A stretch of DNA of 57,494 nucleotides, counting the filler, from Dugesia japonica (taxonomy: Eukaryota), in NCBI GenBank assembly GCA_001938525.1. It is 5 parts of 5 records of this genome, joined end to end, with 100 filler letters (N's around TTAATTAATTAA, not from the genome) between each part and the next. Parts side by side here need not be neighbours in the genome. Positions count along the whole stretch, not along the records: positions 9,625 to 21,098 come from MQRL01612674.1; 4 more parts are not named here. One strand, given 5' to 3'. Positions 1 to 57,494 of this stretch are shown here, one piece after another. Both the position numbers and the translations under genes were made by a program. The first letter of the stretch is position 1. Each line of letters begins with the position of its first letter. The notes under the pieces are model-generated. The model was not told the origin of the DNA and did not search any database. It saw only the letters and a list, made by a program, of their open reading frames with translations.

Positions 1-114
1 GCAATTATATAGTAAAAAACACACAAAATAATACAAAATTTCTTTTAAAAACGTAAAATTTCCTCAAAAATATTACTTTGAAATAAAAAATGTATTCTTT
101 AATTTAAAACATCT

Positions 115-300
115 TTTTGTGAAAATGTAATTTGTGAAATTTTAAATGTAATTTGTGAAATTTAAAATGTAATTTGTGAAATTTTTAAATGTAATTTGTG
201 AAATTTAAATGTCTTTTGTTACATAAAAAATATCTTTTGTGAAATTTTTTGTTACTTTAAATAATTATTGTCACATTTAAAATAAATATTGTGAAAATTA
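115..300. repeat. ~20-bp tandem repeat AAATGTAATTTGTGAAATTT
   Basis: At least 4 near-perfect copies at 123-210, with degenerate copies beyond. Confidence 0.8.
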
Positions 301-609
301 TTTAATATTTAATTTAATACAATCAATAAATTCATCATTTGACATAATTGTATAATTTTTTTTATTTTCAATTTTATTTTCAATTTTATTTTCAATTTTA
401 TTAAATCTATTCTCTAATGATTCAAATTTTCCATTGTTATCTCTTTTTGGAAGAATTAAAAAATTTTTTCTATTGTAAGGAATATTATATTGTCTTAAAT
501 ATTTTCTTATTGTTTGTTCATTTACTTTATGTTCTTTACAAAAAGATATAACAGAATTTTTAATAAAATCATAATCTTTTAGCATGTTATAAAAAGTACT
601 ATCATTCAT
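298..609 (-). CDS. Small hypothetical Polinton protein, possible helix-turn-helix
   Basis: 103-aa intronless ORF with TTATAAAAATG start context. The segment SVISFCKEHKVNEQTIRKYLRQY is HTH-like. Confidence 0.5.
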   Translation of the reverse strand: MNDSTFYNMLKDYDFIKNSVISFCKEHKVNEQTIRKYLRQYNIPYNRKNFLILPKRDNNGKFESLENRFNKIENKIENKIENKKNYTIMSNDEFIDCIKLNIK

Positions 610-634
610 TTTTATAAGATAAATTTTAAGATTA

Positions 635-735
635 TATTGTATCGTGTCGTATTATTGTATTGTATCGTGTCGTATTATTGTATTGTATTGTATCGTATTA
701 CCGTATCGAGACGCAGTGTGTGCCTTATCGTATTG
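635..735. promoter_or_regulatory. Putative bidirectional promoter with TATTGTATCGTGTCG-type repeats
   Basis: 157-bp spacer between two divergent ORFs, containing repeated (T)ATCGT/TATTG units. Confidence 0.35.
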
Positions 736-766
736 ATTTTTTTTTTCTAAATTTTTTTTATATAAA

Positions 767-1390
767 ATGGCAGCAAAAAAAAAGATGACATTAACAACTT
801 TATATGACACTGTTAATAATATAGAAAGTTTAGAAAAATTTAGTTTGGAAGAAATTAAAAATTTTAGTAAATTAAAAATTACAGAAAAACGTGCAAATTA
901 TTATTTTAATATGTTAAAATCAATGTATGAACAGATAGATGAAAATGGAGAAAATGAAAAATTTAAAGCTTTATTAAGTATTTTAGTAGTTAAATTTTGT
1001 GAATCAGATTGTAAAGGTATTATAATAGGAGAAATTGGTGTGTATAATAAAAGAAATATTGAAATAATTAAACAATTAGAAATTGATTATCAAAAAGAAA
1101 GAGATGAAGTAAATAGTTTAAGAACACAATTAAATATGGCATTGAAACCAAGTGAAATAAATCATCCTGCTTTAAAAATGACAATAGTAAAAAATGAAAA
1201 TAAACTTTGTTCATATAAAGAGTGTTCGGAAATTTTAAAAGAAGTATGTGATTATCCAACAAAATTAAATGAAAAATTAACTCGTGTAAAAGTTCCAGAA
1301 AAATATGAAAATAAAGTTAATAGAGTTTATTTAGGAAAAACTGAAGTTGGAAAAGGTGGAATTTTAATAAAAGATTCAAAATCTAAATAA
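767..1390 (+). CDS. Hypothetical Polinton protein (207 aa, central coiled coil)
   Basis: Uninterrupted ORF in very AT-rich DNA with TATATAAAATG start context. Divergent from ORF 298-609 and convergent with pPolB. Confidence 0.65.
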   Translation: MAAKKKMTLTTLYDTVNNIESLEKFSLEEIKNFSKLKITEKRANYYFNMLKSMYEQIDENGENEKFKALLSILVVKFCESDCKGIIIGEIGVYNKRNIEIIKQLEIDYQKERDEVNSLRTQLNMALKPSEINHPALKMTIVKNENKLCSYKECSEILKEVCDYPTKLNEKLTRVKVPEKYENKVNRVYLGKTEVGKGGILIKDSKSK

Positions 1391-1477
1391 AAATGTGAGT
1401 GGATATTTTAAGTGATTTTATTTTTATTTATAAAAATTTAAAGTTGAATTTTATTATTAATTAAATGTTTTTAATTT

Positions 1478-1655
1478 TATTGTTACTTGTTAGATTGTTT
1501 CATGTTTATTGTTTCATGTTTATTGTTGCTTGTTAGATTGTTTATTGTTTCATTTTACTTGTTTCATGTTTATTGTTTATCGTTGCTTGTTACATGTAGA
1601 TTGTTTCATGTTTATTGTTGCTTGTTACTTGTTTCATGTTTCATGTTTATTGTTA
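1478..1655. repeat. Degenerate tandem repeat TTGTTTCATGTTTATTG / TTGTTAGA between convergent gene ends
   Basis: Visible short-unit repetition. It produces the spurious Cys/Phe/Leu-rich ORFs at 1487-1715. Confidence 0.75.
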
Positions 1656-4600
1656 AAATACATTTGTAATAATTTAATTTTGTTAAATGTTAGATTTTCT
1701 TCTATTAAATTTTGACATGCTAATTTTTTATTTATTTTGTCAAGTCTTAAATGCCAGATTTTTTCGTTTATGGTTTCATTTTCATTTTCAATTTCATTTT
1801 CATTTTCATNNNNNNNNNNNNNNNNNNNNNNNNNNNNNNNNNNNNNNNNNNNNNNNNNNNNNNNNNNNNNNNNNNNNNNNNNNNNNNNNNNNNNNNNNNN
1901 NNNNNNNNNNNNNNNNNNNNNNNNNNNNNNNNNNNNNNNNNNNNNNNNNNNNNNNNNNNNNNNNNNNNGGTTACATTTCTCACATTCAAATTCATTTCCG
2001 TGTGGCCAAGTCCTTGTTGCATTATCTTCTATTATTCTTTTATCACTGTAACCTGTTAAAGCAATTTTCTTTTGTTGTGTTAATTTTATATCATGGAGTT
2101 CAGATTTTAGTGAATAATTTATTCCATAGATTATTTTCTTTGGATCTTTTAGAACTGAATCAAATTCTCGCATACCGATGGGATTGAAACTTTGAACACC
2201 TTTATGTTTCTTGTTAAAAGATATTTTGTTATCTTTATTTTGATATTCATATGCGTAAGATTTAGGTTTTATAAAATTGCATTTTAAAATTTCAGAATTT
2301 GGCATTTCATCTTTCATTTGGAAAAGATTATCACCAGTTAATGAATTTAGAATTTTAAGGTTATCTTCACCAAGAATCTCGATAAATACGGAATCCGTGT
2401 TTTTAATTATCAACGGAAATCCAGAGTTAAATGTTCCATCTTGAGTTTCAATGTCGTATACTTCTTCTTCGATTTGTCTTAGGAATCTTATATCTTGGAT
2501 CTTATATGAAATATCTTTAGGTTTTATTTCTTTTAATTTATATTGATTTGGAGTGTCTTCTGTAATAATTAAATTCTTACCTAAAGATGTTTCATGAAAA
2601 TATGCTGTGGCTAAAGATATTTTATCTTGATATGAATCTTGTAATATTGTATCTCGAAATTTAGAATTTTGATCTCGAAATGTTGAATCTTGAAATTTAG
2701 CATTTTGACATGTTTCTTGTAATGTTGAATTTTTATTTTTATTTCTAAAAAATTTAAATTTATTGTGTAATAATTCAGTTTCAAGTGTTACATCTTTAGG
2801 TTTAATTTCTTTACCTGTGATATCTAACAATGAATGGTCTTCTGTTACATCAACAATGCCGAGATGAGTTCTAACTCTGTAAATCTTTTTAGTAGTTGTA
2901 TGTTTTATAACTTTTTTCAATGGAACCCAGTTACTTTTAGTCCAAATTTCAAGATTTCCAGGATATGAATAATATTTTTCAAATTCGCATAAAGCAGTGT
3001 CGTTATCATGATCATTGTAATAATGTGGTGATATTTCAGAGATCATTTTTATCATTGGTTTTTTATCTTTTTTATTTCGAAGTAACACTGGAGTATCATG
3101 GGTAACAGAATCAGAATAATGAATTTTATAGTTATCTTTAATTTTTGGTTCTAACTGGTTATATACAAAATTATACATTACTTCTTTAGCATATTCTAGG
3201 ATAGTGAAACCTAGATATGGAAATTTGTTATATTTTAAATTAGTTTTCGCAAGATGTACTGCGCCCATTTTAGATACAATTTCATTGTTTAAAGTGAAAA
3301 TTTTAGAACTTAAATATGTAGGTTTAGCAGCTAATCTTAATAATTGTTTATCTGTTCCAACGATTTCGACATTACAACGGTTTCTGATATTTTCGAGGGT
3401 TTTACCATAGAACGAGTTGTTCATTAATTTGAAAAAGTCGACTCCAAATTCATCTTTGTTTCTTTTTGCTATTGATCTTTGTTCTATATTAAATAAAATG
3501 TAATCTTTTAACCATGTAGATACTGGAAGTTTATATTTTGAATGTATCTTTTTAAGTTTCATTCCTAGTTGTAGATATAGATCTAGAGTTGAACCTAGGA
3601 TGATATAATTTTTCTTGTTAAATTGGTTCATTGTTAATTTTATATTTTCTTTTGTTAATTTTCGTGTAAAGCTTAATTGATAATTAGATAACATTTCATT
3701 TGTGATAAGTATTCTATCAGGTGCTAGTGGGAAATATTTAGTTTTATCGTGGATTTCTCTAGGATAATCAAGATCAACTTCATATAGAAAATTAAAGATT
3801 TCAGTTGAAGGTTCATATTCTAACTTGGTACATTCAATGAATTCACCTGTTGGTAATGGTTTTGTCATGCAAGATGCATAAAGTGAATTTGCATCTAGAT
3901 ATTTTATATAAGTTGGTTTTATTAATTTATTGAGATGGTTATCTAAAAGTTCTAGATCATCAGCTAGAATTATATCAAGGAGATCTTCTTTTTGCGCTTG
4001 GTTTAATCTTCTAGATAGATCGCGGGATTTATCAAATGAAAATACTTGACGTTCACCTTCTTCTCCGGAATAGCCACCTCGTACTCCACGTTCAAATTTT
4101 AGAAATGTATTATAGGTTTTTGGTTTTGCATATTTTAATTTTTGTCTTGTAAATCTCATTCCCGCTTCCCATGTTAAACCCGGCGCAGTGTAACAATAGC
4201 ATGGATCTATTTTATAAAAGTTTAAACATAATACACGAAAGTTTTCAACATAATCTGCGAGAATTAATACATCAAGTTTCATGTAATGTAGCATGTATTG
4301 CCATAGATTTTCATGATGTGAAAAGTCTTCTAAGAATTCTTGATATTCTTGATCAGAGATTCCTTTTTGTTTGAGAACTGTATAAAATTCATCTTGAGTT
4401 GGTATTTTATCAGATTTTAATAATTGCATAACTTCATTCGCATTTTTACCTGTAACATAGTCATATGGAAAAAAGATTTTCTTAGGTTTAAGATTGAATG
4501 AATCCAGTATTTTATGATTATTTATTTTTCCTAGTGTTATTCCCATTTTTTCGATGGTCGTTGGGCATAATCGATATGAATCTAAGAATCTAATATTTTT

Positions 4601-6313
4601 ATATTGAAATGAGATATATTGATCATCGGAATGTGGAATTACTTTTCTTATTTCATTTGGATGTGAATATAAAAGTTGTCTGAAGAATAAATGATTCTCA
4701 TAGCCCATTGCATTATGGAAATAAAATGGGATAAATAGATTGCTTTTAGATTTATCTTGAAGATTGCATTCAGAATGTGCATAACCGCGAAATTCTCCTG
4801 TAAAATGATTATGATCCATTACTGGAGCTGTTGTTGTTAGTTTTTCACAATAGTAACAGTTTTCATTATTATATTCTGGAATGTCTGATGTGCATTCTAA
4901 TTTTAACTTTTTAAAAATTATATCTTTAAATTTTAAATTAATATTTTCAAGGAACTTGATAAATTCATTAACAACATGTTCACCTGAGAACAGATAATAT
5001 TTAGATTCCATGAGATTATTATATTCACTGTGAAGATAGACACCTAGAGATATTGCTTCTTGAGATTTATTTTCTTTTGTGTAAGCTTCGAAATCACCAT
5101 ATAGAATGAATGGTATTTTATTTTTAAAATAGTTCTTTTTAAATTCGAAATAATCTTCTATTGGAAATTTTACTTCAGCTGTTTTCTGGTGGATGCATTC
5201 TTGTTGATGTTTAATTAGAACTTCTTTAGATGAAGATTGATTCATACAACCAAGACATAATTTATTTTTATAAGATGTGTTGAATAAAATTTCAACATTT
5301 CGAACAAGTGAATAGTGATTTTTATAAATTAAGAGATTACATTTATTTTCTTCTGGTGAAGGTTTTGTTTCATAATGTGAAATATAAAGTGATGATAGTT
5401 TAATTTTATCATTTAACTCGAAAACATTTATTTTGTAATCATTTAATTTTTCTAGTTTTTTGATATCATCGATTCTAGCAGGAAAATTGATATTAGTTAT
5501 TTTTAATTCTGATAGATGTGGAATATAATTAGTAACTCTTCTCGCGTTATGAAAAATATATTTATGTGCAAGGACAGAATACAATAAACATTTGTCATCT
5601 TTGTTTTGTATATTAACAATGCCATATTTTTTTGAAAATGGTTCTGGAAGTTCACAATACGTTCCACCTCGTTTTTTATTTTTTTCAAATTTTATTACTT
5701 CAAAATTATAATCAACAATATGATCAATTGTCCAGTTAGATTCTTTCCTTTCTCTTTCATCTATAAAATTTTGCACTTCTTCTATCATCTCGTGTATTTT
5801 ATCTTTAAAACAATCAGATGTATAAATTTTTCTTATTCTTGTGTATGAGTAGTATAATGAAGTGACATCTTCTTTTTTATATAAAGTATTGATGCCAATT
5901 CGTATTTTAAATCTTTGTTCCATTAAATTAAAATCTCGTGTTATTTTTTCTAATTCTGGTAAAATTGGTAATACTATTTTTAATTCATATTCTGAAATGT
6001 TTCTTCCAATTTCTAGTTTTCCATTATTTTGAATTTTAATTTTGTATCCAGGATATGAATTTTCATTAAAGATATCCACAATTTGTAATCCATTTCCCGG
6101 GTCAATGTAATCTTCATCATCACTTTCGCCACATGCGGTTTTTTCCAGATGAAGTTTATAATAATAATCCGTTTTAAATAACTTTTTACATAAGGCACAT
6201 TCAATGTAATCTTCTAAAGAAATTGTATAACATGTTTTAGATCTTACATGTGAATTTAGTGCACTTTGCGTTTTAAATGTTTTATTACAATTAGTACAAA
6301 TATACATGGCCAT
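1634..6313 (-). CDS. Protein-primed family B DNA polymerase (pPolB) precursor containing an intein
   Basis: 1559-aa ORF. Motifs: ExoI ILYGDFEA, ExoII FHNAMGYE, ExoIII YMKLDVLILAD, Pol A YLDANSLYASCM, Pol B KLMNNSFYGK, Pol C YSD/TDS (split). Also N-terminal Zn fingers and CYYC..DHNHFTGEFRGYAHSECN. The C-terminal tail spans an N gap (1810-1968). Confidence 0.95.
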   Translation of the reverse strand: MAMYICTNCNKTFKTQSALNSHVRSKTCYTISLEDYIECALCKKLFKTDYYYKLHLEKTACGESDDEDYIDPGNGLQIVDIFNENSYPGYKIKIQNNGKLEIGRNISEYELKIVLPILPELEKITRDFNLMEQRFKIRIGINTLYKKEDVTSLYYSYTRIRKIYTSDCFKDKIHEMIEEVQNFIDERERKESNWTIDHIVDYNFEVIKFEKNKKRGGTYCELPEPFSKKYGIVNIQNKDDKCLLYSVLAHKYIFHNARRVTNYIPHLSELKITNINFPARIDDIKKLEKLNDYKINVFELNDKIKLSSLYISHYETKPSPEENKCNLLIYKNHYSLVRNVEILFNTSYKNKLCLGCMNQSSSKEVLIKHQQECIHQKTAEVKFPIEDYFEFKKNYFKNKIPFILYGDFEAYTKENKSQEAISLGVYLHSEYNNLMESKYYLFSGEHVVNEFIKFLENINLKFKDIIFKKLKLECTSDIPEYNNENCYYCEKLTTTAPVMDHNHFTGEFRGYAHSECNLQDKSKSNLFIPFYFHNAMGYENHLFFRQLLYSHPNEIRKVIPHSDDQYISFQYKNIRFLDSYRLCPTTIEKMGITLGKINNHKILDSFNLKPKKIFFPYDYVTGKNANEVMQLLKSDKIPTQDEFYTVLKQKGISDQEYQEFLEDFSHHENLWQYMLHYMKLDVLILADYVENFRVLCLNFYKIDPCYCYTAPGLTWEAGMRFTRQKLKYAKPKTYNTFLKFERGVRGGYSGEEGERQVFSFDKSRDLSRRLNQAQKEDLLDIILADDLELLDNHLNKLIKPTYIKYLDANSLYASCMTKPLPTGEFIECTKLEYEPSTEIFNFLYEVDLDYPREIHDKTKYFPLAPDRILITNEMLSNYQLSFTRKLTKENIKLTMNQFNKKNYIILGSTLDLYLQLGMKLKKIHSKYKLPVSTWLKDYILFNIEQRSIAKRNKDEFGVDFFKLMNNSFYGKTLENIRNRCNVEIVGTDKQLLRLAAKPTYLSSKIFTLNNEIVSKMGAVHLAKTNLKYNKFPYLGFTILEYAKEVMYNFVYNQLEPKIKDNYKIHYSDSVTHDTPVLLRNKKDKKPMIKMISEISPHYYNDHDNDTALCEFEKYYSYPGNLEIWTKSNWVPLKKVIKHTTTKKIYRVRTHLGIVDVTEDHSLLDITGKEIKPKDVTLETELLHNKFKFFRNKNKNSTLQETCQNAKFQDSTFRDQNSKFRDTILQDSYQDKISLATAYFHETSLGKNLIITEDTPNQYKLKEIKPKDISYKIQDIRFLRQIEEEVYDIETQDGTFNSGFPLIIKNTDSVFIEILGEDNLKILNSLTGDNLFQMKDEMPNSEILKCNFIKPKSYAYEYQNKDNKISFNKKHKGVQSFNPIGMREFDSVLKDPKKIIYGINYSLKSELHDIKLTQQKKIALTGYSDKRIIEDNATRTWPHGNEFECEKCNXXXXXXXXXXXXXXXXXXXXXXXXXXXXXXXXXXXXXXXXXXXXXXXXXXXXXXENENEIENENETINEKIWHLRLDKINKKLACQNLIEENLTFNKIKLLQMYFNNKHET
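2399..3109 (-). mobile_element. Mini-intein (237 aa, precursor residues 1069-1305) inserted in Pol motif C
   Basis: Block A SVTHDTPVLLR, block B VDVTEDHSLL (TxxH), block F EEVYDIETQDGTF, block G PLIIKN followed by Thr+1. Removal restores YSDTDSVF. No intact LAGLIDADG motifs. Confidence 0.95.
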
Positions 6314-6349
6314 TTTATATAGTAATTATTTAATCATGTTTATATTTTT

Positions 6350-7728
6350 TTGAGTAAATTTGGATGAGTAAATTTGGAATTTTTATTTTAGATTTTTTAT
6401 TTTTAGATTTTTATTTTAGAATTTTATTTTAGATTTTATTTTAGAATTTTATTTTAGTTTGGGTGAATTTGGAGTGGTATGTTTTATTTTAATTTTTATT
6501 TGAGAGAATTTGGAGTGGTATGTTTATTTTAATTTGTGACATGATTTATTTTAATTTTTATTTGCGACATGATTTATTTTAATTTTTTATTTGAGTGAAT
6601 TTGGGGTGGTATGTTTTATTTAAATTTGACACATGATTTATTTGAATTTTTATTTGAGTAAATTTGGAGTGGTATGTTTTATTTTAATTTGAGACATGAT
6701 TTATTTTAATTTTTTTATTTGAGTGAATTTGGGGTGGTATGTTTTATTTAAATTTGTCACATGATTTATTTTAATTTTTATTTGTGACATGTTTTATTTT
6801 AATTTGTGACATGATTTATTTTAATTTTTATTTGTGACATGATTTATTTTAATTTGTGACATGATTTATTTTAATTTTTATTTGTGACATGATTTATTTT
6901 AATTTGTGACATGATTTATTTTAATTTTTATTTGAGAGAATTTGGGGTGGTATGTTTTATTTAAATTTGTCACATGATTTATTTTAATTTTTATTTGAGT
7001 GAATTTAGGGTGGTATGTTTTATTTAAATTTGTCACATGATTTATTTTAATTTTTATTTAAGTAAATTTGGAGTGTCATGTTTTATTTTAATTTGCGACA
7101 TGATTTATTTTAATTTTTATTTGTGACATGATTTATTTTAATTTGTGACATGATTTATTTTAATTTTTATTTGAGAGAATTTGGGGTGGTATGTTTTATT
7201 TAAATTTGTCACATGATTTATTTTAATTTTTATTTGAGTGAATTTGGGGTGGTATGTTTTATTTAAATTTGTCACATGATTTATTTTAATTTGTCACATG
7301 ATTTATTTTAATTTGTCACATGATAAAATTTTAATTTGAGTGAATTTGGAGGTTTCATTTTTAATTAAATTTGTCACATGATTTATTTTTAATTTAATTT
7401 GTTGAATTTATTTAGTGAATTTAGAATGAGACATGTTTAAATTTTAGATTTGAATTAAAAAAATGCGCATGATAAATTGTTACATGTAAAATGCGCAAAC
7501 ATTTATTTAATAATATGTCTAAATTTATTTGAAATGAATTGGGGATACCCCTTTTTTGAGTGAATTTGGATGAGTGAATTTGGAGTTATCATTAAATATG
7601 GTAAAATAACACGTGATTTTTGAATTTTCATTTCGGTACGGTAAAATAACACGTGATTTTTGTATTTGTCACGTGATTTTTCTTTACCATACTGCACTTG
7701 AGTGAATTTGGGGTGTTTTATATCTACT
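6350..7728. repeat. Polinton subterminal/TIR repeat array
   Basis: Interleaved modules GAGTGAATTTGG(G/A)GTGGTATGTTTTATTT and TTTGT(G/C)ACATGATTTATTTTAATTT, many copies. The first motif recurs right up to the terminus. Confidence 0.85.
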
Positions 7729-8345
7729 CCTACTTTATATAAAGATTTTTTTATAAGGAACATAAATAATTAGGAAAGAACTAAAATATTAATTAACAAA
7801 ATAATATATGATTAAGACAAAACATCAACAATAGTTTATATTCGTTTATAACAAANNNNNNNNNNNNNNNNNNNNNNNNNNNNNNNNNNNNNNNNNNNNN
7901 NNNNNTATATATATATAAATTGAAAAAATTTTATCGAATGAAAATTTTTTTAACATTTGCGTAAATTTACAAATATTTAAATATAAATACCTACTTTATA
8001 TAAAGATTATTTTATAAGGAACATAAATAATTAGGAAAGAAGTAAAATATTAATTAACAAAATAATATATGATTAAGACAAAACATCAACAATAGTTTAT
8101 ATTCGTTTATAACAAAAAATTCATAATTTATAAATTATTAATTTGAATATTTTCTGTTGACCAATACTTAACGATAAGATACTTTAATATATACAAATAT
8201 AAATAACTATAATAAATAAGATTTTTTGAGGATAAATAATAAATTAGTTAATTAAAAAAATTAATAATAGATAAATGTAGAATATAAAAGTGTAAATAAT
8301 AATAAATTATGCGTTTTTAATAAATAATAACTATAATGAAGAANN

Positions 8346-8392
<47 letters not shown>

Positions 8393-9568
8393 AANAAANA
8401 AATAAANAAANAAAATAATATATTTGTAAAATATTTAAGTATAATATATTGCAATATATAACTTGCTTTTAAATAATGTAATAAGTTAATTGATGATTAA
8501 TAATAAAAAAATGAAATGATTTATCATTTGCTAAGCTTCTCGCGGAAGTATTTGAAACTACACTTTTCTATATCAATGATTGCTCCCGATTAAAAAGTCA
8601 ATTTTTTTCATATTTTCATAATTCATTATAATTTTTCATTTTTACATTATTATGACTACATTAAGAACGTATATATTATTATTAATAGTTATTTAAATAT
8701 TCAATTATCTAATTTATCAATGGTAATTCTTCAAGATGTGGGATATTAGAAAATAAAAGAAAACGTCTGATATATCTTACCTATCCGGATAAACTATTGG
8801 ATTATTAATTATCATTTGATAAAGTAGGAATCTGTTACAGTTCTCATAAGGAACCTATAATTAAATCAATGAAATCATTAAACGTAAAAAGTAATTAACA
8901 ACCTTTCCATATAAGAATGCAAATAGTGTGATCCCCAATGCCCAAATATCTAAGGCCTATACAATTTATAATTATTAAATTATATTCAATTAAGAAAAAT
9001 TTTAATTATTATATTTATTAATTATCAACTTTATTAGAAAATGATATTAACTATTATATTATTATTTTNNNNNNNNNNNNNNNNNNNNNNNNNNNNNNNN
9101 NNNNNNNNNNNNNNNNNNNNNNNNNNNNNNNNNNNNNNNNNNNNNNNNNNNNNNNNNNNTATCACACACATAATTTAATGAATCACTGTTTTTTAAATAT
9201 AAATAGTTTAAGTTATCTCACAATATATTTCATTTTTTCTTTCAGTTTTATCAGTGGATATCGTTTTAAACAATTTATTTATATCCATATATTTTATGAA
9301 TGAGATCATATTAGATAAAAATTACTGAAATTTCATTGGATTAAATTAAAAATTCATTTTTCATAAATTTATATGTATATATATATATATAAATATATGT
9401 GTGTTTTTGTGTATGTGTGTCTTTGTGTGTTTATATAAAAAACAATTGAAAGATGAAAAATCATTACAGACTCAGTACAAGTGTTAAAGTCATTATTAGC
9501 TAATACTAAAATACTTTTTCCTATNNNNNNNNNNNNNNNNNNNNNNNNNNNNNNNNNNNNNNNNNNNN

Positions 9569-9580
9569 TTAATTAATTAA
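9569..9580. other. Artificial scaffold linker TTAATTAATTAA
   Basis: Six-frame-stop 12-mer embedded in N runs; identical at four places in the window. Confidence 0.95.
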
Positions 9581-9625
9581 NNNNNNNNNNNNNNNNNNNN
9601 NNNNNNNNNNNNNNNNNNNNNNNNT

Positions 9626-9891
9626 TAATTATTTTCCTTATTGCTTTTCTTCGTTTTTTATTGTTAAATTAATAATTTTCTTAATTGACTATAATGATGG
9701 CTGGTTGTATTGTTCATATTCATTATCGTCACTTCTTCATTTAACTTTTGATTTATAATTTAATAGTTGTACTCGTTTTCTTACTTCTTTTAGTTGTTCT
9801 CCAAAAATAATTGTGTAGCTCACTTTCCTTACCTCGCCTTTGATGACCCCCGTGGTTTTGATTCTCTTCATCTGGATGTTTCACCCCAACA
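9626..9891 (-). repeat. Start of putative 3' LTR (5'-TGTTGGGGTGAAACA...)
   Basis: TG start preceded by purine-rich AAGTCGGAGAGCGA. The same 15-nt start begins an independent repeat copy at 48781. Confidence 0.55.
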
Positions 9892-10287
9892 AATCGCTCT
9901 CCGACTTGTTTAAATTCCGTCCCGGAATTTGCCATAGTTCGTCCTCGTTGCAGAAACTCTTTTATCCCCAATAAAACTGACAGAGCAAGGTGAATTTATG
10001 GTCATTACAGGTTATTTATTTAACACATACCGAAAAATTTCTACATTATACATATAATTACCGTATACATCAATACATTTATAGTTCATTTGTCCGCTAT
10101 GAGCAATGAGTCGTTTATAGTCCAAGTACTAATTACAGTTTATTTACATTAGGCCGTAATCGTTCTAGTCGACTTCATCTACTAAGTGGTCCTGGTTGTT
10201 AGCTTGTATAGCAGAGCCATATTTTTGGAATATTTCTGTTTCGATGGAGTGGGATAGGTTTCTTTTAAAATGATGGTGGTCGAGTAT

Positions 10288-11331
10288 TTAGGTTTTACTG
10301 GATATCCAACTGGGCTTTACAGAGTCGCGAGGAATGCTTTGAGGTTCTTGAATTACCAATGGTGTTGGTTTCCTAGGTTGGATTGTAATTATGGAAGGTG
10401 CTGGTGCTAGGTGTGGAACCTGATTGATTATTTTACTTATCCATTCTGGTATTTTGGATTTATCTGGAGCTGATGTGGGTTTCTGGATTATTAAAGATGT
10501 GTATTTTCTTGGTGGACTAGAGATTATTGGTTGCAATTCAGGAGCAGCAGGATTTAGTGTTGATTTAGGAAAATTGAAAGTGGCTAGACCACTTGGTTGG
10601 AAAGGAGTTGTTACCCTTATTGGGTGGGAGATAGGTCGGTGATTTGTATACGATTCCTGAAGTTTCTTAATTTCGGAGAATTGTTCAAATAAGTGTTGCT
10701 GTTTTTCCTTTAATTCTTCCTCTTTCTCATGGTAAAGGTTACGTAACTCAATGATCTCCTGTTCGAGTGCTTCTATATATTGCTGTAGAAATTCATTCCT
10801 TTGCTGGCATTCTTGTATTATAGATTCGAACTCGAAGGACAATTTATCGATACCTGCACGTACACCCTCTCTATTAGCCAAGCTTATCAGAAGCTGATTC
10901 TCGGTAGCAAGGTNGTTCTTTTCGAATTGGGTGTTAAATAGTTTCATTCTGAGGATTTGGGTATTCTCTTGTTCGATAGATAATTTATCCTGAAGTTCCT
11001 TTCTTCTGGGTTCTATCTCTTCGTATTTGCTCTTCTACCTTTGAGCTTGTTTAATGGCGTTTATTTTTGCTCGGTTGGCATCAATGTTACTCTTAATTTA
11101 TTTTTGGTGGGACTGACATGACCGTTTCCTCCTTTCCAATTCCTGGCTGGCTTTCGTTACTTGGCTTTCTAATTTGTTATTATAATTCTGCAATTGTAAG
11201 TTTGAGAGTGCCTCGATTTTGGATTTCAATTTCCATTTTAGGACTTCAGGTACAGTGGTAAGGGTTTGTGTTTGGATCTGTATAATTTGGATCTCATTAC
11301 GCAAGTGAGTGATTAAGTTTTCGTTGTTCAT
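10288..11331 (-). pseudogene. Accessory ORF: long coiled coil plus Pro-rich tail with PAM2-like motif
   Basis: ORFs 11098-11331 and 10288-10947 are in the same frame, separated only by in-frame stops. Heptad-rich E/Q/K/L sequence; STLNPAAPELQP motif. Confidence 0.65.
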
Positions 11332-11429
11332 TTCTAAAATCAGAGAGAGAGATTACTTTATTATAATAACAAGTTTTCAATTATAAGTATATATAATCAT
11401 ACATTATTTACATATTTAGATTTAATTAT

Positions 11430-12629
11430 TTATTGAAATTTTATTCCTAGTGCCCTTCGTTCGATTAACTTCCGACACATAGGGTATTCATTTAAGTTTA
11501 TAGCACAATTATATCAAAATTTTTTGAAATGTCCACATGGTAAAAATACGACCTCGATGGTTTCCACAAGGCAGATCACACAATCATGATCAAGCAATAC
11601 CCATTCTTGTTCATATTTTTCCTGGGGTTCTACTGATCGAAGTGATATTTGATATAATTTGAATAGTGTGATTAACTCGGTGCCTTTCTCTGCAACCGTT
11701 TGTTTTAATAGCTGTTTGATAGTTAACTGATCTAGTTTTAAGATATTAGACAGCCGGTTGACCTGTAATTCAACTGCCATTTCTATTCTGTGGCTAGACA
11801 TATTCCATTCTATTTTACACGTGGTTGGCTTTATTTCTCCCTTATTGATTTGATTTAGTCTTGAGCCTGTTACTCTATGGAATATCGTTGCTGGTAATTT
11901 TTCTATTCCTTTTAATATCAGAGTTTCTCGGTTGCAGGTAGTGCATTTGACAACTTTGTCATTCGCCTTTCGGACGAGGTATAATCCGTCCATTGTCTTG
12001 TCTTTCAAACCTGGTAATTTTTTAAATGTTTTCTCTCTTTCTTCGATATTCCATTCGAGATCTTTTCGTACGTCTACTTCTGCTAAGTTCTTTATAATTT
12101 TACAATATAACTTCTTTGGTTCAATTGTTGTTTTTTCGTTTTCGGGGTTTCTTCCCCTAATTGGTTGAGCTTTGTTATTTACGTTTACATTTAGTAGAAA
12201 AGGACAGGTAGGAAACCACTTCCTATGTGCTCTATTAGGTTGCTCGTTCTTACCCCACATGTGTAGTAAACCTTGACAATATATGCATTTCACTTTATCT
12301 GGTCGCTCCGGGGTACCGACATAGTAAAACCCAGATTTGGCTAAAGCTTCAATCAGTCCATATAGATATCTAGGTAATTCGGATAGTGATTTCTTTCTTA
12401 TGTTTTCGTCACGATATTTTTCGTCGAAAACTTTTATCGTACTATAACACACTCTCTTCCGTATGAAATTTTCTGGTACTGCAAATAAGTTGCAGTAGTG
12501 CATTATGTTTTGTGTTACTGAAGTTTGCTTGACTTCCTCTAGTCCTTTGCTCATACCAAATAATTCAATGTCCGAGTCATTCATTATAATTCTGGCTTCG
12601 TTTGTTGATAAGTCCAAATCGAATTCCAT
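11430..12629 (-). pseudogene. Inhibitor-of-apoptosis (IAP)-like gene: BIR, degenerate BIR, RING
   Basis: BIR: EALAKSGFYYVG..DKVKCIYC..LHMW....AHRKWFPTCPFL. Second BIR-like: REKTF..GLY..VVKCTTC..H. RING: CVICL..VVFLPCGH..(TGA)YNC..YPMCR, read through the TGA at 11516-11514. Intronless. Confidence 0.9.
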
Positions 12630-12867
12630 TATCTACAAAATTTACATTATTGTTTTGGTTATATCATACTATTACATTATTTTCAATTCGGGTCCAATAA
12701 GATGTTTTAGTTTAAATGGGGCATTTATTTAGGTGCTTTTCCATTTTATACCGAATAATAATGTATATAAACCTTTTATTTATTTATTTATTTATCTATT
12801 TATATATATATATTTTTATATATATTTATTTATATATATTTTTTTTAACTTCCCTCTCTCTTAGATT

Positions 12868-13434
12868 TCAGACAAAACTGACTTGGTTGTGGACACTCCG
12901 GGTGTTGAGTGTCTCGATTTCCCATTTTTGTGAATTTACTGATTTTTTAAGGTATTTGAGTTCTTTTGTCTGATCAGAAATTAGGTCGTGTTGTTTGGCT
13001 ACCAACTCCATTGTATAATTTTGCTTTTCTGTAGCAATTTCCAACATTCGTCGATTTTCTATAATTTGTTGACGACACATAAGGGTTTCTGCATATAGAT
13101 TTTCATTTTAAAGTTGAAGAATTTCATTTTTCAGTTCCAATTTGCACCAATCCAAGGGTTTCATTGTTATTAAGGTTTGTATTAATTGATTTTGATTGTG
13201 TTCTAGTTCTTCTAATCGTTGTTGGGTTCATTGAGTTTGGGTTCTGGCGCTATTCCATAATTCTTTCATTTCCTCGTTATGATTTTGCCAGATTTCGTTT
13301 ATCGTTGCTTGTGGGAGTATATTGTTTGTAAGATTATTTATTAGTGGGAAATTTCTGGTGACTAGTGGACTTGCTGCTAAATCAGTTTGGGAGTCCATAA
13401 CTTCATTTTCGGTTGTTGCTTCTTTTTGGTTCAT
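12868..13434 (-). pseudogene. Accessory coiled-coil ORF (~190 aa)
   Basis: ORFs 13228-13464 and 12868-13080 share a frame and are separated by two in-frame stops. ATG at 13434 follows CATTTAG-GA. Confidence 0.6.
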
Positions 13435-13539
13435 TCCTAAATGCGAAACGTTGATTAGTTTCACCGTTATTTCTATTTACATATATAGTTATTAAACAAG
13501 TTTACAATTTACACTATTTACACGTAGTTTCCTTCTATT

Positions 13540-15240
13540 TTAACACACTAATATACCCGGTGCCTGATAAGGTCTAGGCACATATGTGGGTACTCCGCTC
13601 ATTACTGGCCCCAGTGGTAATCCTTCGTAATTTGGTGGAGCTAGTGGTAGATGATGTCTTTTCCGATTATGTTTCTTTGGTTTGGGTCTTGTTTGCTTAC
13701 AGAATTGCACATACAATGTGATTAATATCAGTACCACTATTAGTATGCTCCCTATTATTGCTATATTGTCTGTTCCAGTTTTGGTTGGTACAGAGGTGGT
13801 TACTGGCTCCTTCATGGTAGTGGGTCCACCCCCTATCCTCATGTGATCTTCCGGTGGTTGGTACTTCCTCAGATTTCTCATTAAGTTGTTTAGAAAGTTG
13901 GTTCTTTTTGTTTCCTTTTCTTTGTTGGGAGCTGGAATTGGTGTTTCTGTTGCTGTTGTTGTTGTGGTTTTTTCTGTATTGGTTGTAGTTCTTATTTTAA
14001 TCTTTGGTCTAGTGATGTTCAGTTTTATTCTGACATCTCGATTTATAACTGTTGTGAATTCCATTTCCCACATTTCTGGTCCAAAACTACCCATGTTCAC
14101 TCCTTGTTCATGTAACGCATTTTCTTTGAATCCTGATATTTCTTCATTATACGCCCATCCCCATTGAGCGGTTGAATAGTATTTCTGTGCCGTTAATTGT
14201 TCCTTTTTCTCGTTGGTCCATAGTTGATATGTTTTGTTCATTTTTTTGATCCGTACAGGTCCTGGACCTTCCTGCCAATGAGAACCCCATTTCCCAAATG
14301 TGTATTTCGTTACCGAGTGGAGTCCTTTTCCCCGATTAATGGCTACACCTTTTTGCTCCCTAAATACCCGTTTCTTATCTGTGGATTCTTGGACTATATT
14401 CTTCCAAAATTGAATAGGGAATATGTATTCATTCTGTGGGCAGATTTTCATGCTCTCGTCTCCTTTCCGTTCCCATACCCATCCTCTCTGTCGTGGGTTT
14501 TCTATGATTTAATAAATTAGGAGATTGCGGGCCTGATGCATGTCAAAATTTATTTGGTGTTCTTACTCGCCCTGATCTCTTTTGCGTGTTCCTTGAATTT
14601 CTTGTGTTGCATACATCCACCAGTCCTTCATGTTGAAATGCATTGCCTGACCTTCCACCGGTGCGTCTCATTTAAACCATAGGCTTGCTGTCCACCCATA
14701 CCAAAATAGTAATATTCGACTTCCTTTGGATCCTTCAATGGTAGGTTTTAGCAATATCAACTCGCATCTGTATCCTTCAAAAACTTTTATTTCCCGCTTT
14801 CGCCCGTCTGTGCTCATTGTTCGAATGGTGGTTTTGTGGTCGTCGACACAGACCCTATGTTCTGTTAATATTAGCTCGTTGGTCCAACAATCTTGACATT
14901 TAATCCCCTTCATCACGATTATTAAAATAGTGAGTATGACTTGTCCGTTAGATATTCTATTCTGATTTAAGATCTGTATTTGTTGAATTGCCAGAGTTGG
15001 CAATGCCAACCCAAATAGGATTATCCCTGCAATTCCATATAGCATAATTGATGTTGGACAATCTTTACCCATATTCCCGATTACTTTTATGGTTAACCAG
15101 ATTAATATGCCATAGTCCAAATTTGTGTTGACTACTGCCCATAACAACAAAGAGATTTTAATTATTATTTCCAATGTAATCTCATTCTTGTTTCTTTTGG
15201 TGGACTCGTTTTTTGATTTTCTTGGTTCTGTTTGATCCAC
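13540..15240 (-). pseudogene. Membrane protein region of the polyprotein: hydrophobic segments, Trp-rich ectodomain, Thr-rich stalk, TM helix, PPxY tail
   Basis: ORFs 14668-15240 and 13540-14451 are in frame, separated by three stops. Signal-like VILTILIIVMKGIKC, stalk TTTNTEKTTTTTATET, TM IAIIGSILIVVLILITLYV, tail PPNY. Confidence 0.6.
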
Positions 15241-15246
15241 CTCATC

Positions 15247-16158
15247 TTATATCATTGTCATTTCCATATCTTTCGCCTTTCCCGGCGTTACTCTGACTAA
15301 TTGTCTTTCTCTTCCTTCTATTCCATCTCTTTGGAATTGGAATATTTCTCCTATTGACTTTATTTGTTTTTCCAAGCCCTCCTGTGGATTCATGATACTG
15401 CTTGGTTTAGATTTCCTCCGGTCCAATTTACTTTGGGTAGCTGGTGTGCTCATGCTCCCTGGCAATTGGATCTTCAATGGTTCGTATACTCCAATCCAGT
15501 TCCATTGTACTAGTGTACCGTGAAATAGATGGATGGATGTTAACAATTCTTCACTGCATATTTCGACACAAGATAAACACAACTTTTTTAAGGTGGATTG
15601 CCGGATAGGTGCTTCAATTGGTAGTTCGATTTGTGACCCTTCACAGTCTTTTTTGAACCAGTTTTCTCGTCTTGATAACCATGTTTTCTGGTCGTAAAAA
15701 GCCTTTATAGTGATTTTTAGTATAATTATACATTGTGTACAGTTTCTTTCTAGCTGAGTTAGTGACAGTGGACATTTTATCTTTTTGATATGGGCACAAT
15801 TCTCCTCTGTTCTCGGTATTTGGATTCCTTGATATATGATTGGATAGATTGTAGTGGCGCTCATAGCCTCTATCATAAGTGGTCTGTGCATTTGGTTACC
15901 TTAATTAAAAGATATTGTTTTAGCTTTTTGTTTCATAACGATTTCTTTATTATTAACCAATGCCACACTTTGCTGTCTTTGCTGAGATTGAATATTATTT
16001 GGTGTATGTTCGATTCTCCTCAATTTACTTGTTTGTTCTATCACCAAGATACCTGGTGGGGTATTTATGATTGTATTATTCTCCTTAGTTTTTTCCTGGT
16101 TGACGGCGTGTTTAGAATCATCTGCCTTTAACACCCTATTTATCTTTTGTAATTCTGA
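15247..16158 (-). pseudogene. Post-integrase polyprotein extension with a Cys/His-rich domain of unknown function
   Basis: In frame with the integrase. Contains CAH..C..CTQC..C..CLSC..C..H..H. Confidence 0.45.
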
Positions 16159-17610
16159 TTATGTACTTTCTGAATTTGCAGCAGGTAGACTCGTTTCTTG
16201 TTTTACCGTCTCCGTTATTGACCCTTCCCCGTTTCCTTCAAACTCAGCGTCCTCGCTGAGACCGTTTTTCTTTATTATTGTTTCTGTACTCTTCCCTGAT
16301 GAGAGATTTATTCGTGGTTTTCTAAGTACCATCATGGCTAGTTGTGATCGTAATGGATAGCTGTGTGATATATTCAGTTCTAGACTCTCCGACTTGCGTG
16401 GCCTACCTGGCCCTCTACGTTCCGTCGTAGTAGGCTCGGCGCTTGTGGCTGGCACCACTTCTTCTGTCACCGCTGCCTTTTTGCACAAGTTAGCGTGGTA
16501 TATCTTTGGTTTCTCTAATAGGTTCCCTTTCTTTCGAACCTTGAGATTAGTTTCCGTTACTTCAATTACGTCATAAGGTCCTTGCCATGGCCTTTGTAAT
16601 GTTGATGTCGTACCGACACAAATTTCCGGTAAATTTATCAATACCATGTCGCCTTTTTTGAAGGAATGTTGGGCTGCTGATTTATCATGTAAATCCTTAT
16701 AGCTCTCCTGGTAGAATCCGACATTCTCCTTGGCTTGTTTCCATATTTTCTGCATGGTCTCCTTGAAATTTGCCGCAAAATCGGTTTCGTCTTGATATTG
16801 TGTTATTGGTGGTTGGTATTCCAGGTCAATAGGCATGTTGCATTCTCTGCCATACATGAGACTAAATGGAGTATATTTTGTGGCAGGATGCACACTCATT
16901 CAGTAAGCGAATAGACATAGCTGAATGTGTTTATCCCAGTTATTCTGTTCCTTTTGTGCATAACTAGACAACATATTGATTAGAGTTTTATTGAATCTTT
17001 CTGTTAATCCATCCGTCTGTGGATGATAAGGTGATGTCCGCAACTGGTGTATTTTGAGAAAGTTTGATATTTCTGCTAATATATTACTCATGAAGTTTTT
17101 TCCTTGGTCAGTCAATATTTTCTTGGGTGTACCATATCTACTGAAAGATTTTCGTACCAAAATGTCTGCTATTGTGGTTGCTTTCTGATTCTTCGTCGGA
17201 AATGCCTCTGGGAATTTGGACAGATAATTCATTATGGTAAGTATGTAAATATTCCCACTTAGCGTTGGTGGTAGTGGTCCTACCACGTCCATAGCGATAA
17301 TTTCCATTGGGGCTGCTGGTACCGCGATTAATTTTAATAACACTTTTACTCTTTTGCCTGTTTCTCTTTTGGCCGCACATATTTTACATTTAGCAATCCA
17401 TTCTTTTACTGATTCCGTCATATGTGGCCAATAATATTTCTGCCTTAATTTGGATTCGGTCTTCTTATGAGACATGTGTCCGCCGAGTACACTATTGTGA
17501 TATTGCTCGAGTAATTTATCTCGCCTTGCTTTAGGGATAACTAACACGGTATTATCTCCGTCCTGAGCTGTCAGCCATTCTTTAGTGAATGCATATCGTC
17601 CGCCATTGCT
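16159..17610 (-). pseudogene. Gypsy integrase (HHCC, DDE core, GPY, AT-hook)
   Basis: H..GGH...CKIC; IAMDVVGPLP; ILTDQGKNF; PYHPQTDGLTERFN; PWQGPY; RRGPGRPRK. One in-frame TGA at 16902-16900. Confidence 0.95.
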
Positions 17611-17614
17611 CTTT

Positions 17615-18330
17615 TCCTTTATCTGATATCAGATGTCCTAAGTATGTCACCTTATTTTTGGCCCATTCGCATTTAGTAGGTTTCACTTTTAAGTTCCGTT
17701 TACGAAGTCTTACAAACACACTACGTAGGTCATTGAGGTGTCCTTAAAAGGTTGGCGAATAGATTAGCAGGTCATCGTATATACGCCATACATTGAGATA
17801 TACCATGTGTTACGTAATTCATCATGCGTTGAAAAGAGGCTGGTGCATTGGTAAGCCCAAATGGCATACGGATAAATTGATATAAGTCTTTGCCTGTGGA
17901 AAAGGCCGTTTTCTCTCTATCTTCTGGTTTGATTTTTATTTGCCAGTAGCCGCTTCGCAAATCCAAATATTTTAGCATTATATAGTAATTGCAATAATTC
18001 GTTGATATCTGGCAATGGATATGTGTCTTTCTTACTTTGGGCATTTAATCTTCTGTAATCAATGCAAAATCTTTGTGTGCCATCCTTTTTATCTACTAAC
18101 ACCACTGGCGATTGCCATGGTGAGCAGCTAGGTTCTATTACCCCGATTTTTACCAATTTGGCTGTTTCCTTATTTGCAAATTCTTTTTTCTCCACTGTCA
18201 TGGCGTATGGTTTCTGTTTGCACGGGGTTTCATCGGTTAGTGGAATGGTATGCATCGTCGCTGTGCACATACCCAGCTCTTCATTGGTCCATGCAAAAAT
18301 GTCTCTAAATTCCTCTATCAGTTGCAATAT
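17615..18330 (-). pseudogene. Gypsy reverse transcriptase, frameshifted; thumb and RNase H deleted
   Basis: SPWQSPVVLVDKKDGTQRFCIDYRRLN, LDLRSGYWQI, KTAF, RMPFGLTNAPASFQR, frameshifted AYI/DDLLIYS, KCEW..VTYLGH. The sequence then jumps directly into integrase-proximal sequence. Confidence 0.95.
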
Positions 18331-18739
18331 TGGTTGTTTCTGGTCTTCTGATAAAGTTTCCGTCTCTACTTTAAATGTTCTGTCGATTTCTGGTTCAGTG
18401 GCTATTTCTTCTATCACTTCGAGCTCCGGTTCGATGGGGGTTAGGGTACCCATCCTGGAGTTTGGCTTGATTGTGATATCTTTTTCTGTGAAATTAACTT
18501 AACTAACTGGTACTTCCCCACTTTTGTTGACCGTGGTTATTCCTCCTGCTGTCGGTAGCTCGTACTGGTGTGCAAATCCGTCATACGGTTCGAAATAACA
18601 ATCTCCTTCATAGGCACTTTTGGTACTGACTACACAATATACTTGACATCTACTAGGTACCAAAATCTTCTCTGTAGTGAATACTTCATGATCCTTCACA
18701 TGGGTATAACCTTCCAATGATTGTAATCGTAATGTTGAG

Positions 18740-19050
18740 AAGTTTAATATACAGTTTTTCATCAGAACGGGAAGAATGTCTATTCCTAGTATACACTGTC
18801 TCATCATTTCTACTATGATCATATTGTGTTTAATTCTATCATCCNNNNNNNNNNNNNNNNNNNNNNNNNNTCCAAAAATTTTGAGGCTACTACCATTTGC
18901 TACATCTGCTGTAGTATTTGTGGGTAGTATGTTTTTGTACTCGGTTATTGCAATTTCATCAATTGAAAACAACGATATGGTTGCTCCTGTGTCCAATAGA
19001 GCTGTTATAGGTCGGCAGTTGATTTTAACCATAATGGTTAATACTGGTCC
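18740..19050 (-). pseudogene. Retropepsin (aspartic protease) domain 2
   Basis: ALLDTGATISL...ANG...CILGIDIL. Confidence 0.9.
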
Positions 19051-19339
19051 ACCGTTGAAACCTGCGCAAACCACATCTGAAGAGTTTGGACTGATGTTTA
19101 ATTGTGTTTTGTTTTTCCATTTTGGTTCTCGTTCTTGAAACCGTATCCAATCGTTCCTTATCATGGTGTTTGTATTGGTATATCTCCGATGGTCTTGTGT
19201 TGGGTTATTTCGTTCATTCTGGCCGGTTAAGCGTTGCTGCAGCTGGTTGGGTGTTGGTTGATTCCATTGTTGTGGTCGCTTCAATTTAGTTATTATTCGA
19301 GTTTTCTGGTAGCTTATCGGAGAATACTACTGATCATAA

Positions 19340-19670
19340 TTTTCCCGTATTGTTAATTTTCTCAAATCCAATATTCCCTCCGGACACAGGCGTGGCAGAA
19401 GATCCAATCCTAATAAACAGTCGAATGCTAATTCATTCATTATCTGCACTTTATGCCAGAACCGTGTTCCGTCGCTTTCTATTGCACATATTGCTTCTCC
19501 AATGGGTGAGATTTTTTCTCCAGAGGCCGTGATAATAACTCCTTTATTGATTGTTATTCTAAGCAGACGATAATCTTCTAATATCATTTTGTGGACTAAC
19601 GTCGTACTTGCCCCGGTATCAATGATAGCTTTTACCCAGTTTCCGTCGATTTTTATCCTTTTCTGTAATA
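19340..19670 (-). pseudogene. Retropepsin (aspartic protease) domain 1
   Basis: AIIDTGASTTL...TASGE...CLLGLDLL. Confidence 0.9.
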
Positions 19671-20309
19671 ATTTTGCTCTCTGAGAAATCATTATACATA
19701 CCATCTGGGTTTCTAATTTATGATCCTCAGCGATTTGGTTATTCGGGGAACGCAAGTTTTGATTGGTCACTCTTTGGTCCATAGTTGATACATTATTCTC
19801 TGTTAACAGGGCCACATTGGGAGCTTGTGGTGGACTTATATACGGGTTGTTGTATAGGGGACCTGGTGCCCATACTTGTTGGGATGGTTGGTTCATGGGT
19901 TGCCAATCATATTGTGGATAAGCGTTATAATACATTTGTGCTGGTGCTGGTGTGCTTTCTCCTCCTCCGAATCTTAGCGCGTTTTTCAGTCGTTGCATTT
20001 TGCTGATTTTTTCGTATTGCTGCCTTTTGAATTCCAAATCGTATTCCATGGAAGTTTTATAACTAGGTACATGAGGTGTTCCACTGCTTTCTCCTCTGTC
20101 ATCGTCGCTGCTACTACTACTTTCATCTTTATTCTTAAACCGTTCTTTGAACTGGTTAAAATATGATATTTTCTTTTTAGCATTGCTCATTTCTTCGCAT
20201 AATAATCGGAGTTTCATTATGACCTCCTTGTCTGATCCTCTTATTTGTCCGAGCTTCCGAATGAATCTCTTTACTCTGTCGATGTCTTTGGAGTGACTAT
20301 TAANNACCA

Positions 20310-21098
20310 TAGTTTTGGCTAAAAATGGAAATATTCCTGTTACCATTTTCCAATTCACCTTTTTCTCTCTTTTGTATATATCAAGACATGCGAACAATTG
20401 AGTAATCACTACCCGGGTTACCGAAATTATCAGCATAACCCCCAACAATCCTGCCATTGCTTGACCAAATATTATAAATCTTCCCCACATTTTCCGCATG
20501 ACATTTTCGGTGGCTTTTTGGAAATGATCCGCGGATAAGAGTGCATCGTAGTTTACCCGTCCATCCATGTTAGTCCCACTGGTTAGTTGTACTATGTTTG
20601 ATAGAATCTGCATCCTTCGGACTGGAAATAACATATATTCTCTGGCTTTCTCTAAGTCTTCTTTACTATAGATTCTTCCTTTATTTACGTCGATTGGGGT
20701 GAATTGCATACCCCGTTTAGTCGTAACATTGAAAATTTTCGTGGTTCGACTCCTACTGCCATTCGTTGAGGAAATCCTATCCATGAAAAATCTGTCATTT
20801 CGTATTGTAGTCCAAATACATTGGAGCAATTTATGATATTCGGCCTATAGCCCAATGGCGATATTTTTCGAGTGATTGGTTGTACATACCGCTTTTCATT
20901 GTTGTGGATGATTTCTATCTCGTTGTAGCAGTGCTTTGGATTGGAGGAAAATTCTGCATCTATCACCTTGCATTTGTATAGGTACATTACCTCCCCTATC
21001 ACTCGACCGAATTGTCCTTTCTCCAACGGAAGTAGTGGGGTGACACTATCAGGGTTTGTAACTGCCATCGCTAATTTTGTTTTTAATTTATTTTTTTT
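20310..21098 (-). pseudogene. C-terminal half of a chuvirus (Jingchuvirales)-like glycoprotein / env
   Basis: GEVMYLYKC..V..CYNE....YVQPITR..G...C....Y...W, then after a frameshift near 20720: G.IYS.EDL..AR.YMLFP.RR and MWGRFIIFGQAMAGLLG plus TM. Pattern recognised from chuviral G proteins. The 5' part is cut by the scaffold end. Confidence 0.75.
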
Positions 21099-21142
21099 NN
21101 NNNNNNNNNNNNNNNNNNNNNNNNNNNNNNNNNNNNNNNNNN

Positions 21143-21154
21143 TTAATTAATTAA
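21143..21154. other. Artificial scaffold linker TTAATTAATTAA
   Basis: Same 12-mer within N runs. Confidence 0.95.
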
Positions 21155-21713
21155 NNNNNNNNNNNNNNNNNNNNNNNNNNNNNNNNNNNNNNNNNNNNAT
21201 CGATGGGATGGATTGTCGTTGTTGATTAGCTAAATTAAATGACGAAAACACTTATTATGATTCGATTTGTCATAATTGATTCAACTCTGCTTTTTATGGC
21301 AACCCCCGACTATTCAAAGAATCTCTCATTTTGGGAACAGGGTTTTATCGAGAAATTTACACCAGGGTAATATGTTAGACCAGTCAGGGTTGCATCTAAA
21401 CAAATTAAGGGAAGTTCCAGGTAGGATCCAGACGCGACGACTCAAAATGTNNNNNNNNNNNNNNNNNNNNNNNNNNNNNNNNNNNNNNNNNNNNNNNNNN
21501 NNNNNNNNNNNNNNNNGGTTAAAGAGCGTTATTAATCATTTAAATAAGAATACTCGTAATGTCCATTTATGGAAATTGAATTTATTTCTGCTATATTATA
21601 TTGTTGGGTATTATTGAGTATATAAATCGGTAAACCGGATAATTTACACTCGGGTAATCGAAATTCTACTAAGTCTAAGTTATTAGGAATTATAGCATAG
21701 CAATATTAACAGG

Positions 21714-22185
21714 AAATAAGGTATTTCCATGTTCTTGATTTAATACAAATTGAATTCCAATCACGAACTCTGTTGATTATCGATCAATTTTCTCACAGAG
21801 TCTCTACTCAATTTATCAATATTTGCAATCATTTACCATTTATTTGAAATTTATGATGAAATTGTTTATAACAGTGAAAGATATAAGGTATTTCCATGTT
21901 CATAATTTAATAGAACTATTCCAATCATGAACTATGTTGATTATCGATCAATTTTCTCACAGAGTTTCTACTCAATTTATTAATATTTGTAATTATTTAC
22001 CATTATTTACCATTTATTTGAAACTTATGATGAAATTGTTTATAACAGTGAAAGATATAAGGTATTCCCATGTTCATAATTAAATAGAACTATTCTATGC
22101 TATAAATAGAACTATTCCAATCATGAACTCTGTTGATTGTCATTCAATTTACTTACCATTATTTACCATTTATTTGAAACCTATA
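21714..22185. repeat. ~170-bp tandem repeat, about 2.5 copies
   Basis: ATAAGGTATTTCCATGTTC...TTATGATGAAATTGTTTATAACAGTGAAAG recurs near 21715, 21883 and 22056. Confidence 0.8.
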
Positions 22186-22819
22186 ATAATAACCCGAATA
22201 ATCATTTCAATTGTTATGCTAAAGCGTGAAATGTATCACATTTTTTCTCCAAAAATAAGATCCTATTTTGCAATAATTTTTAATCAAAAAAAGCCCATAT
22301 TTTCTTGATTAGATAAAATTTTGTAAAAAAAGAGTTTTTAAGTAGTTTTTATGAGATAATGTTTATGCTAGAAGAAGCTACCTAATATTGACTTATCTCA
22401 TTTGCTTGTTCACGATTTAATAGTCTNNNNNNNNNNNNNNNNNNNNNNNNNNNNNNNNNNNNNNNNNNNNNNNNNNAATTGTTATGCTAAAGCGTGAAAT
22501 GTATCACAATTTTTCTCCAAAAATAAGATCCTATTTTGCAATAATTTTTAATCAAAGAGCCCATATTTTCTTGATTAGATAAAATTTTGTAAAAAAGATT
22601 TTTTAAGTAGTTTTTAAGAGATAATGTTTATGCTAGAAGAAGCTACCTAATATTGACTTATCTCATTTGCTTGTTCACGATTTAATAGTCTCCTGACTAT
22701 GGGCATCCATCCTGGAAACCACAAAAATTTTCGACTACTCCATGATGGTCTTTAGAGTTATCAAAGTGACTCTGATTTTCTAACGAAATGTTTGTGCTCC
22801 TGGGCCTGCAATCTGGTTC

Positions 22820-22936
22820 AGGAATGTAATTTTCTGCAGCAACACTTCTAATAGAACGTGTTCCATATACTTGCGAAATAATATCTAATTTTTGTTTAGT
22901 TGACGGTTGATTGTATTTTCCTTTCTTATTACTCAT
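22820..22936 (-). pseudogene. Possible pogo/Tigger-type HTH remnant
   Basis: KQKLDIISQVYGTRSIRSVAAENYIPE resembles the N-terminal HTH of such transposases. No catalytic domain seen. Confidence 0.3.
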
Positions 22937-23719
22937 TTTTCTTATATTGATTCAAACATTTATATACAAAAATCGGCAGTAAATAACCATAAAACTAAAT
23001 AAATATATAAACCAGCATATATCGTTTGTATTTACAACAGAAAAACATTTAAAGCATCTTCAAACTTATAAGAACCTGGCGACTAGGTGTAAGTTAAATA
23101 TAGTAATAACATTTAATACATCCGTTCAATTTTTACTTTATTTTGATGCTTCATTGTGGAGTAAGTTCGACCCATACTGTTTCCAGAACATCTTTGACCT
23201 CTTAAACAGGCCCTTCTCCCGGTTGGCATACATCCTAAAGATGTCGATCAAGAGTGCTGTAATTATTTCTGTAAATTCGTGCTTTCAGTGCGCTGACTTC
23301 TCCTTCATCTAAAGTAATTTTTCTTCTGCATCTGGTGGCAGAGCTTGTGATAGAATTTCAATACAGCAACTATTATCATTGTCACTTTCATTGCGATCAG
23401 TAGTCTGAGATATGTTTACTTCATTATCAGATTGGAAACATTTTGTTGTGATTTAGATTCTTTTAACTCCTTTTTGAATATCAGTTTGATATTATTAGCA
23501 ACGGATTTATGTTTGTAGTTCGAATCAGACTTAATGATCTTGATGTAATTAATCTAATCAAATAAATAAAAATAATATTAAGAATTTAAGATATGATTAA
23601 AAGCAGCTGTTATCTATGATTCACAAAGCTCAATCTAATCTTGCTAGATAAAAAAATTTAAATTGTTTATTTCAATTACCAATGTAAGGATAGTTTTGTT
23701 TTAATTTTAGTTCTTTGAA

Positions 23720-24770
23720 GACGTACTGAAAGTATATGTTAGTTTATTTACAAATGTTCCCTTAGATGAAACTATTAATCTTTAATTTGTTAAATGGAAC
23801 TTATTTTAAGAAATTATTTACTTTTGCCAAGTCTAATGTACATTTTTTGTTTAATGATGAATGGCGCAAACAAATTTATGGGGTTGATGTAGGTTCATCT
23901 CTTGTTCCTACTTTAGCTTCTTTGTTTCTTTCGAATATTGAGAAAAAGATTGATTTGCTGACTNNNNNNNNNNNNNNNNNNNNNNNNNNNNNNNNNNNNN
24001 NNNNNNNNNNNNNCAACGGATTTATGTTTGTAGTTCGAATCAGACTTAATGATCTTGATGTAATTAATCTAATCAAATAAATAAAAATAATATTAAGAAT
24101 TTAAGATATGATTAAAAGCAGCTGTTATCTATGATTCACAAAGCTCAATCTAATCTTGCTAGATAAAAAAATTTAAATTGTTTATTTCAATTACCAATGT
24201 AAGGATAGTTTTGTTTTAATTTTAGTTCTTTGAAGACGTACCTAAAGTATATATTAGTTTATTTACAAATGTTCCGTTAGATGAAACTATTAATCTTTAA
24301 TTTGTTAAATGGGACTTATTTTAAGAAATTATTTACTTTTGCCAAATCTAATGTACATTTTTTGTTTAATGATGAATGGCGCAAACAAATCTATGAGGTT
24401 GATATAGGTTCATCTCTTGTTCCTACTTTAGCTTCTTTGTTTCTTTCGAATATTGAGAAAAAGATTGATTTGCTGACTGGAACTAAACCATTTGTGTATA
24501 TGCTTTGGATGATATCATTCTGATTTTTAATAATACGTCTATTGAGTTTTTAAATTATATGAATTTTTTACATAATAACATTAGCTTCACTTGGAAAATG
24601 GATTATAAATTTAAACTTTCCTTGATATCTTGATAGAAAGAAAATCTAATCATTATGAAAGAGATATCACAAACCAACATAAACAGGTTTGAATTCTTCT
24701 GGTAGGTTTTGTGAATCCGGTACATGTATAACATGATTAAAAGACTGTTGTATAGATTGTGGACTCCCTC
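23720..24770 (+). pseudogene. Penelope-like reverse transcriptase remnant, partly duplicated across a gap
   Basis: SLFTNVPLDET-like segment, HFLFNDEWRKQIYGVDVGSSLVPTLASLFLSNIE, a degenerate YxDD and LHNNISFT. Confidence 0.7.
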
Positions 24771-27019
24771 CTCGTCATATTTGAAGTCTTGTGCGAATAT
24801 TCAAAGTTTGACTTTTTTGCTAAATAAAAAGAAAAATTGTAAATCAGTGTTTCTCAACCTTTTCCCATCTTTCCAATGCTTAACAAATTCTCGCCCACAT
24901 AGGCTCCAAAAGTCAAAATTAAAAATAAACCTTATTCTATTTGCGAAATTTATTTCAAGGCATAAATATTTTTCAATGACTACATTGCTGTTGATATCGC
25001 TCTATAAGTTCTAAAATATTCCAAAAATTCNNNNNNNNNNNNNNNNNNNNNNNNNNNNNNNNNNNNNNNNNNNNNNNNNNCCTCGTCATATTTGAAGTCT
25101 TGTGCGAATATTCAAAGTTTGACTTTTTTGCTAAATAAAAAGGAAAATTGTAAATCATTGTTTCTCAACCTTTTTCCATCTACGGCCCACTTCTCAATGC
25201 TTAACAAAGTCCCGCCCACATAGGCTCAAAAAGTCAAAATTAAAAATAAACCTTATTCTATTTGCGAAATTAATTTGAAGGCATAAATATTTTTCAATGA
25301 CTACATTGCTGTTGATATCGCTCTATAAGTTCTAAAATATTCCAAAAATTCGTTTTTATGTTTAAAATGTCAAAAGCACAGTTAAATATAAGTATATAGA
25401 ATTTAAACCAGTAGATTTTATTCGGACCCGTATTTTTCTTAGACCCACATTGATAATCACTGTTGTAAATCAATTGTGAAAAAAAGAACAAATGATAAGT
25501 TCATTTATAATAATAATAATATATACCTCCATTTTAGATTCATCAAGTAAGGACTTATTCTTCACAAAAATTATTAAGTTGATAGAGTAGGGAGGGTGAA
25601 ACCGATTAGAAATTCGCAATTAGTTCAACAACTCAATCACATTTCTCTTGTTATTAACTCCTCCCGGATTTGTGGATATTAAATCCCGGTAAAGATCAAA
25701 TATTTTTCAGAAATTCCATTGATATTTCGGCATTATTCTTGCCGAAAATTGATCTTGTTTCTTTCTTATGGAAAGAATGATAACCTTTTCCTTGTGAAAT
25801 CCAGAGCCTTGATGCACTGAAACATAGTAGAAATTGAACTGCAAATCCCCCTGTTTTCTAGTTCGTTTTGGATTGAAATATTAGTGCAGTCCTTATCAAA
25901 TAAAATTCTTATTTTCAACATTAGAGCATCATAAATGGCTTCTGCTCACCCTAGCGTAGGTTACTTTTTCTTGCAATTTCTTTTCACGTGTCAGCATAGT
26001 AGAAACAGTTTAAATTATCTCCTTTGTAATACTAGGTCGTCATCGCCTTGTTTCTTAATTTCCATTCATGGTCAAAAATCTTTCTCTTTTATACAACAAC
26101 AACCTTTAATATTTTGACAGCGACATTGATGAAAAAAAACACAAGTTTTATTGTTCCAGTATCTGTTTGCAAATGCTAGATTGAGCTTTTGTTGAACTAA
26201 ATATGGTTTATAGTTTTCAAACAAACGCTTTAAGTTATTGTAACAAATATTTTATACTTATGAAATACCTCGTAATTCAAATAATTTTCTTGAAATGAAA
26301 CTTGGCCAACTTGAATTTCCAATTTTATTGCTGCAATCAAATTAAATACAAAATAAAATGCCTAAAAGGCTTAGTTAATATAAAATGCTACTTTTATTAA
26401 AGGTTTAACAACAAATATCAAGCTATTGGAAACAATTATAATAAATTTATTACTGTAAAATTAAAATTAATTGTGGATAATTATTCAACAATTATTTATA
26501 TAAAAAGTATACAGTAAACATCTAGTAATAAAAATTGTTAATAAAATGAACCAAAAATGTTACAAAAGTATTACAATTACAATTGTTGGATATTTCTACT
26601 CAACAAAATATTTTATGGTTCGGATATTAATACTATAAGATAGCTGTAAAAAATTTTGATATCTATTGAAATAGGATAGTAATATATAATTTACGGGTGT
26701 TTCATTTTTTGTTGTTAATATCGTATGTTTATACTGCAATATAATTAAATAAAACGTTCATAAATAGGGTAATACATATATATTCAATATCTTATCTAAA
26801 TAAAATAACACACCTTACAATAACTCTTTACATGTAACTTAAATAACTTATTAGCAATATATTAATTTAAACGAGAACTACTTCCTTGAGAGATTAGAGT
26901 CTCGATAAATTTTTAAAGTTAAAAAATTAACTGAAACAGATCAGTATTTATACTGATCTGAATTTGTGGGCCATTTTTGCTTACATAATAAAAGAAATAC
27001 TACCATATTATCATTATTT

Positions 27020-29458
27020 TCACCATTCAATATATTTTGATGTTTCTATGTTATCTACAAATTGAAAATCTTTATATTGTAAAGGCTGTGTTAAGGCCCA
27101 ACCATATAAATTATTTAAATAAATGTAAAGCAGTGAGATATTCTCATCTGCCTGAACGTAATTGGTATTGACAAATGTCATGTATCCACGAATTCCCGAC
27201 TTAAATAGCCGATGGATTTCTGGATCCTCTAGCAAATTCCAACTGAATATCCATCGTCTTGAGAGCTCTTGACCAGCTCAATTCCGGTAAGGAAACCAAT
27301 CTAAGTATCTCCAGTCCATGCTCCTCAAGTGCCTTTCTTCTTAATGTTTCAAACACATCAGCCAACAAATAAATGTCTAGCTTCATATTCTCCAGCAGAT
27401 TATTACTTCCAGATTTGACCTATGCTAACTTTGTAATTTCATATTCGGAATCTGTGATTTCTGACCAGGGTAGACATGTTTCATTAATCAGCATCTCATA
27501 AGACGTTGCGAATTTTTAAGGAAATATGCCTTTACCCTTGTGTCCATATTGCGGAAATTCTGATGCTGTCAATGTACATTTCTCAAGTGTTGCAGTCAAT
27601 GACGCCAAGAAACTGCTTAGAAATTGTTATGAATCAATGAATCGCACTGTAATATGTGCGAACCACCAACATGTACAAACATTGCAAGAAATTTTTCTTT
27701 TGTCTGTTTAATCGGCTTGACATTCCAATGGTTAAACTGATTCAAGGCACACTTGATAATATAATACGAATCATAACCCTTAAAGTTATGAAATACCACT
27801 GGCAACTCTATTCTGATCTTCCGAGATAAGTTGCACTGATTGCACGCAGCTCCAAGGTACTTGCCGGAAAAATGGTCATGATTCCGAACTAGTATTTTAT
27901 TTGCCTTTTCACACATGTAACAATGTATACTATTCATAAATACCCCCTGTTCTGATGTTGACAAATTCATTTCCATTCTCATTCATCTTTTACCAGGGTG
28001 CAACCATATTTTTCGCCAACTGATCAATGCACTGGAAAAACTAAACCATACAATTTTCTTCAGCAAAAGAATAATATTTGCATTTTTTCGTACAGTACAA
28101 CAATGGAACTAGCAAAAGCCCTACAGCTATTGGAACATGTTTTACTCTATCATCATCTTCTGGGATCAGGATTGCTTCAATATCTGCATAAATAACAAAC
28201 GCTGTTATTGTTTTTCCAAAATCCTTGAACCGCAATTCCTTATCTTCCGGCATTGTATACAAGGTTATTTCAGTGATTATGTAACATCAAATGTAGCCTG
28301 TGAATAAAATCCGTGAAGACACTTAGGACACCATTTTCTTTCTATTCGATATTTCAGAGTCCGATCCTTCAAACTTAATAAACGATCTAAATTTACCACA
28401 GCTGTGTAATGAAAGTTTTGCACATTTTCCAAAATCAGTAAATTCAGAGTACGTCCATTTGGGTTTTTCGATAGGAAAATTACATCCCCATATGGATTTT
28501 TGTACAAAATCGCGTCATCTTCTTCATCTACCAAATCATTATATTTAAATACCGTGATGGACAAATCGTTTCTCCTTTCAAACTCTGGAATATTGATTAG
28601 CTTCGTCGGCATTTTCTGGTCATCGTAAAGCAAATCATTTAGGAAGCATTCATATTTTTGCGGACGATCACGATGATCATATTTTAATACTGCCAGTATT
28701 CTGTATACGAAACACATTATCTGTGTTGTGAACATTCACTATTGCATAGAATCTATGTAATGATCCAGTACTTTTGATATATGATCGTCCATATAAATAA
28801 ATTACTGAAGAAAATTTCACCATAATAAATCTCAACTGCATATTTTGATATATGATCGTCCATATAAATAAATTACTGAAGAAAATTTCACCATAATAAA
28901 TCTCAACTGCAGTATTCTTTTGATCTTCCATCTACTACTTAATTCAGAATACGTGAAAATTTCTTCATTTGCTTTTTCTGTTATTTTCTGTAAAAACTAA
29001 TCTGAATATATCATGGCTTTGTATGACCATCTCCTTCTCTTGATCATCCTCCTCTTTTCGAATTCGACATGAATTCCAAATTGAACTTNNNNNNNNNNNN
29101 NNNNNNNNNNNNCTTCCTCGATCTTATTTCTGATATAAACAGGCACATAAACACTTTTCATTTCCCACTGCTCTACCTTAAACTGAAGACTAACATAGGC
29201 TTCATTAAAATCAGTTTTCCTGACATATTCACCAATAATTGTTGTTATTCTTTTCTTCTCCTTTTCCACATGTTCTTCCCAAAATTGATATTTTCGTTTT
29301 CTTATCTCCATATTTTTCTTAAAAGATTGTTGCTCATCATCAATTTGTTTATAGCAAATTGATGATGAATCAACCAATCTGCCTATTGAAAAAGAATTCT
29401 TTTTATTAAATGTAAGTTGTTGTTTATTATCATCAGATGATGATGATAAATCAAGCAA
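27020..29458 (-). pseudogene. Second, heavily degenerate Polinton pPolB (N-terminus through motif A)
   Basis: Fragments collinear with the intact pPolB: CFVYRILA/FHYTAV, FVIYADIEA, CYMC..NHDHFSGKYLGAACNQCN..VFHNFKGYDS, MKLDIYLLADVFE, GIRG, NNLYGWALTQPL. Many frameshifts and a ~68-bp tandem duplication at 28772-28911. Confidence 0.9.
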
Positions 29459-29901
29459 CCCTTCTATACTGAAATCACTCTTTTTATTAATTTCCTTATT
29501 TCCTATAATACTACAAATTGAAAAAGGCAGATTAGTATGTTTAATAGATGAACTATTAAAAACTACAGGGCGCTGCCAATAATTATTAATATATTCATTG
29601 TTTTTTTTATTTTACATGGATTTTTCGATACCTGTAATCAAAAGAAATTATCTTTGTTAATTATAAAAACTTTTAATACCAGAAAAATAAAATAAGTAAA
29701 ATATTTATTTTCATTCATAAACATAAGTAATTATAACTTCGCAATTTTTTTATTTGAAAGAGCTTCTAAAATAACTCTTCTTCTCAAACTCAATTCAATG
29801 GATTACCATCATAGTAAATAAAATGAATTTTAATATAATAAAATTTTTTTTAATTTANNNNNNNNNNNNNNNNNNNNNNNNNNNNNNNNNNNNNNNNNNN
29901 N

Positions 29902-29913
29902 TTAATTAATTAA
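29902..29913. other. Artificial scaffold linker TTAATTAATTAA
   Basis: Same 12-mer within N runs. Confidence 0.95.
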
Positions 29914-31727
29914 NNNNNNNNNNNNNNNNNNNNNNNNNNNNNNNNNNNNNNNNNNNNTTTATATCATTTGTTTTATTGACATACATACTTTTCAAATTAA
30001 TTGAATTCTTCTCATTTAAATTATGTCATTTCTTATTGACTACACAAACAAATTAAAATTCTGTTTTAATTGGTGATCATTTTTCATATCTTAAAATTTT
30101 ACATAAAATTTTTACATTATCATTAAATCGTCATTTAACATTTTAAAACAAATACTCACACGTTATTTAAATTTTAAAATAAATGCTCATATGTTATTTA
30201 AATCGTCATTTAAAATTTGAAAACAAATACTCAAACGTTATTTAAATTTTAAAACAAATACTTATATGTTCTTTAAATTTTCATCAAAAATTCAAATATT
30301 TTTCAACAAAAAGATTTTATGAAAAATGATCTTCAACCACACAAAAATTTCAATTATCTTTACAAAACATACTCACAAGGGTTTATACTGATTTTCCAAC
30401 AAAATAACTCTCATACAAACATAATCAATAAATATAAAATACAATACATGCAATTTCTAAATAATTTCGTCTCAATAGAGCATTTATGCCATAGAATCGG
30501 CATCATCTTCGTTAGATGAAAAGTTATAAAATAGTGAAAGAGTTTAAATGAAAGAAGAGGATATGATTTTGAGCAATGAAAAAGAAAAAAATGGAACGAA
30601 ACAGAGAATTAAATCGATGACTACTAAAAAACAATTACAAGCATAACCAACTGACCATGAAATATCGCCACCTATATAAATTATTAAAATGGGATCTGAG
30701 AACGATGTTACAAGAAAATAATAATTAGAAACGAAAAATCAATACAATTTTTGAGTGTTATTACGTTATTTTATTGCTATTATTGAAAGTCCAAGAACAG
30801 GAAAAATCCACGATCAACATTTGTGATGAACTTTAATAGTATGAACGATTCTGAGAGTCCACTTAATTGAATATCAAATGTTTATCTATAATTTCTAATT
30901 TATTATGTTTATTCAGTTATTATTTCAGTAAATGAAATATAACCTGTACCCAGCCAATTTTTAAAGAGCAGAATAAAAAGTAACGGGCAGAGAAGACATT
31001 GATCAAGAACTAGGAAAAAAGACTCAAGAAACAGAACAAACCAATCAAATGGCAAGCATCGAATTAACAGAAATCAAGAACTAACGCTTTCGCCCAACAA
31101 GTAGCTAGTGATCAGCATTGTAAATTCAAACATAAAGATAAAAGCAGCTCAAGCCGCAATAAACTTGGCAGTCAAAATGAAAGATAAAACTGTAATAACG
31201 AAGTGATGTAATTTTGAGCCAAAAAGTGGGGAAAATGAACATAAAATCTAATTGCAACCAGCCAGGTCATGTTTCAAAATCAACAAAAGAATTAAGTACG
31301 AATTTAGTACTTAGTTCTAATTTTAGAAGTAATTAATAAAAAGATTATAATATTTTAGTTATTTTTTGATTTTTGGCTTAGTCAATTTAAAAGTCATTTA
31401 TTGTTTAATATATTTTAACCATTATTATTTATTTAAATTGGTTTTATTTTTGTCAAAAATATTACTTAATAAATTAAAAACTATAAATAAATTATAGACA
31501 ACTATAGCTAAATAACAAAGAGATGCTTTATTTATCCTTTTCATTCGATTAATATAAATTTAAAGTCATAATTAAAAAATCTAACTTGAATTTTATTTGT
31601 TTAACTCAATTAAATTTAAAATTCTAAGTTCTTAATAAACGAAGTTCAATTTAAAAAAAAATTGTTAAACGGAATTTGACATTTTTAAAATTTAATTTCT
31701 CGATGTCAAAATTATTATAATTATAAA

Positions 31728-34700
31728 ATGACTCAATCTATTTTTAACTCAGTTCGAAAATTAAACTTTTACAATTTTAAAACCAAGTATATTAATCAAA
31801 ATGAAAGTGTTGGAGAATTATATAAGAAACAGTCGGTAAATTTATTTTAAATAATTTCTAAATAGCGAAATAAATATTATTATCAATTATAAAAATTACA
31901 AAAATTTAACTTTAGATAGAAGACTTCGGCAGTATTCCTGAACCAAGTTGTCTTGATTATGACGACAAGTTAAGTTTATTGGCTATCGGCAGTAAGAAAG
32001 GCTTGATAAAAATGTATTAATTTTTTTGATAATTTTAAATTTTAATTAAATTAATTGTCTAGATTTGGTCATCCAGGAATTTGTTTTTCAAATCGATTAG
32101 ACGGCCAAGATGAAATTTGGAATATTAAATTTATTTCTGGAACCGTAAGCTAAATTTTTTATGGTTTTATTAATTATAAAATTAAACGGATATTTTTGAT
32201 TTTACAAAAAATAATATTATCGTAAATAATTATTTTTAAATTTTTATATTTCAACATTGATCTAATAGTAAAAAATACATGTTTGAAAAGTGCTATAAAA
32301 TTATCATTTGATAATTGGTTGATTTTAATTTGTCTATTTATGAATTTAATTGGTTGGCGCTCATACTAAGCTGAGTACACTCGATCTCGTTTGACCTCGG
32401 AACAAGCATCCTTCCTCTAGGTAGCAATCATAGTATGTCCTTTAAATCCTAAAGAAGTGTTCCTACCACTTGGAAATTCAAGCGCACGTCTTTTTTCACT
32501 GTACACCATCATCAGCATTTTGCACAGGGCGCCATAATAATTTGCTTGAGTTATTTGCTAGATTTGTTTGAGCCTGTACAATCATCAAAATAATTATCGA
32601 TCAGACCTGTAACCTTCTTAATAGGACTTATTGCGTCGATTTGCAGCTCATAAATGATAAAAAGAAGCATATTATCCGACTAAATATGAAAACTCCTTAC
32701 GACACACCCAGTAATTTAAAATGAGCGAATGACACCACTCAAGGAGGATATTCAAGAAAACCTTCCAAATTGAATAAACGATCTCAGTAGGGTGTTGAAA
32801 ATAAGCCAGTACTAAAACAGATTGTTTTCCACGTTAAGGTAATTAGAAAATTTGCTGTTGTCTCGATCAGGAAATGCATAGCCTGTTCGAGCAGTAATCC
32901 GAGTTTTTACAACGGACAGGCTGGCACTCTAAAATTTGAAGAGATTAAACTCGATGAGAGTAAAGCCAACTTGTCTGATGTGGAGGAAGTTAGCAAGGGT
33001 TCCTAAAATTTCCCACCATTTCCTTGCGACTTTTTCTTAGTTCTTTTCTTTTTGTTTTGTTTAACAGCTTTACGCTTGCTGAACCAGGACATAATTAAGC
33101 CTGGGGGAGAATTTCTAACTTGNNNNNNNNNNNNNNNNNNNNNNNNNNNNNNNNNNNNNNNNNNNNNNNNNNNNNNNNNTATTGTCGATTGAACTACCCT
33201 CTTGAATAGTTAGAGATAACCTTACACATTTCCAGTGCAAGACAGAGTCTATCACTTCGTATCTGAGTTCTTGCGTACTTGAGGTGATTCATATAAGTCC
33301 TATCAACTTCTCTTAGAAGTATCTGCCTTTGGAGAGATTTTTTNNNNNNNNNNNNNNNNNNNNNNNNNNNNNNNNNNNNNNNNNNNNNNNNNNTTTACGC
33401 TTGCTGAACCAGGACATAATTAAGCCTGGGGGAGAATTTCTAACTTGAAAGATGGCTTTTTGTGCGTTGTTTGCACTGGATCTCGTTAGTACTTATAACG
33501 TGAGTATTGTCGATTGAACTACCCTCTTGAATAGTTAGAGATAACCTTACACATTTCCAGTGCAAGACAGAGTCTATCACTTCGTATCTGAGTTCTTGCG
33601 TACTTGAGGTGATTCATATAAGTCCTATCAACTTCTCTTAGAAGTATCTGCCTTTGGAGAGATTTTTTTATCATTCAATCGTCAAAGCGAAACTTAAATT
33701 CAGTTATGGACTGCTTGAAAGATATTACAATTGCGAATAGCAAGCAATCTGCGATTTCTGACTTTTTAAACATACACAATCTACATTTTTTGTATCTTCA
33801 CACCCTTTATAAATAATATCTAGCATGCATCCATGTAAAAGTTTTATGTAATTGCAATTGGAAAAATGTACCGTTGCTATTTGCATCTCTATTCGAAAAC
33901 TACTTAAGAGAAACCTGTTATTTTTAATGTATATATTACTTACAACAATATTAAAAAACTTCTAATTAATACATTAATCGCAACAAAACCCAATCCTTCG
34001 TTTATTGCTCAGAAATCTATTTATGACATTTACAATACATTTCTTTTTATTATAGTAATTTACAGTTATGTTGACTTTTTATTGATGCTAGAAAATTTCC
34101 TTATTACATTTAGATATTATAGAATTATTTTTGTTAATAAAATACATTAAATCTGTGGTTCCAAAACTGCGCCGCGAGAAATTTCCAATATTAGATATCT
34201 TTTGTAAAAGTAGCAAATCCAAAGGACCAATAAAAATGCATTGACTCATGTTCGCAATCTGTTGTGACACTAAACCATAAACTATATAATTTTTTGTTTA
34301 ATATAGCAGTAATAATAATATATAATTAACTAATGAATTAAAAACTTGCATAATATAAAACTATTAACAATATCAAATGTTTAATATAGATTATTTTGAT
34401 TTGAAACCAATTATAACTTGTTCTTACCCCCTTCATTATTTTTACATTAGTTGAAATAAATTGATAACGGTATTAAAAATTTAATTTATCCATAAATCAC
34501 ACAACGTTTACAGCATTAATCCCTGATTTTTTTTAAATAAAATTCCAATCAACATCGGTTTTCAAATTTTTTTAAAAATGAGCAATTTTAAAATTTTAAA
34601 AATGTCAATAATTTTTGGATAAATACGAAATAAGAATTTGTATTTTCTTTTATATTTTTCTAATATGGATTAGCGACTAATGCGTTGCAATGTATTAATT

Positions 34701-37069
34701 AGTATACACACAACAATAAAACGGATTTTAAAACTCACACAAGAAAACAAAATAAAGTAAAGGTTTTGGTTTATCATATTATTTTAACAAAATTTCATAG
34801 AGCGATAATTGTTTATATTTCCATATTTAGAAAAACTAAGGAATAATATTCATAGCAATAGAAATTTTATTGTATATTGTTTTGGCGTCCCTCTGGTATA
34901 ATCGCCATTATGCCTTGCTTACTGCCTTTCACCAACCAGTTCTTAACATTTTCCGAAAATATTTTGGGCACCATTATATTTAAAAAATAGGTACTCCAAT
35001 TTTAATTTACCGCAAAAATTTTTTAATACAATAGGTCGTTTTCACAAAAGCATTGATATTTTAATTCATCGCAAATAAATGAAAGTTATAAAACATTTAA
35101 GATAATAATTTTTTCTGACATATTTTAATTAAAATTGTTGAATATGATATGATAAACAAGATCAAAAATATATTTATTCATAAACTATCTTACGAGGCCA
35201 AATTTATTTCATTAAATTGGAAAAAAATGAAAATCTCTAAAATATTTCAACACATGAAAAAAATTTATACTATTTATATTTTTATTACAACTGGTATACA
35301 TTCATACCTAGATATACCTAGATATGCCGTGTAATGAAGTATTTTGGTCCGTAAATCGAAAAAATACCATAATTAAAGTAGGTCGTTAAAGCATAAAGTC
35401 GTATAAAGAGAGGCCGTATAGTGAAATATAGGGGTATAAAACATACAAAACTCATCTATTGGAAATTCAATGCTAGAAACTGAATGTTCTTTTTAAAATT
35501 TAAATCTACTAATTGGATAATTATGATTTCATAAAACTAAACATAAGTTCAGAATTAGTCACTCTATTTATCACGATAACTTTAATTAAATATAAAATAA
35601 ATTACGATTATTAATGCTAATATTAATATTGCTGGTAAATTGCATATTTACATATAAACAAAGGATATAAATTAATAAATTATTTCAATAAATTAAAATT
35701 ATAAACACATGGTTTCGCACACAAATGATCTATTTTGTCAAACAAAAAAAAACTATTAAAATAAAATGATTTTTCGTATCAAAATAAAAATTATTTAATC
35801 ATTTATTAATTATTAACCTTGAATCAATTTTTAATTTAAATTGTGATCTGTACGCTATGAATCAACATAAGAAACAACTATCTGATGATACAAGGAATAA
35901 AATTATATCAAAATGAAATCATAAAAATCATATATAGATATTAGCACAGACTTTGAATTGAAATATGAAACTGTTAGGAGTATAATAAACAAGTTTAAGA
36001 AGTTAGGAAGAACGAATTCTATTAAAAGCAATCTCAATAAGCAACAAAATTATATTGAACAACGAGAGTTATTTCGGTTTCTTTTAAAATATTTAAAAAT
36101 ACGTATTGCATTAATTTGCAATGCATTTGTTAATAATTTTCTATTTTACAAATAGTGAACTTATGTGAGAAACTCTATATATATATACACACACACACAC
36201 ACACATATATATATATGTCTATGTATCGATTTGTCATGTATCGAATTGTCATTTTTTGTAAAAATTTATTTATTTTTAATTGATTGATAATAATTTTTAA
36301 TTAATTAATATTTATTTTTAATTGATTTATATTTTCATAATATATTAACGTGTTTGTAAAAATTGTCATGAACTTTTCTGACATAGTATCAATTTTGTTT
36401 TTTGATGAAACAGGATTATAAGTTACAATGAGAAGATATTACAGGACGTCAAAAAAGGGAGAAAAGCAATTAAAATAACAAACGGCATTAAGTCAAGAAA
36501 CAAAACGGTTATGGCTTGTATGTGGAAAGGTGGATTAATTCATTACAAAACATTGAATGCATCTAGGAACCATACCACTTGCTTTGAACCTTTGAGAGAA
36601 ATGTGTGAGATTTTGGGTGATCTAATTTTTTGCGTATTGTTCATACAACACCCAGATTTTTCTTCTATAATTGGTTGGTTTTCATACTCTTCTAGTTTCG
36701 ATCCTAAAGCTTCCTTAGTATTCAAACTTTGATTTTTGCAATATCCATTATTAATTTCTTCAAAATTTTCTCAAAATGTACAATTTTTTGACGTTAAAAT
36801 TTTAATAAAAAAATAACAAAAATTTAATAAATTTTCACCATTTCATTAAAATTGTTTTCACATTTATATTGAAATTCAATTGAGCTAATCGTCAATAGTT
36901 TTCAAAATGATGTTTCAGTAGAAAATTTTCTAAATTTAATTGCATTGTTTTTATTCCGGAATTTTAATAGCATCGACTATTTAGTGTCTCACAAAATTAT
37001 GCTTCCTCATTTTAACAATTTTTTGTTACATATTATTAAAATCAATTTGATTAATTTAATTTTTGTCTA

Positions 37070-37135
<66 letters not shown>

Positions 37136-40100
37136 GTTTTGTTATTATTTTTATTTAAAAATATTATAAATAAATAAGAAATTTATAAATTTCGAAAAGA
37201 AACTAAATTCTTGATGTTATTTCTGAAAAATCTGTATAACTGATAAAATTAAGCAAAAAAATTAAACCAAATAAATTCTTGATAGAAAAACAATTCTAAT
37301 TTAAATCCATCTTAATAAAATATATAAATATTTAAGTTTTTTGTCTAAAAAAAATTTAAAAAATATACTCAATCGCTTTTATTGTAAATAATAAGTTTAT
37401 AAAATATATTTCTTTGCAACATTTGTAATGTGTCTTTCAAAACCAATCGTTGAACATTCTAAAATAAATTCAAAATAGAGTTTGTTATTAAATCATCAAG
37501 ATTCTTTTTGTATGTTAATTTGTTCCACGGAAAAAAAAAGAAGAAATATATTTCATTGTAAAATTGAATAACTTCTCAATAAGGTTTGAAAATTGTTCAA
37601 TAAACCAAAAAAAAATCGAGTGTACATTAAACGTAAACCTCTCTGAAATAAAGTTCATAAATGTTTTTCTTACATTTCATGATTTCTTTAAATAAAGATT
37701 TTATTAAAATTTAATTTTTATAAATTATGAAAACAATATTATTGTGTTATTCCTATAATTATTTCTAATGAACATTTTCATATTTTTAATATAGACCCCA
37801 CCCAGTAAATAATCTCTATAGAATATAGAAAAGTTTTTTTTAAAACAAATTCTTAATTTTATGTCAGAATAAAATAAAGCACAAATATAAAATGTACAAA
37901 ATTGGCATTGTCAATTAGTTTTGTGGCAAACAAACTTTACTTTAAATAAACCGAGTTGAATTTTTTATCGTTCAATTGAAGTTTACTAAAAATAATTTTT
38001 TAATTAATAATTCTAATCCATTGCAACACAAATAAAAAGACATAATTTATTCATATATAATAATATTTTATTATGAAATCAATAATCTAAGTATATTTTT
38101 TAACGTTATTTTAAATTAATTTATTTCACTCGAAGACAAACAGGCGACCGTCGACTGAGTGGCTCAATGCTAAAATGACATTGACCGATGATTCGCCGGC
38201 TTTGTGTTGCAATGGCTTAAATAGAATTATTAAAAATATAAAAAATACATAAGTCTGTTAAAATAATTAAAAAGATAGTTATTAACAATAATTAAGATGC
38301 ATTATTTTTAAATTATTTTTTTAGACAGATTTAGTTAAAATAATTTGGTGATGAATTTAATTTTTAAATAATATAGAACAATACTTTTATAGAGAATTTC
38401 AATTGAGCTAGAGATATACTATAAAATACCAAAATACTAAAATACCAAATACTGAAAATACCTATAAAATTATATTTTAATATTTATATATTTTTCAAAA
38501 ATTTTAAACATCTTTTATTAAAATATAAACATAAAAATACATTCTACTATATACTAAATAATTTTAAAAGTAATTTATTATACTATATAATATATGACAA
38601 ATTACAAAATTTCATAAGGTATGAACTATTTCTTACTTCAACATCTTACTGTAGATCATACTTTATGTGAAATTAGAGGGATTAGCTTTCAAATATTGGA
38701 GAAATTCAAAAAATATTAAAGAAAAGGGTTTATTCAATAATTAATGTTTTAATATTATATCAACATATAAATTGAACAGAAAAATTAAATTTTGTGAGAT
38801 TTGAATTAAATTAATTAAAGTTTATAAGCAATTAATGATGTACGATTACTATTACTATTACTATTCTCACATTATCGTAAAACCATGAAAAAATTTAAAC
38901 TGTGAATAAATTTAAACAAAAATAATTTGTTCTTTTTAAACTAAAATTTATTTTGAAATGATTTGCAACTTTTTTAATATAGTAAAAATATTTTCTTTCT
39001 CTTATACCAGAATAAATATAAAATATATATTTGAAATTTATTTAATCAAAATTTTCCAATAGATTTATTTTTGAAATAAAATAATAAATAAAAGTATCGA
39101 TTCATTTAAAATAAAAGCTTCTATCAAAATTTGTTTTTTTGGATTTTGAAAATTATTCTATATTTCGACTTCGTCTTCGTCAGGAATTGACTTTTGTATC
39201 GATTTTTAGGTAAATCTTCCAAAGATAATTATAATTATTATTTTAATTTATTTTATTATTAATTTCAGACATATTTTATTCACCATTAACAACTATAATA
39301 TATATTTAGTAAAGTATTCTCCAATAGAAACAAATAATTAATTAAAATAATTTTAATCAATTTCTATTGGTTGAAATTCTTCATAATAATTTCCTTATAT
39401 CAATAAAATCAATTTGAATTTTTCAAAAAAATTAATTGATAAAAATTCTACCAAATCTTCTAAAATATTGAAATTTAATTTCGAATTATATTTCAAATTA
39501 AATATTTTATAAATATTAATGATGAATAAATTTTAGAATTTCGTTATTACATTAACATCAGAAAATAAATTGATTCTTTGGCTTATATCTACTTATCAAA
39601 ATGAACTGCTCAAGATAGACACAATGTCAATCGTAAATCTATTGTACTCAAAACAGTCAGCTGTTCAAAAAAAATCAGATTACAACAATAATATTGAGAA
39701 GCCAATAGAACAAAATGTTACAGTAATAGAAGTGATTGAATCGACATCATCAATTATAATGGGTAATGGAGAAGGTTCACTTATATTAGTGAAATTAGAT
39801 TTACAAAAAATGAGAAAACAGTTGGATCAATACAAAACAGTTCCACCTGGAAATACTATTTGGCGTTTGCCCACATCATCAGATATTATCAAACTAGATC
39901 GTATTATTTCAAAGTTTATACTGAAATATTTATTTTCCGTATTTAATATCTTATAGAATACCGATCGGATTTCAAAAAGGAGTTCGTTCAGATGCTGTCA
40001 TTCATATTAGCGCAAGACCTGGTTCAAGAAAACATTTATTAATTGGCTATCGTTCAGGACTATCGATAATCTATAATGTTCAAAATGATTCTGTTGATTA

Positions 40101-40324
40101 TCTTTTGCCAGCTCAAATTTCATTAAATGGATTATCATGGTGTCCACCAGATCCAATAATTCAGGATAATTTTTTAGTAGCCCCTAACCAAAATGAACCG
40201 CAATATAATTTGAGTTCTGAGTTATATTCCTGTCACGAAGATGGCTCCGTCATAAATTGGATACTTCCACAAAACACTGATGCTATTCTAGCTTTAAAAT
40301 CAGATCCTATTTTCCCATATGGAG
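31728..40324 (+). CDS. lgl: Host lethal(2) giant larvae / tomosyn-family WD40 gene, 5' part. Exons 31728-31835, 31916-32013, 32063-32144, 39537-39913, 39957-40324
   Basis: GT-AG introns with consistent phases give MTQSIF...IEDFGSIPEPSCLDYDDKLSLLAIGSKKGLIKIFGHPGI...NKLILW...HLLIGYRSGL...SCHEDGSVINW...FPYG, matching the Lgl/STXBP5 N-terminus. Later exons not identified. Lgl versus tomosyn is not resolved. Confidence 0.85.
32353..32402 (+). pseudogene. 5S rRNA-like 5' fragment (~50 nt)
   Basis: GTTGGCGCTCATACTAAGCTGAGTACACTCGATCTCGTTTGACCTCGGAA matches the conserved CATAC...CGATCTCGT.TGA.CTCGGAA pattern of animal 5S. The 3' half is absent. Confidence 0.65.
35858..36570 (+). pseudogene. IS630/Tc1-like transposase remnant
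   Basis: HTH LKYETVRSIINKFKKLGR, first catalytic region LFFDETG, and SRNKTVMACMWKGGLIHYK. Stops present. Confidence 0.55.
37074..37134. repeat. (TAT)n/(AAT)n microsatellite; similar tracts at ~8346-8385, 41422-41600, 44411-44622, 46871
   Basis: Direct observation. Confidence 0.95.
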
Positions 40325-40395
40325 GTGAATATTTAATGAAATGTTTGTATTATTTATAATTAGCAATCGATAAAATGATAGTGTTTAGTTGACGC

Positions 40396-41020
40396 CAGAG
40401 GTTCCTAAACTGTGAGCCGCGAGAATTTCCCAATTTTAGACACCTTCTATAAAAGTAGCAAATTCAAAGGATAAATTAAAATCCATTGACTTACGTTCGT
40501 AATCTGCTGTGACACCAAACTATAAAGTTTATAGTATAAACTAACCAAGCCTCAATAACGTAGTTTTATTAAGAGGTTTGAGAAGTTATGTAGTTAACAA
40601 CAAGCTCATCCATTTAATTAATTATCTTGATAAGTCTGTTTAATAATTTTTTTCCTGAATTTAAAATATTATTATCTTTTTAAACTAACCTAGCCGCATG
40701 CGCAATTCAACTGTGTTTAATAAATAAATAACTAATAATAATAGACTGTCATACTCAAAAAGATTTTTAAGATGGTTTCTCTTGAGTATAGAGAATGAAG
40801 TGGATCAACAAGAACTATCTATGAAGGGGTTGATAAGTTTTGTGAAGTTTACCCAAATGGAGCTCAGGAAAGTAACGAGGAATAAATAACTGAGGAAAAT
40901 ATAATTAACCAATAAATTCGAAACTTACATAAAAATAGACCAATATTTCGATTTGGGGTACCATGGAAAGATTTTGATGTACCAATGACGCAGCTAACCA
41001 AAATAGTTTAGGAATCCTTG
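40396..41020. mobile_element. Non-autonomous hAT-like element; related partial copy at ~34153-34285
   Basis: Imperfect TIRs CAGAGGTTCCTAAACT / AGTTTAGGAATCCTTG. No clean TSD. Confidence 0.5.
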
Positions 41021-41419
41021 GCCTAGTCAATAAAAATAAGGATTTGTTTAAAATTAATGAAGTTGAAAATATTTCATTAAAATAAAAACTTCGATCAAAT
41101 TTTTATATTGTTTTTGATAGTATTTCAAATTTTTGACTTTGTCTGATTCAGGAATTGACATTTAAAAATAGTTTAAAAAATAAAATCTCTAAATTTGAAA
41201 ATGAACTCTTTTTTGATTTAAGTTATTTGCTGTTAAATTGTTTTATATAAAAGCTAATAGAAAATATTAAATGTACTCATTATTCACAAATACTTTTACA
41301 ATTTTCTCAACAAAAATATTCAATATATTTTATTATTGTGATTGCTTAACATTTACTTGTTTTATTATAAATAGAAATTAAAACAAAAACAAGAATAATC
41401 GCAATAAATAATAATAAAA

Positions 41420-41472
<53 letters not shown>

Positions 41473-44430
41473 NNNNNNNNNNNNNNNNNNNNNNNNNNNN
41501 NNNNNNNNNNNNNNNNNNNNNNNNNNNNNNNNNNNNNNNNNNNNNNNNNNNNNNNNNNNNNNNNNNNNNNNNNNNNNATAGTAATAATAATAATAATATA
41601 AATAAATAATAATAGTAAAGTAAAAGATAAAAATACGAACCGTTTAAAACAAAATTTTATCAGCTTAATAAGTAATTTTGTTAATGAAAATTGCTACTTT
41701 CTCTATATTTTTCAATAAGGTATTATCATTTTGATTAGAAAAGTTCACTCTACGACAGGTTATTTTACAAATAAATAGAAAATTAAGATTATTTATTTTC
41801 TTACAATTTTTAAATTGAAATTCATTCAGAAACATATATACAGCCAAATATTGATTTCAGATATTTAATTGTGTACATTATTTCTGGCACACTTATTAGA
41901 AAATTGATCTACTTTTCAATGTTAAATTATTTTCACATTTTTAGCACATTATCTTATTTTAAAACTATTTTAATAATTTTTGAAATTGATTATCNNNNNN
42001 NNNNNNNNNNNNNNNNNNNNNNNNNNNNNNNNNNNNNNNNNNNNNNNNNNNNNNNNNNNNNNNNNNNNNNNNNNNNNNAAATTCTGAATTTCTTACATTT
42101 TATTTACTGAAAATCGAAAACTTCATCAAAAATTAATATTTTTTGGAAAAATACTCGATAAAATTCGGAATAAATTGCGTATTTTGTTAATAATGAAACT
42201 TTGTATTATTTTATTTCTTTTTCATAAACATCAATGTTTTGCGTTTTATTTCATTCAAAATAGTTCTCCTACAGTATTATAAATTAGGAAAATTAAAGAA
42301 AATACCCCGAATAATGAAATTTTATTAAAATAAAACAAGAAGTTCTAAAAAGCACGTTTCTTATGAATTAAAAAGTTTAATTGTTATATATTTTATTTAA
42401 ATTGTTAGGCTTTACTGTGACCCACCTAAAAAAATCATAATTGCGGTAAAACCCAAAGTTATTTTTGCGTGATACTTAAAACAACAAACTAATGAAATTC
42501 CATTTCAAAAATGATACTTTGTTTATAACAATTTGTACACAATTTTGCAAATTTTTCTAATAAATTCATTGGAAGGTAAATAATTTTAGCTTTACAGACG
42601 ATAGTTTTTGTGTATATAAAATTTCACACTCGTATCGATATACACATTTATAACACTAAGTGAGTTTGGGGTGAATTTTCACCCCAGTCAAAAAACATTC
42701 ATTAATAATTAATAATAATATTAATATTAATATGAAAATAATAATAATTTAAAATAAAATTTTATTGATAAATATCTCGACAGATCAATAGACATTATCA
42801 GATAAAAAATGAGTTCAGTCTGTATTATTTAAACAAAGATTCAAGCAATTATACTGAATATAAGATGGCTATAATCATAATATTTAAATTTTAATTTTTA
42901 AAACTTTTTCTCTAATAAAAATTTTATAAATAAAAGTATTTTTTGATAATTATAAATTCCTGTTCATTAAATTCGTAGCCTTGATAATGCATAAAAGAAA
43001 ATATTCTAGACTTAGCTCAAAGTAGAAATTGGAAATAATTAAATATGCCGAAGTTAATCTGACTGTGTCTGAAAAAATATTAGCTGAACTAATAACCGTC
43101 ACCTTTTACGGAATTTAAAATTTGGTGGATATTAGAGGGTTTACTGTATATGCATTCAGTAGTTATGAAAATCGAAGTTCGTGTTCCTTATCATTGATGT
43201 TAAAAAGAGACATGCTAATGTATTTTCGTCAATGAATTATGTCTCTTTCATTTTAAAATGGTTTCATCAAATATATTCTTTTAAAAACAACAGTTTTATT
43301 TTTCTTTATACAATGAATTAGACAAATAAAATAAATAAATATTTCCTATTTTCGGAAATTATTGGAACAAAACGTATGATATTTCAATGTAATATCAGCA
43401 TTTTTCTTCAGTCAGTTTTAGCCAAGAAATAACTGCAGAAATTATGTAAATTAATCAGAATGGTAATGTTTCTATAAACATTCTCAAGTCTTTTTGTCGT
43501 AATTTTCAATACTTTTAATTTATTACAANNNNNNNNNNNNNNNNNNNNNNNNNNNNNNNNNNNNNNNNNNNNNNNNNNNNNNNNNNNNNNNNNNNNNNNN
43601 NNNNNNNNNNNNNNNNNNNNNNNNNNNNNNNNNNNNNNNNNNNNNNNNNNNNNNNNNNNNNNNNNNNNNNNNNNNNNNNNNNNNNNNNNNNNNNNNNNNN
43701 NNNNNNNNNNNNNNNNNNNNNNNNNNNNNTTTTTTTTATATGCTGATGCAACTAATGATTTAAAATGTGACTTTTTAATTTTTCTATCTTTGATTTTATT
43801 AATAGGAAAATTTTTTGTTTTCCTATTTAATTCAATCATCAATTAATTTTTTTTAAGATTTTAATTATAAAATAATTTTCATTTATAAAATTTTTCAAAT
43901 ATTCTATGTTTTTTTATCGTTTTTTTATGATTAACTTTTAAATTTTGTTTAAAAACGAAATTTGTCTTCATAAAATTTTATAACTTTTCGAGACAATATT
44001 TCTGGAAAATTAAATTTACTAATCTATTAGAAAAATGACACTTTAAAGTTAATATTTAACGTTTAAACAATTCTCCACGACTTAACAAGTTGAAAGAAAT
44101 CAAACCGATAATTCTAATTAAAATAGAAAATAAAAAATCTCATTACTTTTTTTTGTATAAACTAATTAATTGATAATTATCAAAATTTCTGATTAATATT
44201 TTCGAAAATAATTAATTTTATTTATTATGTTTATTGTTTTTGATAGTATTTCAAATTTTTGACTTTGTCAGATTCAGGAATTGACATTTAAAAATAGTTT
44301 AAAAAATAAAATCTCTAAATTATGTTATGTTAATAATTATACTTTAGTATTTACTCGATATTGAATGTAACCGATGTCGAGTTTTCATTAATGGATCTAA
44401 TTATATTTGATAATAATAATAATAATAATC

Positions 44431-44464
<34 letters not shown>

Positions 44465-44556
44465 NNNNNNNNNNNNNNNNNNNNNNNNNNNNNNNNNNNN
44501 NNNNNNNNNNNNNNNNNNNNNNNNNNNNNNNNNNNNNNNNNNNNNNNNNNNNNNNN

Positions 44557-44625
<69 letters not shown>

Positions 44626-47600
44626 TATACTTTACAACTTTTAAGTGGTGCTGTGTGTAGTTACACATAAATGCGGCTTATGGAGTAGTAATAATGAACT
44701 TTACAAAACTTTTCATAATGATAATTTTTTTAAAATTACAATTATTACAATCGTATTTGAGATTTCATTAAAATAAAAGGTTCGATGAAATGTTTTTTTT
44801 AGTATTTCGAATTTTCGACAATTAAGAAAATTCAAAATACTAAAAAAATTTGATCGAAACTTTTATTTTAATGAAGTCATTCATTTTTTAATAAAAATTA
44901 TTGTAAGTTTTCTATAAATAGATGCTATTATCTTCCATGGTAACTCGGTTGATCTAAATATTCCTCAAAAAAATTGATATTTATAAATATATTAAAACTG
45001 CAATTCTTAACCTTTCTGATGCAGCGACTTTCAATAAAATTCTTATCAGTACAACTATTTTCAATACTTCTTCTTTTGTTATTNTTATAAATGGGGAAGA
45101 AATACAGGAAATACAGTTTATTTTTATTTTCACAAATTCAACATAATTAAAGGATAGTGATTAATCACAAAGTATAAAAATAAAAATCATAGTAATATTC
45201 TATAAATTACCAGTGAATTATACATGTAAAAGTTTGTCATATTAGAATGGTAAAATGAAATAAATTTCTGATGAGTTGAGGCGACCAAGGTTAAATCGTT
45301 ATTCACGCCTGGAAGTGTTACTACCTGTAGTTTAGGAACTACTAATTTAAAGGATTTAAATTTTAAATTAAAAATGAGGTTTATAATGATTAACTTAATC
45401 TGAATTATTTTCCTCGTTATTTTTAATCACTTGTTTTCAGTTAAAAATAAATACTTCAAGAGCATAAAACTAACCCACCACTAGTAATTTAATTATGGTA
45501 TACATTTTTTTCTAACTATAGTGGTTGGTTTTTCATTTTGATGAATAATTCATATGTAATAACTAGAATCTTTTAACACAAACTTAAAATCTTCCCCATT
45601 GAAATTATAGTGGATAATATTTTAAAATTACAGTTATTGCGAGAATAATTATTGGAATTAGCCATTCATTACATTTTTAAAGCTTCAAGAAAACTAAAAA
45701 GTTTATATCAAAATGATTTTATATTGTTATTTTTGTTTTTATATTGTTGTCAGTAATCGGAATTTTCGATGATAGTCTTCTTCAGGGATTTATTTTTAAT
45801 TAATTAATTAGTTAAATTAATTTCAATTGAAATTTAAAAAATACTATATTTAGAAATGTCTGTCTAGTCTAAAATTTTAGTTAAAATAATCACAGAAATA
45901 ATTTCATTTCCGCAATATAATTTGTATTCAATTATTAAATAAAAATTCATTATTAACTCATCTCGTTAATTTCATTTTTCGTTATTATTTTATGGAGAAT
46001 ATTAATTAATTTATTGAATCCAAATAATGAAATAGCCAATAAAATCGTTAGTAATTATTGGTTTCAATAATATTTTTTTTTACAAAAAAAAGTTTTTTAT
46101 TGTTTATAATTCCGTTATGATCACCATAGATACGGTTGAAAAACGTGAATTGTTTTATACTGTTTTTCTAGTAGTATATATTTTGTAGAATTTTTTTTTT
46201 AAATTTTTGTCCAAAATTTGTTATAAAAAAGGATAAATAAAACCAATTCACTACAGGACTGGTAAAAAATGATTTTATTTATTTCATTAGAATGTTATGA
46301 ATAATTTTTGTATTGCAAAGCTCCGAAAATTAATGTAAAACTTCATCTATCAATGCAAGATCACATGGTTTCCAAGTATAATATTCAAAACTCAAACACC
46401 GTTAGGAATACAGCTAAATGTAACCGAAGAATAACACATGCAGATCAAAGGATATCTAATCAAAAAATCGTAACTTACGAATTTATATGAAATTAAATGC
46501 CACATAAGTGAAACATATAGGTCGAAACATACTGGGCAATCGGTGCGGGAACTGTATTTAAGACTGACATTTATTTTAAGTAAAATTTGTTTTTTCAAAA
46601 TATTCATTTATTTACAGATCAATNNNNNNNNNNNNNNNNNNNNNNNNNNNNNNNNNNNNNNNNNNNNNNNNNNNNNNNNNNNNNNNNNNNNNNNNNNNNN
46701 NNNNNNNNNNNNNNNNNNNNNNNNNNNNNNNNNNNNNNNNNNNNNNNNNNNNNNNNNNNNNNNNNNNNNNNNNNNNNNNNNNNNNNNNNNNNNNNNNNNN
46801 NNNNNNNNNNNNNNNNNNNNNNNNNNNNNNNNNNNNNNNNNNNNNNNNNNNNNNNNNNNNNNNNNNNNNNNAATAATAATAATAAATAAATAAATAATTA
46901 GTGATTGAATTTATTATTTCCGTTCACTATCTTTTCCAATATAAATATTGAAAAATAAGTTTTATTTAAAAATTGGTGATATGCTATTTCAATGACTGTT
47001 TTAAAGATTTCTTAAAAATCAATAAAATACTTTCATCAATATAATTAAATTAAACAGAATATTCTATTAATTATGTTCTCATTGATTACGTTTTATCATG
47101 CTGTTTTTTTCTACAATGTTATTTTTAAATAAAATTTTTTAACTGTTATTTGAAGACTACTTTGTATCAATTATTTGCCCAATAACCTGTGGTAATTCAT
47201 AAATTAAAATAAAAGTAAACTGAAGTTAATATTAAATGTATTGGTTTGTCAATGTTTTCATAATTACATGATTATTTATTTGTTTAAATATTATTCCTGT
47301 ATTTATTGTGTTTGTAAAATATTTTCTCATTTTCTTGAAAATAATTTTGCATGTTTTTTTATAAATTGACAAAATTTTCTATTTATTTAAATGTAAAATC
47401 TTATTTTGTAGAAATTCAATTTACAATGAACGTAAATAACGATTTTTATTTTAAAAAAATTGAAACTTTATAAAATTTATTTTCATTATATAAAATATTA
47501 AAATGTAATTGGTTTACCCAAAAGAGATTTTTATTCTTGCTATTTGATTTTAATATTTTACTACTTATTTAATAAATCCCACATATTTTTCGACAATTTA

Positions 47601-47984
47601 TTTTGTTGGATATACGAATTTTATTTTTATTTTGACTGTGGTTATTTAAATTATTATTTCTTTTCAACAATGTTGATCACCATAAATATTCGGTGATGAA
47701 TATTAGAAAATGATCGAGTAAATCAAATTAATTCACATTCATAGTGAAATAAAAATAATTTATTCGATATTAATTTCTAAAAAAAATTTAGCACCATNAC
47801 TTTTAATAGGTGATCCTCAAATTGATGATTCAGATTCTAAAATTCATTTCAAAATTGATTTAAACTGATACTAATGAGCGCACAATTAATAAATTGAAAT
47901 AATATTGAATTGTAGAATAAGTTCTGTTTTTTCTTTCCATCAAAATGAAAAAAGAGTTAGGATATATAAATATTATTTTAATCA

Positions 47985-48479
47985 CACCAATATTATCCAT
48001 TTTAATGAATGACCTGGTGCCAGCGTTATGATACTGTTATTATTCCCTTCTCGAGCAGACTTAATGGTTTTCCTGAGAAAAAGTTGTTTACGAACTTTTG
48101 ACATCCTCGAAGGATTGAAATCGTTACTTATTCAGATTTTAAAGCGATCTGAATAGATAGAAATCCATTGTAGCGATATCTGGCGAGTCCAGATGGTGCT
48201 GAAAATCTTTAGATTTGGTAACCAAATCATGTGGTCTGGCGTTGTCATTGTGAAAGATCACATTCTCCATGCTAGGCAGCTCAGGGCGTTTCTTCTAAAT
48301 TATCTTCTTCAATTAGAACACGGTATTTTGTTCCATTGATTGTATGACCACTTGAATGCAGCTCGTAATAAAGAATACCGTTTCGATCCCATCAAATATA
48401 TAGCATCACCTACTGGGAATGCAAATCAGGTTTGGCAACTAATAGGGACGATTCACCTGGACCATACCATGACCGTTGA
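47985..48479 (-). pseudogene. mariner transposase C-terminal remnant
   Basis: Minus strand encodes KRPEL..NVIFHNDNARPH and DSPDIATMDFYLFRSL (YSPDLAP-like). Confidence 0.75.
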
Positions 48480-48523
48480 NNNNNNNNNNNNNNNNNNNNN
48501 NNNNNNNNNNNNNNNNNNNNNNN

Positions 48524-48535
48524 TTAATTAATTAA
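48524..48535. other. Artificial scaffold linker TTAATTAATTAA
   Basis: Same 12-mer within N runs. Confidence 0.95.
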
Positions 48536-48579
48536 NNNNNNNNNNNNNNNNNNNNNNNNNNNNNNNNNNNNNNNNNNNN

Positions 48580-48781
48580 CTCGTTATCTCCTGTTGTAGT
48601 TCTAGTTCTTTCACGAGTTTTAGCCTTTTAGTCCCGTTTTGGCTTTCGTCATTCTTCTCTCCAACTAGATTATGCCCTTCTTGGGTCTGATTTCTTCACT
48701 TTCCTTTCTTATGTAGATTTTTCGAATTTCGTGCTTACTTACGCCATTCTATTTGCCTTAATCCGGTGTTTCACCCCAACA
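48580..48781 (-). repeat. LTR start of an element related to the large Gypsy element
   Basis: Begins TGTTGGGGTGAAACA and also contains AAGGAAAGTGA, as at 9891. Confidence 0.5.
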
Positions 48782-49127
48782 GTATTATACGTGTGTGGCT
48801 TTACTGCCTTAACTAAACATTCCACAATTTTTCTTCAAAACAGTCAAATCGGAATCTATTAATTACTGTATGTATTTCTTTATGCTACATATAAAAAACG
48901 ACAGATGTTATGCTAATGTCACTGTTAGTTGCTGATACATATGTAAAGGTAATACAGTAGAAATATTGGAAATGAAACCATGGAATCCATATTTTGAATT
49001 TACAGAATTACCGGTAAAAATATTTAGAATGATCCACAGACATTTGACATAAAAAATTTTTGACATAAAATGTATTTGAGTTTATTTATTTAATTATTTT
49101 ATATGGCTTTTATACGACCTTCAAATA

Positions 49128-49500
49128 GTGAAGACTTATACTTTAACTGCTTCTGGCAAGCCATTTCTTCGATTTGATGCTGGAATCAATGATCCTGATA
49201 GAGTGTTAGTATTTTATTCAGATTTAGGAATGCGCATTCTTACAAGAAGCAATCAGATTTATGCCGATGAAACATTTGATACGGTTCCTCACATTCACTT
49301 ACGATACACGGAGAAGTATTTGGATTCACTTTTCCATGAATATATGTACTTTGCCTACATAAAAATAAAACTACTTATCTCAAGATTTTTGCCCATTTAA
49401 AAGATGCTGCAATTATTTCTGGAATGAGGTTCATACCAAACATCATCATGACGTATTTTGAAAACGCAGCCATGAAAGCAGCAAAAATAAGCTTTCCCGA
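49128..49500 (+). pseudogene. MULE/Mutator transposase remnant
   Basis: DRVLVFYS..G...L..S.QIYADETFDTVP (DGTF-like) and PNIIMTYFENAAMKAAKISFP (TDFE-like). Confidence 0.7.
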
Positions 49501-50251
49501 GAAATAAAATTATATTAAAAAAAAATTAAATAGATTTTTATGTCAAATTTCCGGGTACCATTTAGAATATATTTGACAATTCATAAGCCCTAACCATCAT
49601 AGATTGATTACGAAAAGTTTTTGTATGAAATTTATAGTAGTGAAACTTAACTGCAGAAATAGTAAGTAGTGTTACAAAGAACATAATTATATATTTAACT
49701 TTGTTGAAGTAATTACTATTATCTATTGGATTGGCAACATAGTTCTCTTACAAATTTTATTAATAAAAATTTATAATGGAAAACAGCTAGAGTGTATAAT
49801 TGAAACGACATGGTAGGTCATTGATGAATTAGCTGTAAAAGTTCATTTTACTTTTTGTTAGTTTATATGGAAGCCACAACTTCAGTTTACGAACATTAAC
49901 AATCTCCAAATAATGACTGTGTGAGTAACGTCAAACGTCTTAGTCATGTAGCATAGATTACCTTCTACACCGACGCATAAAAGGTCATTATTAGTATGTG
50001 ACGACTGAAAGTTTTCCTAAAAGTCAAAATCACTACTCTTGAATTTCATAACTCAGTCATTTGTCGTACACCAGCCAATGGTGCTTTGTCTAAAAGCTGT
50101 GCCAATGTAGTGCTGGGATTGAACAACATTTAAATGGAACTTAAAATCATACATTAATAGAGTGTGTTGATTTTCTCTCGAATGACTAGATTTATTGGCC
50201 ATTTTAATTATTGTAATGGTTGCTAAAATATTTACATATTTATAGACGTTA

Positions 50252-50390
50252 TNGACCATCCATTAAAGAAGTCCCCTAGGAAGAAGCGGGGAGGTCTCCA
50301 CAGAGGGATACATGTGGGAAATATGGGGTCCGTCCAAGGGGGGAGTCAAAAAGTGCTAATTTTTTGGGGACGTCCTTAATGGATGGTCCT
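50252..50390. mobile_element. 139-bp PIF/Harbinger-like MITE
   Basis: TIRs GACCATCCATTAAAGAAGTCC / GGACGTCCTTAATGGATGGTC, flanked by TTA on both sides. Confidence 0.7.
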
Positions 50391-51156
50391 TTAATAAATA
50401 CAAAACAATTAAGTTTTGTATATTGGTACTTTGTTTCCAACCCAATACTAAGTAATTAGTTGTATTAATCTTCTTGATTATATTATTTTATATTTTATAA
50501 TTGTAATAAATTTATTATTAGAATACTTAAAAAAGGACTCATTTATACTTCATTTTTAATGATCTTTAAAATGAATATTTTATTTAAAACATTAATGATA
50601 AGTCTGGTTTTTAATTATTCATAATAATTTCGTGGAAAAAATGAAAATTTAACACTTTTAATATTACTAATTATTTTAGTGAATTTTTGAAATTTAAATT
50701 TGTTTACAGATATTATAAAAAATGAAGTAGAAATTATCGGAAGCTAGTAATTGTATAAAATTACCAATCAAATGCATTTCCCAGAATCTAGTATTCGGTT
50801 TATGTTATTTCATAGATATCAGAGTATAAATATGAAACTGGCTCTAAAGAAGCTTATAAACAAAAGTATGCACTTAAAAGTTAAAAGGCGAACGAAAAAT
50901 TTATTAACTGCCTGTCAGTAATTAGAGATTTAATTAATAAAATAAAACAGAACTTTAAATAATTTGTTTCTTAAAATGATGATCGGTACAAGAAACACTG
51001 CCAAAGAAAAATAATAAATTTTAATAAAAAACACATTAGATTATGTTGTAAGTGATCTGAAGAGAGGCTAAACTGGAGCTGTTTTCTTCAGTGACAATAA
51101 TTTTTTTTTTAATAATCTCATTAATATATGTACACGTGGGCCACCAAAGTTAAATA

Positions 51157-53627
51157 CAGTAAGCGCTCTATATAAGCAACCTATATGTAAGCAACTTTCT
51201 CTAAAATCAACTTCATTATAAGCAACTTTTTAACTATCAAAATTCCATATAAACAACTATATGACTGAAATGTATGGGATTCAATAAAATACGATAATTC
51301 AATAATTATTATTAGAAATTATACATTTTTTATTAATAGTGGATATTTACTATTATAAATTATACAAATCCTATTCGATGGAGAAAAAGCAAAGAATTTC
51401 GATATCCTAAAGGGATAAAATGTCCATTTTAAAATATTTTGAAGATGGTAAGAAAGCCAAAGATATTTTTGAGCAATATGAAANNNNNNNNNNNNNNNNN
51501 NNNNNNNNNNNNNNNNNNNNNNNNNNNNNNNNNTATGTAAGCAACTTTCTCTAAAATCAACTTCATTATAAGCAACTTTTTAACTATCAAAATTCCATAT
51601 AAACAACTATATGACTGAAATGTATGGGATTCAATAAAATACGATAATTCAATAATTATTATTAGAAATTATACATTTTTTATTAATAGTGGATATTTAC
51701 TATTATAAATTATACAAATCCTATTCGATGGANNNNNNNNNNNNNNNNNNNNNNNNNNNAAGGGATAAAATGTCCATTTTAAAATATTTTGAAGATGGTA
51801 AGAAAGCCAAAGATATTTTTGAGCAATATGAAACTCATAAATCGACAGTTACTAGAATAAAATCTAAAAAAGACACTTTAAAGTCATTTGCGTCCAAAAA
51901 ATATAAGAACCAAAACAAAATCAAAAGATTGAAGCCGATAAAATATTCTGATGTCGAAANGGAGGTGTATAACTGGTTTTTAGAAATGTGGCGTAATCAA
52001 AATTTAGTTTCAAATGAGATGTTAAAAGTAAAAGCGCTTGATATGAAAACATCATTAAATGGATCAGAATCATTTGTAGCTAATGATGGATAGCTTACAA
52101 AATCCAAAGAACACAATGGTATACGTGTATTGTCAGTGTCCGGAGAGAGTCTGTCCTGTAATATTGAAACAAGCATTGTTTTTTTTTAAATTATTTCAAT
52201 GGGATTGTGAGAGAAAACGACTTTCACCCAGAGTGTATTTATAAGTGCGATGAAACTTGTCTTGTTTATAAAAGTTTACACAAAAAAACCAATGTCGAAA
52301 AATGGGAAAAACGGCTGTTGGTAGGAAAGCCATGAAAGAAATAATAACAAATATACTTGCATAAGCTTGATCTAATGATGATAGGTAAAGCAAAAAAATC
52401 TCGATGTTTCAAAAATATAGATTTGTCATTATATTACAAGGTCTCTGAAAATGCTTGGCAAAGGAGTTCAAATTTTAAAGCCTGGTACAATGAGATCTTT
52501 ATCCTTCAAGTAACTCTTCATTTACAATTAAAAATCTCCCAATCAAGGCACTGTTATTGGTGGATAATGCATCTTGTCATGGTACAGAAAACATGTTTAA
52601 CGAGAATCCTAATTTCAAAGTGATCTATTTTCCTTCTAATAATACACCATTGTTACAACCATTAGATCAAAGTGTTATCAAATCTCTTAAACAGCGATAT
52701 CGAAAGCNNNNNTTGATAACACTTGCAGCTCAGTCCATAGATGATTTCAACACTTCAGAATCTAAATTTGAAACATGTTGCTTTCTTAACTGTTCAAGCC
52801 TGGACTGAACTCCCGCAATCGATAATTCAAAATTCTTTTAAACATCTTTTTACTCCACAGGACCAGATTGATTCTAACTTACCTGGTCATAACGTTATTG
52901 ATGAAGATGTCCATTGTGAAACTATACAATTCAATTTTGGACGACAATAAATTGTGTAAAAATGAAATAATGGATTGGGCAAATCGAATTAATGAAATAT
53001 TTATTTTCACTCATATCGAGGAAAATGATGAAACGACAAATGACGATATTATCACCAACGAAGAAAACGTTGTTACCAATTCTATGAACATCAATGAGGT
53101 TATTAAATCTTTCAACATAGTNNNNNNNNNNNNNNNNNNNNNNNNNNNNNNNNNNNNNNNNNNNNNNNNNNTGTCCATTGTGAAACTATACAATTCAATT
53201 TTGGACGACAATAAATTGTGTAAAAATGAAATAATGGATTGGGCATATGTAATTAATGAAATATTTGTTTTCACTCATATCGAGGGAAATGATGAAACGA
53301 AAAATGACGATATTATCACCAACGAAGAAAACGTTGTTACCAATTCTATGAACATCAACGAGGTTATTGAATCTTTCAACATAGTGATAGAATGGGCAGA
53401 GGAAAATGATACTCCGGTTAATGAAATTTTAGCTTTGTAAAAAGCTGTACTTAAAAAATATATGTAATTTATGTTGTTATAATAAATGTTTTGATTGTTC
53501 TAACTTTTTTTCAATTGCATTGTTAAAAATTTATTTTAGAATCCTTTTACTTTTCCTGCAACTTTTCTATAAAATCAACTTTTTTTTAAAAAGTGGTTCA
53601 CATGAGTTGNTTATATAGCGCTTACTG
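51157..53627 (+). mobile_element. Tigger/pogo DNA transposon, full length but decayed
   Basis: TA|CAGTAAGCGCTCTATATAAGCAAC ... GTTGnTTATATAGCGCTTACTG|TA TIRs. CENP-B-type HTH regions, DNASCH, and FPSNNTPLLQPLDQSVIKSLKQRYR. Confidence 0.9.
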
Positions 53628-55242
53628 TATTCAAAAAATACTTAGATAATACAGCGGTGGAAAAATTATGTTTTGGACTTTGCAATGCCAAATAGTCTCA
53701 CATTTTTTACTCAAGTTCCAGAGACTTATAAATCTCCGTAATATATAGGCAATTTTAATAGGTGTCTTGTACTACTCATGAAGGCACATAGTTATGGAGA
53801 ATTCTTTTCGTACAAGGCAATAGCATAATCCATACTGCTAATATTGTTGGAAGGTGGATCAAAAATAAAACTCTTTCCGTTTTAGAGTGATTTTTGAACT
53901 CGCTGTATTGAAATTTATATGAGAAGGCTTGAAAATTGATTTCAGACTTAGTTTACTCTAATGGACAACCAACGATATTGAATAATTGGTGAAAAGGATC
54001 CATGATTAAAAGAGAGTTTAAATCTATGTTCGATAATTATTCTAAGCGATTTACTAAATTATTATTTGTTCGTAGAAATACTATTAAATAAATATATTTG
54101 GATGTTTTTGTTATCATTTTCTATAAGTTTCCAGTTTAATTTTTTCATAAAATATACAAAAAATAAAATTTTTGATAAATATTTTTAATAAAAAGTTCTT
54201 ATTTTAAACATAATTAAAAATAAATTGCATACATAATAAAAGTGAAAATTATATTTGTGCCAGGAAGTTTGCAAATAAAACTGTCCACTTAATTTTGCAA
54301 TAACTGTAGTTAGTAAAATTTGACTGCAAAATATTTCTAGTAGTGCTTTCAAATAATTTTTAACTAGTAAATCATTGCCGTTCAAACTCCGCAGATTTAC
54401 AAAAAATGTTTNCGAAAATTGTTAATTTTATTTATAATACGATTGGATAATGATATAAGAAGTGAGAAAGATTTATCTATCAAAACCCTCTTAAAAGTTT
54501 CTTAGGTCATTTTCTTTGTCATTGTTATAATTTTCATTTTACTATAACTAATAATGATGTATATTTTCCCGAATATCTGGTCATTTTCTTTTGTATACCC
54601 TGTGAATTAAATTAAATATTTATTTGATCCATATTATTGATGCGACCCGTATTAGCATTGTAAATGAATGACGTAATAACGTGCTAAACTCATTACACAT
54701 AGTAAATTCAATAGTTTGTAAAATTTAAAATAAACCGAAAAAAAATTGCAAAGGGTGAATAATTTGCTAACTGTTAACAAGTTGGCCATGTAAAGAGCCA
54801 TAACTTGAGTATCGAGAACGGGGGGGACCAACAAGGAGCCAACGATGAAGCTGCTTACTTCAATGGAGCTCAGAAAGTAACGAAAAATAACTGGGAAGGA
54901 TATAGAACCATAAATTAAAATCTACATAATTAATAGACCAATATTTTTATTTCTTTATAATGACAATTATTGTGATAATAATTGTTGGACTTAACCTTTG
55001 GTCGCATATGAGATTTCATTAAACTAAGAAAAAGCTTCGATCAAAATAAAATGTATTGTAAAATGGTTCAAATTTTTTACAATAGTCTTCTTAAGTAACA
55101 ATTTCTATTTGTTTTTCTCAAATAAAATTATTTTTGCATACTTTCATGTTTTATTCACTGATAATTTAATTTTGAGTTTTGACTTATATGAAGATATTAC
55201 AGTTCAAGATAATAGTATTTGCAGCCTAACCTATTACAATTT

Positions 55243-55719
55243 TGTGATAATAATTTTAGCCAATAGAAAGTGATTAAATTGAACATTAATATTTAATATT
55301 ATCTTATCAAATATCTGTTTTAGTAGTGAAATAAATGACTAAAAAATATTAATTGTGATTTGAAAATGAATTATCAATTCAAGATTTACCTAACATGGTG
55401 GCAACGATGGGATTCGTCAAGGTAGAAACAAGAAATAAAAGTCAAGACAGATTTGAAGGACCTTATCGAATAATTGAGAAAATTCATAAAATATGGTATG
55501 CGGTACAAGGAGAAAATGGACAGCAATTAGAAAGAAATGTGGAAAACTTAGAAAGTTTCTTAATTATTATTTAATAATTTCGGCAAATTGAATATTAATT
55601 AATTCTAATCACTCTTCGTTATCTAATCAGTTAGTGCTTTAGTGAAATAAATTATGTCTAAAAATATTAGTTGTGATTTGGAAAATATTATCAAATATCA
55701 ATTGAAGATTTACCTAACA
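55243..55719 (+). mobile_element. Miniature, internally deleted Gypsy LTR element
   Basis: Two diverged ~150-bp direct repeats ending AAGATTTACCTAACA (55395, 55719). PBS TGGTGGCAACGATGGGATTCG. Internal integrase tail DRFEGPYRIIEK...LERNVENL. Confidence 0.7.
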
Positions 55720-55955
55720 GTGATAAAAATATTTTAATGTGTGAAGTATTCAAATGAAAGTAGGGTCCACCAATTGTATCTCTATTATAAAAGCTAATAA
55801 TCATTATATTCTGGGGGAAATGATGAAATAGATAATTGCTACTAACACCAACACACATGAAAATATTCCAATTTAGAATAAAAACAAATCTTAATCATAA
55901 ATCTTGAAAAAAAGAAATGAAAAAAGTTTTTATTAAAAATAAAATCTCAATAAAA

Positions 55956-57167
55956 TTAATTATTAATAAATCTTTTTTCATTTCCGTGAATTTGTAATTT
56001 TTCAGTTACAATTTCACGTTCCTTGATTTTACCCGTCTTCTCATATGCGCAAGCTCCACACTTCCTAGAATAATTCAATTATAATAAACCAATATCCTCG
56101 TTTCAAATAAAAATCCATACAAGCATGATCCTTCTGGGTATTTCTCGTAAGTAGTGGTGCGTTGTTTGCATTTAATGCATTGAAAAAACCTCCTAAACCC
56201 CTTTACTGATTTAACTGTGTGTCCCTCGACAACACAAAATCGTGGTTTCATTGCCGTTTTGGATTGGCACTAAATATGAACATATAATATTTCCAACAAT
56301 TTATCCAAATGTTTACTTGAACACATATGAAGACAATGCACTCCTGTTCGTGTAGACTGGTNNNNNNNNNNNNNNNNNNNNNNNNNNNNNNNNNNNNNNN
56401 NNNNNNNNNNNNNNNNNNNNNNNNNNNNNNNNNNNNNNNNNNNNNNNNNNNNNNNNNNNNNNNNNNNNNNAACTTTAAAAAGTTTTCGTCTAAAATCGGT
56501 TTCTTCGGCTTGTTATTTAATGAAGAACTAAAATTTATTGATTTCTTTACACTTTGTTTAAATTGATTACCTATCAACAGGGGTGCAAACCTTCTTGATG
56601 TGCTCTAACTTATTACTATCCCGAAGAGCGGCATATCCACCCTTTTCTTTTGCTAATGCGGCGAGGCGGAGTTTACTCAATTCAGCCCGATATGTCTCCG
56701 CACTAGCCCCGTCTAATTTAGCGGGTTTGTACCCTAGGTTGATGGTTTGATTGGACAGATCGGGCTGGGATGGGTTTTGTGACATTTTCTTTCGCAAACC
56801 ATCAAATGTAATTGGATTATCATTTGCACTATTAACGGATCGAGTTTGTTTCACAATGCCACTGGACCCCATTGATTTTTCTACAATATGTTTCACCAAG
56901 TTCATTGATCCAGAACTCGGCTTCTTCAGCAAATTCACCAGCGGTGTGGTTTTTAAAGGTTCCGTGCTTATATTCAAGGGAATGGAACTTTTATCTAAAA
57001 GTCCCCATCCTGTCGCCCGAGCTGTAATACCCGACTGTTGAAGATTTTCCAAAGATACATTGGAAGTAGTTCGGTTGACATAAACCCCATCCATTTTGGG
57101 TTTCTTCTGATCTTTATTCCACGGCACGTTGGGAGTTTTGCGTTTTCTTTCATTTAATTTTTCAACG
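55956..57167 (-). CDS. MCM10: Host MCM10, 3' exons 57167-56571, 56527-56317 (spans gap), 56269-56121, 56064-55956
   Basis: Spliced product ends ECIVFICVQCQSKTAMKPRFCVVEGH..KGFRRFFQCIKCKQRTTTYEKYPEGSCLKCGACAYEKTGKIKER...LQIHGNEKRFINN*, the two-Zn-motif MCM10 C-terminal domain. GT-AG introns in phase. Confidence 0.85.
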
Positions 57168-57494
57168 CTAAAATTTAACAATTTAAAAAAAGAANNACAC
57201 ATAGANATATGAAGCTACAAATTAACTTTGATTTTTTTTATGGAAATACAATAAAATAAACCAATATAAGATTTTACTGTGTACTTATTGTGAAATGCAT
57301 AAAAAGTGACAGCGGAAATACGAGGAAACCATGCGGAGCTATAAATCATACAAGTATTCCATTTCTGATAATTCTTAACTCAAGTTGTGGGAAGAAAATG
57401 CACTATTAAATAAAACAAATAAATTTCATAATAAGTTTACCCCCTCCATGTGTATTACAGTCGATAAAATTTATTAGAAATGCAATATTTATTT

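Follow-up and report, generated by a model that had tools for sequence, protein, structure and literature searches.

Evidence for a Polinton Insertion and Its Empty Allele, and for a Mini-intein in the Polymerase of the Element, in Dugesia japonica

INTRODUCTION

When a transposable element adjoins host DNA on one side of an assembly gap, and the same host DNA reappears on the other side behind unrelated sequence, are the two alleles of a single insertion being seen, or merely an accident of assembly? This question is raised by a locus of Dugesia japonica (assembly GCA_001938525.1). The window, that is, the whole stretch of DNA analysed here, is 57,494 nucleotides long, filler included, and consists of 5 parts of 5 records joined end to end; the locus lies in the first part (positions 1 to 9,524, from MQRL01608810.1). 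The original prediction, made from the sequence alone, held that a Polinton ends exactly at position 7728, that the contig behind the gap is the haplotype without the insertion, and that the insertion is young and heterozygous.

Polintons are described as copying themselves by means of a family B DNA polymerase that is protein-primed (pPolB) (PMC6431247), and rve-type integrases as producing 6-bp duplications (PMC12220804). Assignment of the present element to this group rests on four features, all of which were found: a pPolB, a terminal inverted repeat, a 5'-AG end and a 6-bp target-site duplication. We present evidence herein that, very probably, a Polinton/Maverick inserted at CCTACT on one haplotype, the filled and empty haplotypes stand in tandem across a 50-N gap of the assembly, and the pPolB of the element carries a mini-intein in motif C. 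Since polymorphic Polinton insertions are already known from insects, the junction part of this work is confirmatory, and the intein is what it adds.

MATERIALS AND METHODS

Public data were used as assembled contigs, not as raw reads. Six of the 12 listed runs, in three studies, contain the stretch, and four of them (X1, X2, X3 and X6) were compared by aligning their contigs to 7450-8310; a share of 0.00 in six further runs of the same label or study says nothing about absence. X1 and X3 represent one sample and X6 a third; X1, X2 and X3 may be the source material of the assembly itself, or the same line. Loci with related polymerases were found by alignment-based scans and number 103 (the best 80 of 476 metagenome loci, plus 23 viral contigs); single-protein scans for such loci gave no matches. 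An unrooted tree was built from 49 inteins, 47 collected by pattern and 2 by hand. Divergence since insertion was bounded under a simple neutral model, for which the transition and indel rates were assumed values.

RESULTS

A Duplicated Flank at a 50-N Gap

The prediction started from a flank of about 127 bp that occurs twice, with two differences and behind unlike sequences, and this observation was reproduced. Within the window, CCTACTTTATATAAAG has two exact occurrences: the one at 7729 is preceded by ...TATATCTACT, the one at 7990 by ...TTTAAATATAAATA. The copies span 127 nt and mismatch at two positions, 7748T/8009A and 7781C/8042G (blastn E 1.9e-61), and there is no third copy within the window. 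The features concerned are as follows.

7729-7734, plus strand: one copy of the target-site duplication CCTACT (sequence; filled-junction contigs 7699-7778 in X2 and X3)
7729-7855, plus strand: downstream host flank of the insertion-bearing haplotype (127-nt alignment and public contigs)
7856-7905, no strand: scaffold gap of 50 N that joins two overlapping haplotype contigs, a feature of the assembly
7906-7989, plus strand: upstream host flank of the empty haplotype; a version of it with 3 substitutions stands next to the element's other end (public contigs)
7990-7995, plus strand: single unoccupied target site CCTACT (sequence; public contigs and k-mer logic)
7996-8116, plus strand: remaining downstream host flank of the empty haplotype, a duplicate of 7735-7855

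A gap of 50 N is presumably the minimum gap of the assembler. Because a duplication was found across all seven gaps of exactly 50 N in the window, such overlaps are the way in which the assembly writes two haplotypes. Matches across the other gaps of at least 20 N (n = 21) were simple repeats or pieces of the same seven overlaps only, and at four other 50-N overlaps the haplotypes diverge by 29 substitutions in the 1155 nt compared. In six of the seven, the right-hand copy begins at the gap edge; at gap 7856-7905 alone, 84 nt of unrelated DNA (7906-7989) stand ahead of it. An unmatched head at just one 50-N gap is the pattern expected from an insertion on one haplotype. Further downstream, position 8122 is C in the window and T in the long contigs that X1 and X6 have for the empty allele, and the post-gap contig may be a haplotype mosaic.

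Both Junctions and the Empty Site in Public Contigs

Contigs 7699-7778 span the filled junction in two of the four runs (X2 and X3), and contigs cross 7989/7990, as the empty allele does, in all four, that of X1 with 1102 nt more on the upstream side. At k=31, coexistence of the two alleles predicts contig ends at precisely 7699, 7778 and 8039, where they were observed. The junction predicted for the other end of the element was looked for in these contigs and was found: 7728 is joined to 7995, on opposite strands and with 0 overlap and 0 extra letters, in X1, X2 and X3 (two samples, two studies), the shorter side being 84 nt in X1 and 30 nt each in X2 and X3. This joint is the other end of the element, inverted, directly after the CCTACT of the upstream flank.

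The other-end contigs show three mismatches to the empty flank, of which one is listed, at 7954. As the X2 contigs are unbroken and have no 31-mer in common, the remaining two fall in 7923-7938 and 7965-7985. All three thus lie outside 7990-7995, so that the target-site duplication is 6 bp and perfect; at the other end its perfection rests on alignment coordinates and k-mer reasoning rather than on a letter-by-letter reading. Junctions at 7728/7729 and 7995/7728, with one CCTACT in the empty site, constitute the 6-bp duplication typical of Polintons.

The placing of the exact element end at 7728 (5'-AGTAG on the minus strand) was therefore upheld by the reciprocal junction, which joins 7728 in three of the four runs, and the choice of CCTACT as the duplicated target by the other end joined, inverted, right after 7995. 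That the post-gap contig is the haplotype without the insertion agrees with the empty-site contigs of all four runs. The flank is not a multicopy repeat, its depth at 8001-8029 being that of a single empty-allele contig in four of four runs, and the duplication is present at the other end; these were the two points on which the prediction had been staked. A longer element end taking in CCTACT was excluded, since the empty allele has CCTACT and the other end begins directly after it.

CCTACT happens to end in the last five letters of the element itself (7724-7728), which makes the other junction a palindrome, CTACT/AGTAG. The chance of this coincidence is about 5e-4 per orientation, given the flank composition, for a single case noticed post hoc. 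It may hint at an integrase preference for end-like target sites that end in CTACT.

Termini of the Element

The window begins inside the element, which runs off its left edge; in the part included, no integrase, ATPase or capsid gene of the element was seen. At the right-hand end, two features precede the junction.

6314-7449, no strand: subterminal stretch without coding sequence, containing tandem sub-repeats whose units measure 13 to 63 nt or multiples thereof
7450-7728, minus strand: terminal inverted repeat, the part present at both ends (X1 contig)

On the minus strand, the element starts at 7728 with 5'-AGTAGATATA. Its first letters, 5'-AGTAGA, supply the 5'-AG end and agree at 5 of 6 positions with the (AGT)2 motif of PMC8097293. 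One X1 contig contains 7450-7728 with 0 differences and runs on for 84 nt into the opposite flank; the terminal inverted repeat is thus at least 279 nt long, in the 100-1500 nt range of Polintons. Region 6314-7449 is probably for the most part inner terminal inverted repeat. The terminal 19-mer had 0 exact matches in viral contigs.

At 7696-7728, a second family was observed, at a depth of 13-46 versus 3-7, that has the terminal 33 nt with 2-3 differences and a different interior, and in X2 and X3 TA repeats lie beyond its end. It is probably a sibling or non-autonomous Polinton that targets TA runs. At 7552-7569 and 6315-6387, contigs of X1, X2 and X6 are similar, not identical, to the sequence immediately upstream of where pPolB starts; they may represent the inner boundary of the inverted repeat at the opposite end, or else a sister element.

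The Polymerase, Its Intein and a Neighboring Open Reading Frame

Three coding features lie to the left of the terminal region.

767-1390, plus strand: 207-aa open reading frame that converges on pPolB
1634-6313, minus strand: protein-primed family B polymerase (pPolB), open reading frame of 1559 codons (PF03175, DNA_pol_B_2)
2399-3109, minus strand: class 1 mini-intein of 237 aa, residues 1069-1305 (alignment, TIGR01445, structure model, Foldseek)

The polymerase matches PF03175 with E 3.1e-15 (56.5 bits, cutoff 25.8), has 0 stops in 4344 N-free nt, and also possesses a zinc finger, as well as an insert resembling endonuclease VII; its relatives are 30-38% identical over the N-extein. The frame at 767-1390 is probably a gene of the element, with no Pfam family, no NCBIfam family over cutoff, and no match in the 103 related loci. 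Four of the related viral loci were scanned, over 25 of the 42 ORFs listed for them: all four have an A32 ATPase and two a double-jelly-roll capsid protein, and two (L083 and L094) have rve integrase matches just below the Pfam cutoff. An rve match at 16900-17475 was excluded as the integrase of the element, being part of a retrotransposon outside it.

The intein splits motif C between YSD and TDS. Class 1 inteins are described as having characteristic nucleophiles and helper residues in blocks B and F, some of them without a penultimate His (PMC4031507). The core set (Ser or Cys at 1, Asn, Ser, Thr or Cys at +1, Thr and His in block B, Asp in block F) is complete here, with Ser1, block B TxxH (TEDH), block F Asp (VYD), C-terminal Lys-Asn and Thr+1. 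Lys takes the place of the penultimate His, an assisting residue that is not universal; the 47 pattern-matched sequences, out of 121 proteins, end in KN (41), HN (4) or SN (2). The insertion is in frame, at a conserved motif, and is missing from homologues: DTDS is uninterrupted in 95 of the 103 related loci, and neither the intein nor the terminus of the element was found in any of the 103. Judged from these sequences, the intein is rare in this pPolB lineage.

TIGR01445 (intein_Nterm) is matched at 27.7 bits (cutoff 24.5), Pfam Intein_splicing with a score under its cutoff. A structure model computed from 48 sequences has a mean pLDDT of 85 and a pTM of 0.82, with a disordered linker at 131-157; Foldseek gave it 28 PDB matches at E<=0.001 (best E 1.1e-6, TM-scores about 0.3-0.7), those listed being inteins or intein-like domains, which suggests a Hint fold in the model. 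A PDB search by sequence gave weak matches (best E 0.007). Two internal deletions take out both LAGLIDADG motifs, and the intein has no LAGLIDADG Pfam match. It is thus not a full-length homing intein, and it cannot home. From its residues and modelled fold, we infer that the polymerase would be spliced from a precursor.

Six database pPolBs, P0001-P0006, contain this motif-C intein in its full-length form (337-354 aa), with LAGLIDADG retained in all four of those scanned (P0001, P0003, P0005 and P0006). P0002, catalogued with the genome of a bacterial symbiont, is likely host DNA. As none of 145 further representative intein matches has a polymerase like that of the window, the intein-bearing pPolBs rest on these six database proteins. 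In the tree, the window intein clusters with five pPolB inteins (100/99) on a long branch, and P0005 is placed elsewhere; the remaining 42 inteins belong to other polymerases, which were classed as RNA-primed on the basis of PF00136 and by exclusion. Given the long branch and the unrooted tree, the direction of transfer is not indicated by the tree.

Allelic State and Age

Filled and empty alleles are found within the same run in X1, X2 and X3. The depths, which are contig depths and not copy numbers, are 3.8 (filled), 2.6 (other end), 3.5 (empty) and 6.5 (shared repeat) in X2, and 4.7, 3.4 and 4.68 for the first three in X3; they would be compatible with one copy on one of two haplotypes. The X1 repeat contig has a depth of 4.7, not the double haploid level predicted for a two-ended single copy. 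The filled junction is absent from the X1 contigs listed, a hole in the contig data rather than a true absence. In X6, neither junction is among the contigs listed, though 7450-7646 and the empty allele are present and the listing leaves out 48 pieces and 33 loose ends, contigs proving presence and not absence; 7954T, the allele linked to the insertion, has a depth of 0 of 11.3 there. There are thus hints that X6 is a sample without the insertion.

The empty haplotype carries 7954C, 8009A and 8042G. Compared with the filled allele, it has 2 substitutions in the 127 nt of downstream flank and 3 in 88 nt of the upstream flank, or about 2.3% (5 in about 215 nt). Since this is close to the 29 in 1155 seen elsewhere, the empty allele appears to be a separate haplotype and not an excision product. 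The source would be a single diploid animal, heterozygous at this site, or a line in which heterozygosity is fixed, and may instead be a pool. The word "heterozygous" in the original prediction agrees with finding both alleles at similar depth within one run; a pool, or a clonal line of fixed heterozygosity, would fit as well.

The term "young" agrees with an intact ORF and a perfect duplication, and its bound is loose: under the neutral model, the 95% upper limit of divergence since insertion is 1.7% from stops only and 0.6-0.9% with frameshifts. The 0 differences in the other-end repeat carry little information on age, because the two repeat copies collapse in assembly. The insertion would thus be recent on the scale of local allelic polymorphism, which does not prove present-day activity. 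Of the claim that the intein-bearing element was recently mobile, the element's own movement stands, possibly by the enzymes of a helper; the intein, its endonuclease deleted, has no mobility of its own.

Other Features of the Window

Outside the element, a degraded second pPolB, distant (24-37% identity) and with a broken frame, lies at 27219-28735 (minus strand), an old Polinton fossil. A broken LTR-retrotransposon-like region at about 13500-21600 (minus) contains protease, reverse-transcriptase-like and integrase pieces, together with a fragment of a Monjiviricetes-type fusion glycoprotein (E 1.6e-19). An intronless 371-aa ORF with BIR and RING domains (IAP-like) occupies 11514-12629 (minus), its best relative 35% identical over 96% of the length. 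Host exons at 39537-40359 (plus) are 59% similar to an LLGL-domain protein (Lgl/tomosyn family), and Pogo/Tigger-like transposase remnants (CENP-B_N, HTH_Tnp_Tc5) are found at 51656-53440 (plus), partly duplicated by two 50-N overlaps. The Lgl/tomosyn-like exons, the protein with BIR and RING domains and the retrotransposon, which bears an env gene, suit an animal host. An identical pattern of 44 N, 12 bases and 44 N recurs at 9525-9624, 21099-21198, 29858-29957 and 48480-48579.

DISCUSSION

The most probable course of events would begin with a staggered cut at CCTACT, made by an integrase of the retroviral type; integration would double the 6-bp site on both sides, and the assembler would later have written first the filled and then the empty haplotype across a 50-N gap. 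The evidence for the junctions is unusually complete, covering the empty allele, the duplicated target and each end of the element. An ordinary uncollapsed haplotype overlap or a misassembly, by which the assembler itself joined the element to the flank and there is no insertion polymorphism, is extremely improbable. Overlaps do occur at seven of seven 50-N gaps in a very gappy assembly, but contigs assembled independently also contain the empty site and the two junctions, offset by exactly 6 nt, and a misjoin would not produce a reciprocal junction; the exception would be chimeric molecules common to all three runs. We give just as little credence to a precise somatic or germline excision from the same chromosome, which would make the empty allele something other than the ancestral unoccupied one. 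Perfect excision leaves a single CCTACT, as in the empty site, and both forms are found in one run; the flanks, however, differ both upstream and downstream in the manner of two haplotypes, and depths near 1:1 in X2 and X3 also suit two alleles. Less remote, yet still unlikely, is paralogy: the two forms would stem from a duplicated segment, or be homeologues if the animal is polyploid or hybrid, with the insertion fixed in one and not necessarily segregating. A flank divergence of about 2.3% suits a recent duplication too, both alleles are present in two samples, and flank parts of about 30-35 nt resemble sequence elsewhere (loose ends at 7971/7972 and 8065). Nonetheless, divergence of this level and gaps of this pattern are found throughout the window, and X6, with its zero depth of 7954T and no junction listed, points weakly in the same direction, as contigs speak for presence and not for absence.

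Another question is whether the element moved by its own means. The insertion might be real and recent and the element non-autonomous, its intein-bearing polymerase inactive, with a helper Polinton having provided replication and integration. We consider this rather doubtful, though it is the least improbable of the alternatives. In its support, the second, deeper family has the terminal 33 nt with few differences, the intein is absent from all of the loci with related polymerases, and Polintons without polB are described as remaining mobile (10.1101/2025.02.07.637071). On the other hand, the polymerase frame is free of stops over 4344 nt, all core splicing residues are retained, and the endonuclease was deleted in frame, a trace of selection for splicing.

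We favor an autonomous or helped insertion on one haplotype, in which the polymerase would be made as a precursor and removal of the intein would rebuild the catalytic motif. Splicing would proceed by an acyl shift at Ser1, attack by Thr+1 and cyclisation of Asn; the polymerase could alternatively be supplied by a helper. The intein, its endonuclease gone, would now merely be carried along with the element. On balance, we lean toward a broader reading, with moderate confidence: a splicing-dependent Polinton recently entered the germline of an animal and is still segregating, with a nuclear, inherited metazoan intein that was kept after endonuclease loss because the spliced polymerase is needed; the intein family would be shared with RNA-primed family B polymerases, probably those of large DNA viruses. 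The presence of this intein family in Polinton polymerases at two separate places of the tree would point to co-infection of the same cells. Some iridoviruses infect animals.

The locus thus offers an intact-looking Polinton whose insertion would postdate the split of two haplotypes, and it lends itself to PCR typing in a species for which public data exist. With its split catalytic motif and its recent mobility, the element would allow natural protein splicing in the replication of an animal transposon to be tested, and a common parasite, the intein, would tie Polintons to large DNA viruses.

Compared with known Mavericks/Polintons (adintoviruses, polintoviruses), as described for the vertebrate (PMC8097293) and nematode (10.1101/2023.08.22.554363) sets, the element is alike in having a pPolB beside a terminal inverted repeat, a 5'-AG end and a perfect 6-bp duplication. 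Its repeat of at least 279 nt falls in the range of 46-1447 nt reported in PMC8097293; its end, AGTAGA, differs from vertebrate (AGT)2 or (AG)3 (PMC8097293). The polintons of insect pangenomes (10.1101/2025.02.07.637071) likewise show presence/absence insertions with inverted repeats, read as recent activity; those were called across several assemblies, whereas both alleles are contained in one assembly here.

The intein sets the element apart. The nematode Polinton paper reports HNH and VSR inserts, with 0 mentions of "intein" in its accessible text (10.1101/2023.08.22.554363), in contrast to the motif-C intein found here. Homing-endonuclease inserts in polinton pPolBs, proposed as intein invasions (PMC11161782), are named in the available text by their endonuclease domains, with no Hint domain splitting a motif. 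A survey of eukaryotic inteins covers, in its available text, fungi, algae, amoebozoans, choanoflagellates and large DNA viruses, including iridoviruses, with no animal nuclear genomes and no Polintons (PMC5784728). In sources that were mostly open-access main text (including PMC11161782, PMC12220804, PMC3671162, PMC5718144 and PMC5784728), we found splicing domains reported neither from motif C of a Polinton polymerase nor from the nuclear genome of an animal; Repbase-type annotations may hold an earlier record. The database pPolBs P0001, P0003, P0005 and P0006 retain LAGLIDADG, a domain that the window intein lacks. The closest parallels are otherwise the motif-C inteins of RNA-primed family B polymerases (PF00136) and the viral DNA-polymerase inteins of Phycodnaviridae, Iridoviridae and Mimiviridae listed in PMC5784728, with the same insertion point (D/TDS or D/TDG), Ser1, Lys-Asn and 33-47% identity to the intein region of the window, for which a Hint fold is likewise predicted by the model. 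Unlike in these RNA-primed and viral cases, the host protein here is the protein-primed polymerase of an integrated element.

Follow-up and report, generated by a model that had tools for sequence, protein, structure and literature searches.

Active members of a family of Ty3/gypsy retroelements in Dugesia japonica very probably encode a single open reading frame (ORF) that runs through integrase and into a second, unrelated membrane protein, and the stop codons that now interrupt it are most probably nonsense mutations acquired after insertion. The copy described here lies in a stretch of 57,494 nucleotides from GenBank assembly GCA_001938525.1 (hereafter the window), in which positions 9,625 to 21,098 come from MQRL01612674.1. 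What remains is a Ty3/gypsy element of the Burro / GAG-ENV-POL type that has decayed and been truncated by assembly gaps; it is dead and without a function to defend, in a family that is present in high copy number. In an active member, the ORF would read (Gag, outside the window)-glycoprotein (G)-protease (PR)-PR-dUTPase-like-reverse transcriptase (RT)-RNase H (RH)-integrase (IN)-linker-Cys domain-type I membrane protein. The parts that can still be recognized are collected in Table 1.

Table 1. Recognizable parts of the element, in minus-strand reading order (positions along the window)
Feature	Position	Strand	Evidence
Class III (chuvirus/mononegavirus-like, gB-type) fusion glycoprotein, C-terminal part	20149..21098	-	PF24664 E 1e-15, 1.6e-19
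Retropepsin protease 1, catalytic DTG at 19620	19393..19656	-	PF13975 E 4.4e-7; motif
Retropepsin protease 2, catalytic DTG at 18993	18772..19035	-	PF00077 E 4.7e-5; motif
dUTPase-like domain, stop 18501 inside	18445..18639	-	PF00692 E 6.6e-4, X at stop
Reverse transcriptase, three frames, stop 17746	17615..18150, 5' boundary approximate	-	PF00078 in two frames; tblastn to P0005
Gypsy-type integrase, stop 16902	16306..17595	-	PF17921, PF00665
Polar linker rich in S, K, N, E, I, T; junction stop 16161	15904..16305	-	Composition
Cys-rich orphan domain, putatively cytosolic	15250..15900	-	8 Cys between 15798 and 15556, two CxxC
Hydrophobic segments 15124-15180 and 14992-15048; signal-like 14911-14943	14911..15180	-	Kyte-Doolittle
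Trp-rich orphan ectodomain	14014..14898	-	~295 aa, 15 Trp, 5 Cys, 2 N-glycosylation sequons
Thr/Pro-rich stalk	13765..14013	-	21 Thr + 9 Pro in 83 aa
C-terminal transmembrane helix 13708-13764 + Pro-rich tail, PPxY	13540..13764	-	Hydropathy 3.05; motif scan
Accessory ORF, no assigned family, stops 13230 + 13110	12871..13476	-	ORF scan
BIR + RING (IAP-like) accessory ORF, stop 11516 in RING finger	11430..12629	-	PF00653 E 1.4e-16
Coiled-coil-like accessory ORF + Pro-rich tail, stops 11100 + 11037	10288..11352	-	Composition

The glycoprotein aligns by tblastn to residues 1467-1761 of an intact relative, P0005, in two frames and at 35-42% identity. Its 5' end is lost at the scaffold gap 21099-21198, its transmembrane segment falls at 20383-20475 by hydropathy, and a frameshift near 20720 leaves the part upstream, up to the gap at 21099, in another frame. 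The ORF starting at 20829, named in a first-pass annotation, is not glycoprotein over its first ~40 codons, where G is read in the other frame. The PF24664 match and protease 1 share one open stretch, 20712-19330, whose 461 codons are free of stops. The two proteases are 26% identical (blastp E 8e-9). Protease 2 contains a 26-N assembly gap. The dUTPase-like match to PF00692 reaches 19.9 bits, under the curated cut-off of 22. RT is spread over three frames, with eight stops in the named frame between 17919 and 17631. RNase H, listed in the first-pass annotation for the ancestor, is deleted in this copy and present in P0005: 289 residues of the relative (RT C-terminus, RNase H and linker) correspond to 19 nt, with the deletion at 17615/17595. 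A search of the whole window with the relative's RNase H region gave a best E of 0.47 at 28056-28235, outside the element. The integrase aligns to P0005 2944-3362 with 46% identity over 431 columns and comprises an H2C2 zinc finger (17368-17538), a core (17020-17316) and a C-terminal domain, with the motif YPLR at 16359. Stops 18501, 17746 and 16902 all sit within stretches alignable to P0005.

Past integrase, the reading frame continues. The first-pass annotation had grouped ORF starts 20829, 19284 and 18453 in one shared frame and 17547, 16899, 16134, 15891, 15240 and 14451 in another set sharing a frame, and both groupings hold (minus strand, start mod 3 = 0 in each); the nine starts form a single minus-strand frame, and the two sets are therefore the same frame. 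This agreement between the sets is an accident of the lesions lying between them. All five junctions quoted in that annotation were found, at stops 16902, 16161, 15903, 15249 and 14670. The statement that only isolated stops separate the ORFs fails between the 15240 and 14451 ORFs, where stops 14670, 14565 and 14511 form a cluster of three within 54 codons and interrupt the Trp-rich ectodomain. Between 16161 and 13540, seven stops occur in the 874 codons of this frame (six internal and one terminal), compared with 43 and 82 in the two alternative frames; in 2000 base shuffles the mean was 61.0 and the minimum 37. The extension frame is real because it holds six internal stops in 873 codons versus that shuffle mean, and the claim of a run of ~870 codons past integrase is borne out, with 873 codons from 16161, or 939 if the count begins at the integrase end motif YPLR.

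Premature stops occur on both sides of the integrase junction. Six of the nine fall in the extension, for which the expected share is 0.42, so that extension and enzyme part show no significant difference in stop density (P = 0.12); the two also match in codon-position base composition. After seven of the nine, the frame is fully open over all 49 codons tested; the remaining two are each followed by one further stop. By comparison, the 49 codons tested after the downstream stops 13542, 12870, 11516 and 10290 hold two to three stops. GC drops below 25% in 120-nt windows at just three places, ~9650, ~11300-11480 and ~12680-12890, and nowhere inside 13540-21000. Beyond 13540-13542, stops are found in all three frames and GC is 0.26, and this stop is likely the true end of the polyprotein. 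The nine premature stops include all three kinds of stop codon. An alternative genetic code was ruled out, since all three kinds of stop occur together with frameshifts and a deletion; a 1559-codon ORF of the same window, open under the standard code, also speaks against it.

Other copies of the family can reveal whether a stop belongs to one copy or to all. Among the 40 of 1686 variant rows compared, from the contigs of two runs, two of the nine premature stops are represented, and other copies lack both; the remaining seven, the junction stop 16161 included, fall outside those rows. Stop 19329 is missing from 12 contigs, which make up all of the depth in X1, and from 341/355 of the depth in X2; for stop 14565 the figures are eight contigs, again all of the depth in X1, and 672/691 in X2. 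Every bin of the extension is covered by contigs of other, diverged copies in both runs. The contigs sum to a depth of 8,114/21,831 at 15415-15795 but of only about 450-1,300 across 13510-15414, so the membrane part may have had a history separate from the rest. No RNA run was listed as carrying the sequence; in about a quarter of the reads of two RNA runs, 143 and 11 reads aligned, all partially and mostly <90% alike, which have no bearing on expression.

An unbroken relative exists in nature. P0005, from a 20-member cluster (ENA and Logan assemblies), is a natural protein of 4029 aa that carries G-PR-PR-RT-RH-IN in one ORF, followed by 703 residues past integrase that end in a type I membrane protein. 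It and 14 other listed cluster members are all 4026-4029 aa long, with the extension open throughout the listed members at 94-99.7% identity; they make up the one intact cluster found, 24% identical to the window in the G-PR region. The proposal of an ancestral single polyprotein, with pol between two membrane proteins, is supported by this intact ORF. The proposed order G-PR-PR-RT-RH-IN is likewise that of P0005, although it overlooked the dUTPase-like domain between PR and RT. The relative's integrase also ends in YPLR, and its extension closes, as in the window, with a signal-like segment, an ectodomain of ~295 aa, a stalk (here Ser/Thr-rich), a transmembrane helix and a short tail. P0005 differs from the window in several respects: a third protease (DTG at 3370) follows its integrase and precedes the membrane module, its extension is 703 rather than 939 residues long, and its ectodomain is Cys-rich, whereas that of the window is Trp-rich and an orphan. 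A third-protease remnant after the integrase of the window, sought in three frames, was unsupported (27, 174 and 8 of 500 shuffles, uncorrected).

Shuffling limits what this likeness can mean. Scores as high as the real one were reached by 46/500 shuffles for the two ectodomains and by 228/500 for the Cys region; for stalk, transmembrane helix and tail none of 500 did so, a match for which composition could account. From sequence, homology between the two extensions is not demonstrable; the ectodomains are without detectable homology, and P0005 therefore backs the layout, not common descent of the module. A C-x-x-N-E-x-I-L-T motif at both ectodomain starts was rejected as non-significant (18/500 and 46/500 shuffles). 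As a lead only, the P0005 ectodomain resembles fibronectin type III repeats (Atlas score 0.90, low recognition). Its single-sequence model (pLDDT 32) was unusable for fold search, as was the single-sequence AlphaFold model computed for the membrane module here, with a pLDDT of 36, in which the C-terminal helix is confident. A CCHC knuckle and a ubiquitin-like stretch were seen in P0005 by eye; Pfam reported neither.

Alternatively, pol might stop at 16161 (or 15903), with the same-frame membrane ORF a separate gene reached through a subgenomic RNA, its own start or readthrough. We consider this unlikely. Stop 16161 is not among the variant rows compared, no domain was matched in the 150 codons of polar linker that surround it, and a Met four codons past 15903, preceded by a 30-nt stretch of 20% GC, could serve a separate start; the drop in contig depth after 15415-15795 would also fit. 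Yet neither 16161 nor 15903 has the AT-rich spacer and frame closure of true downstream ORF ends, no further stop appearing within the 49 codons tested beyond the linker stop, and the first Met beyond 16161 is 75 codons away. Readthrough usually uses UAG or UGA, and the three stops around the integrase junction are all TAA, which argues against it. P0005 is continuous across the same junction. Separate expression does have a parallel in Burro, whose accessory ORFs, according to the account of Arkhipova and Yushenova (PMC6431247), may stand separately or within the polyprotein. We infer that in the window's own family, too, the frame was continuous across 16161.

The extension was also searched for outside relatives, and no homologue was found among 964 candidates of 565-2000 aa, among 1.84 billion representatives, or in Pfam and viral contigs; the best PDB match had an E-value of 1.0 and the best Atlas score was 0.78. 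The Cys-rich domain had no match in Pfam, PDB or the representative library. These libraries hold little flatworm DNA, and the absent matches therefore do not demonstrate novelty. No loci related to the integrase or P0005 were found in viral contigs, nor any in metagenome contigs queried with P0005 or the BIR ORF. An extension without a homologue in any library searched could derive from a host or a virus by gene capture, or from different repeat copies wrongly joined in the assembly, and could never have functioned in the element. The assembly around the element is gappy, and the extension is the most variable part of the P0005 cluster (51/699 columns versus 3/650 in G), for which relaxed selection is another possible reason. 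Against both versions stand the lack of any N gap between 13540 and 18844, the diverged contigs that cover the extension in both runs, and the codon-position composition shared with the enzyme part; an independent lineage also ends its polyprotein in the same signal-ectodomain-stalk-anchor-tail layout. We regard this explanation as highly improbable.

Downstream of the polyprotein, the BIR match lies in ORF 11514-12629, and the PF13920 (RING) match runs across the X placed at stop 11516. In Pfam, ORF 10288-11352 gave only weak matches to coiled-coil families, all under cut-off, and its long coiled-coil-like stretch is possibly the 'Smc' motif of Burro. The three minus-strand frames of 9625-13540 contained no ankyrin repeats, the element being cut by the gap at 9624. 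No LTR, Gag or primer site was found within the window because scaffold gaps (9525-9624 and 21099-21198) flank the element. The window also holds no self-repeat, and P0005 residues 1-1466 had no match there, the 5' part being missing.

With a continuous polyprotein as the preferred reading, a route to mature proteins can be proposed. The chain would be threaded co-translationally across the ER membrane: G would enter the lumen by means of an internal signal, and its anchor would act as a stop-transfer that leaves the proteases, RT, RNase H and integrase in the cytosol. A second internal signal, past the Cys domain, would place the second ectodomain in the lumen, with the C-terminal helix as its anchor, and signal peptidase together with the element's aspartic proteases would release the products. 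This topology would suggest processing like that of an RNA-virus polyprotein and, if true, would allow ER-threaded polyprotein processing to be tested in an LTR retroelement. The second membrane protein may be an accessory module that can be exchanged. Most likely it sits on the surface of particles or of the cells producing them, where its PPxY tail could recruit Nedd4-type ligases for trafficking or budding. Such a surface module would be an obvious candidate for tissue preference in planarians and for host-element conflict; BURRO1 is described as enriched in the intestine upon smedwi-2 knockdown (PMC8532177). A bolder idea, offered tentatively and on balance doubtful, is that the envelope of Burro-type elements, viewed as endogenous viruses, consists of two proteins: a conserved class III fusogen encoded before pol and, after integrase in the same polyprotein, an exchangeable attachment/tropism protein freed by the extra proteases. 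The attachment module would be fibronectin-III-like in the P0005 lineage and a Trp-rich orphan with a PPxY late-domain tail in that of the window, and the tandem proteases could pair in one chain, so that a membrane-anchored precursor could be cut before particle assembly. If true, a retroelement would divide fusion and attachment between two proteins, as herpes- and paramyxoviruses do.

Several known systems resemble the window. The Ty3/gypsy order is present (PR, RT and H2C2 integrase in sequence, with RNase H only in the relative), and no BEL/Pao protease or DUF1758/1759 was found in the window or P0005, both of which match gypsy-type integrase and retropepsin models. Anakin, a mosquito BEL/Pao element, represents capture of the same glycoprotein family by an LTR retroelement (PMC12440569, PMC13524379), but its backbone is BEL/Pao and membership was rejected, as the pol here is not of that type. 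In the GAG-ENV-POL errantiviruses with HSV/gB-type ENV, described by Chary and Hayashi from Platyhelminthes, Nematoda and Bryozoa (PMC13524379), a gB/chuvirus-type glycoprotein precedes a Ty3/gypsy pol, as it does here. Supplement 1 of that paper includes nine flatworm elements, six of them from S. mediterranea at 14.5-18.0 kb. The P0005 G and the S. mediterranea ENV rows are alike by eye only. In the main text of that account, 'protease' appears once, and the passages compared describe neither extra proteases nor a post-integrase membrane protein.

Burro / GYPSM1 of Schmidtea mediterranea and Dugesia shares with the window a mononegavirus-like env in frame before PR, a dUTPase-like domain between PR and RT (here sub-cut-off), a BIR motif and possibly an Smc-like one; decayed fragments with stops and frameshifts are reported from Dugesia japonica (PMC6431247). 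Burro elements exceed 25-30 kb in total length, LTRs included, and begin with a Gag with CCHC knuckles and MATH, Ubl and BCL2 motifs. The window, where the 5' part is lost at the scaffold gap, holds none of these, nor the LTRs or ankyrin repeats of Burro. A search for Burro-like proteins of 4261-5000 aa returned three pseudoscorpion gene models only. A giant Gag-Env-Pol polyprotein with env in frame upstream of pol is thus already known from Burro, whose ORF1 encodes 4873 and 5140 aa (PMC6431247). The second membrane protein and multiple proteases are absent from the Burro and errantivirus descriptions compared (PMC6431247, PMC13524379); section 7 of the former describes Burro without a second protease, a post-integrase frame of ~900 codons or a second membrane protein. 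The domains listed there occupy just half of Burro ORF1, and a large share of the unannotated half can now be assigned, with a membrane protein on either side of pol and two or three proteases to serve it.

Judged from sequence, the minus-strand ORF fragments between 13540 and 20829, which the first-pass annotation had read as the remains of one polyprotein running past integrase (IN), probably once formed a single ORF that included the post-integrase extension (16161-13540). Four lines of evidence support this: an unbroken natural relative (P0005), stops that lie inside aligned domains, stops that are missing from other copies, and a frame that remains open past the stops. The nine ORF starts it named share one common minus-strand frame, and the five stop junctions it quoted are correct, except that the last two ORFs are parted by three stops rather than one. 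Stops in this frame fall at 20847, 19329, 18501, eight positions within 17919-17631, 16902, 16161, 15903, 15249, 14670, 14565, 14511, and 13542, beyond which the frame closes. From 16161 to 13540 there are only 7 stops in 874 codons, compared with 43 and 82 in the other frames and a chance expectation of 61.0 (minimum 37 in 2000 shuffles), and the long frame is therefore real. The frame is open throughout the 49 tested codons behind 7 of the nine premature stops, and the AT-rich spacers that separate the downstream ORFs are absent within 13540-21000. It is possible that the extension uses its own start, as a Met lies four codons past 15903. For the single ORF, the load of stops can also be considered: six of the nine premature stops lie in the extension (expected share 0.42, P = 0.12), where 3.6-6.1 would be predicted at 3-5% divergence.

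Stops at 18501, 17746, and 16902 fall within stretches aligned to P0005, and a RING finger is interrupted by the stop at 11516, which indicates that this copy has undergone nonsense decay throughout. The expectation that stops revert in other copies was borne out for 19329 and 14565, which are gone from essentially all covering depth in both contig runs; the variant rows listed (40 of 1686) take in these two of the nine premature stops, and the junction stop 16161 lies outside these rows. Stop 14565 is itself inside the extension. Other parts of the earlier reading need correction: the fusion glycoprotein (G) starts in a different frame and shifts near 20720, reverse transcriptase (RT) is present but scattered across three frames, and RNase H (RH) is absent from this copy. 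Pfam finds a Monjiviricetes fusion glycoprotein (two pieces), two retropepsins that both retain DTG, RT (two pieces), and a gypsy-type integrase, as well as a dUTPase-like domain between protease (PR) and RT that is below cut-off (E 6.6e-4, stop read as X). Three more broken ORFs lie downstream (one unknown, one BIR-RING, one coiled-coil-like), and relatives of the BIR-RING ORF were not found in metagenome contigs. Because the element is truncated by scaffold gaps (9525-9624 and 21099-21198), Gag and LTRs are not visible. Contigs matching this stretch number 15,613 and 21,348 in the two runs, are mostly 90-95% alike, and cover 30 of 30 bins; the element is therefore an old member of a large family of repeats.

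With the G-PR-PR region as query, a single match was obtained among 3887 candidates, P0005 (4029 aa), at 24% identity over 97% of the region. This protein further carries RT, RNase H, and integrase and runs 703 residues beyond the latter, in the order third protease, signal-like segment, Cys-containing ectodomain, Ser/Thr stalk, anchor, and short tail. P0005 is thus an intact natural polyprotein of gypsy type with a third retropepsin beyond integrase. It belongs to a cluster of 20; the 15 members listed range from 4026 to 4029 aa, come from contigs of 14.6-18.4 kb, and share 94-99.7% identity with P0005 in the extension. Variation within the cluster is highest in the extension (51 of 699 columns, against 3/650 in G, 5/460 in RT-RH, and 6/470 in IN), and 34 of 550 columns vary in the accessory region ahead of G.

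The window and P0005 extensions have a common layout and no detectable sequence likeness. When the two ectodomains are compared, 46 of 500 shuffles match the score, and only the low-complexity stalk-anchor-tail beats all shuffles. The P0005 ectodomain has 1 Trp and 11 Cys, and in Atlas it resembles fibronectin III (score 0.90, low recognition), which is a lead only. In contrast, the window ectodomain is Trp-rich (15 Trp, 5 Cys), with no match in any library searched, and no third protease is found behind the window integrase. Summed contig depth over 13510-15414, which is not copy number, is ~10-20x below that of the bin with the Cys domain, and the shortfall is even larger relative to the pol bins; this would fit a membrane module that only a subfamily carries. 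The Cys-rich domain bin itself (15415-15795) has summed depths of 8,114 and 21,831, far above adjoining bins, as if this small domain were common to a far larger family than the membrane module behind it.

Coordinates of features in the window (nt) and in P0005 (residues)
Feature	Location	Strand	Remarks
P0005 hydrophobic segment	1104-1122		directly ahead of G
P0005 G	1114-1752
P0005 two proteases	DTG at 1956 and 2177
P0005 third protease (retropepsin)	3354-3446		DTG at 3370; post-integrase
P0005 signal-like segment	3548-3566		hydrophobic
P0005 anchor	3956-3974
Unbroken ORF, 1559 codons	1634-6313	-	C2H2 finger, endonuclease VII, protein-primed family B DNA polymerase; one N gap near end
IAP-like BIR-RING ORF	11430-12629	-	carried by retroelement; nonsense stop inside RING finger
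Second endonuclease VII-like fragment	27617-27982	-	adjoins RNase H-like match
RNase H-like match	28056-28235		very weak, E 0.47
Pogo/Tigger-type transposase DNA-binding fragment	51689-52093	+	HTH_Tnp_Tc5, CENP-B_N

Topology and the established handling of viral polyproteins suggest how such a protein could work. A hydrophobic segment lies just ahead of G in P0005, and G ends in an anchor (window 20383-20475), behind which the enzymes would be cytosolic. Translocation would then be restarted for the second ectodomain by three hydrophobic segments (15124-15180, 14992-15048, and 14911-14943), although the number of membrane passes in this middle stretch (15180-14911) is uncertain. Signal peptidase would release the luminal ends and the element's own proteases the cytosolic domains; the third protease of P0005 is placed where pol must be severed from the membrane module. 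Retropepsins act as dimers, so tandem protease domains might pair inside one chain. In the second membrane protein of the window, the ectodomain bears two sequons and is followed by a Thr/Pro stalk, an anchor, and a PPxY-containing tail. This protein most likely serves particles or producer cells as an accessory at the surface or in trafficking. The boldest reading would make it an attachment partner of the class III fusogen.

The ORF at 1634-6313 is Polinton/adintovirus-like (polymerase PF03175, E 5e-18), and a 237-aa insert (2399-3109) that has Ser first and Asn last, followed by Thr, interrupts motif C of its polymerase. With 27.7 bits against a cut-off of 24.5, this insert satisfies TIGR01445, the model for intein N-termini; it also weakly matches the split intein of NEQ068 in the PDB. 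It is thus a candidate intein, carried by an element that sits in an animal genome. Directly upstream of the ORF, a tandem array of 22-, 28-, and 63-nt units (6380-7450) could be a terminal repeat region of the polymerase element. The endonuclease VII-like and RNase H-like fragments are possibly remains of other mobile elements. The four gaps at 9525-9624, 21099-21198, 29858-29957, and 48480-48579 each consist of 44 N, a 12-nt TTAA repeat, and 44 N, a scaffolding mark that lowers confidence in the order of pieces across them. Some 50-N gaps are flanked by nearly identical direct repeats, several in all, which resemble overlaps left by assembly.

An env in frame upstream of pol within a giant ORF is already published (PMC6431247). 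No description of a second, post-integrase membrane protein or of two or three proteases was found in section 7 of PMC6431247, in the sections of PMC13524379 consulted, or in the titles and abstract openings of other papers listed, and published Burro maps may already show tandem proteases or a long C-terminus. Elements ordered GAG-ENV-POL, their ENV of gB type, are reported from flatworms, nematodes, and bryozoans (PMC13524379). According to PMC6431247, Burro ORF1 is 4873 or 5140 aa; a mononegavirus-like env precedes PR in frame, a dUTPase-like domain separates PR from RT, and BIR as well as Smc motifs are present. A triclad flatworm is the likely host of the element, given its AT-rich flanks and its resemblance to Burro. 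Compared by published description, the feature combination of our element matches the Burro elements of planarians, with the in-frame env ahead of PR, the dUTPase-like domain, and BIR common to both.

What the first reader, a model, noticed from the sequence alone, without database searches (positions are those of the whole stretch)
18499..21098. Chuvirus-like glycoprotein fused upstream of pol in a Gypsy polyprotein
Seen: the glycoprotein C-terminal half, with TM, continues in one open frame (to 19327) through a linker into an aspartic protease, then via single in-frame stops into a second protease and RT. Established: env genes of LTR elements normally lie downstream of integrase, and chuviral G capture is known for BEL/Pao elements in insects. 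Inference: an independent capture of a negative-strand RNA virus fusogen by a Gypsy element, in an unusual env-before-pol position; a candidate infectious invertebrate retrovirus lineage.
Basis: partly seen in the sequence, partly recalled or inferred. Interest (0 to 1): 0.8.

Follow-up and report, generated by a model that had tools for sequence, protein, structure and literature searches.

The report
Decayed Burro-type envelope-before-pol retrotransposon
A broken copy of an abundant virus-like jumping gene, likely from a planarian flatworm, carries part of a virus-type membrane-fusion protein joined directly in front of its replication enzymes; the layout is real, but it is already published for the planarian Burro elements.

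Summary
The observation mostly holds. On the minus strand, the C-terminal half of a gB/chuvirus-type class III glycoprotein (PF24664; the fold matches herpes gB domain IV) runs through a membrane helix and linker into two aspartic proteases, a dUTPase-like segment, RT and integrase. One correction: the glycoprotein is split by a frameshift near 20,710. RT is also frameshifted, RNase H is deleted, and the 5' part is lost in an assembly gap. It is not a nested accident: intact single-ORF relatives have the same order, and the window's glycoprotein and integrase both group with them. It is not new either. In-frame env between gag and pol was described for planarian Burro elements (PMC6431247), and GAG-ENV-POL gB-type Gypsy elements for flatworms, nematodes and bryozoans (PMC13524379), where env is judged ancient rather than a recent chuvirus capture. 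The scan found this layout before on other DNA (e1-8072000, e1-8073080). This copy cannot make the polyprotein; infectivity of the lineage is untested. Leftover interest: tandem proteases, a post-integrase membrane protein unlike the relatives', and an IAP gene.

The parts
21099..21198 (.). Assembly gap that cuts the element; gag, the signal peptide, the N-terminal half of env and the 5' LTR are not in the window
   Evidence: N runs; glycoprotein homology reaches the gap edge
20718..21095 (-). Env piece 1: end of the central helix plus gB domain IV-like beta domain
   Evidence: PF24664 profile 343-461, E 1.9e-15; model pLDDT 85; gB domain IV Z 6.2; chu-like G TM-score about 0.75
20269..20717 (-). 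Env piece 2 (after a frameshift near 20,710): C-terminal ectodomain, membrane-proximal region, transmembrane helix (20,484-20,416) and start of the tail
   Evidence: PF24664 profile 458-579, E 1.6e-19; frame switch in tblastn; hydropathy
19660..20268 (-). Low-complexity linker, in frame between the env tail and protease 1
   Evidence: translation
19375..19659 (-). Aspartic protease 1 (DTG at 19,623); in-frame stop at 19,327-19,329 follows
   Evidence: PF13975 E 4.4e-7
18757..19035 (-). Aspartic protease 2 (DTG at 18,996; 26-N gap inside); 26% identical to protease 1
   Evidence: PF00077 E 4.7e-5; pairwise BLAST
18440..18702 (-). dUTPase-like segment, with an in-frame stop at 18,499-18,501
   Evidence: aligns with relatives; profile's top 9 of 10 PDB hits are dUTPases but at E 0.16-0.46
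17615..18300 (-). Reverse transcriptase, frameshifted near 17,965 and 17,790; connection and RNase H deleted at about 17,615
   Evidence: tblastn with intact relatives; PF00078 E 1.9e-12 on the middle piece
16460..17613 (-). Integrase (H2C2 zinc finger, core, C-terminal domain), one in-frame stop at 16,902
   Evidence: PF17921 E 2.7e-19, PF00665 E 5.7e-13
13540..16459 (-). In-frame extension after integrase ending in a predicted type I membrane protein (hydrophobic segments 15,180-14,983; Thr-rich stalk; transmembrane helix 13,779-13,690; short tail with PPNY); several stops
   Evidence: 7 stops in 1,357 codons from integrase start to tail end, against 117 and 72 in the other frames; no informative Pfam or PHROG family
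11430..12632 (-). Intronless IAP-like ORF (BIR + RING; stop inside the RING), likely accessory cargo of the element
   Evidence: PF00653 E 1.4e-16; PDB IAP hits; same strand and GC block as the element; link to the element not shown in other copies
10288..11391 (-). Broken coiled-coil-like ORF, possible accessory gene (a second one lies at 12,871-13,485)
   Evidence: translation by eye; no family above cut-off for the 10,291-11,034 piece

Best explanation
This is a decayed, 5'-cut copy of a multi-copy Gypsy retrotransposon of the Burro-like gag-env-pol type, likely in a planarian, whose intact relatives encode a gB-type fusion glycoprotein inside one long reading frame ahead of protease, RT and integrase. 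Shown: the domain order, the class III fold match, the breaks in this copy, and intact single-ORF relatives with gag, CCHC knuckles, G, 1-6 proteases, RT, RNase H, integrase and a post-integrase membrane segment. Inferred mechanism for intact elements: the polyprotein is made on the ER. A hydrophobic segment before G likely acts as an internal signal peptide, so host signal peptidase would free gag in the cytosol and send the G ectodomain into the lumen. The G helix returns the chain to the cytosol, where the attached proteases would cut pol off the env tail, so gag, env and pol come in fixed amounts and pol starts out at the membrane where particles would bud. G would then fuse particles with other cells. 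A second membrane protein after integrase and anti-apoptotic cargo (IAP here, Bcl-2-like in relatives) would aid attachment and host-cell survival. This copy is predicted to be dead.
For: Collinear PF24664 hits above cut-off. Model of the window's own piece matches gB domain IV and chu-like G; a near-complete natural relative matches gB at E 4e-14. 13 of 16 G-bearing hits scanned have G followed by a protease in one protein. P0121, P0129, P0272, P0274, L001 and L002 carry G to integrase in one ORF, collinear with the window. The window's integrase falls in a 12-row set (SH-aLRT 96) with 4 of 4 G-fused polyproteins. Its G falls in a 25-row set (97) with 13 of 13 protease-fused G rows. Contigs of 4 of 4 DNA runs cover 30 of 30 bins, mostly at 85-95% identity, which points to many diverged copies. 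Same layout in print: PMC6431247 section 7; PMC13524379. Hydrophobic segments before G in L002, P0272, P0129, P0121 and P0136.
Against: No Burro/GYPSM1 or Smed_errantivirus sequence could be aligned directly; the published env rows cover the N-terminal part that the window lacks. The host is inferred, not tested. Gag, LTRs and size cannot be seen in the window (no LTR pair). No listed contig piece bridges env helix to protease 1 in other copies of this exact family (longest record shown 388 nt). The gB match of the window piece is Z 6.2, under the tool's caution line of 8. Both trees are quick, unrooted and without bootstrap. The hydropathy scan missed the pre-G segment in several relatives at the threshold used. 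Topology, processing and cell entry are inferred only.
Confidence: 0.88

Rival explanations
1. Recent, independent capture of a chuvirus glycoprotein by a Gypsy element, founding a new infectious lineage.
For: The nearest viral structures are chu-like and related negative-strand virus glycoproteins; a named Chuviridae G is a sequence hit at E 2.9e-9. PMC13524379 says GAG-ENV-POL elements are not monophyletic, so more than one origin of the order is possible.
Against: The window's G is 33-49% identical to most retroelement-fused G proteins (29% for the most distant) against 25% for the named chuvirus G, and it groups with them, away from that G. The fused lineage is deeply diverged, so any capture is old and shared. 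The layout is already published.
Confidence: 0.06
2. One-off nested insertion or misassembly that placed a viral glycoprotein fragment (EVE) in front of an ordinary Gypsy pol.
For: The assembly is gappy here, and no listed contig spans env helix to protease.
Against: The env-linker-protease stretch is one open frame. Independent natural proteins, including the nearest relative P0125, share the fusion. G and integrase point to the same lineage. G, linker and protease 1 are all heavily covered in 4 of 4 DNA runs.
Confidence: 0.02
3. The same gag-env-pol kind, but a separate lineage from Burro (for example in another invertebrate), so it works like Burro without being one.
For: The window's integrase has a long end branch and at most 56% identity to relatives. 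Its post-integrase protein is unrelated to theirs (best E 0.02). The relatives carry no trustworthy host names.
Against: A BIR domain, a dUTPase-like segment between protease and RT, and relatives with ubiquitin-like and Bcl-2-like domains before env match the Burro description. Unchecked scan notes call this genome planarian.
Confidence: 0.1

Closest known systems
Burro / GYPSM1 giant Gypsy-like LTR retrotransposons of planarians (Arkhipova and Yushenova 2019, PMC6431247, section 7 read; Grohme et al. 2018 not held, known only through it)
   Same: Env in frame ahead of protease in one polyprotein, with env hits to mononegavirus fusion proteins; dUTPase-like segment between protease and RT; BIR domain; high copy number. 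The paper also notes decaying Burro fragments with stops and frameshifts in a third dugesiid species.
   Different: This copy is broken, lacks RNase H and is cut at a gap. Two proteases in tandem (not mentioned in section 7). BIR lies in a separate ORF about 4 kb downstream of integrase, whereas the section lists it among ORF1 motifs. Sequence identity to Burro was not measured.
HSV/gB-type GAG-ENV-POL errantiviruses of Platyhelminthes, Nematoda and Bryozoa (Chary and Hayashi 2026, PMC13524379; Smed_errantivirus_1-6)
   Same: Ty3/gypsy pol with a gB-type class III env placed before pol; multi-copy (1-215 intact copies for the six S. mediterranea entries).
   Different: Those are intact elements; this one is not. 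Their published env rows do not overlap the part held here, so no direct comparison was possible.
Mosquito BEL/Pao elements with Chuviridae-like glycoprotein (Dezordi et al. 2020, PMC7642597; search listing only, plus its description in PMC13524379)
   Same: Same glycoprotein family on an LTR element.
   Different: Different LTR superfamily; here the glycoprotein is fused in frame ahead of a Gypsy pol.
Jingchuvirales/Monjiviricetes G and herpesvirus gB (class III fusogens)
   Same: PF24664 match; domain IV fold.
   Different: No RNA-virus genes were seen nearby; the C-terminal tail continues into proteases.

Membership tests
HSV/gB-type GAG-ENV-POL Ty3/gypsy (errantivirus in the broad sense of PMC13524379) | Ty3/gypsy pol order PR-RT-(RH)-IN | tested here: met
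   RNase H is deleted in this copy only relative to intact relatives
HSV/gB-type GAG-ENV-POL Ty3/gypsy (errantivirus in the broad sense of PMC13524379) | gB-type class III env | tested here: met
   PF24664 above cut-off; fold matches
HSV/gB-type GAG-ENV-POL Ty3/gypsy (errantivirus in the broad sense of PMC13524379) | env upstream of pol | tested here: met
HSV/gB-type GAG-ENV-POL Ty3/gypsy (errantivirus in the broad sense of PMC13524379) | gag upstream of env, and flanking LTRs | tested here: inconclusive
   5' part lost at an assembly gap; no LTR pair in the window. Gag/CCHC present in relatives L002, P0132, P0123
Burro / GYPSM1 | env in frame within one polyprotein with protease and pol | tested here: met
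   Env tail to protease 1 is one open frame; single ORFs in relatives
Burro / GYPSM1 | dUTPase-like segment between protease and RT | tested here: inconclusive
   Top 9 of 10 PDB hits of the 7-row profile are dUTPases, but at E 0.16-0.46; 1 of 7 members hits PF00692 at E 0.042
Burro / GYPSM1 | BIR / apoptosis- and ubiquitin-related cargo | tested here: met
   BIR E 1.4e-16 about 4 kb downstream of integrase, though its link to the element is not shown in other copies; weak Bcl-2 (E 1e-3) and ubiquitin (E 0.018) hits in relatives
Burro / GYPSM1 | Giant size (over 30 kb with LTRs; ORF1 about 4,900 aa) | not testable with these tools
Relatives reach 3,700-4,844 aa
Burro / GYPSM1 | RT/IN phylogenetic placement with named Burro elements; planarian host | not testable with these tools
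   No named Burro sequence was available to the tools; host rests on base composition, element type and unchecked scan notes
Chuviridae endogenous viral element (recent capture) | G nested among chuvirus glycoproteins | tested here: not met
   The window's G groups with retroelement-fused G (SH-aLRT 97); the single named Chuviridae row is outside. Quick unrooted tree, and most other rows are unnamed

The most novel reading that the evidence does not exclude
Burro-type elements are true infectious retroviruses of planarians that build a two-protein entry machine from one polyprotein: a gB-type fusogen tethered to tandem proteases, plus a second, swappable surface protein after integrase that picks the target cell. 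This subfamily carries an undescribed version of that second protein together with its own IAP.
Probability: 0.25. Interest if true: 0.55.

Novelty: new member of a known kind. Interest (0 to 1): 0.2.

Why it matters
The open question it touches is whether gB-type env lets invertebrate Gypsy elements move between cells; PMC13524379 states that the transmission mechanism is unknown outside Drosophila. A broken copy cannot answer that. The variable number of proteases (1-6) and the non-homologous post-integrase membrane protein are the parts most worth a specialist's look.

Tried and rejected
The word-indexed search for longer relatives of the G-protease ORF found none among 6,316 candidates; the full HMMER scan found them. 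The window's G piece 1 has no sequence match in PDB. No relative was found in viral contigs. RNA: no RNA holder was listed. Three raw RNA runs gave 0, 16 and 2 laid reads, nearly all partial, and one guessed-RNA contig run gave 98 short pieces; the organism's presence in those runs was not shown, so this is no test of expression. That protein has no homologue among 497 candidates of near length (322-aa piece only) and no informative Pfam or PHROG family. No LTR pair was found; the polypurine-tract scan gave only five unranked candidates. Grohme et al. 2018 is not held. My own protease HMM was seeded from the same proteins, so protease counts are taken from Pfam instead. A search for Dugesia japonica with gypsy and envelope returned 0 papers. 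A search with the phrase 'multiple aspartic protease' showed 0 occurrences in the 15 listed papers. Since Grohme et al. and the figures of PMC6431247 and PMC13524379 were not seen, I do not claim that tandem proteases are unpublished. No complex prediction was run, because two retropepsins would tend to pass by likeness to solved dimers.

Full report
Observation. The finding lies on the minus strand of an approximately 11.4-kb block of raised GC (0.32-0.41 against mostly 0.16-0.30 around it) that runs from about 9,700 to an assembly gap at 21,099. Pfam finds two collinear pieces of a Monjiviricetes fusion glycoprotein (PF24664): 21,095-20,688 (profile 343-461, E 1.9e-15) and the frame 20,844-19,330 (profile 458-579, E 1.6e-19). 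The second frame continues through a hydrophobic helix and a linker into an aspartic protease. A second protease, 26% identical to the first, lies between in-frame stops at 19,329 and 18,501. The frame has 2 stops in 921 codons against 81 and 61 in the other frames. Further on, RT is frameshifted twice, connection and RNase H are missing (about 47 codons where 7 of 7 intact relatives have 298-324 aa), and integrase follows.

What the glycoprotein is. I folded the window's piece 1 with a 47-row alignment (pLDDT 85). Among 48,161 PDB representatives the top five matches were herpesvirus gB, led by pseudorabies gB domain IV (Z 6.2, rmsd 5.1, 122 residues), and the best unrelated row had Z 2.8. 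Z 6.2 is below the tool's caution line of 8. In BFVD, 23 matches reached E 0.001, led by chu-like and related negative-strand virus glycoproteins at TM-scores near 0.75. A near-complete natural relative (P0135, pLDDT 80) matched HSV-1 gB at E 4e-14 and Tacheng tick virus 4 G at E 3e-44. It is a gB-type class III fusogen homologue; fusion activity is not shown.

Is the fusion a one-off? No. HMMER against 1.84 billion representatives gave 164 hits, 150 listed. I scanned 16 of the top G-bearing hits, chosen for score and length: 13 of 16 have G followed by a protease in the same protein, 6 of those 13 have two or more proteases, two end soon after the membrane helix, and one is a stand-alone glycoprotein whose cluster holds beetle proteins. 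P0121, P0129, P0272 (3,003 aa) and P0274 (4,844 aa) run from G to integrase in one chain and are collinear with the window. A metagenome scan gave 2 confirmed loci of 200 pattern matches. L002 is one 3,703-codon ORF with CCHC knuckles, a weak ubiquitin-like hit, G, two proteases, RT, RNase H, integrase and a terminal membrane segment; L001 is similar with three proteases. In an integrase tree (window plus the top 60 full-length rows of 127 hits) the window falls in a 12-row set with SH-aLRT 96 that holds 4 of 4 G-fused polyproteins. In a tree of the G C-terminal part (105 rows; 43 short or near-duplicate rows dropped) it falls in a 25-row set with SH-aLRT 97 that holds 13 of 13 protease-fused rows, next to P0125, while the single named Chuviridae G lies outside. 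Both trees are quick and unrooted, so they show shared lineage, not the donor. Contigs of 4 of 4 DNA runs (at most 3 studies, two organism labels) cover 30 of 30 bins of 12,900-21,095, mostly at 85-95% identity with transition-rich differences, which points to a large diverged family. Summed depth is not a copy number, and no listed piece bridges the env helix to protease 1. The RNA runs gave no usable test.

How it most likely works. Shown: order, folds, breaks and intact relatives. Inferred from membrane-protein topology: a hydrophobic segment before G (seen in L002, P0272, P0129, P0121 and P0136, missed in others at the threshold) serves as an internal signal, so signal peptidase separates gag from env. 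The env helix returns the chain to the cytosol, where the linked proteases release pol. This would fix the gag:env:pol ratio and hold pol at the budding membrane. Tandem proteases might supply both halves of the dimer in cis, which is untested. After integrase the frame continues into a predicted second type I membrane protein, a slot also filled in relatives but with unrelated sequence; earlier scan notes call the relatives' version fibronectin-like, which I did not test. An intronless BIR-RING gene follows. With two stops, three frameshifts and no RNase H between env and integrase, this copy is predicted to be non-functional.

Comparison with what is known. Arkhipova and Yushenova 2019 (PMC6431247; section 7 read in full) describe planarian Burro/GYPSM1 with env in frame between gag and pol, call it the first such case, and report hits to fusion glycoproteins of arthropod and fish mononegaviruses, a dUTPase-like segment between protease and RT, BIR, BCL2-like and ubiquitin-like motifs, and decaying fragments in Dugesia japonica. 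Chary and Hayashi 2026 (PMC13524379; abstract, passages, first parts of sections 5 and 9, rows of supplementary files; figures not seen) report HSV/gB-type GAG-ENV-POL elements in Nematoda, Bryozoa and Platyhelminthes, including six in Schmidtea mediterranea with up to 215 intact copies. They note that this glycoprotein resembles Chuviridae envelope genes and argue for an ancient origin rather than recent viral capture. Sacco et al. 2022 (nematodes) was seen only as a citation there, Dezordi et al. 2020 only as a search listing, and passages of PMC8532177 show BURRO1 RNA rising after smedwi-2 knockdown. Grohme et al. 2018 is not held. The window meets the testable features of the gB-type gag-env-pol class. 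For Burro proper, in-frame env and BIR are met, the dUTPase-like segment is suggestive but weak, and size, LTRs, gag and direct sequence placement could not be tested. The planarian host is an inference from composition, element type and unchecked scan notes. The scan has reported this layout on other DNA.

Verdict. This is a real feature, a decayed and divergent member of a published kind. The env-before-pol arrangement and the chuvirus-like env are already explained; independent recent capture is unlikely (0.06) and artefact very unlikely (0.02). Interest 0.2. The boldest reading left open is that these elements are infectious planarian retroviruses with a two-protein entry system and swappable cargo (probability 0.25, interest 0.55 if true). 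This broken copy cannot test that.

Noticed in passing
window 1,634-6,325 (-): A 1,563-codon ORF with C2H2 fingers, endonuclease VII and a protein-primed-type DNA polymerase B (PF03175 E 3.5e-17), so likely a Polinton/Maverick. By eye, about 240 aa with intein-like ends interrupt the polymerase's last catalytic motif (roughly 2,400-3,110). Pfam did not confirm an intein; the motif labels are recalled.
   Followed up: partly
window 27,219-28,735 (-): Decayed fragment related to that polymerase ORF (tblastn E 2e-11).
   Followed up: no
window 13,540-15,250 (-): The post-integrase membrane protein has no similarity to the equivalent region of 9 relatives (best E 0.02), although several relatives have hydrophobic segments there too. 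It looks like a swapped cargo slot. PPNY in the tail resembles a late-domain motif (label recalled; may be chance).
   Followed up: partly
window 11,430-12,632 (-): Intronless BIR-RING IAP gene in the element's GC block.
   Followed up: partly
L001 10,617-12,104 and L002 12,085-13,470: Both intact relatives carry a downstream ORF with a weak RNase T-type exonuclease hit (E 1.4e-5 and 1.1e-3) where the window has an IAP.
   Followed up: no
L001 2-10,279; P0274; P0121: Protease domains are multiplied (Pfam counts 2-6) and also occur after integrase; L001 and P0274 have extra hydrophobic segments between proteases.
   Followed up: partly
P0129 (HBK71150.1) and P0003: Animal-type retroelement polyproteins are labelled as Flavobacteriaceae and Turicibacter MAG proteins, likely bin contamination.
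   Followed up: no
window 51,656-52,090 (+): CENP-B/Tc5 (pogo-like) transposase DNA-binding remnant.
   Followed up: no
window 23,499-23,963 / 24,014-24,478 and similar pairs: Near-identical duplicates on either side of 50-N gaps; probably assembly overlap artefacts.
   Followed up: no
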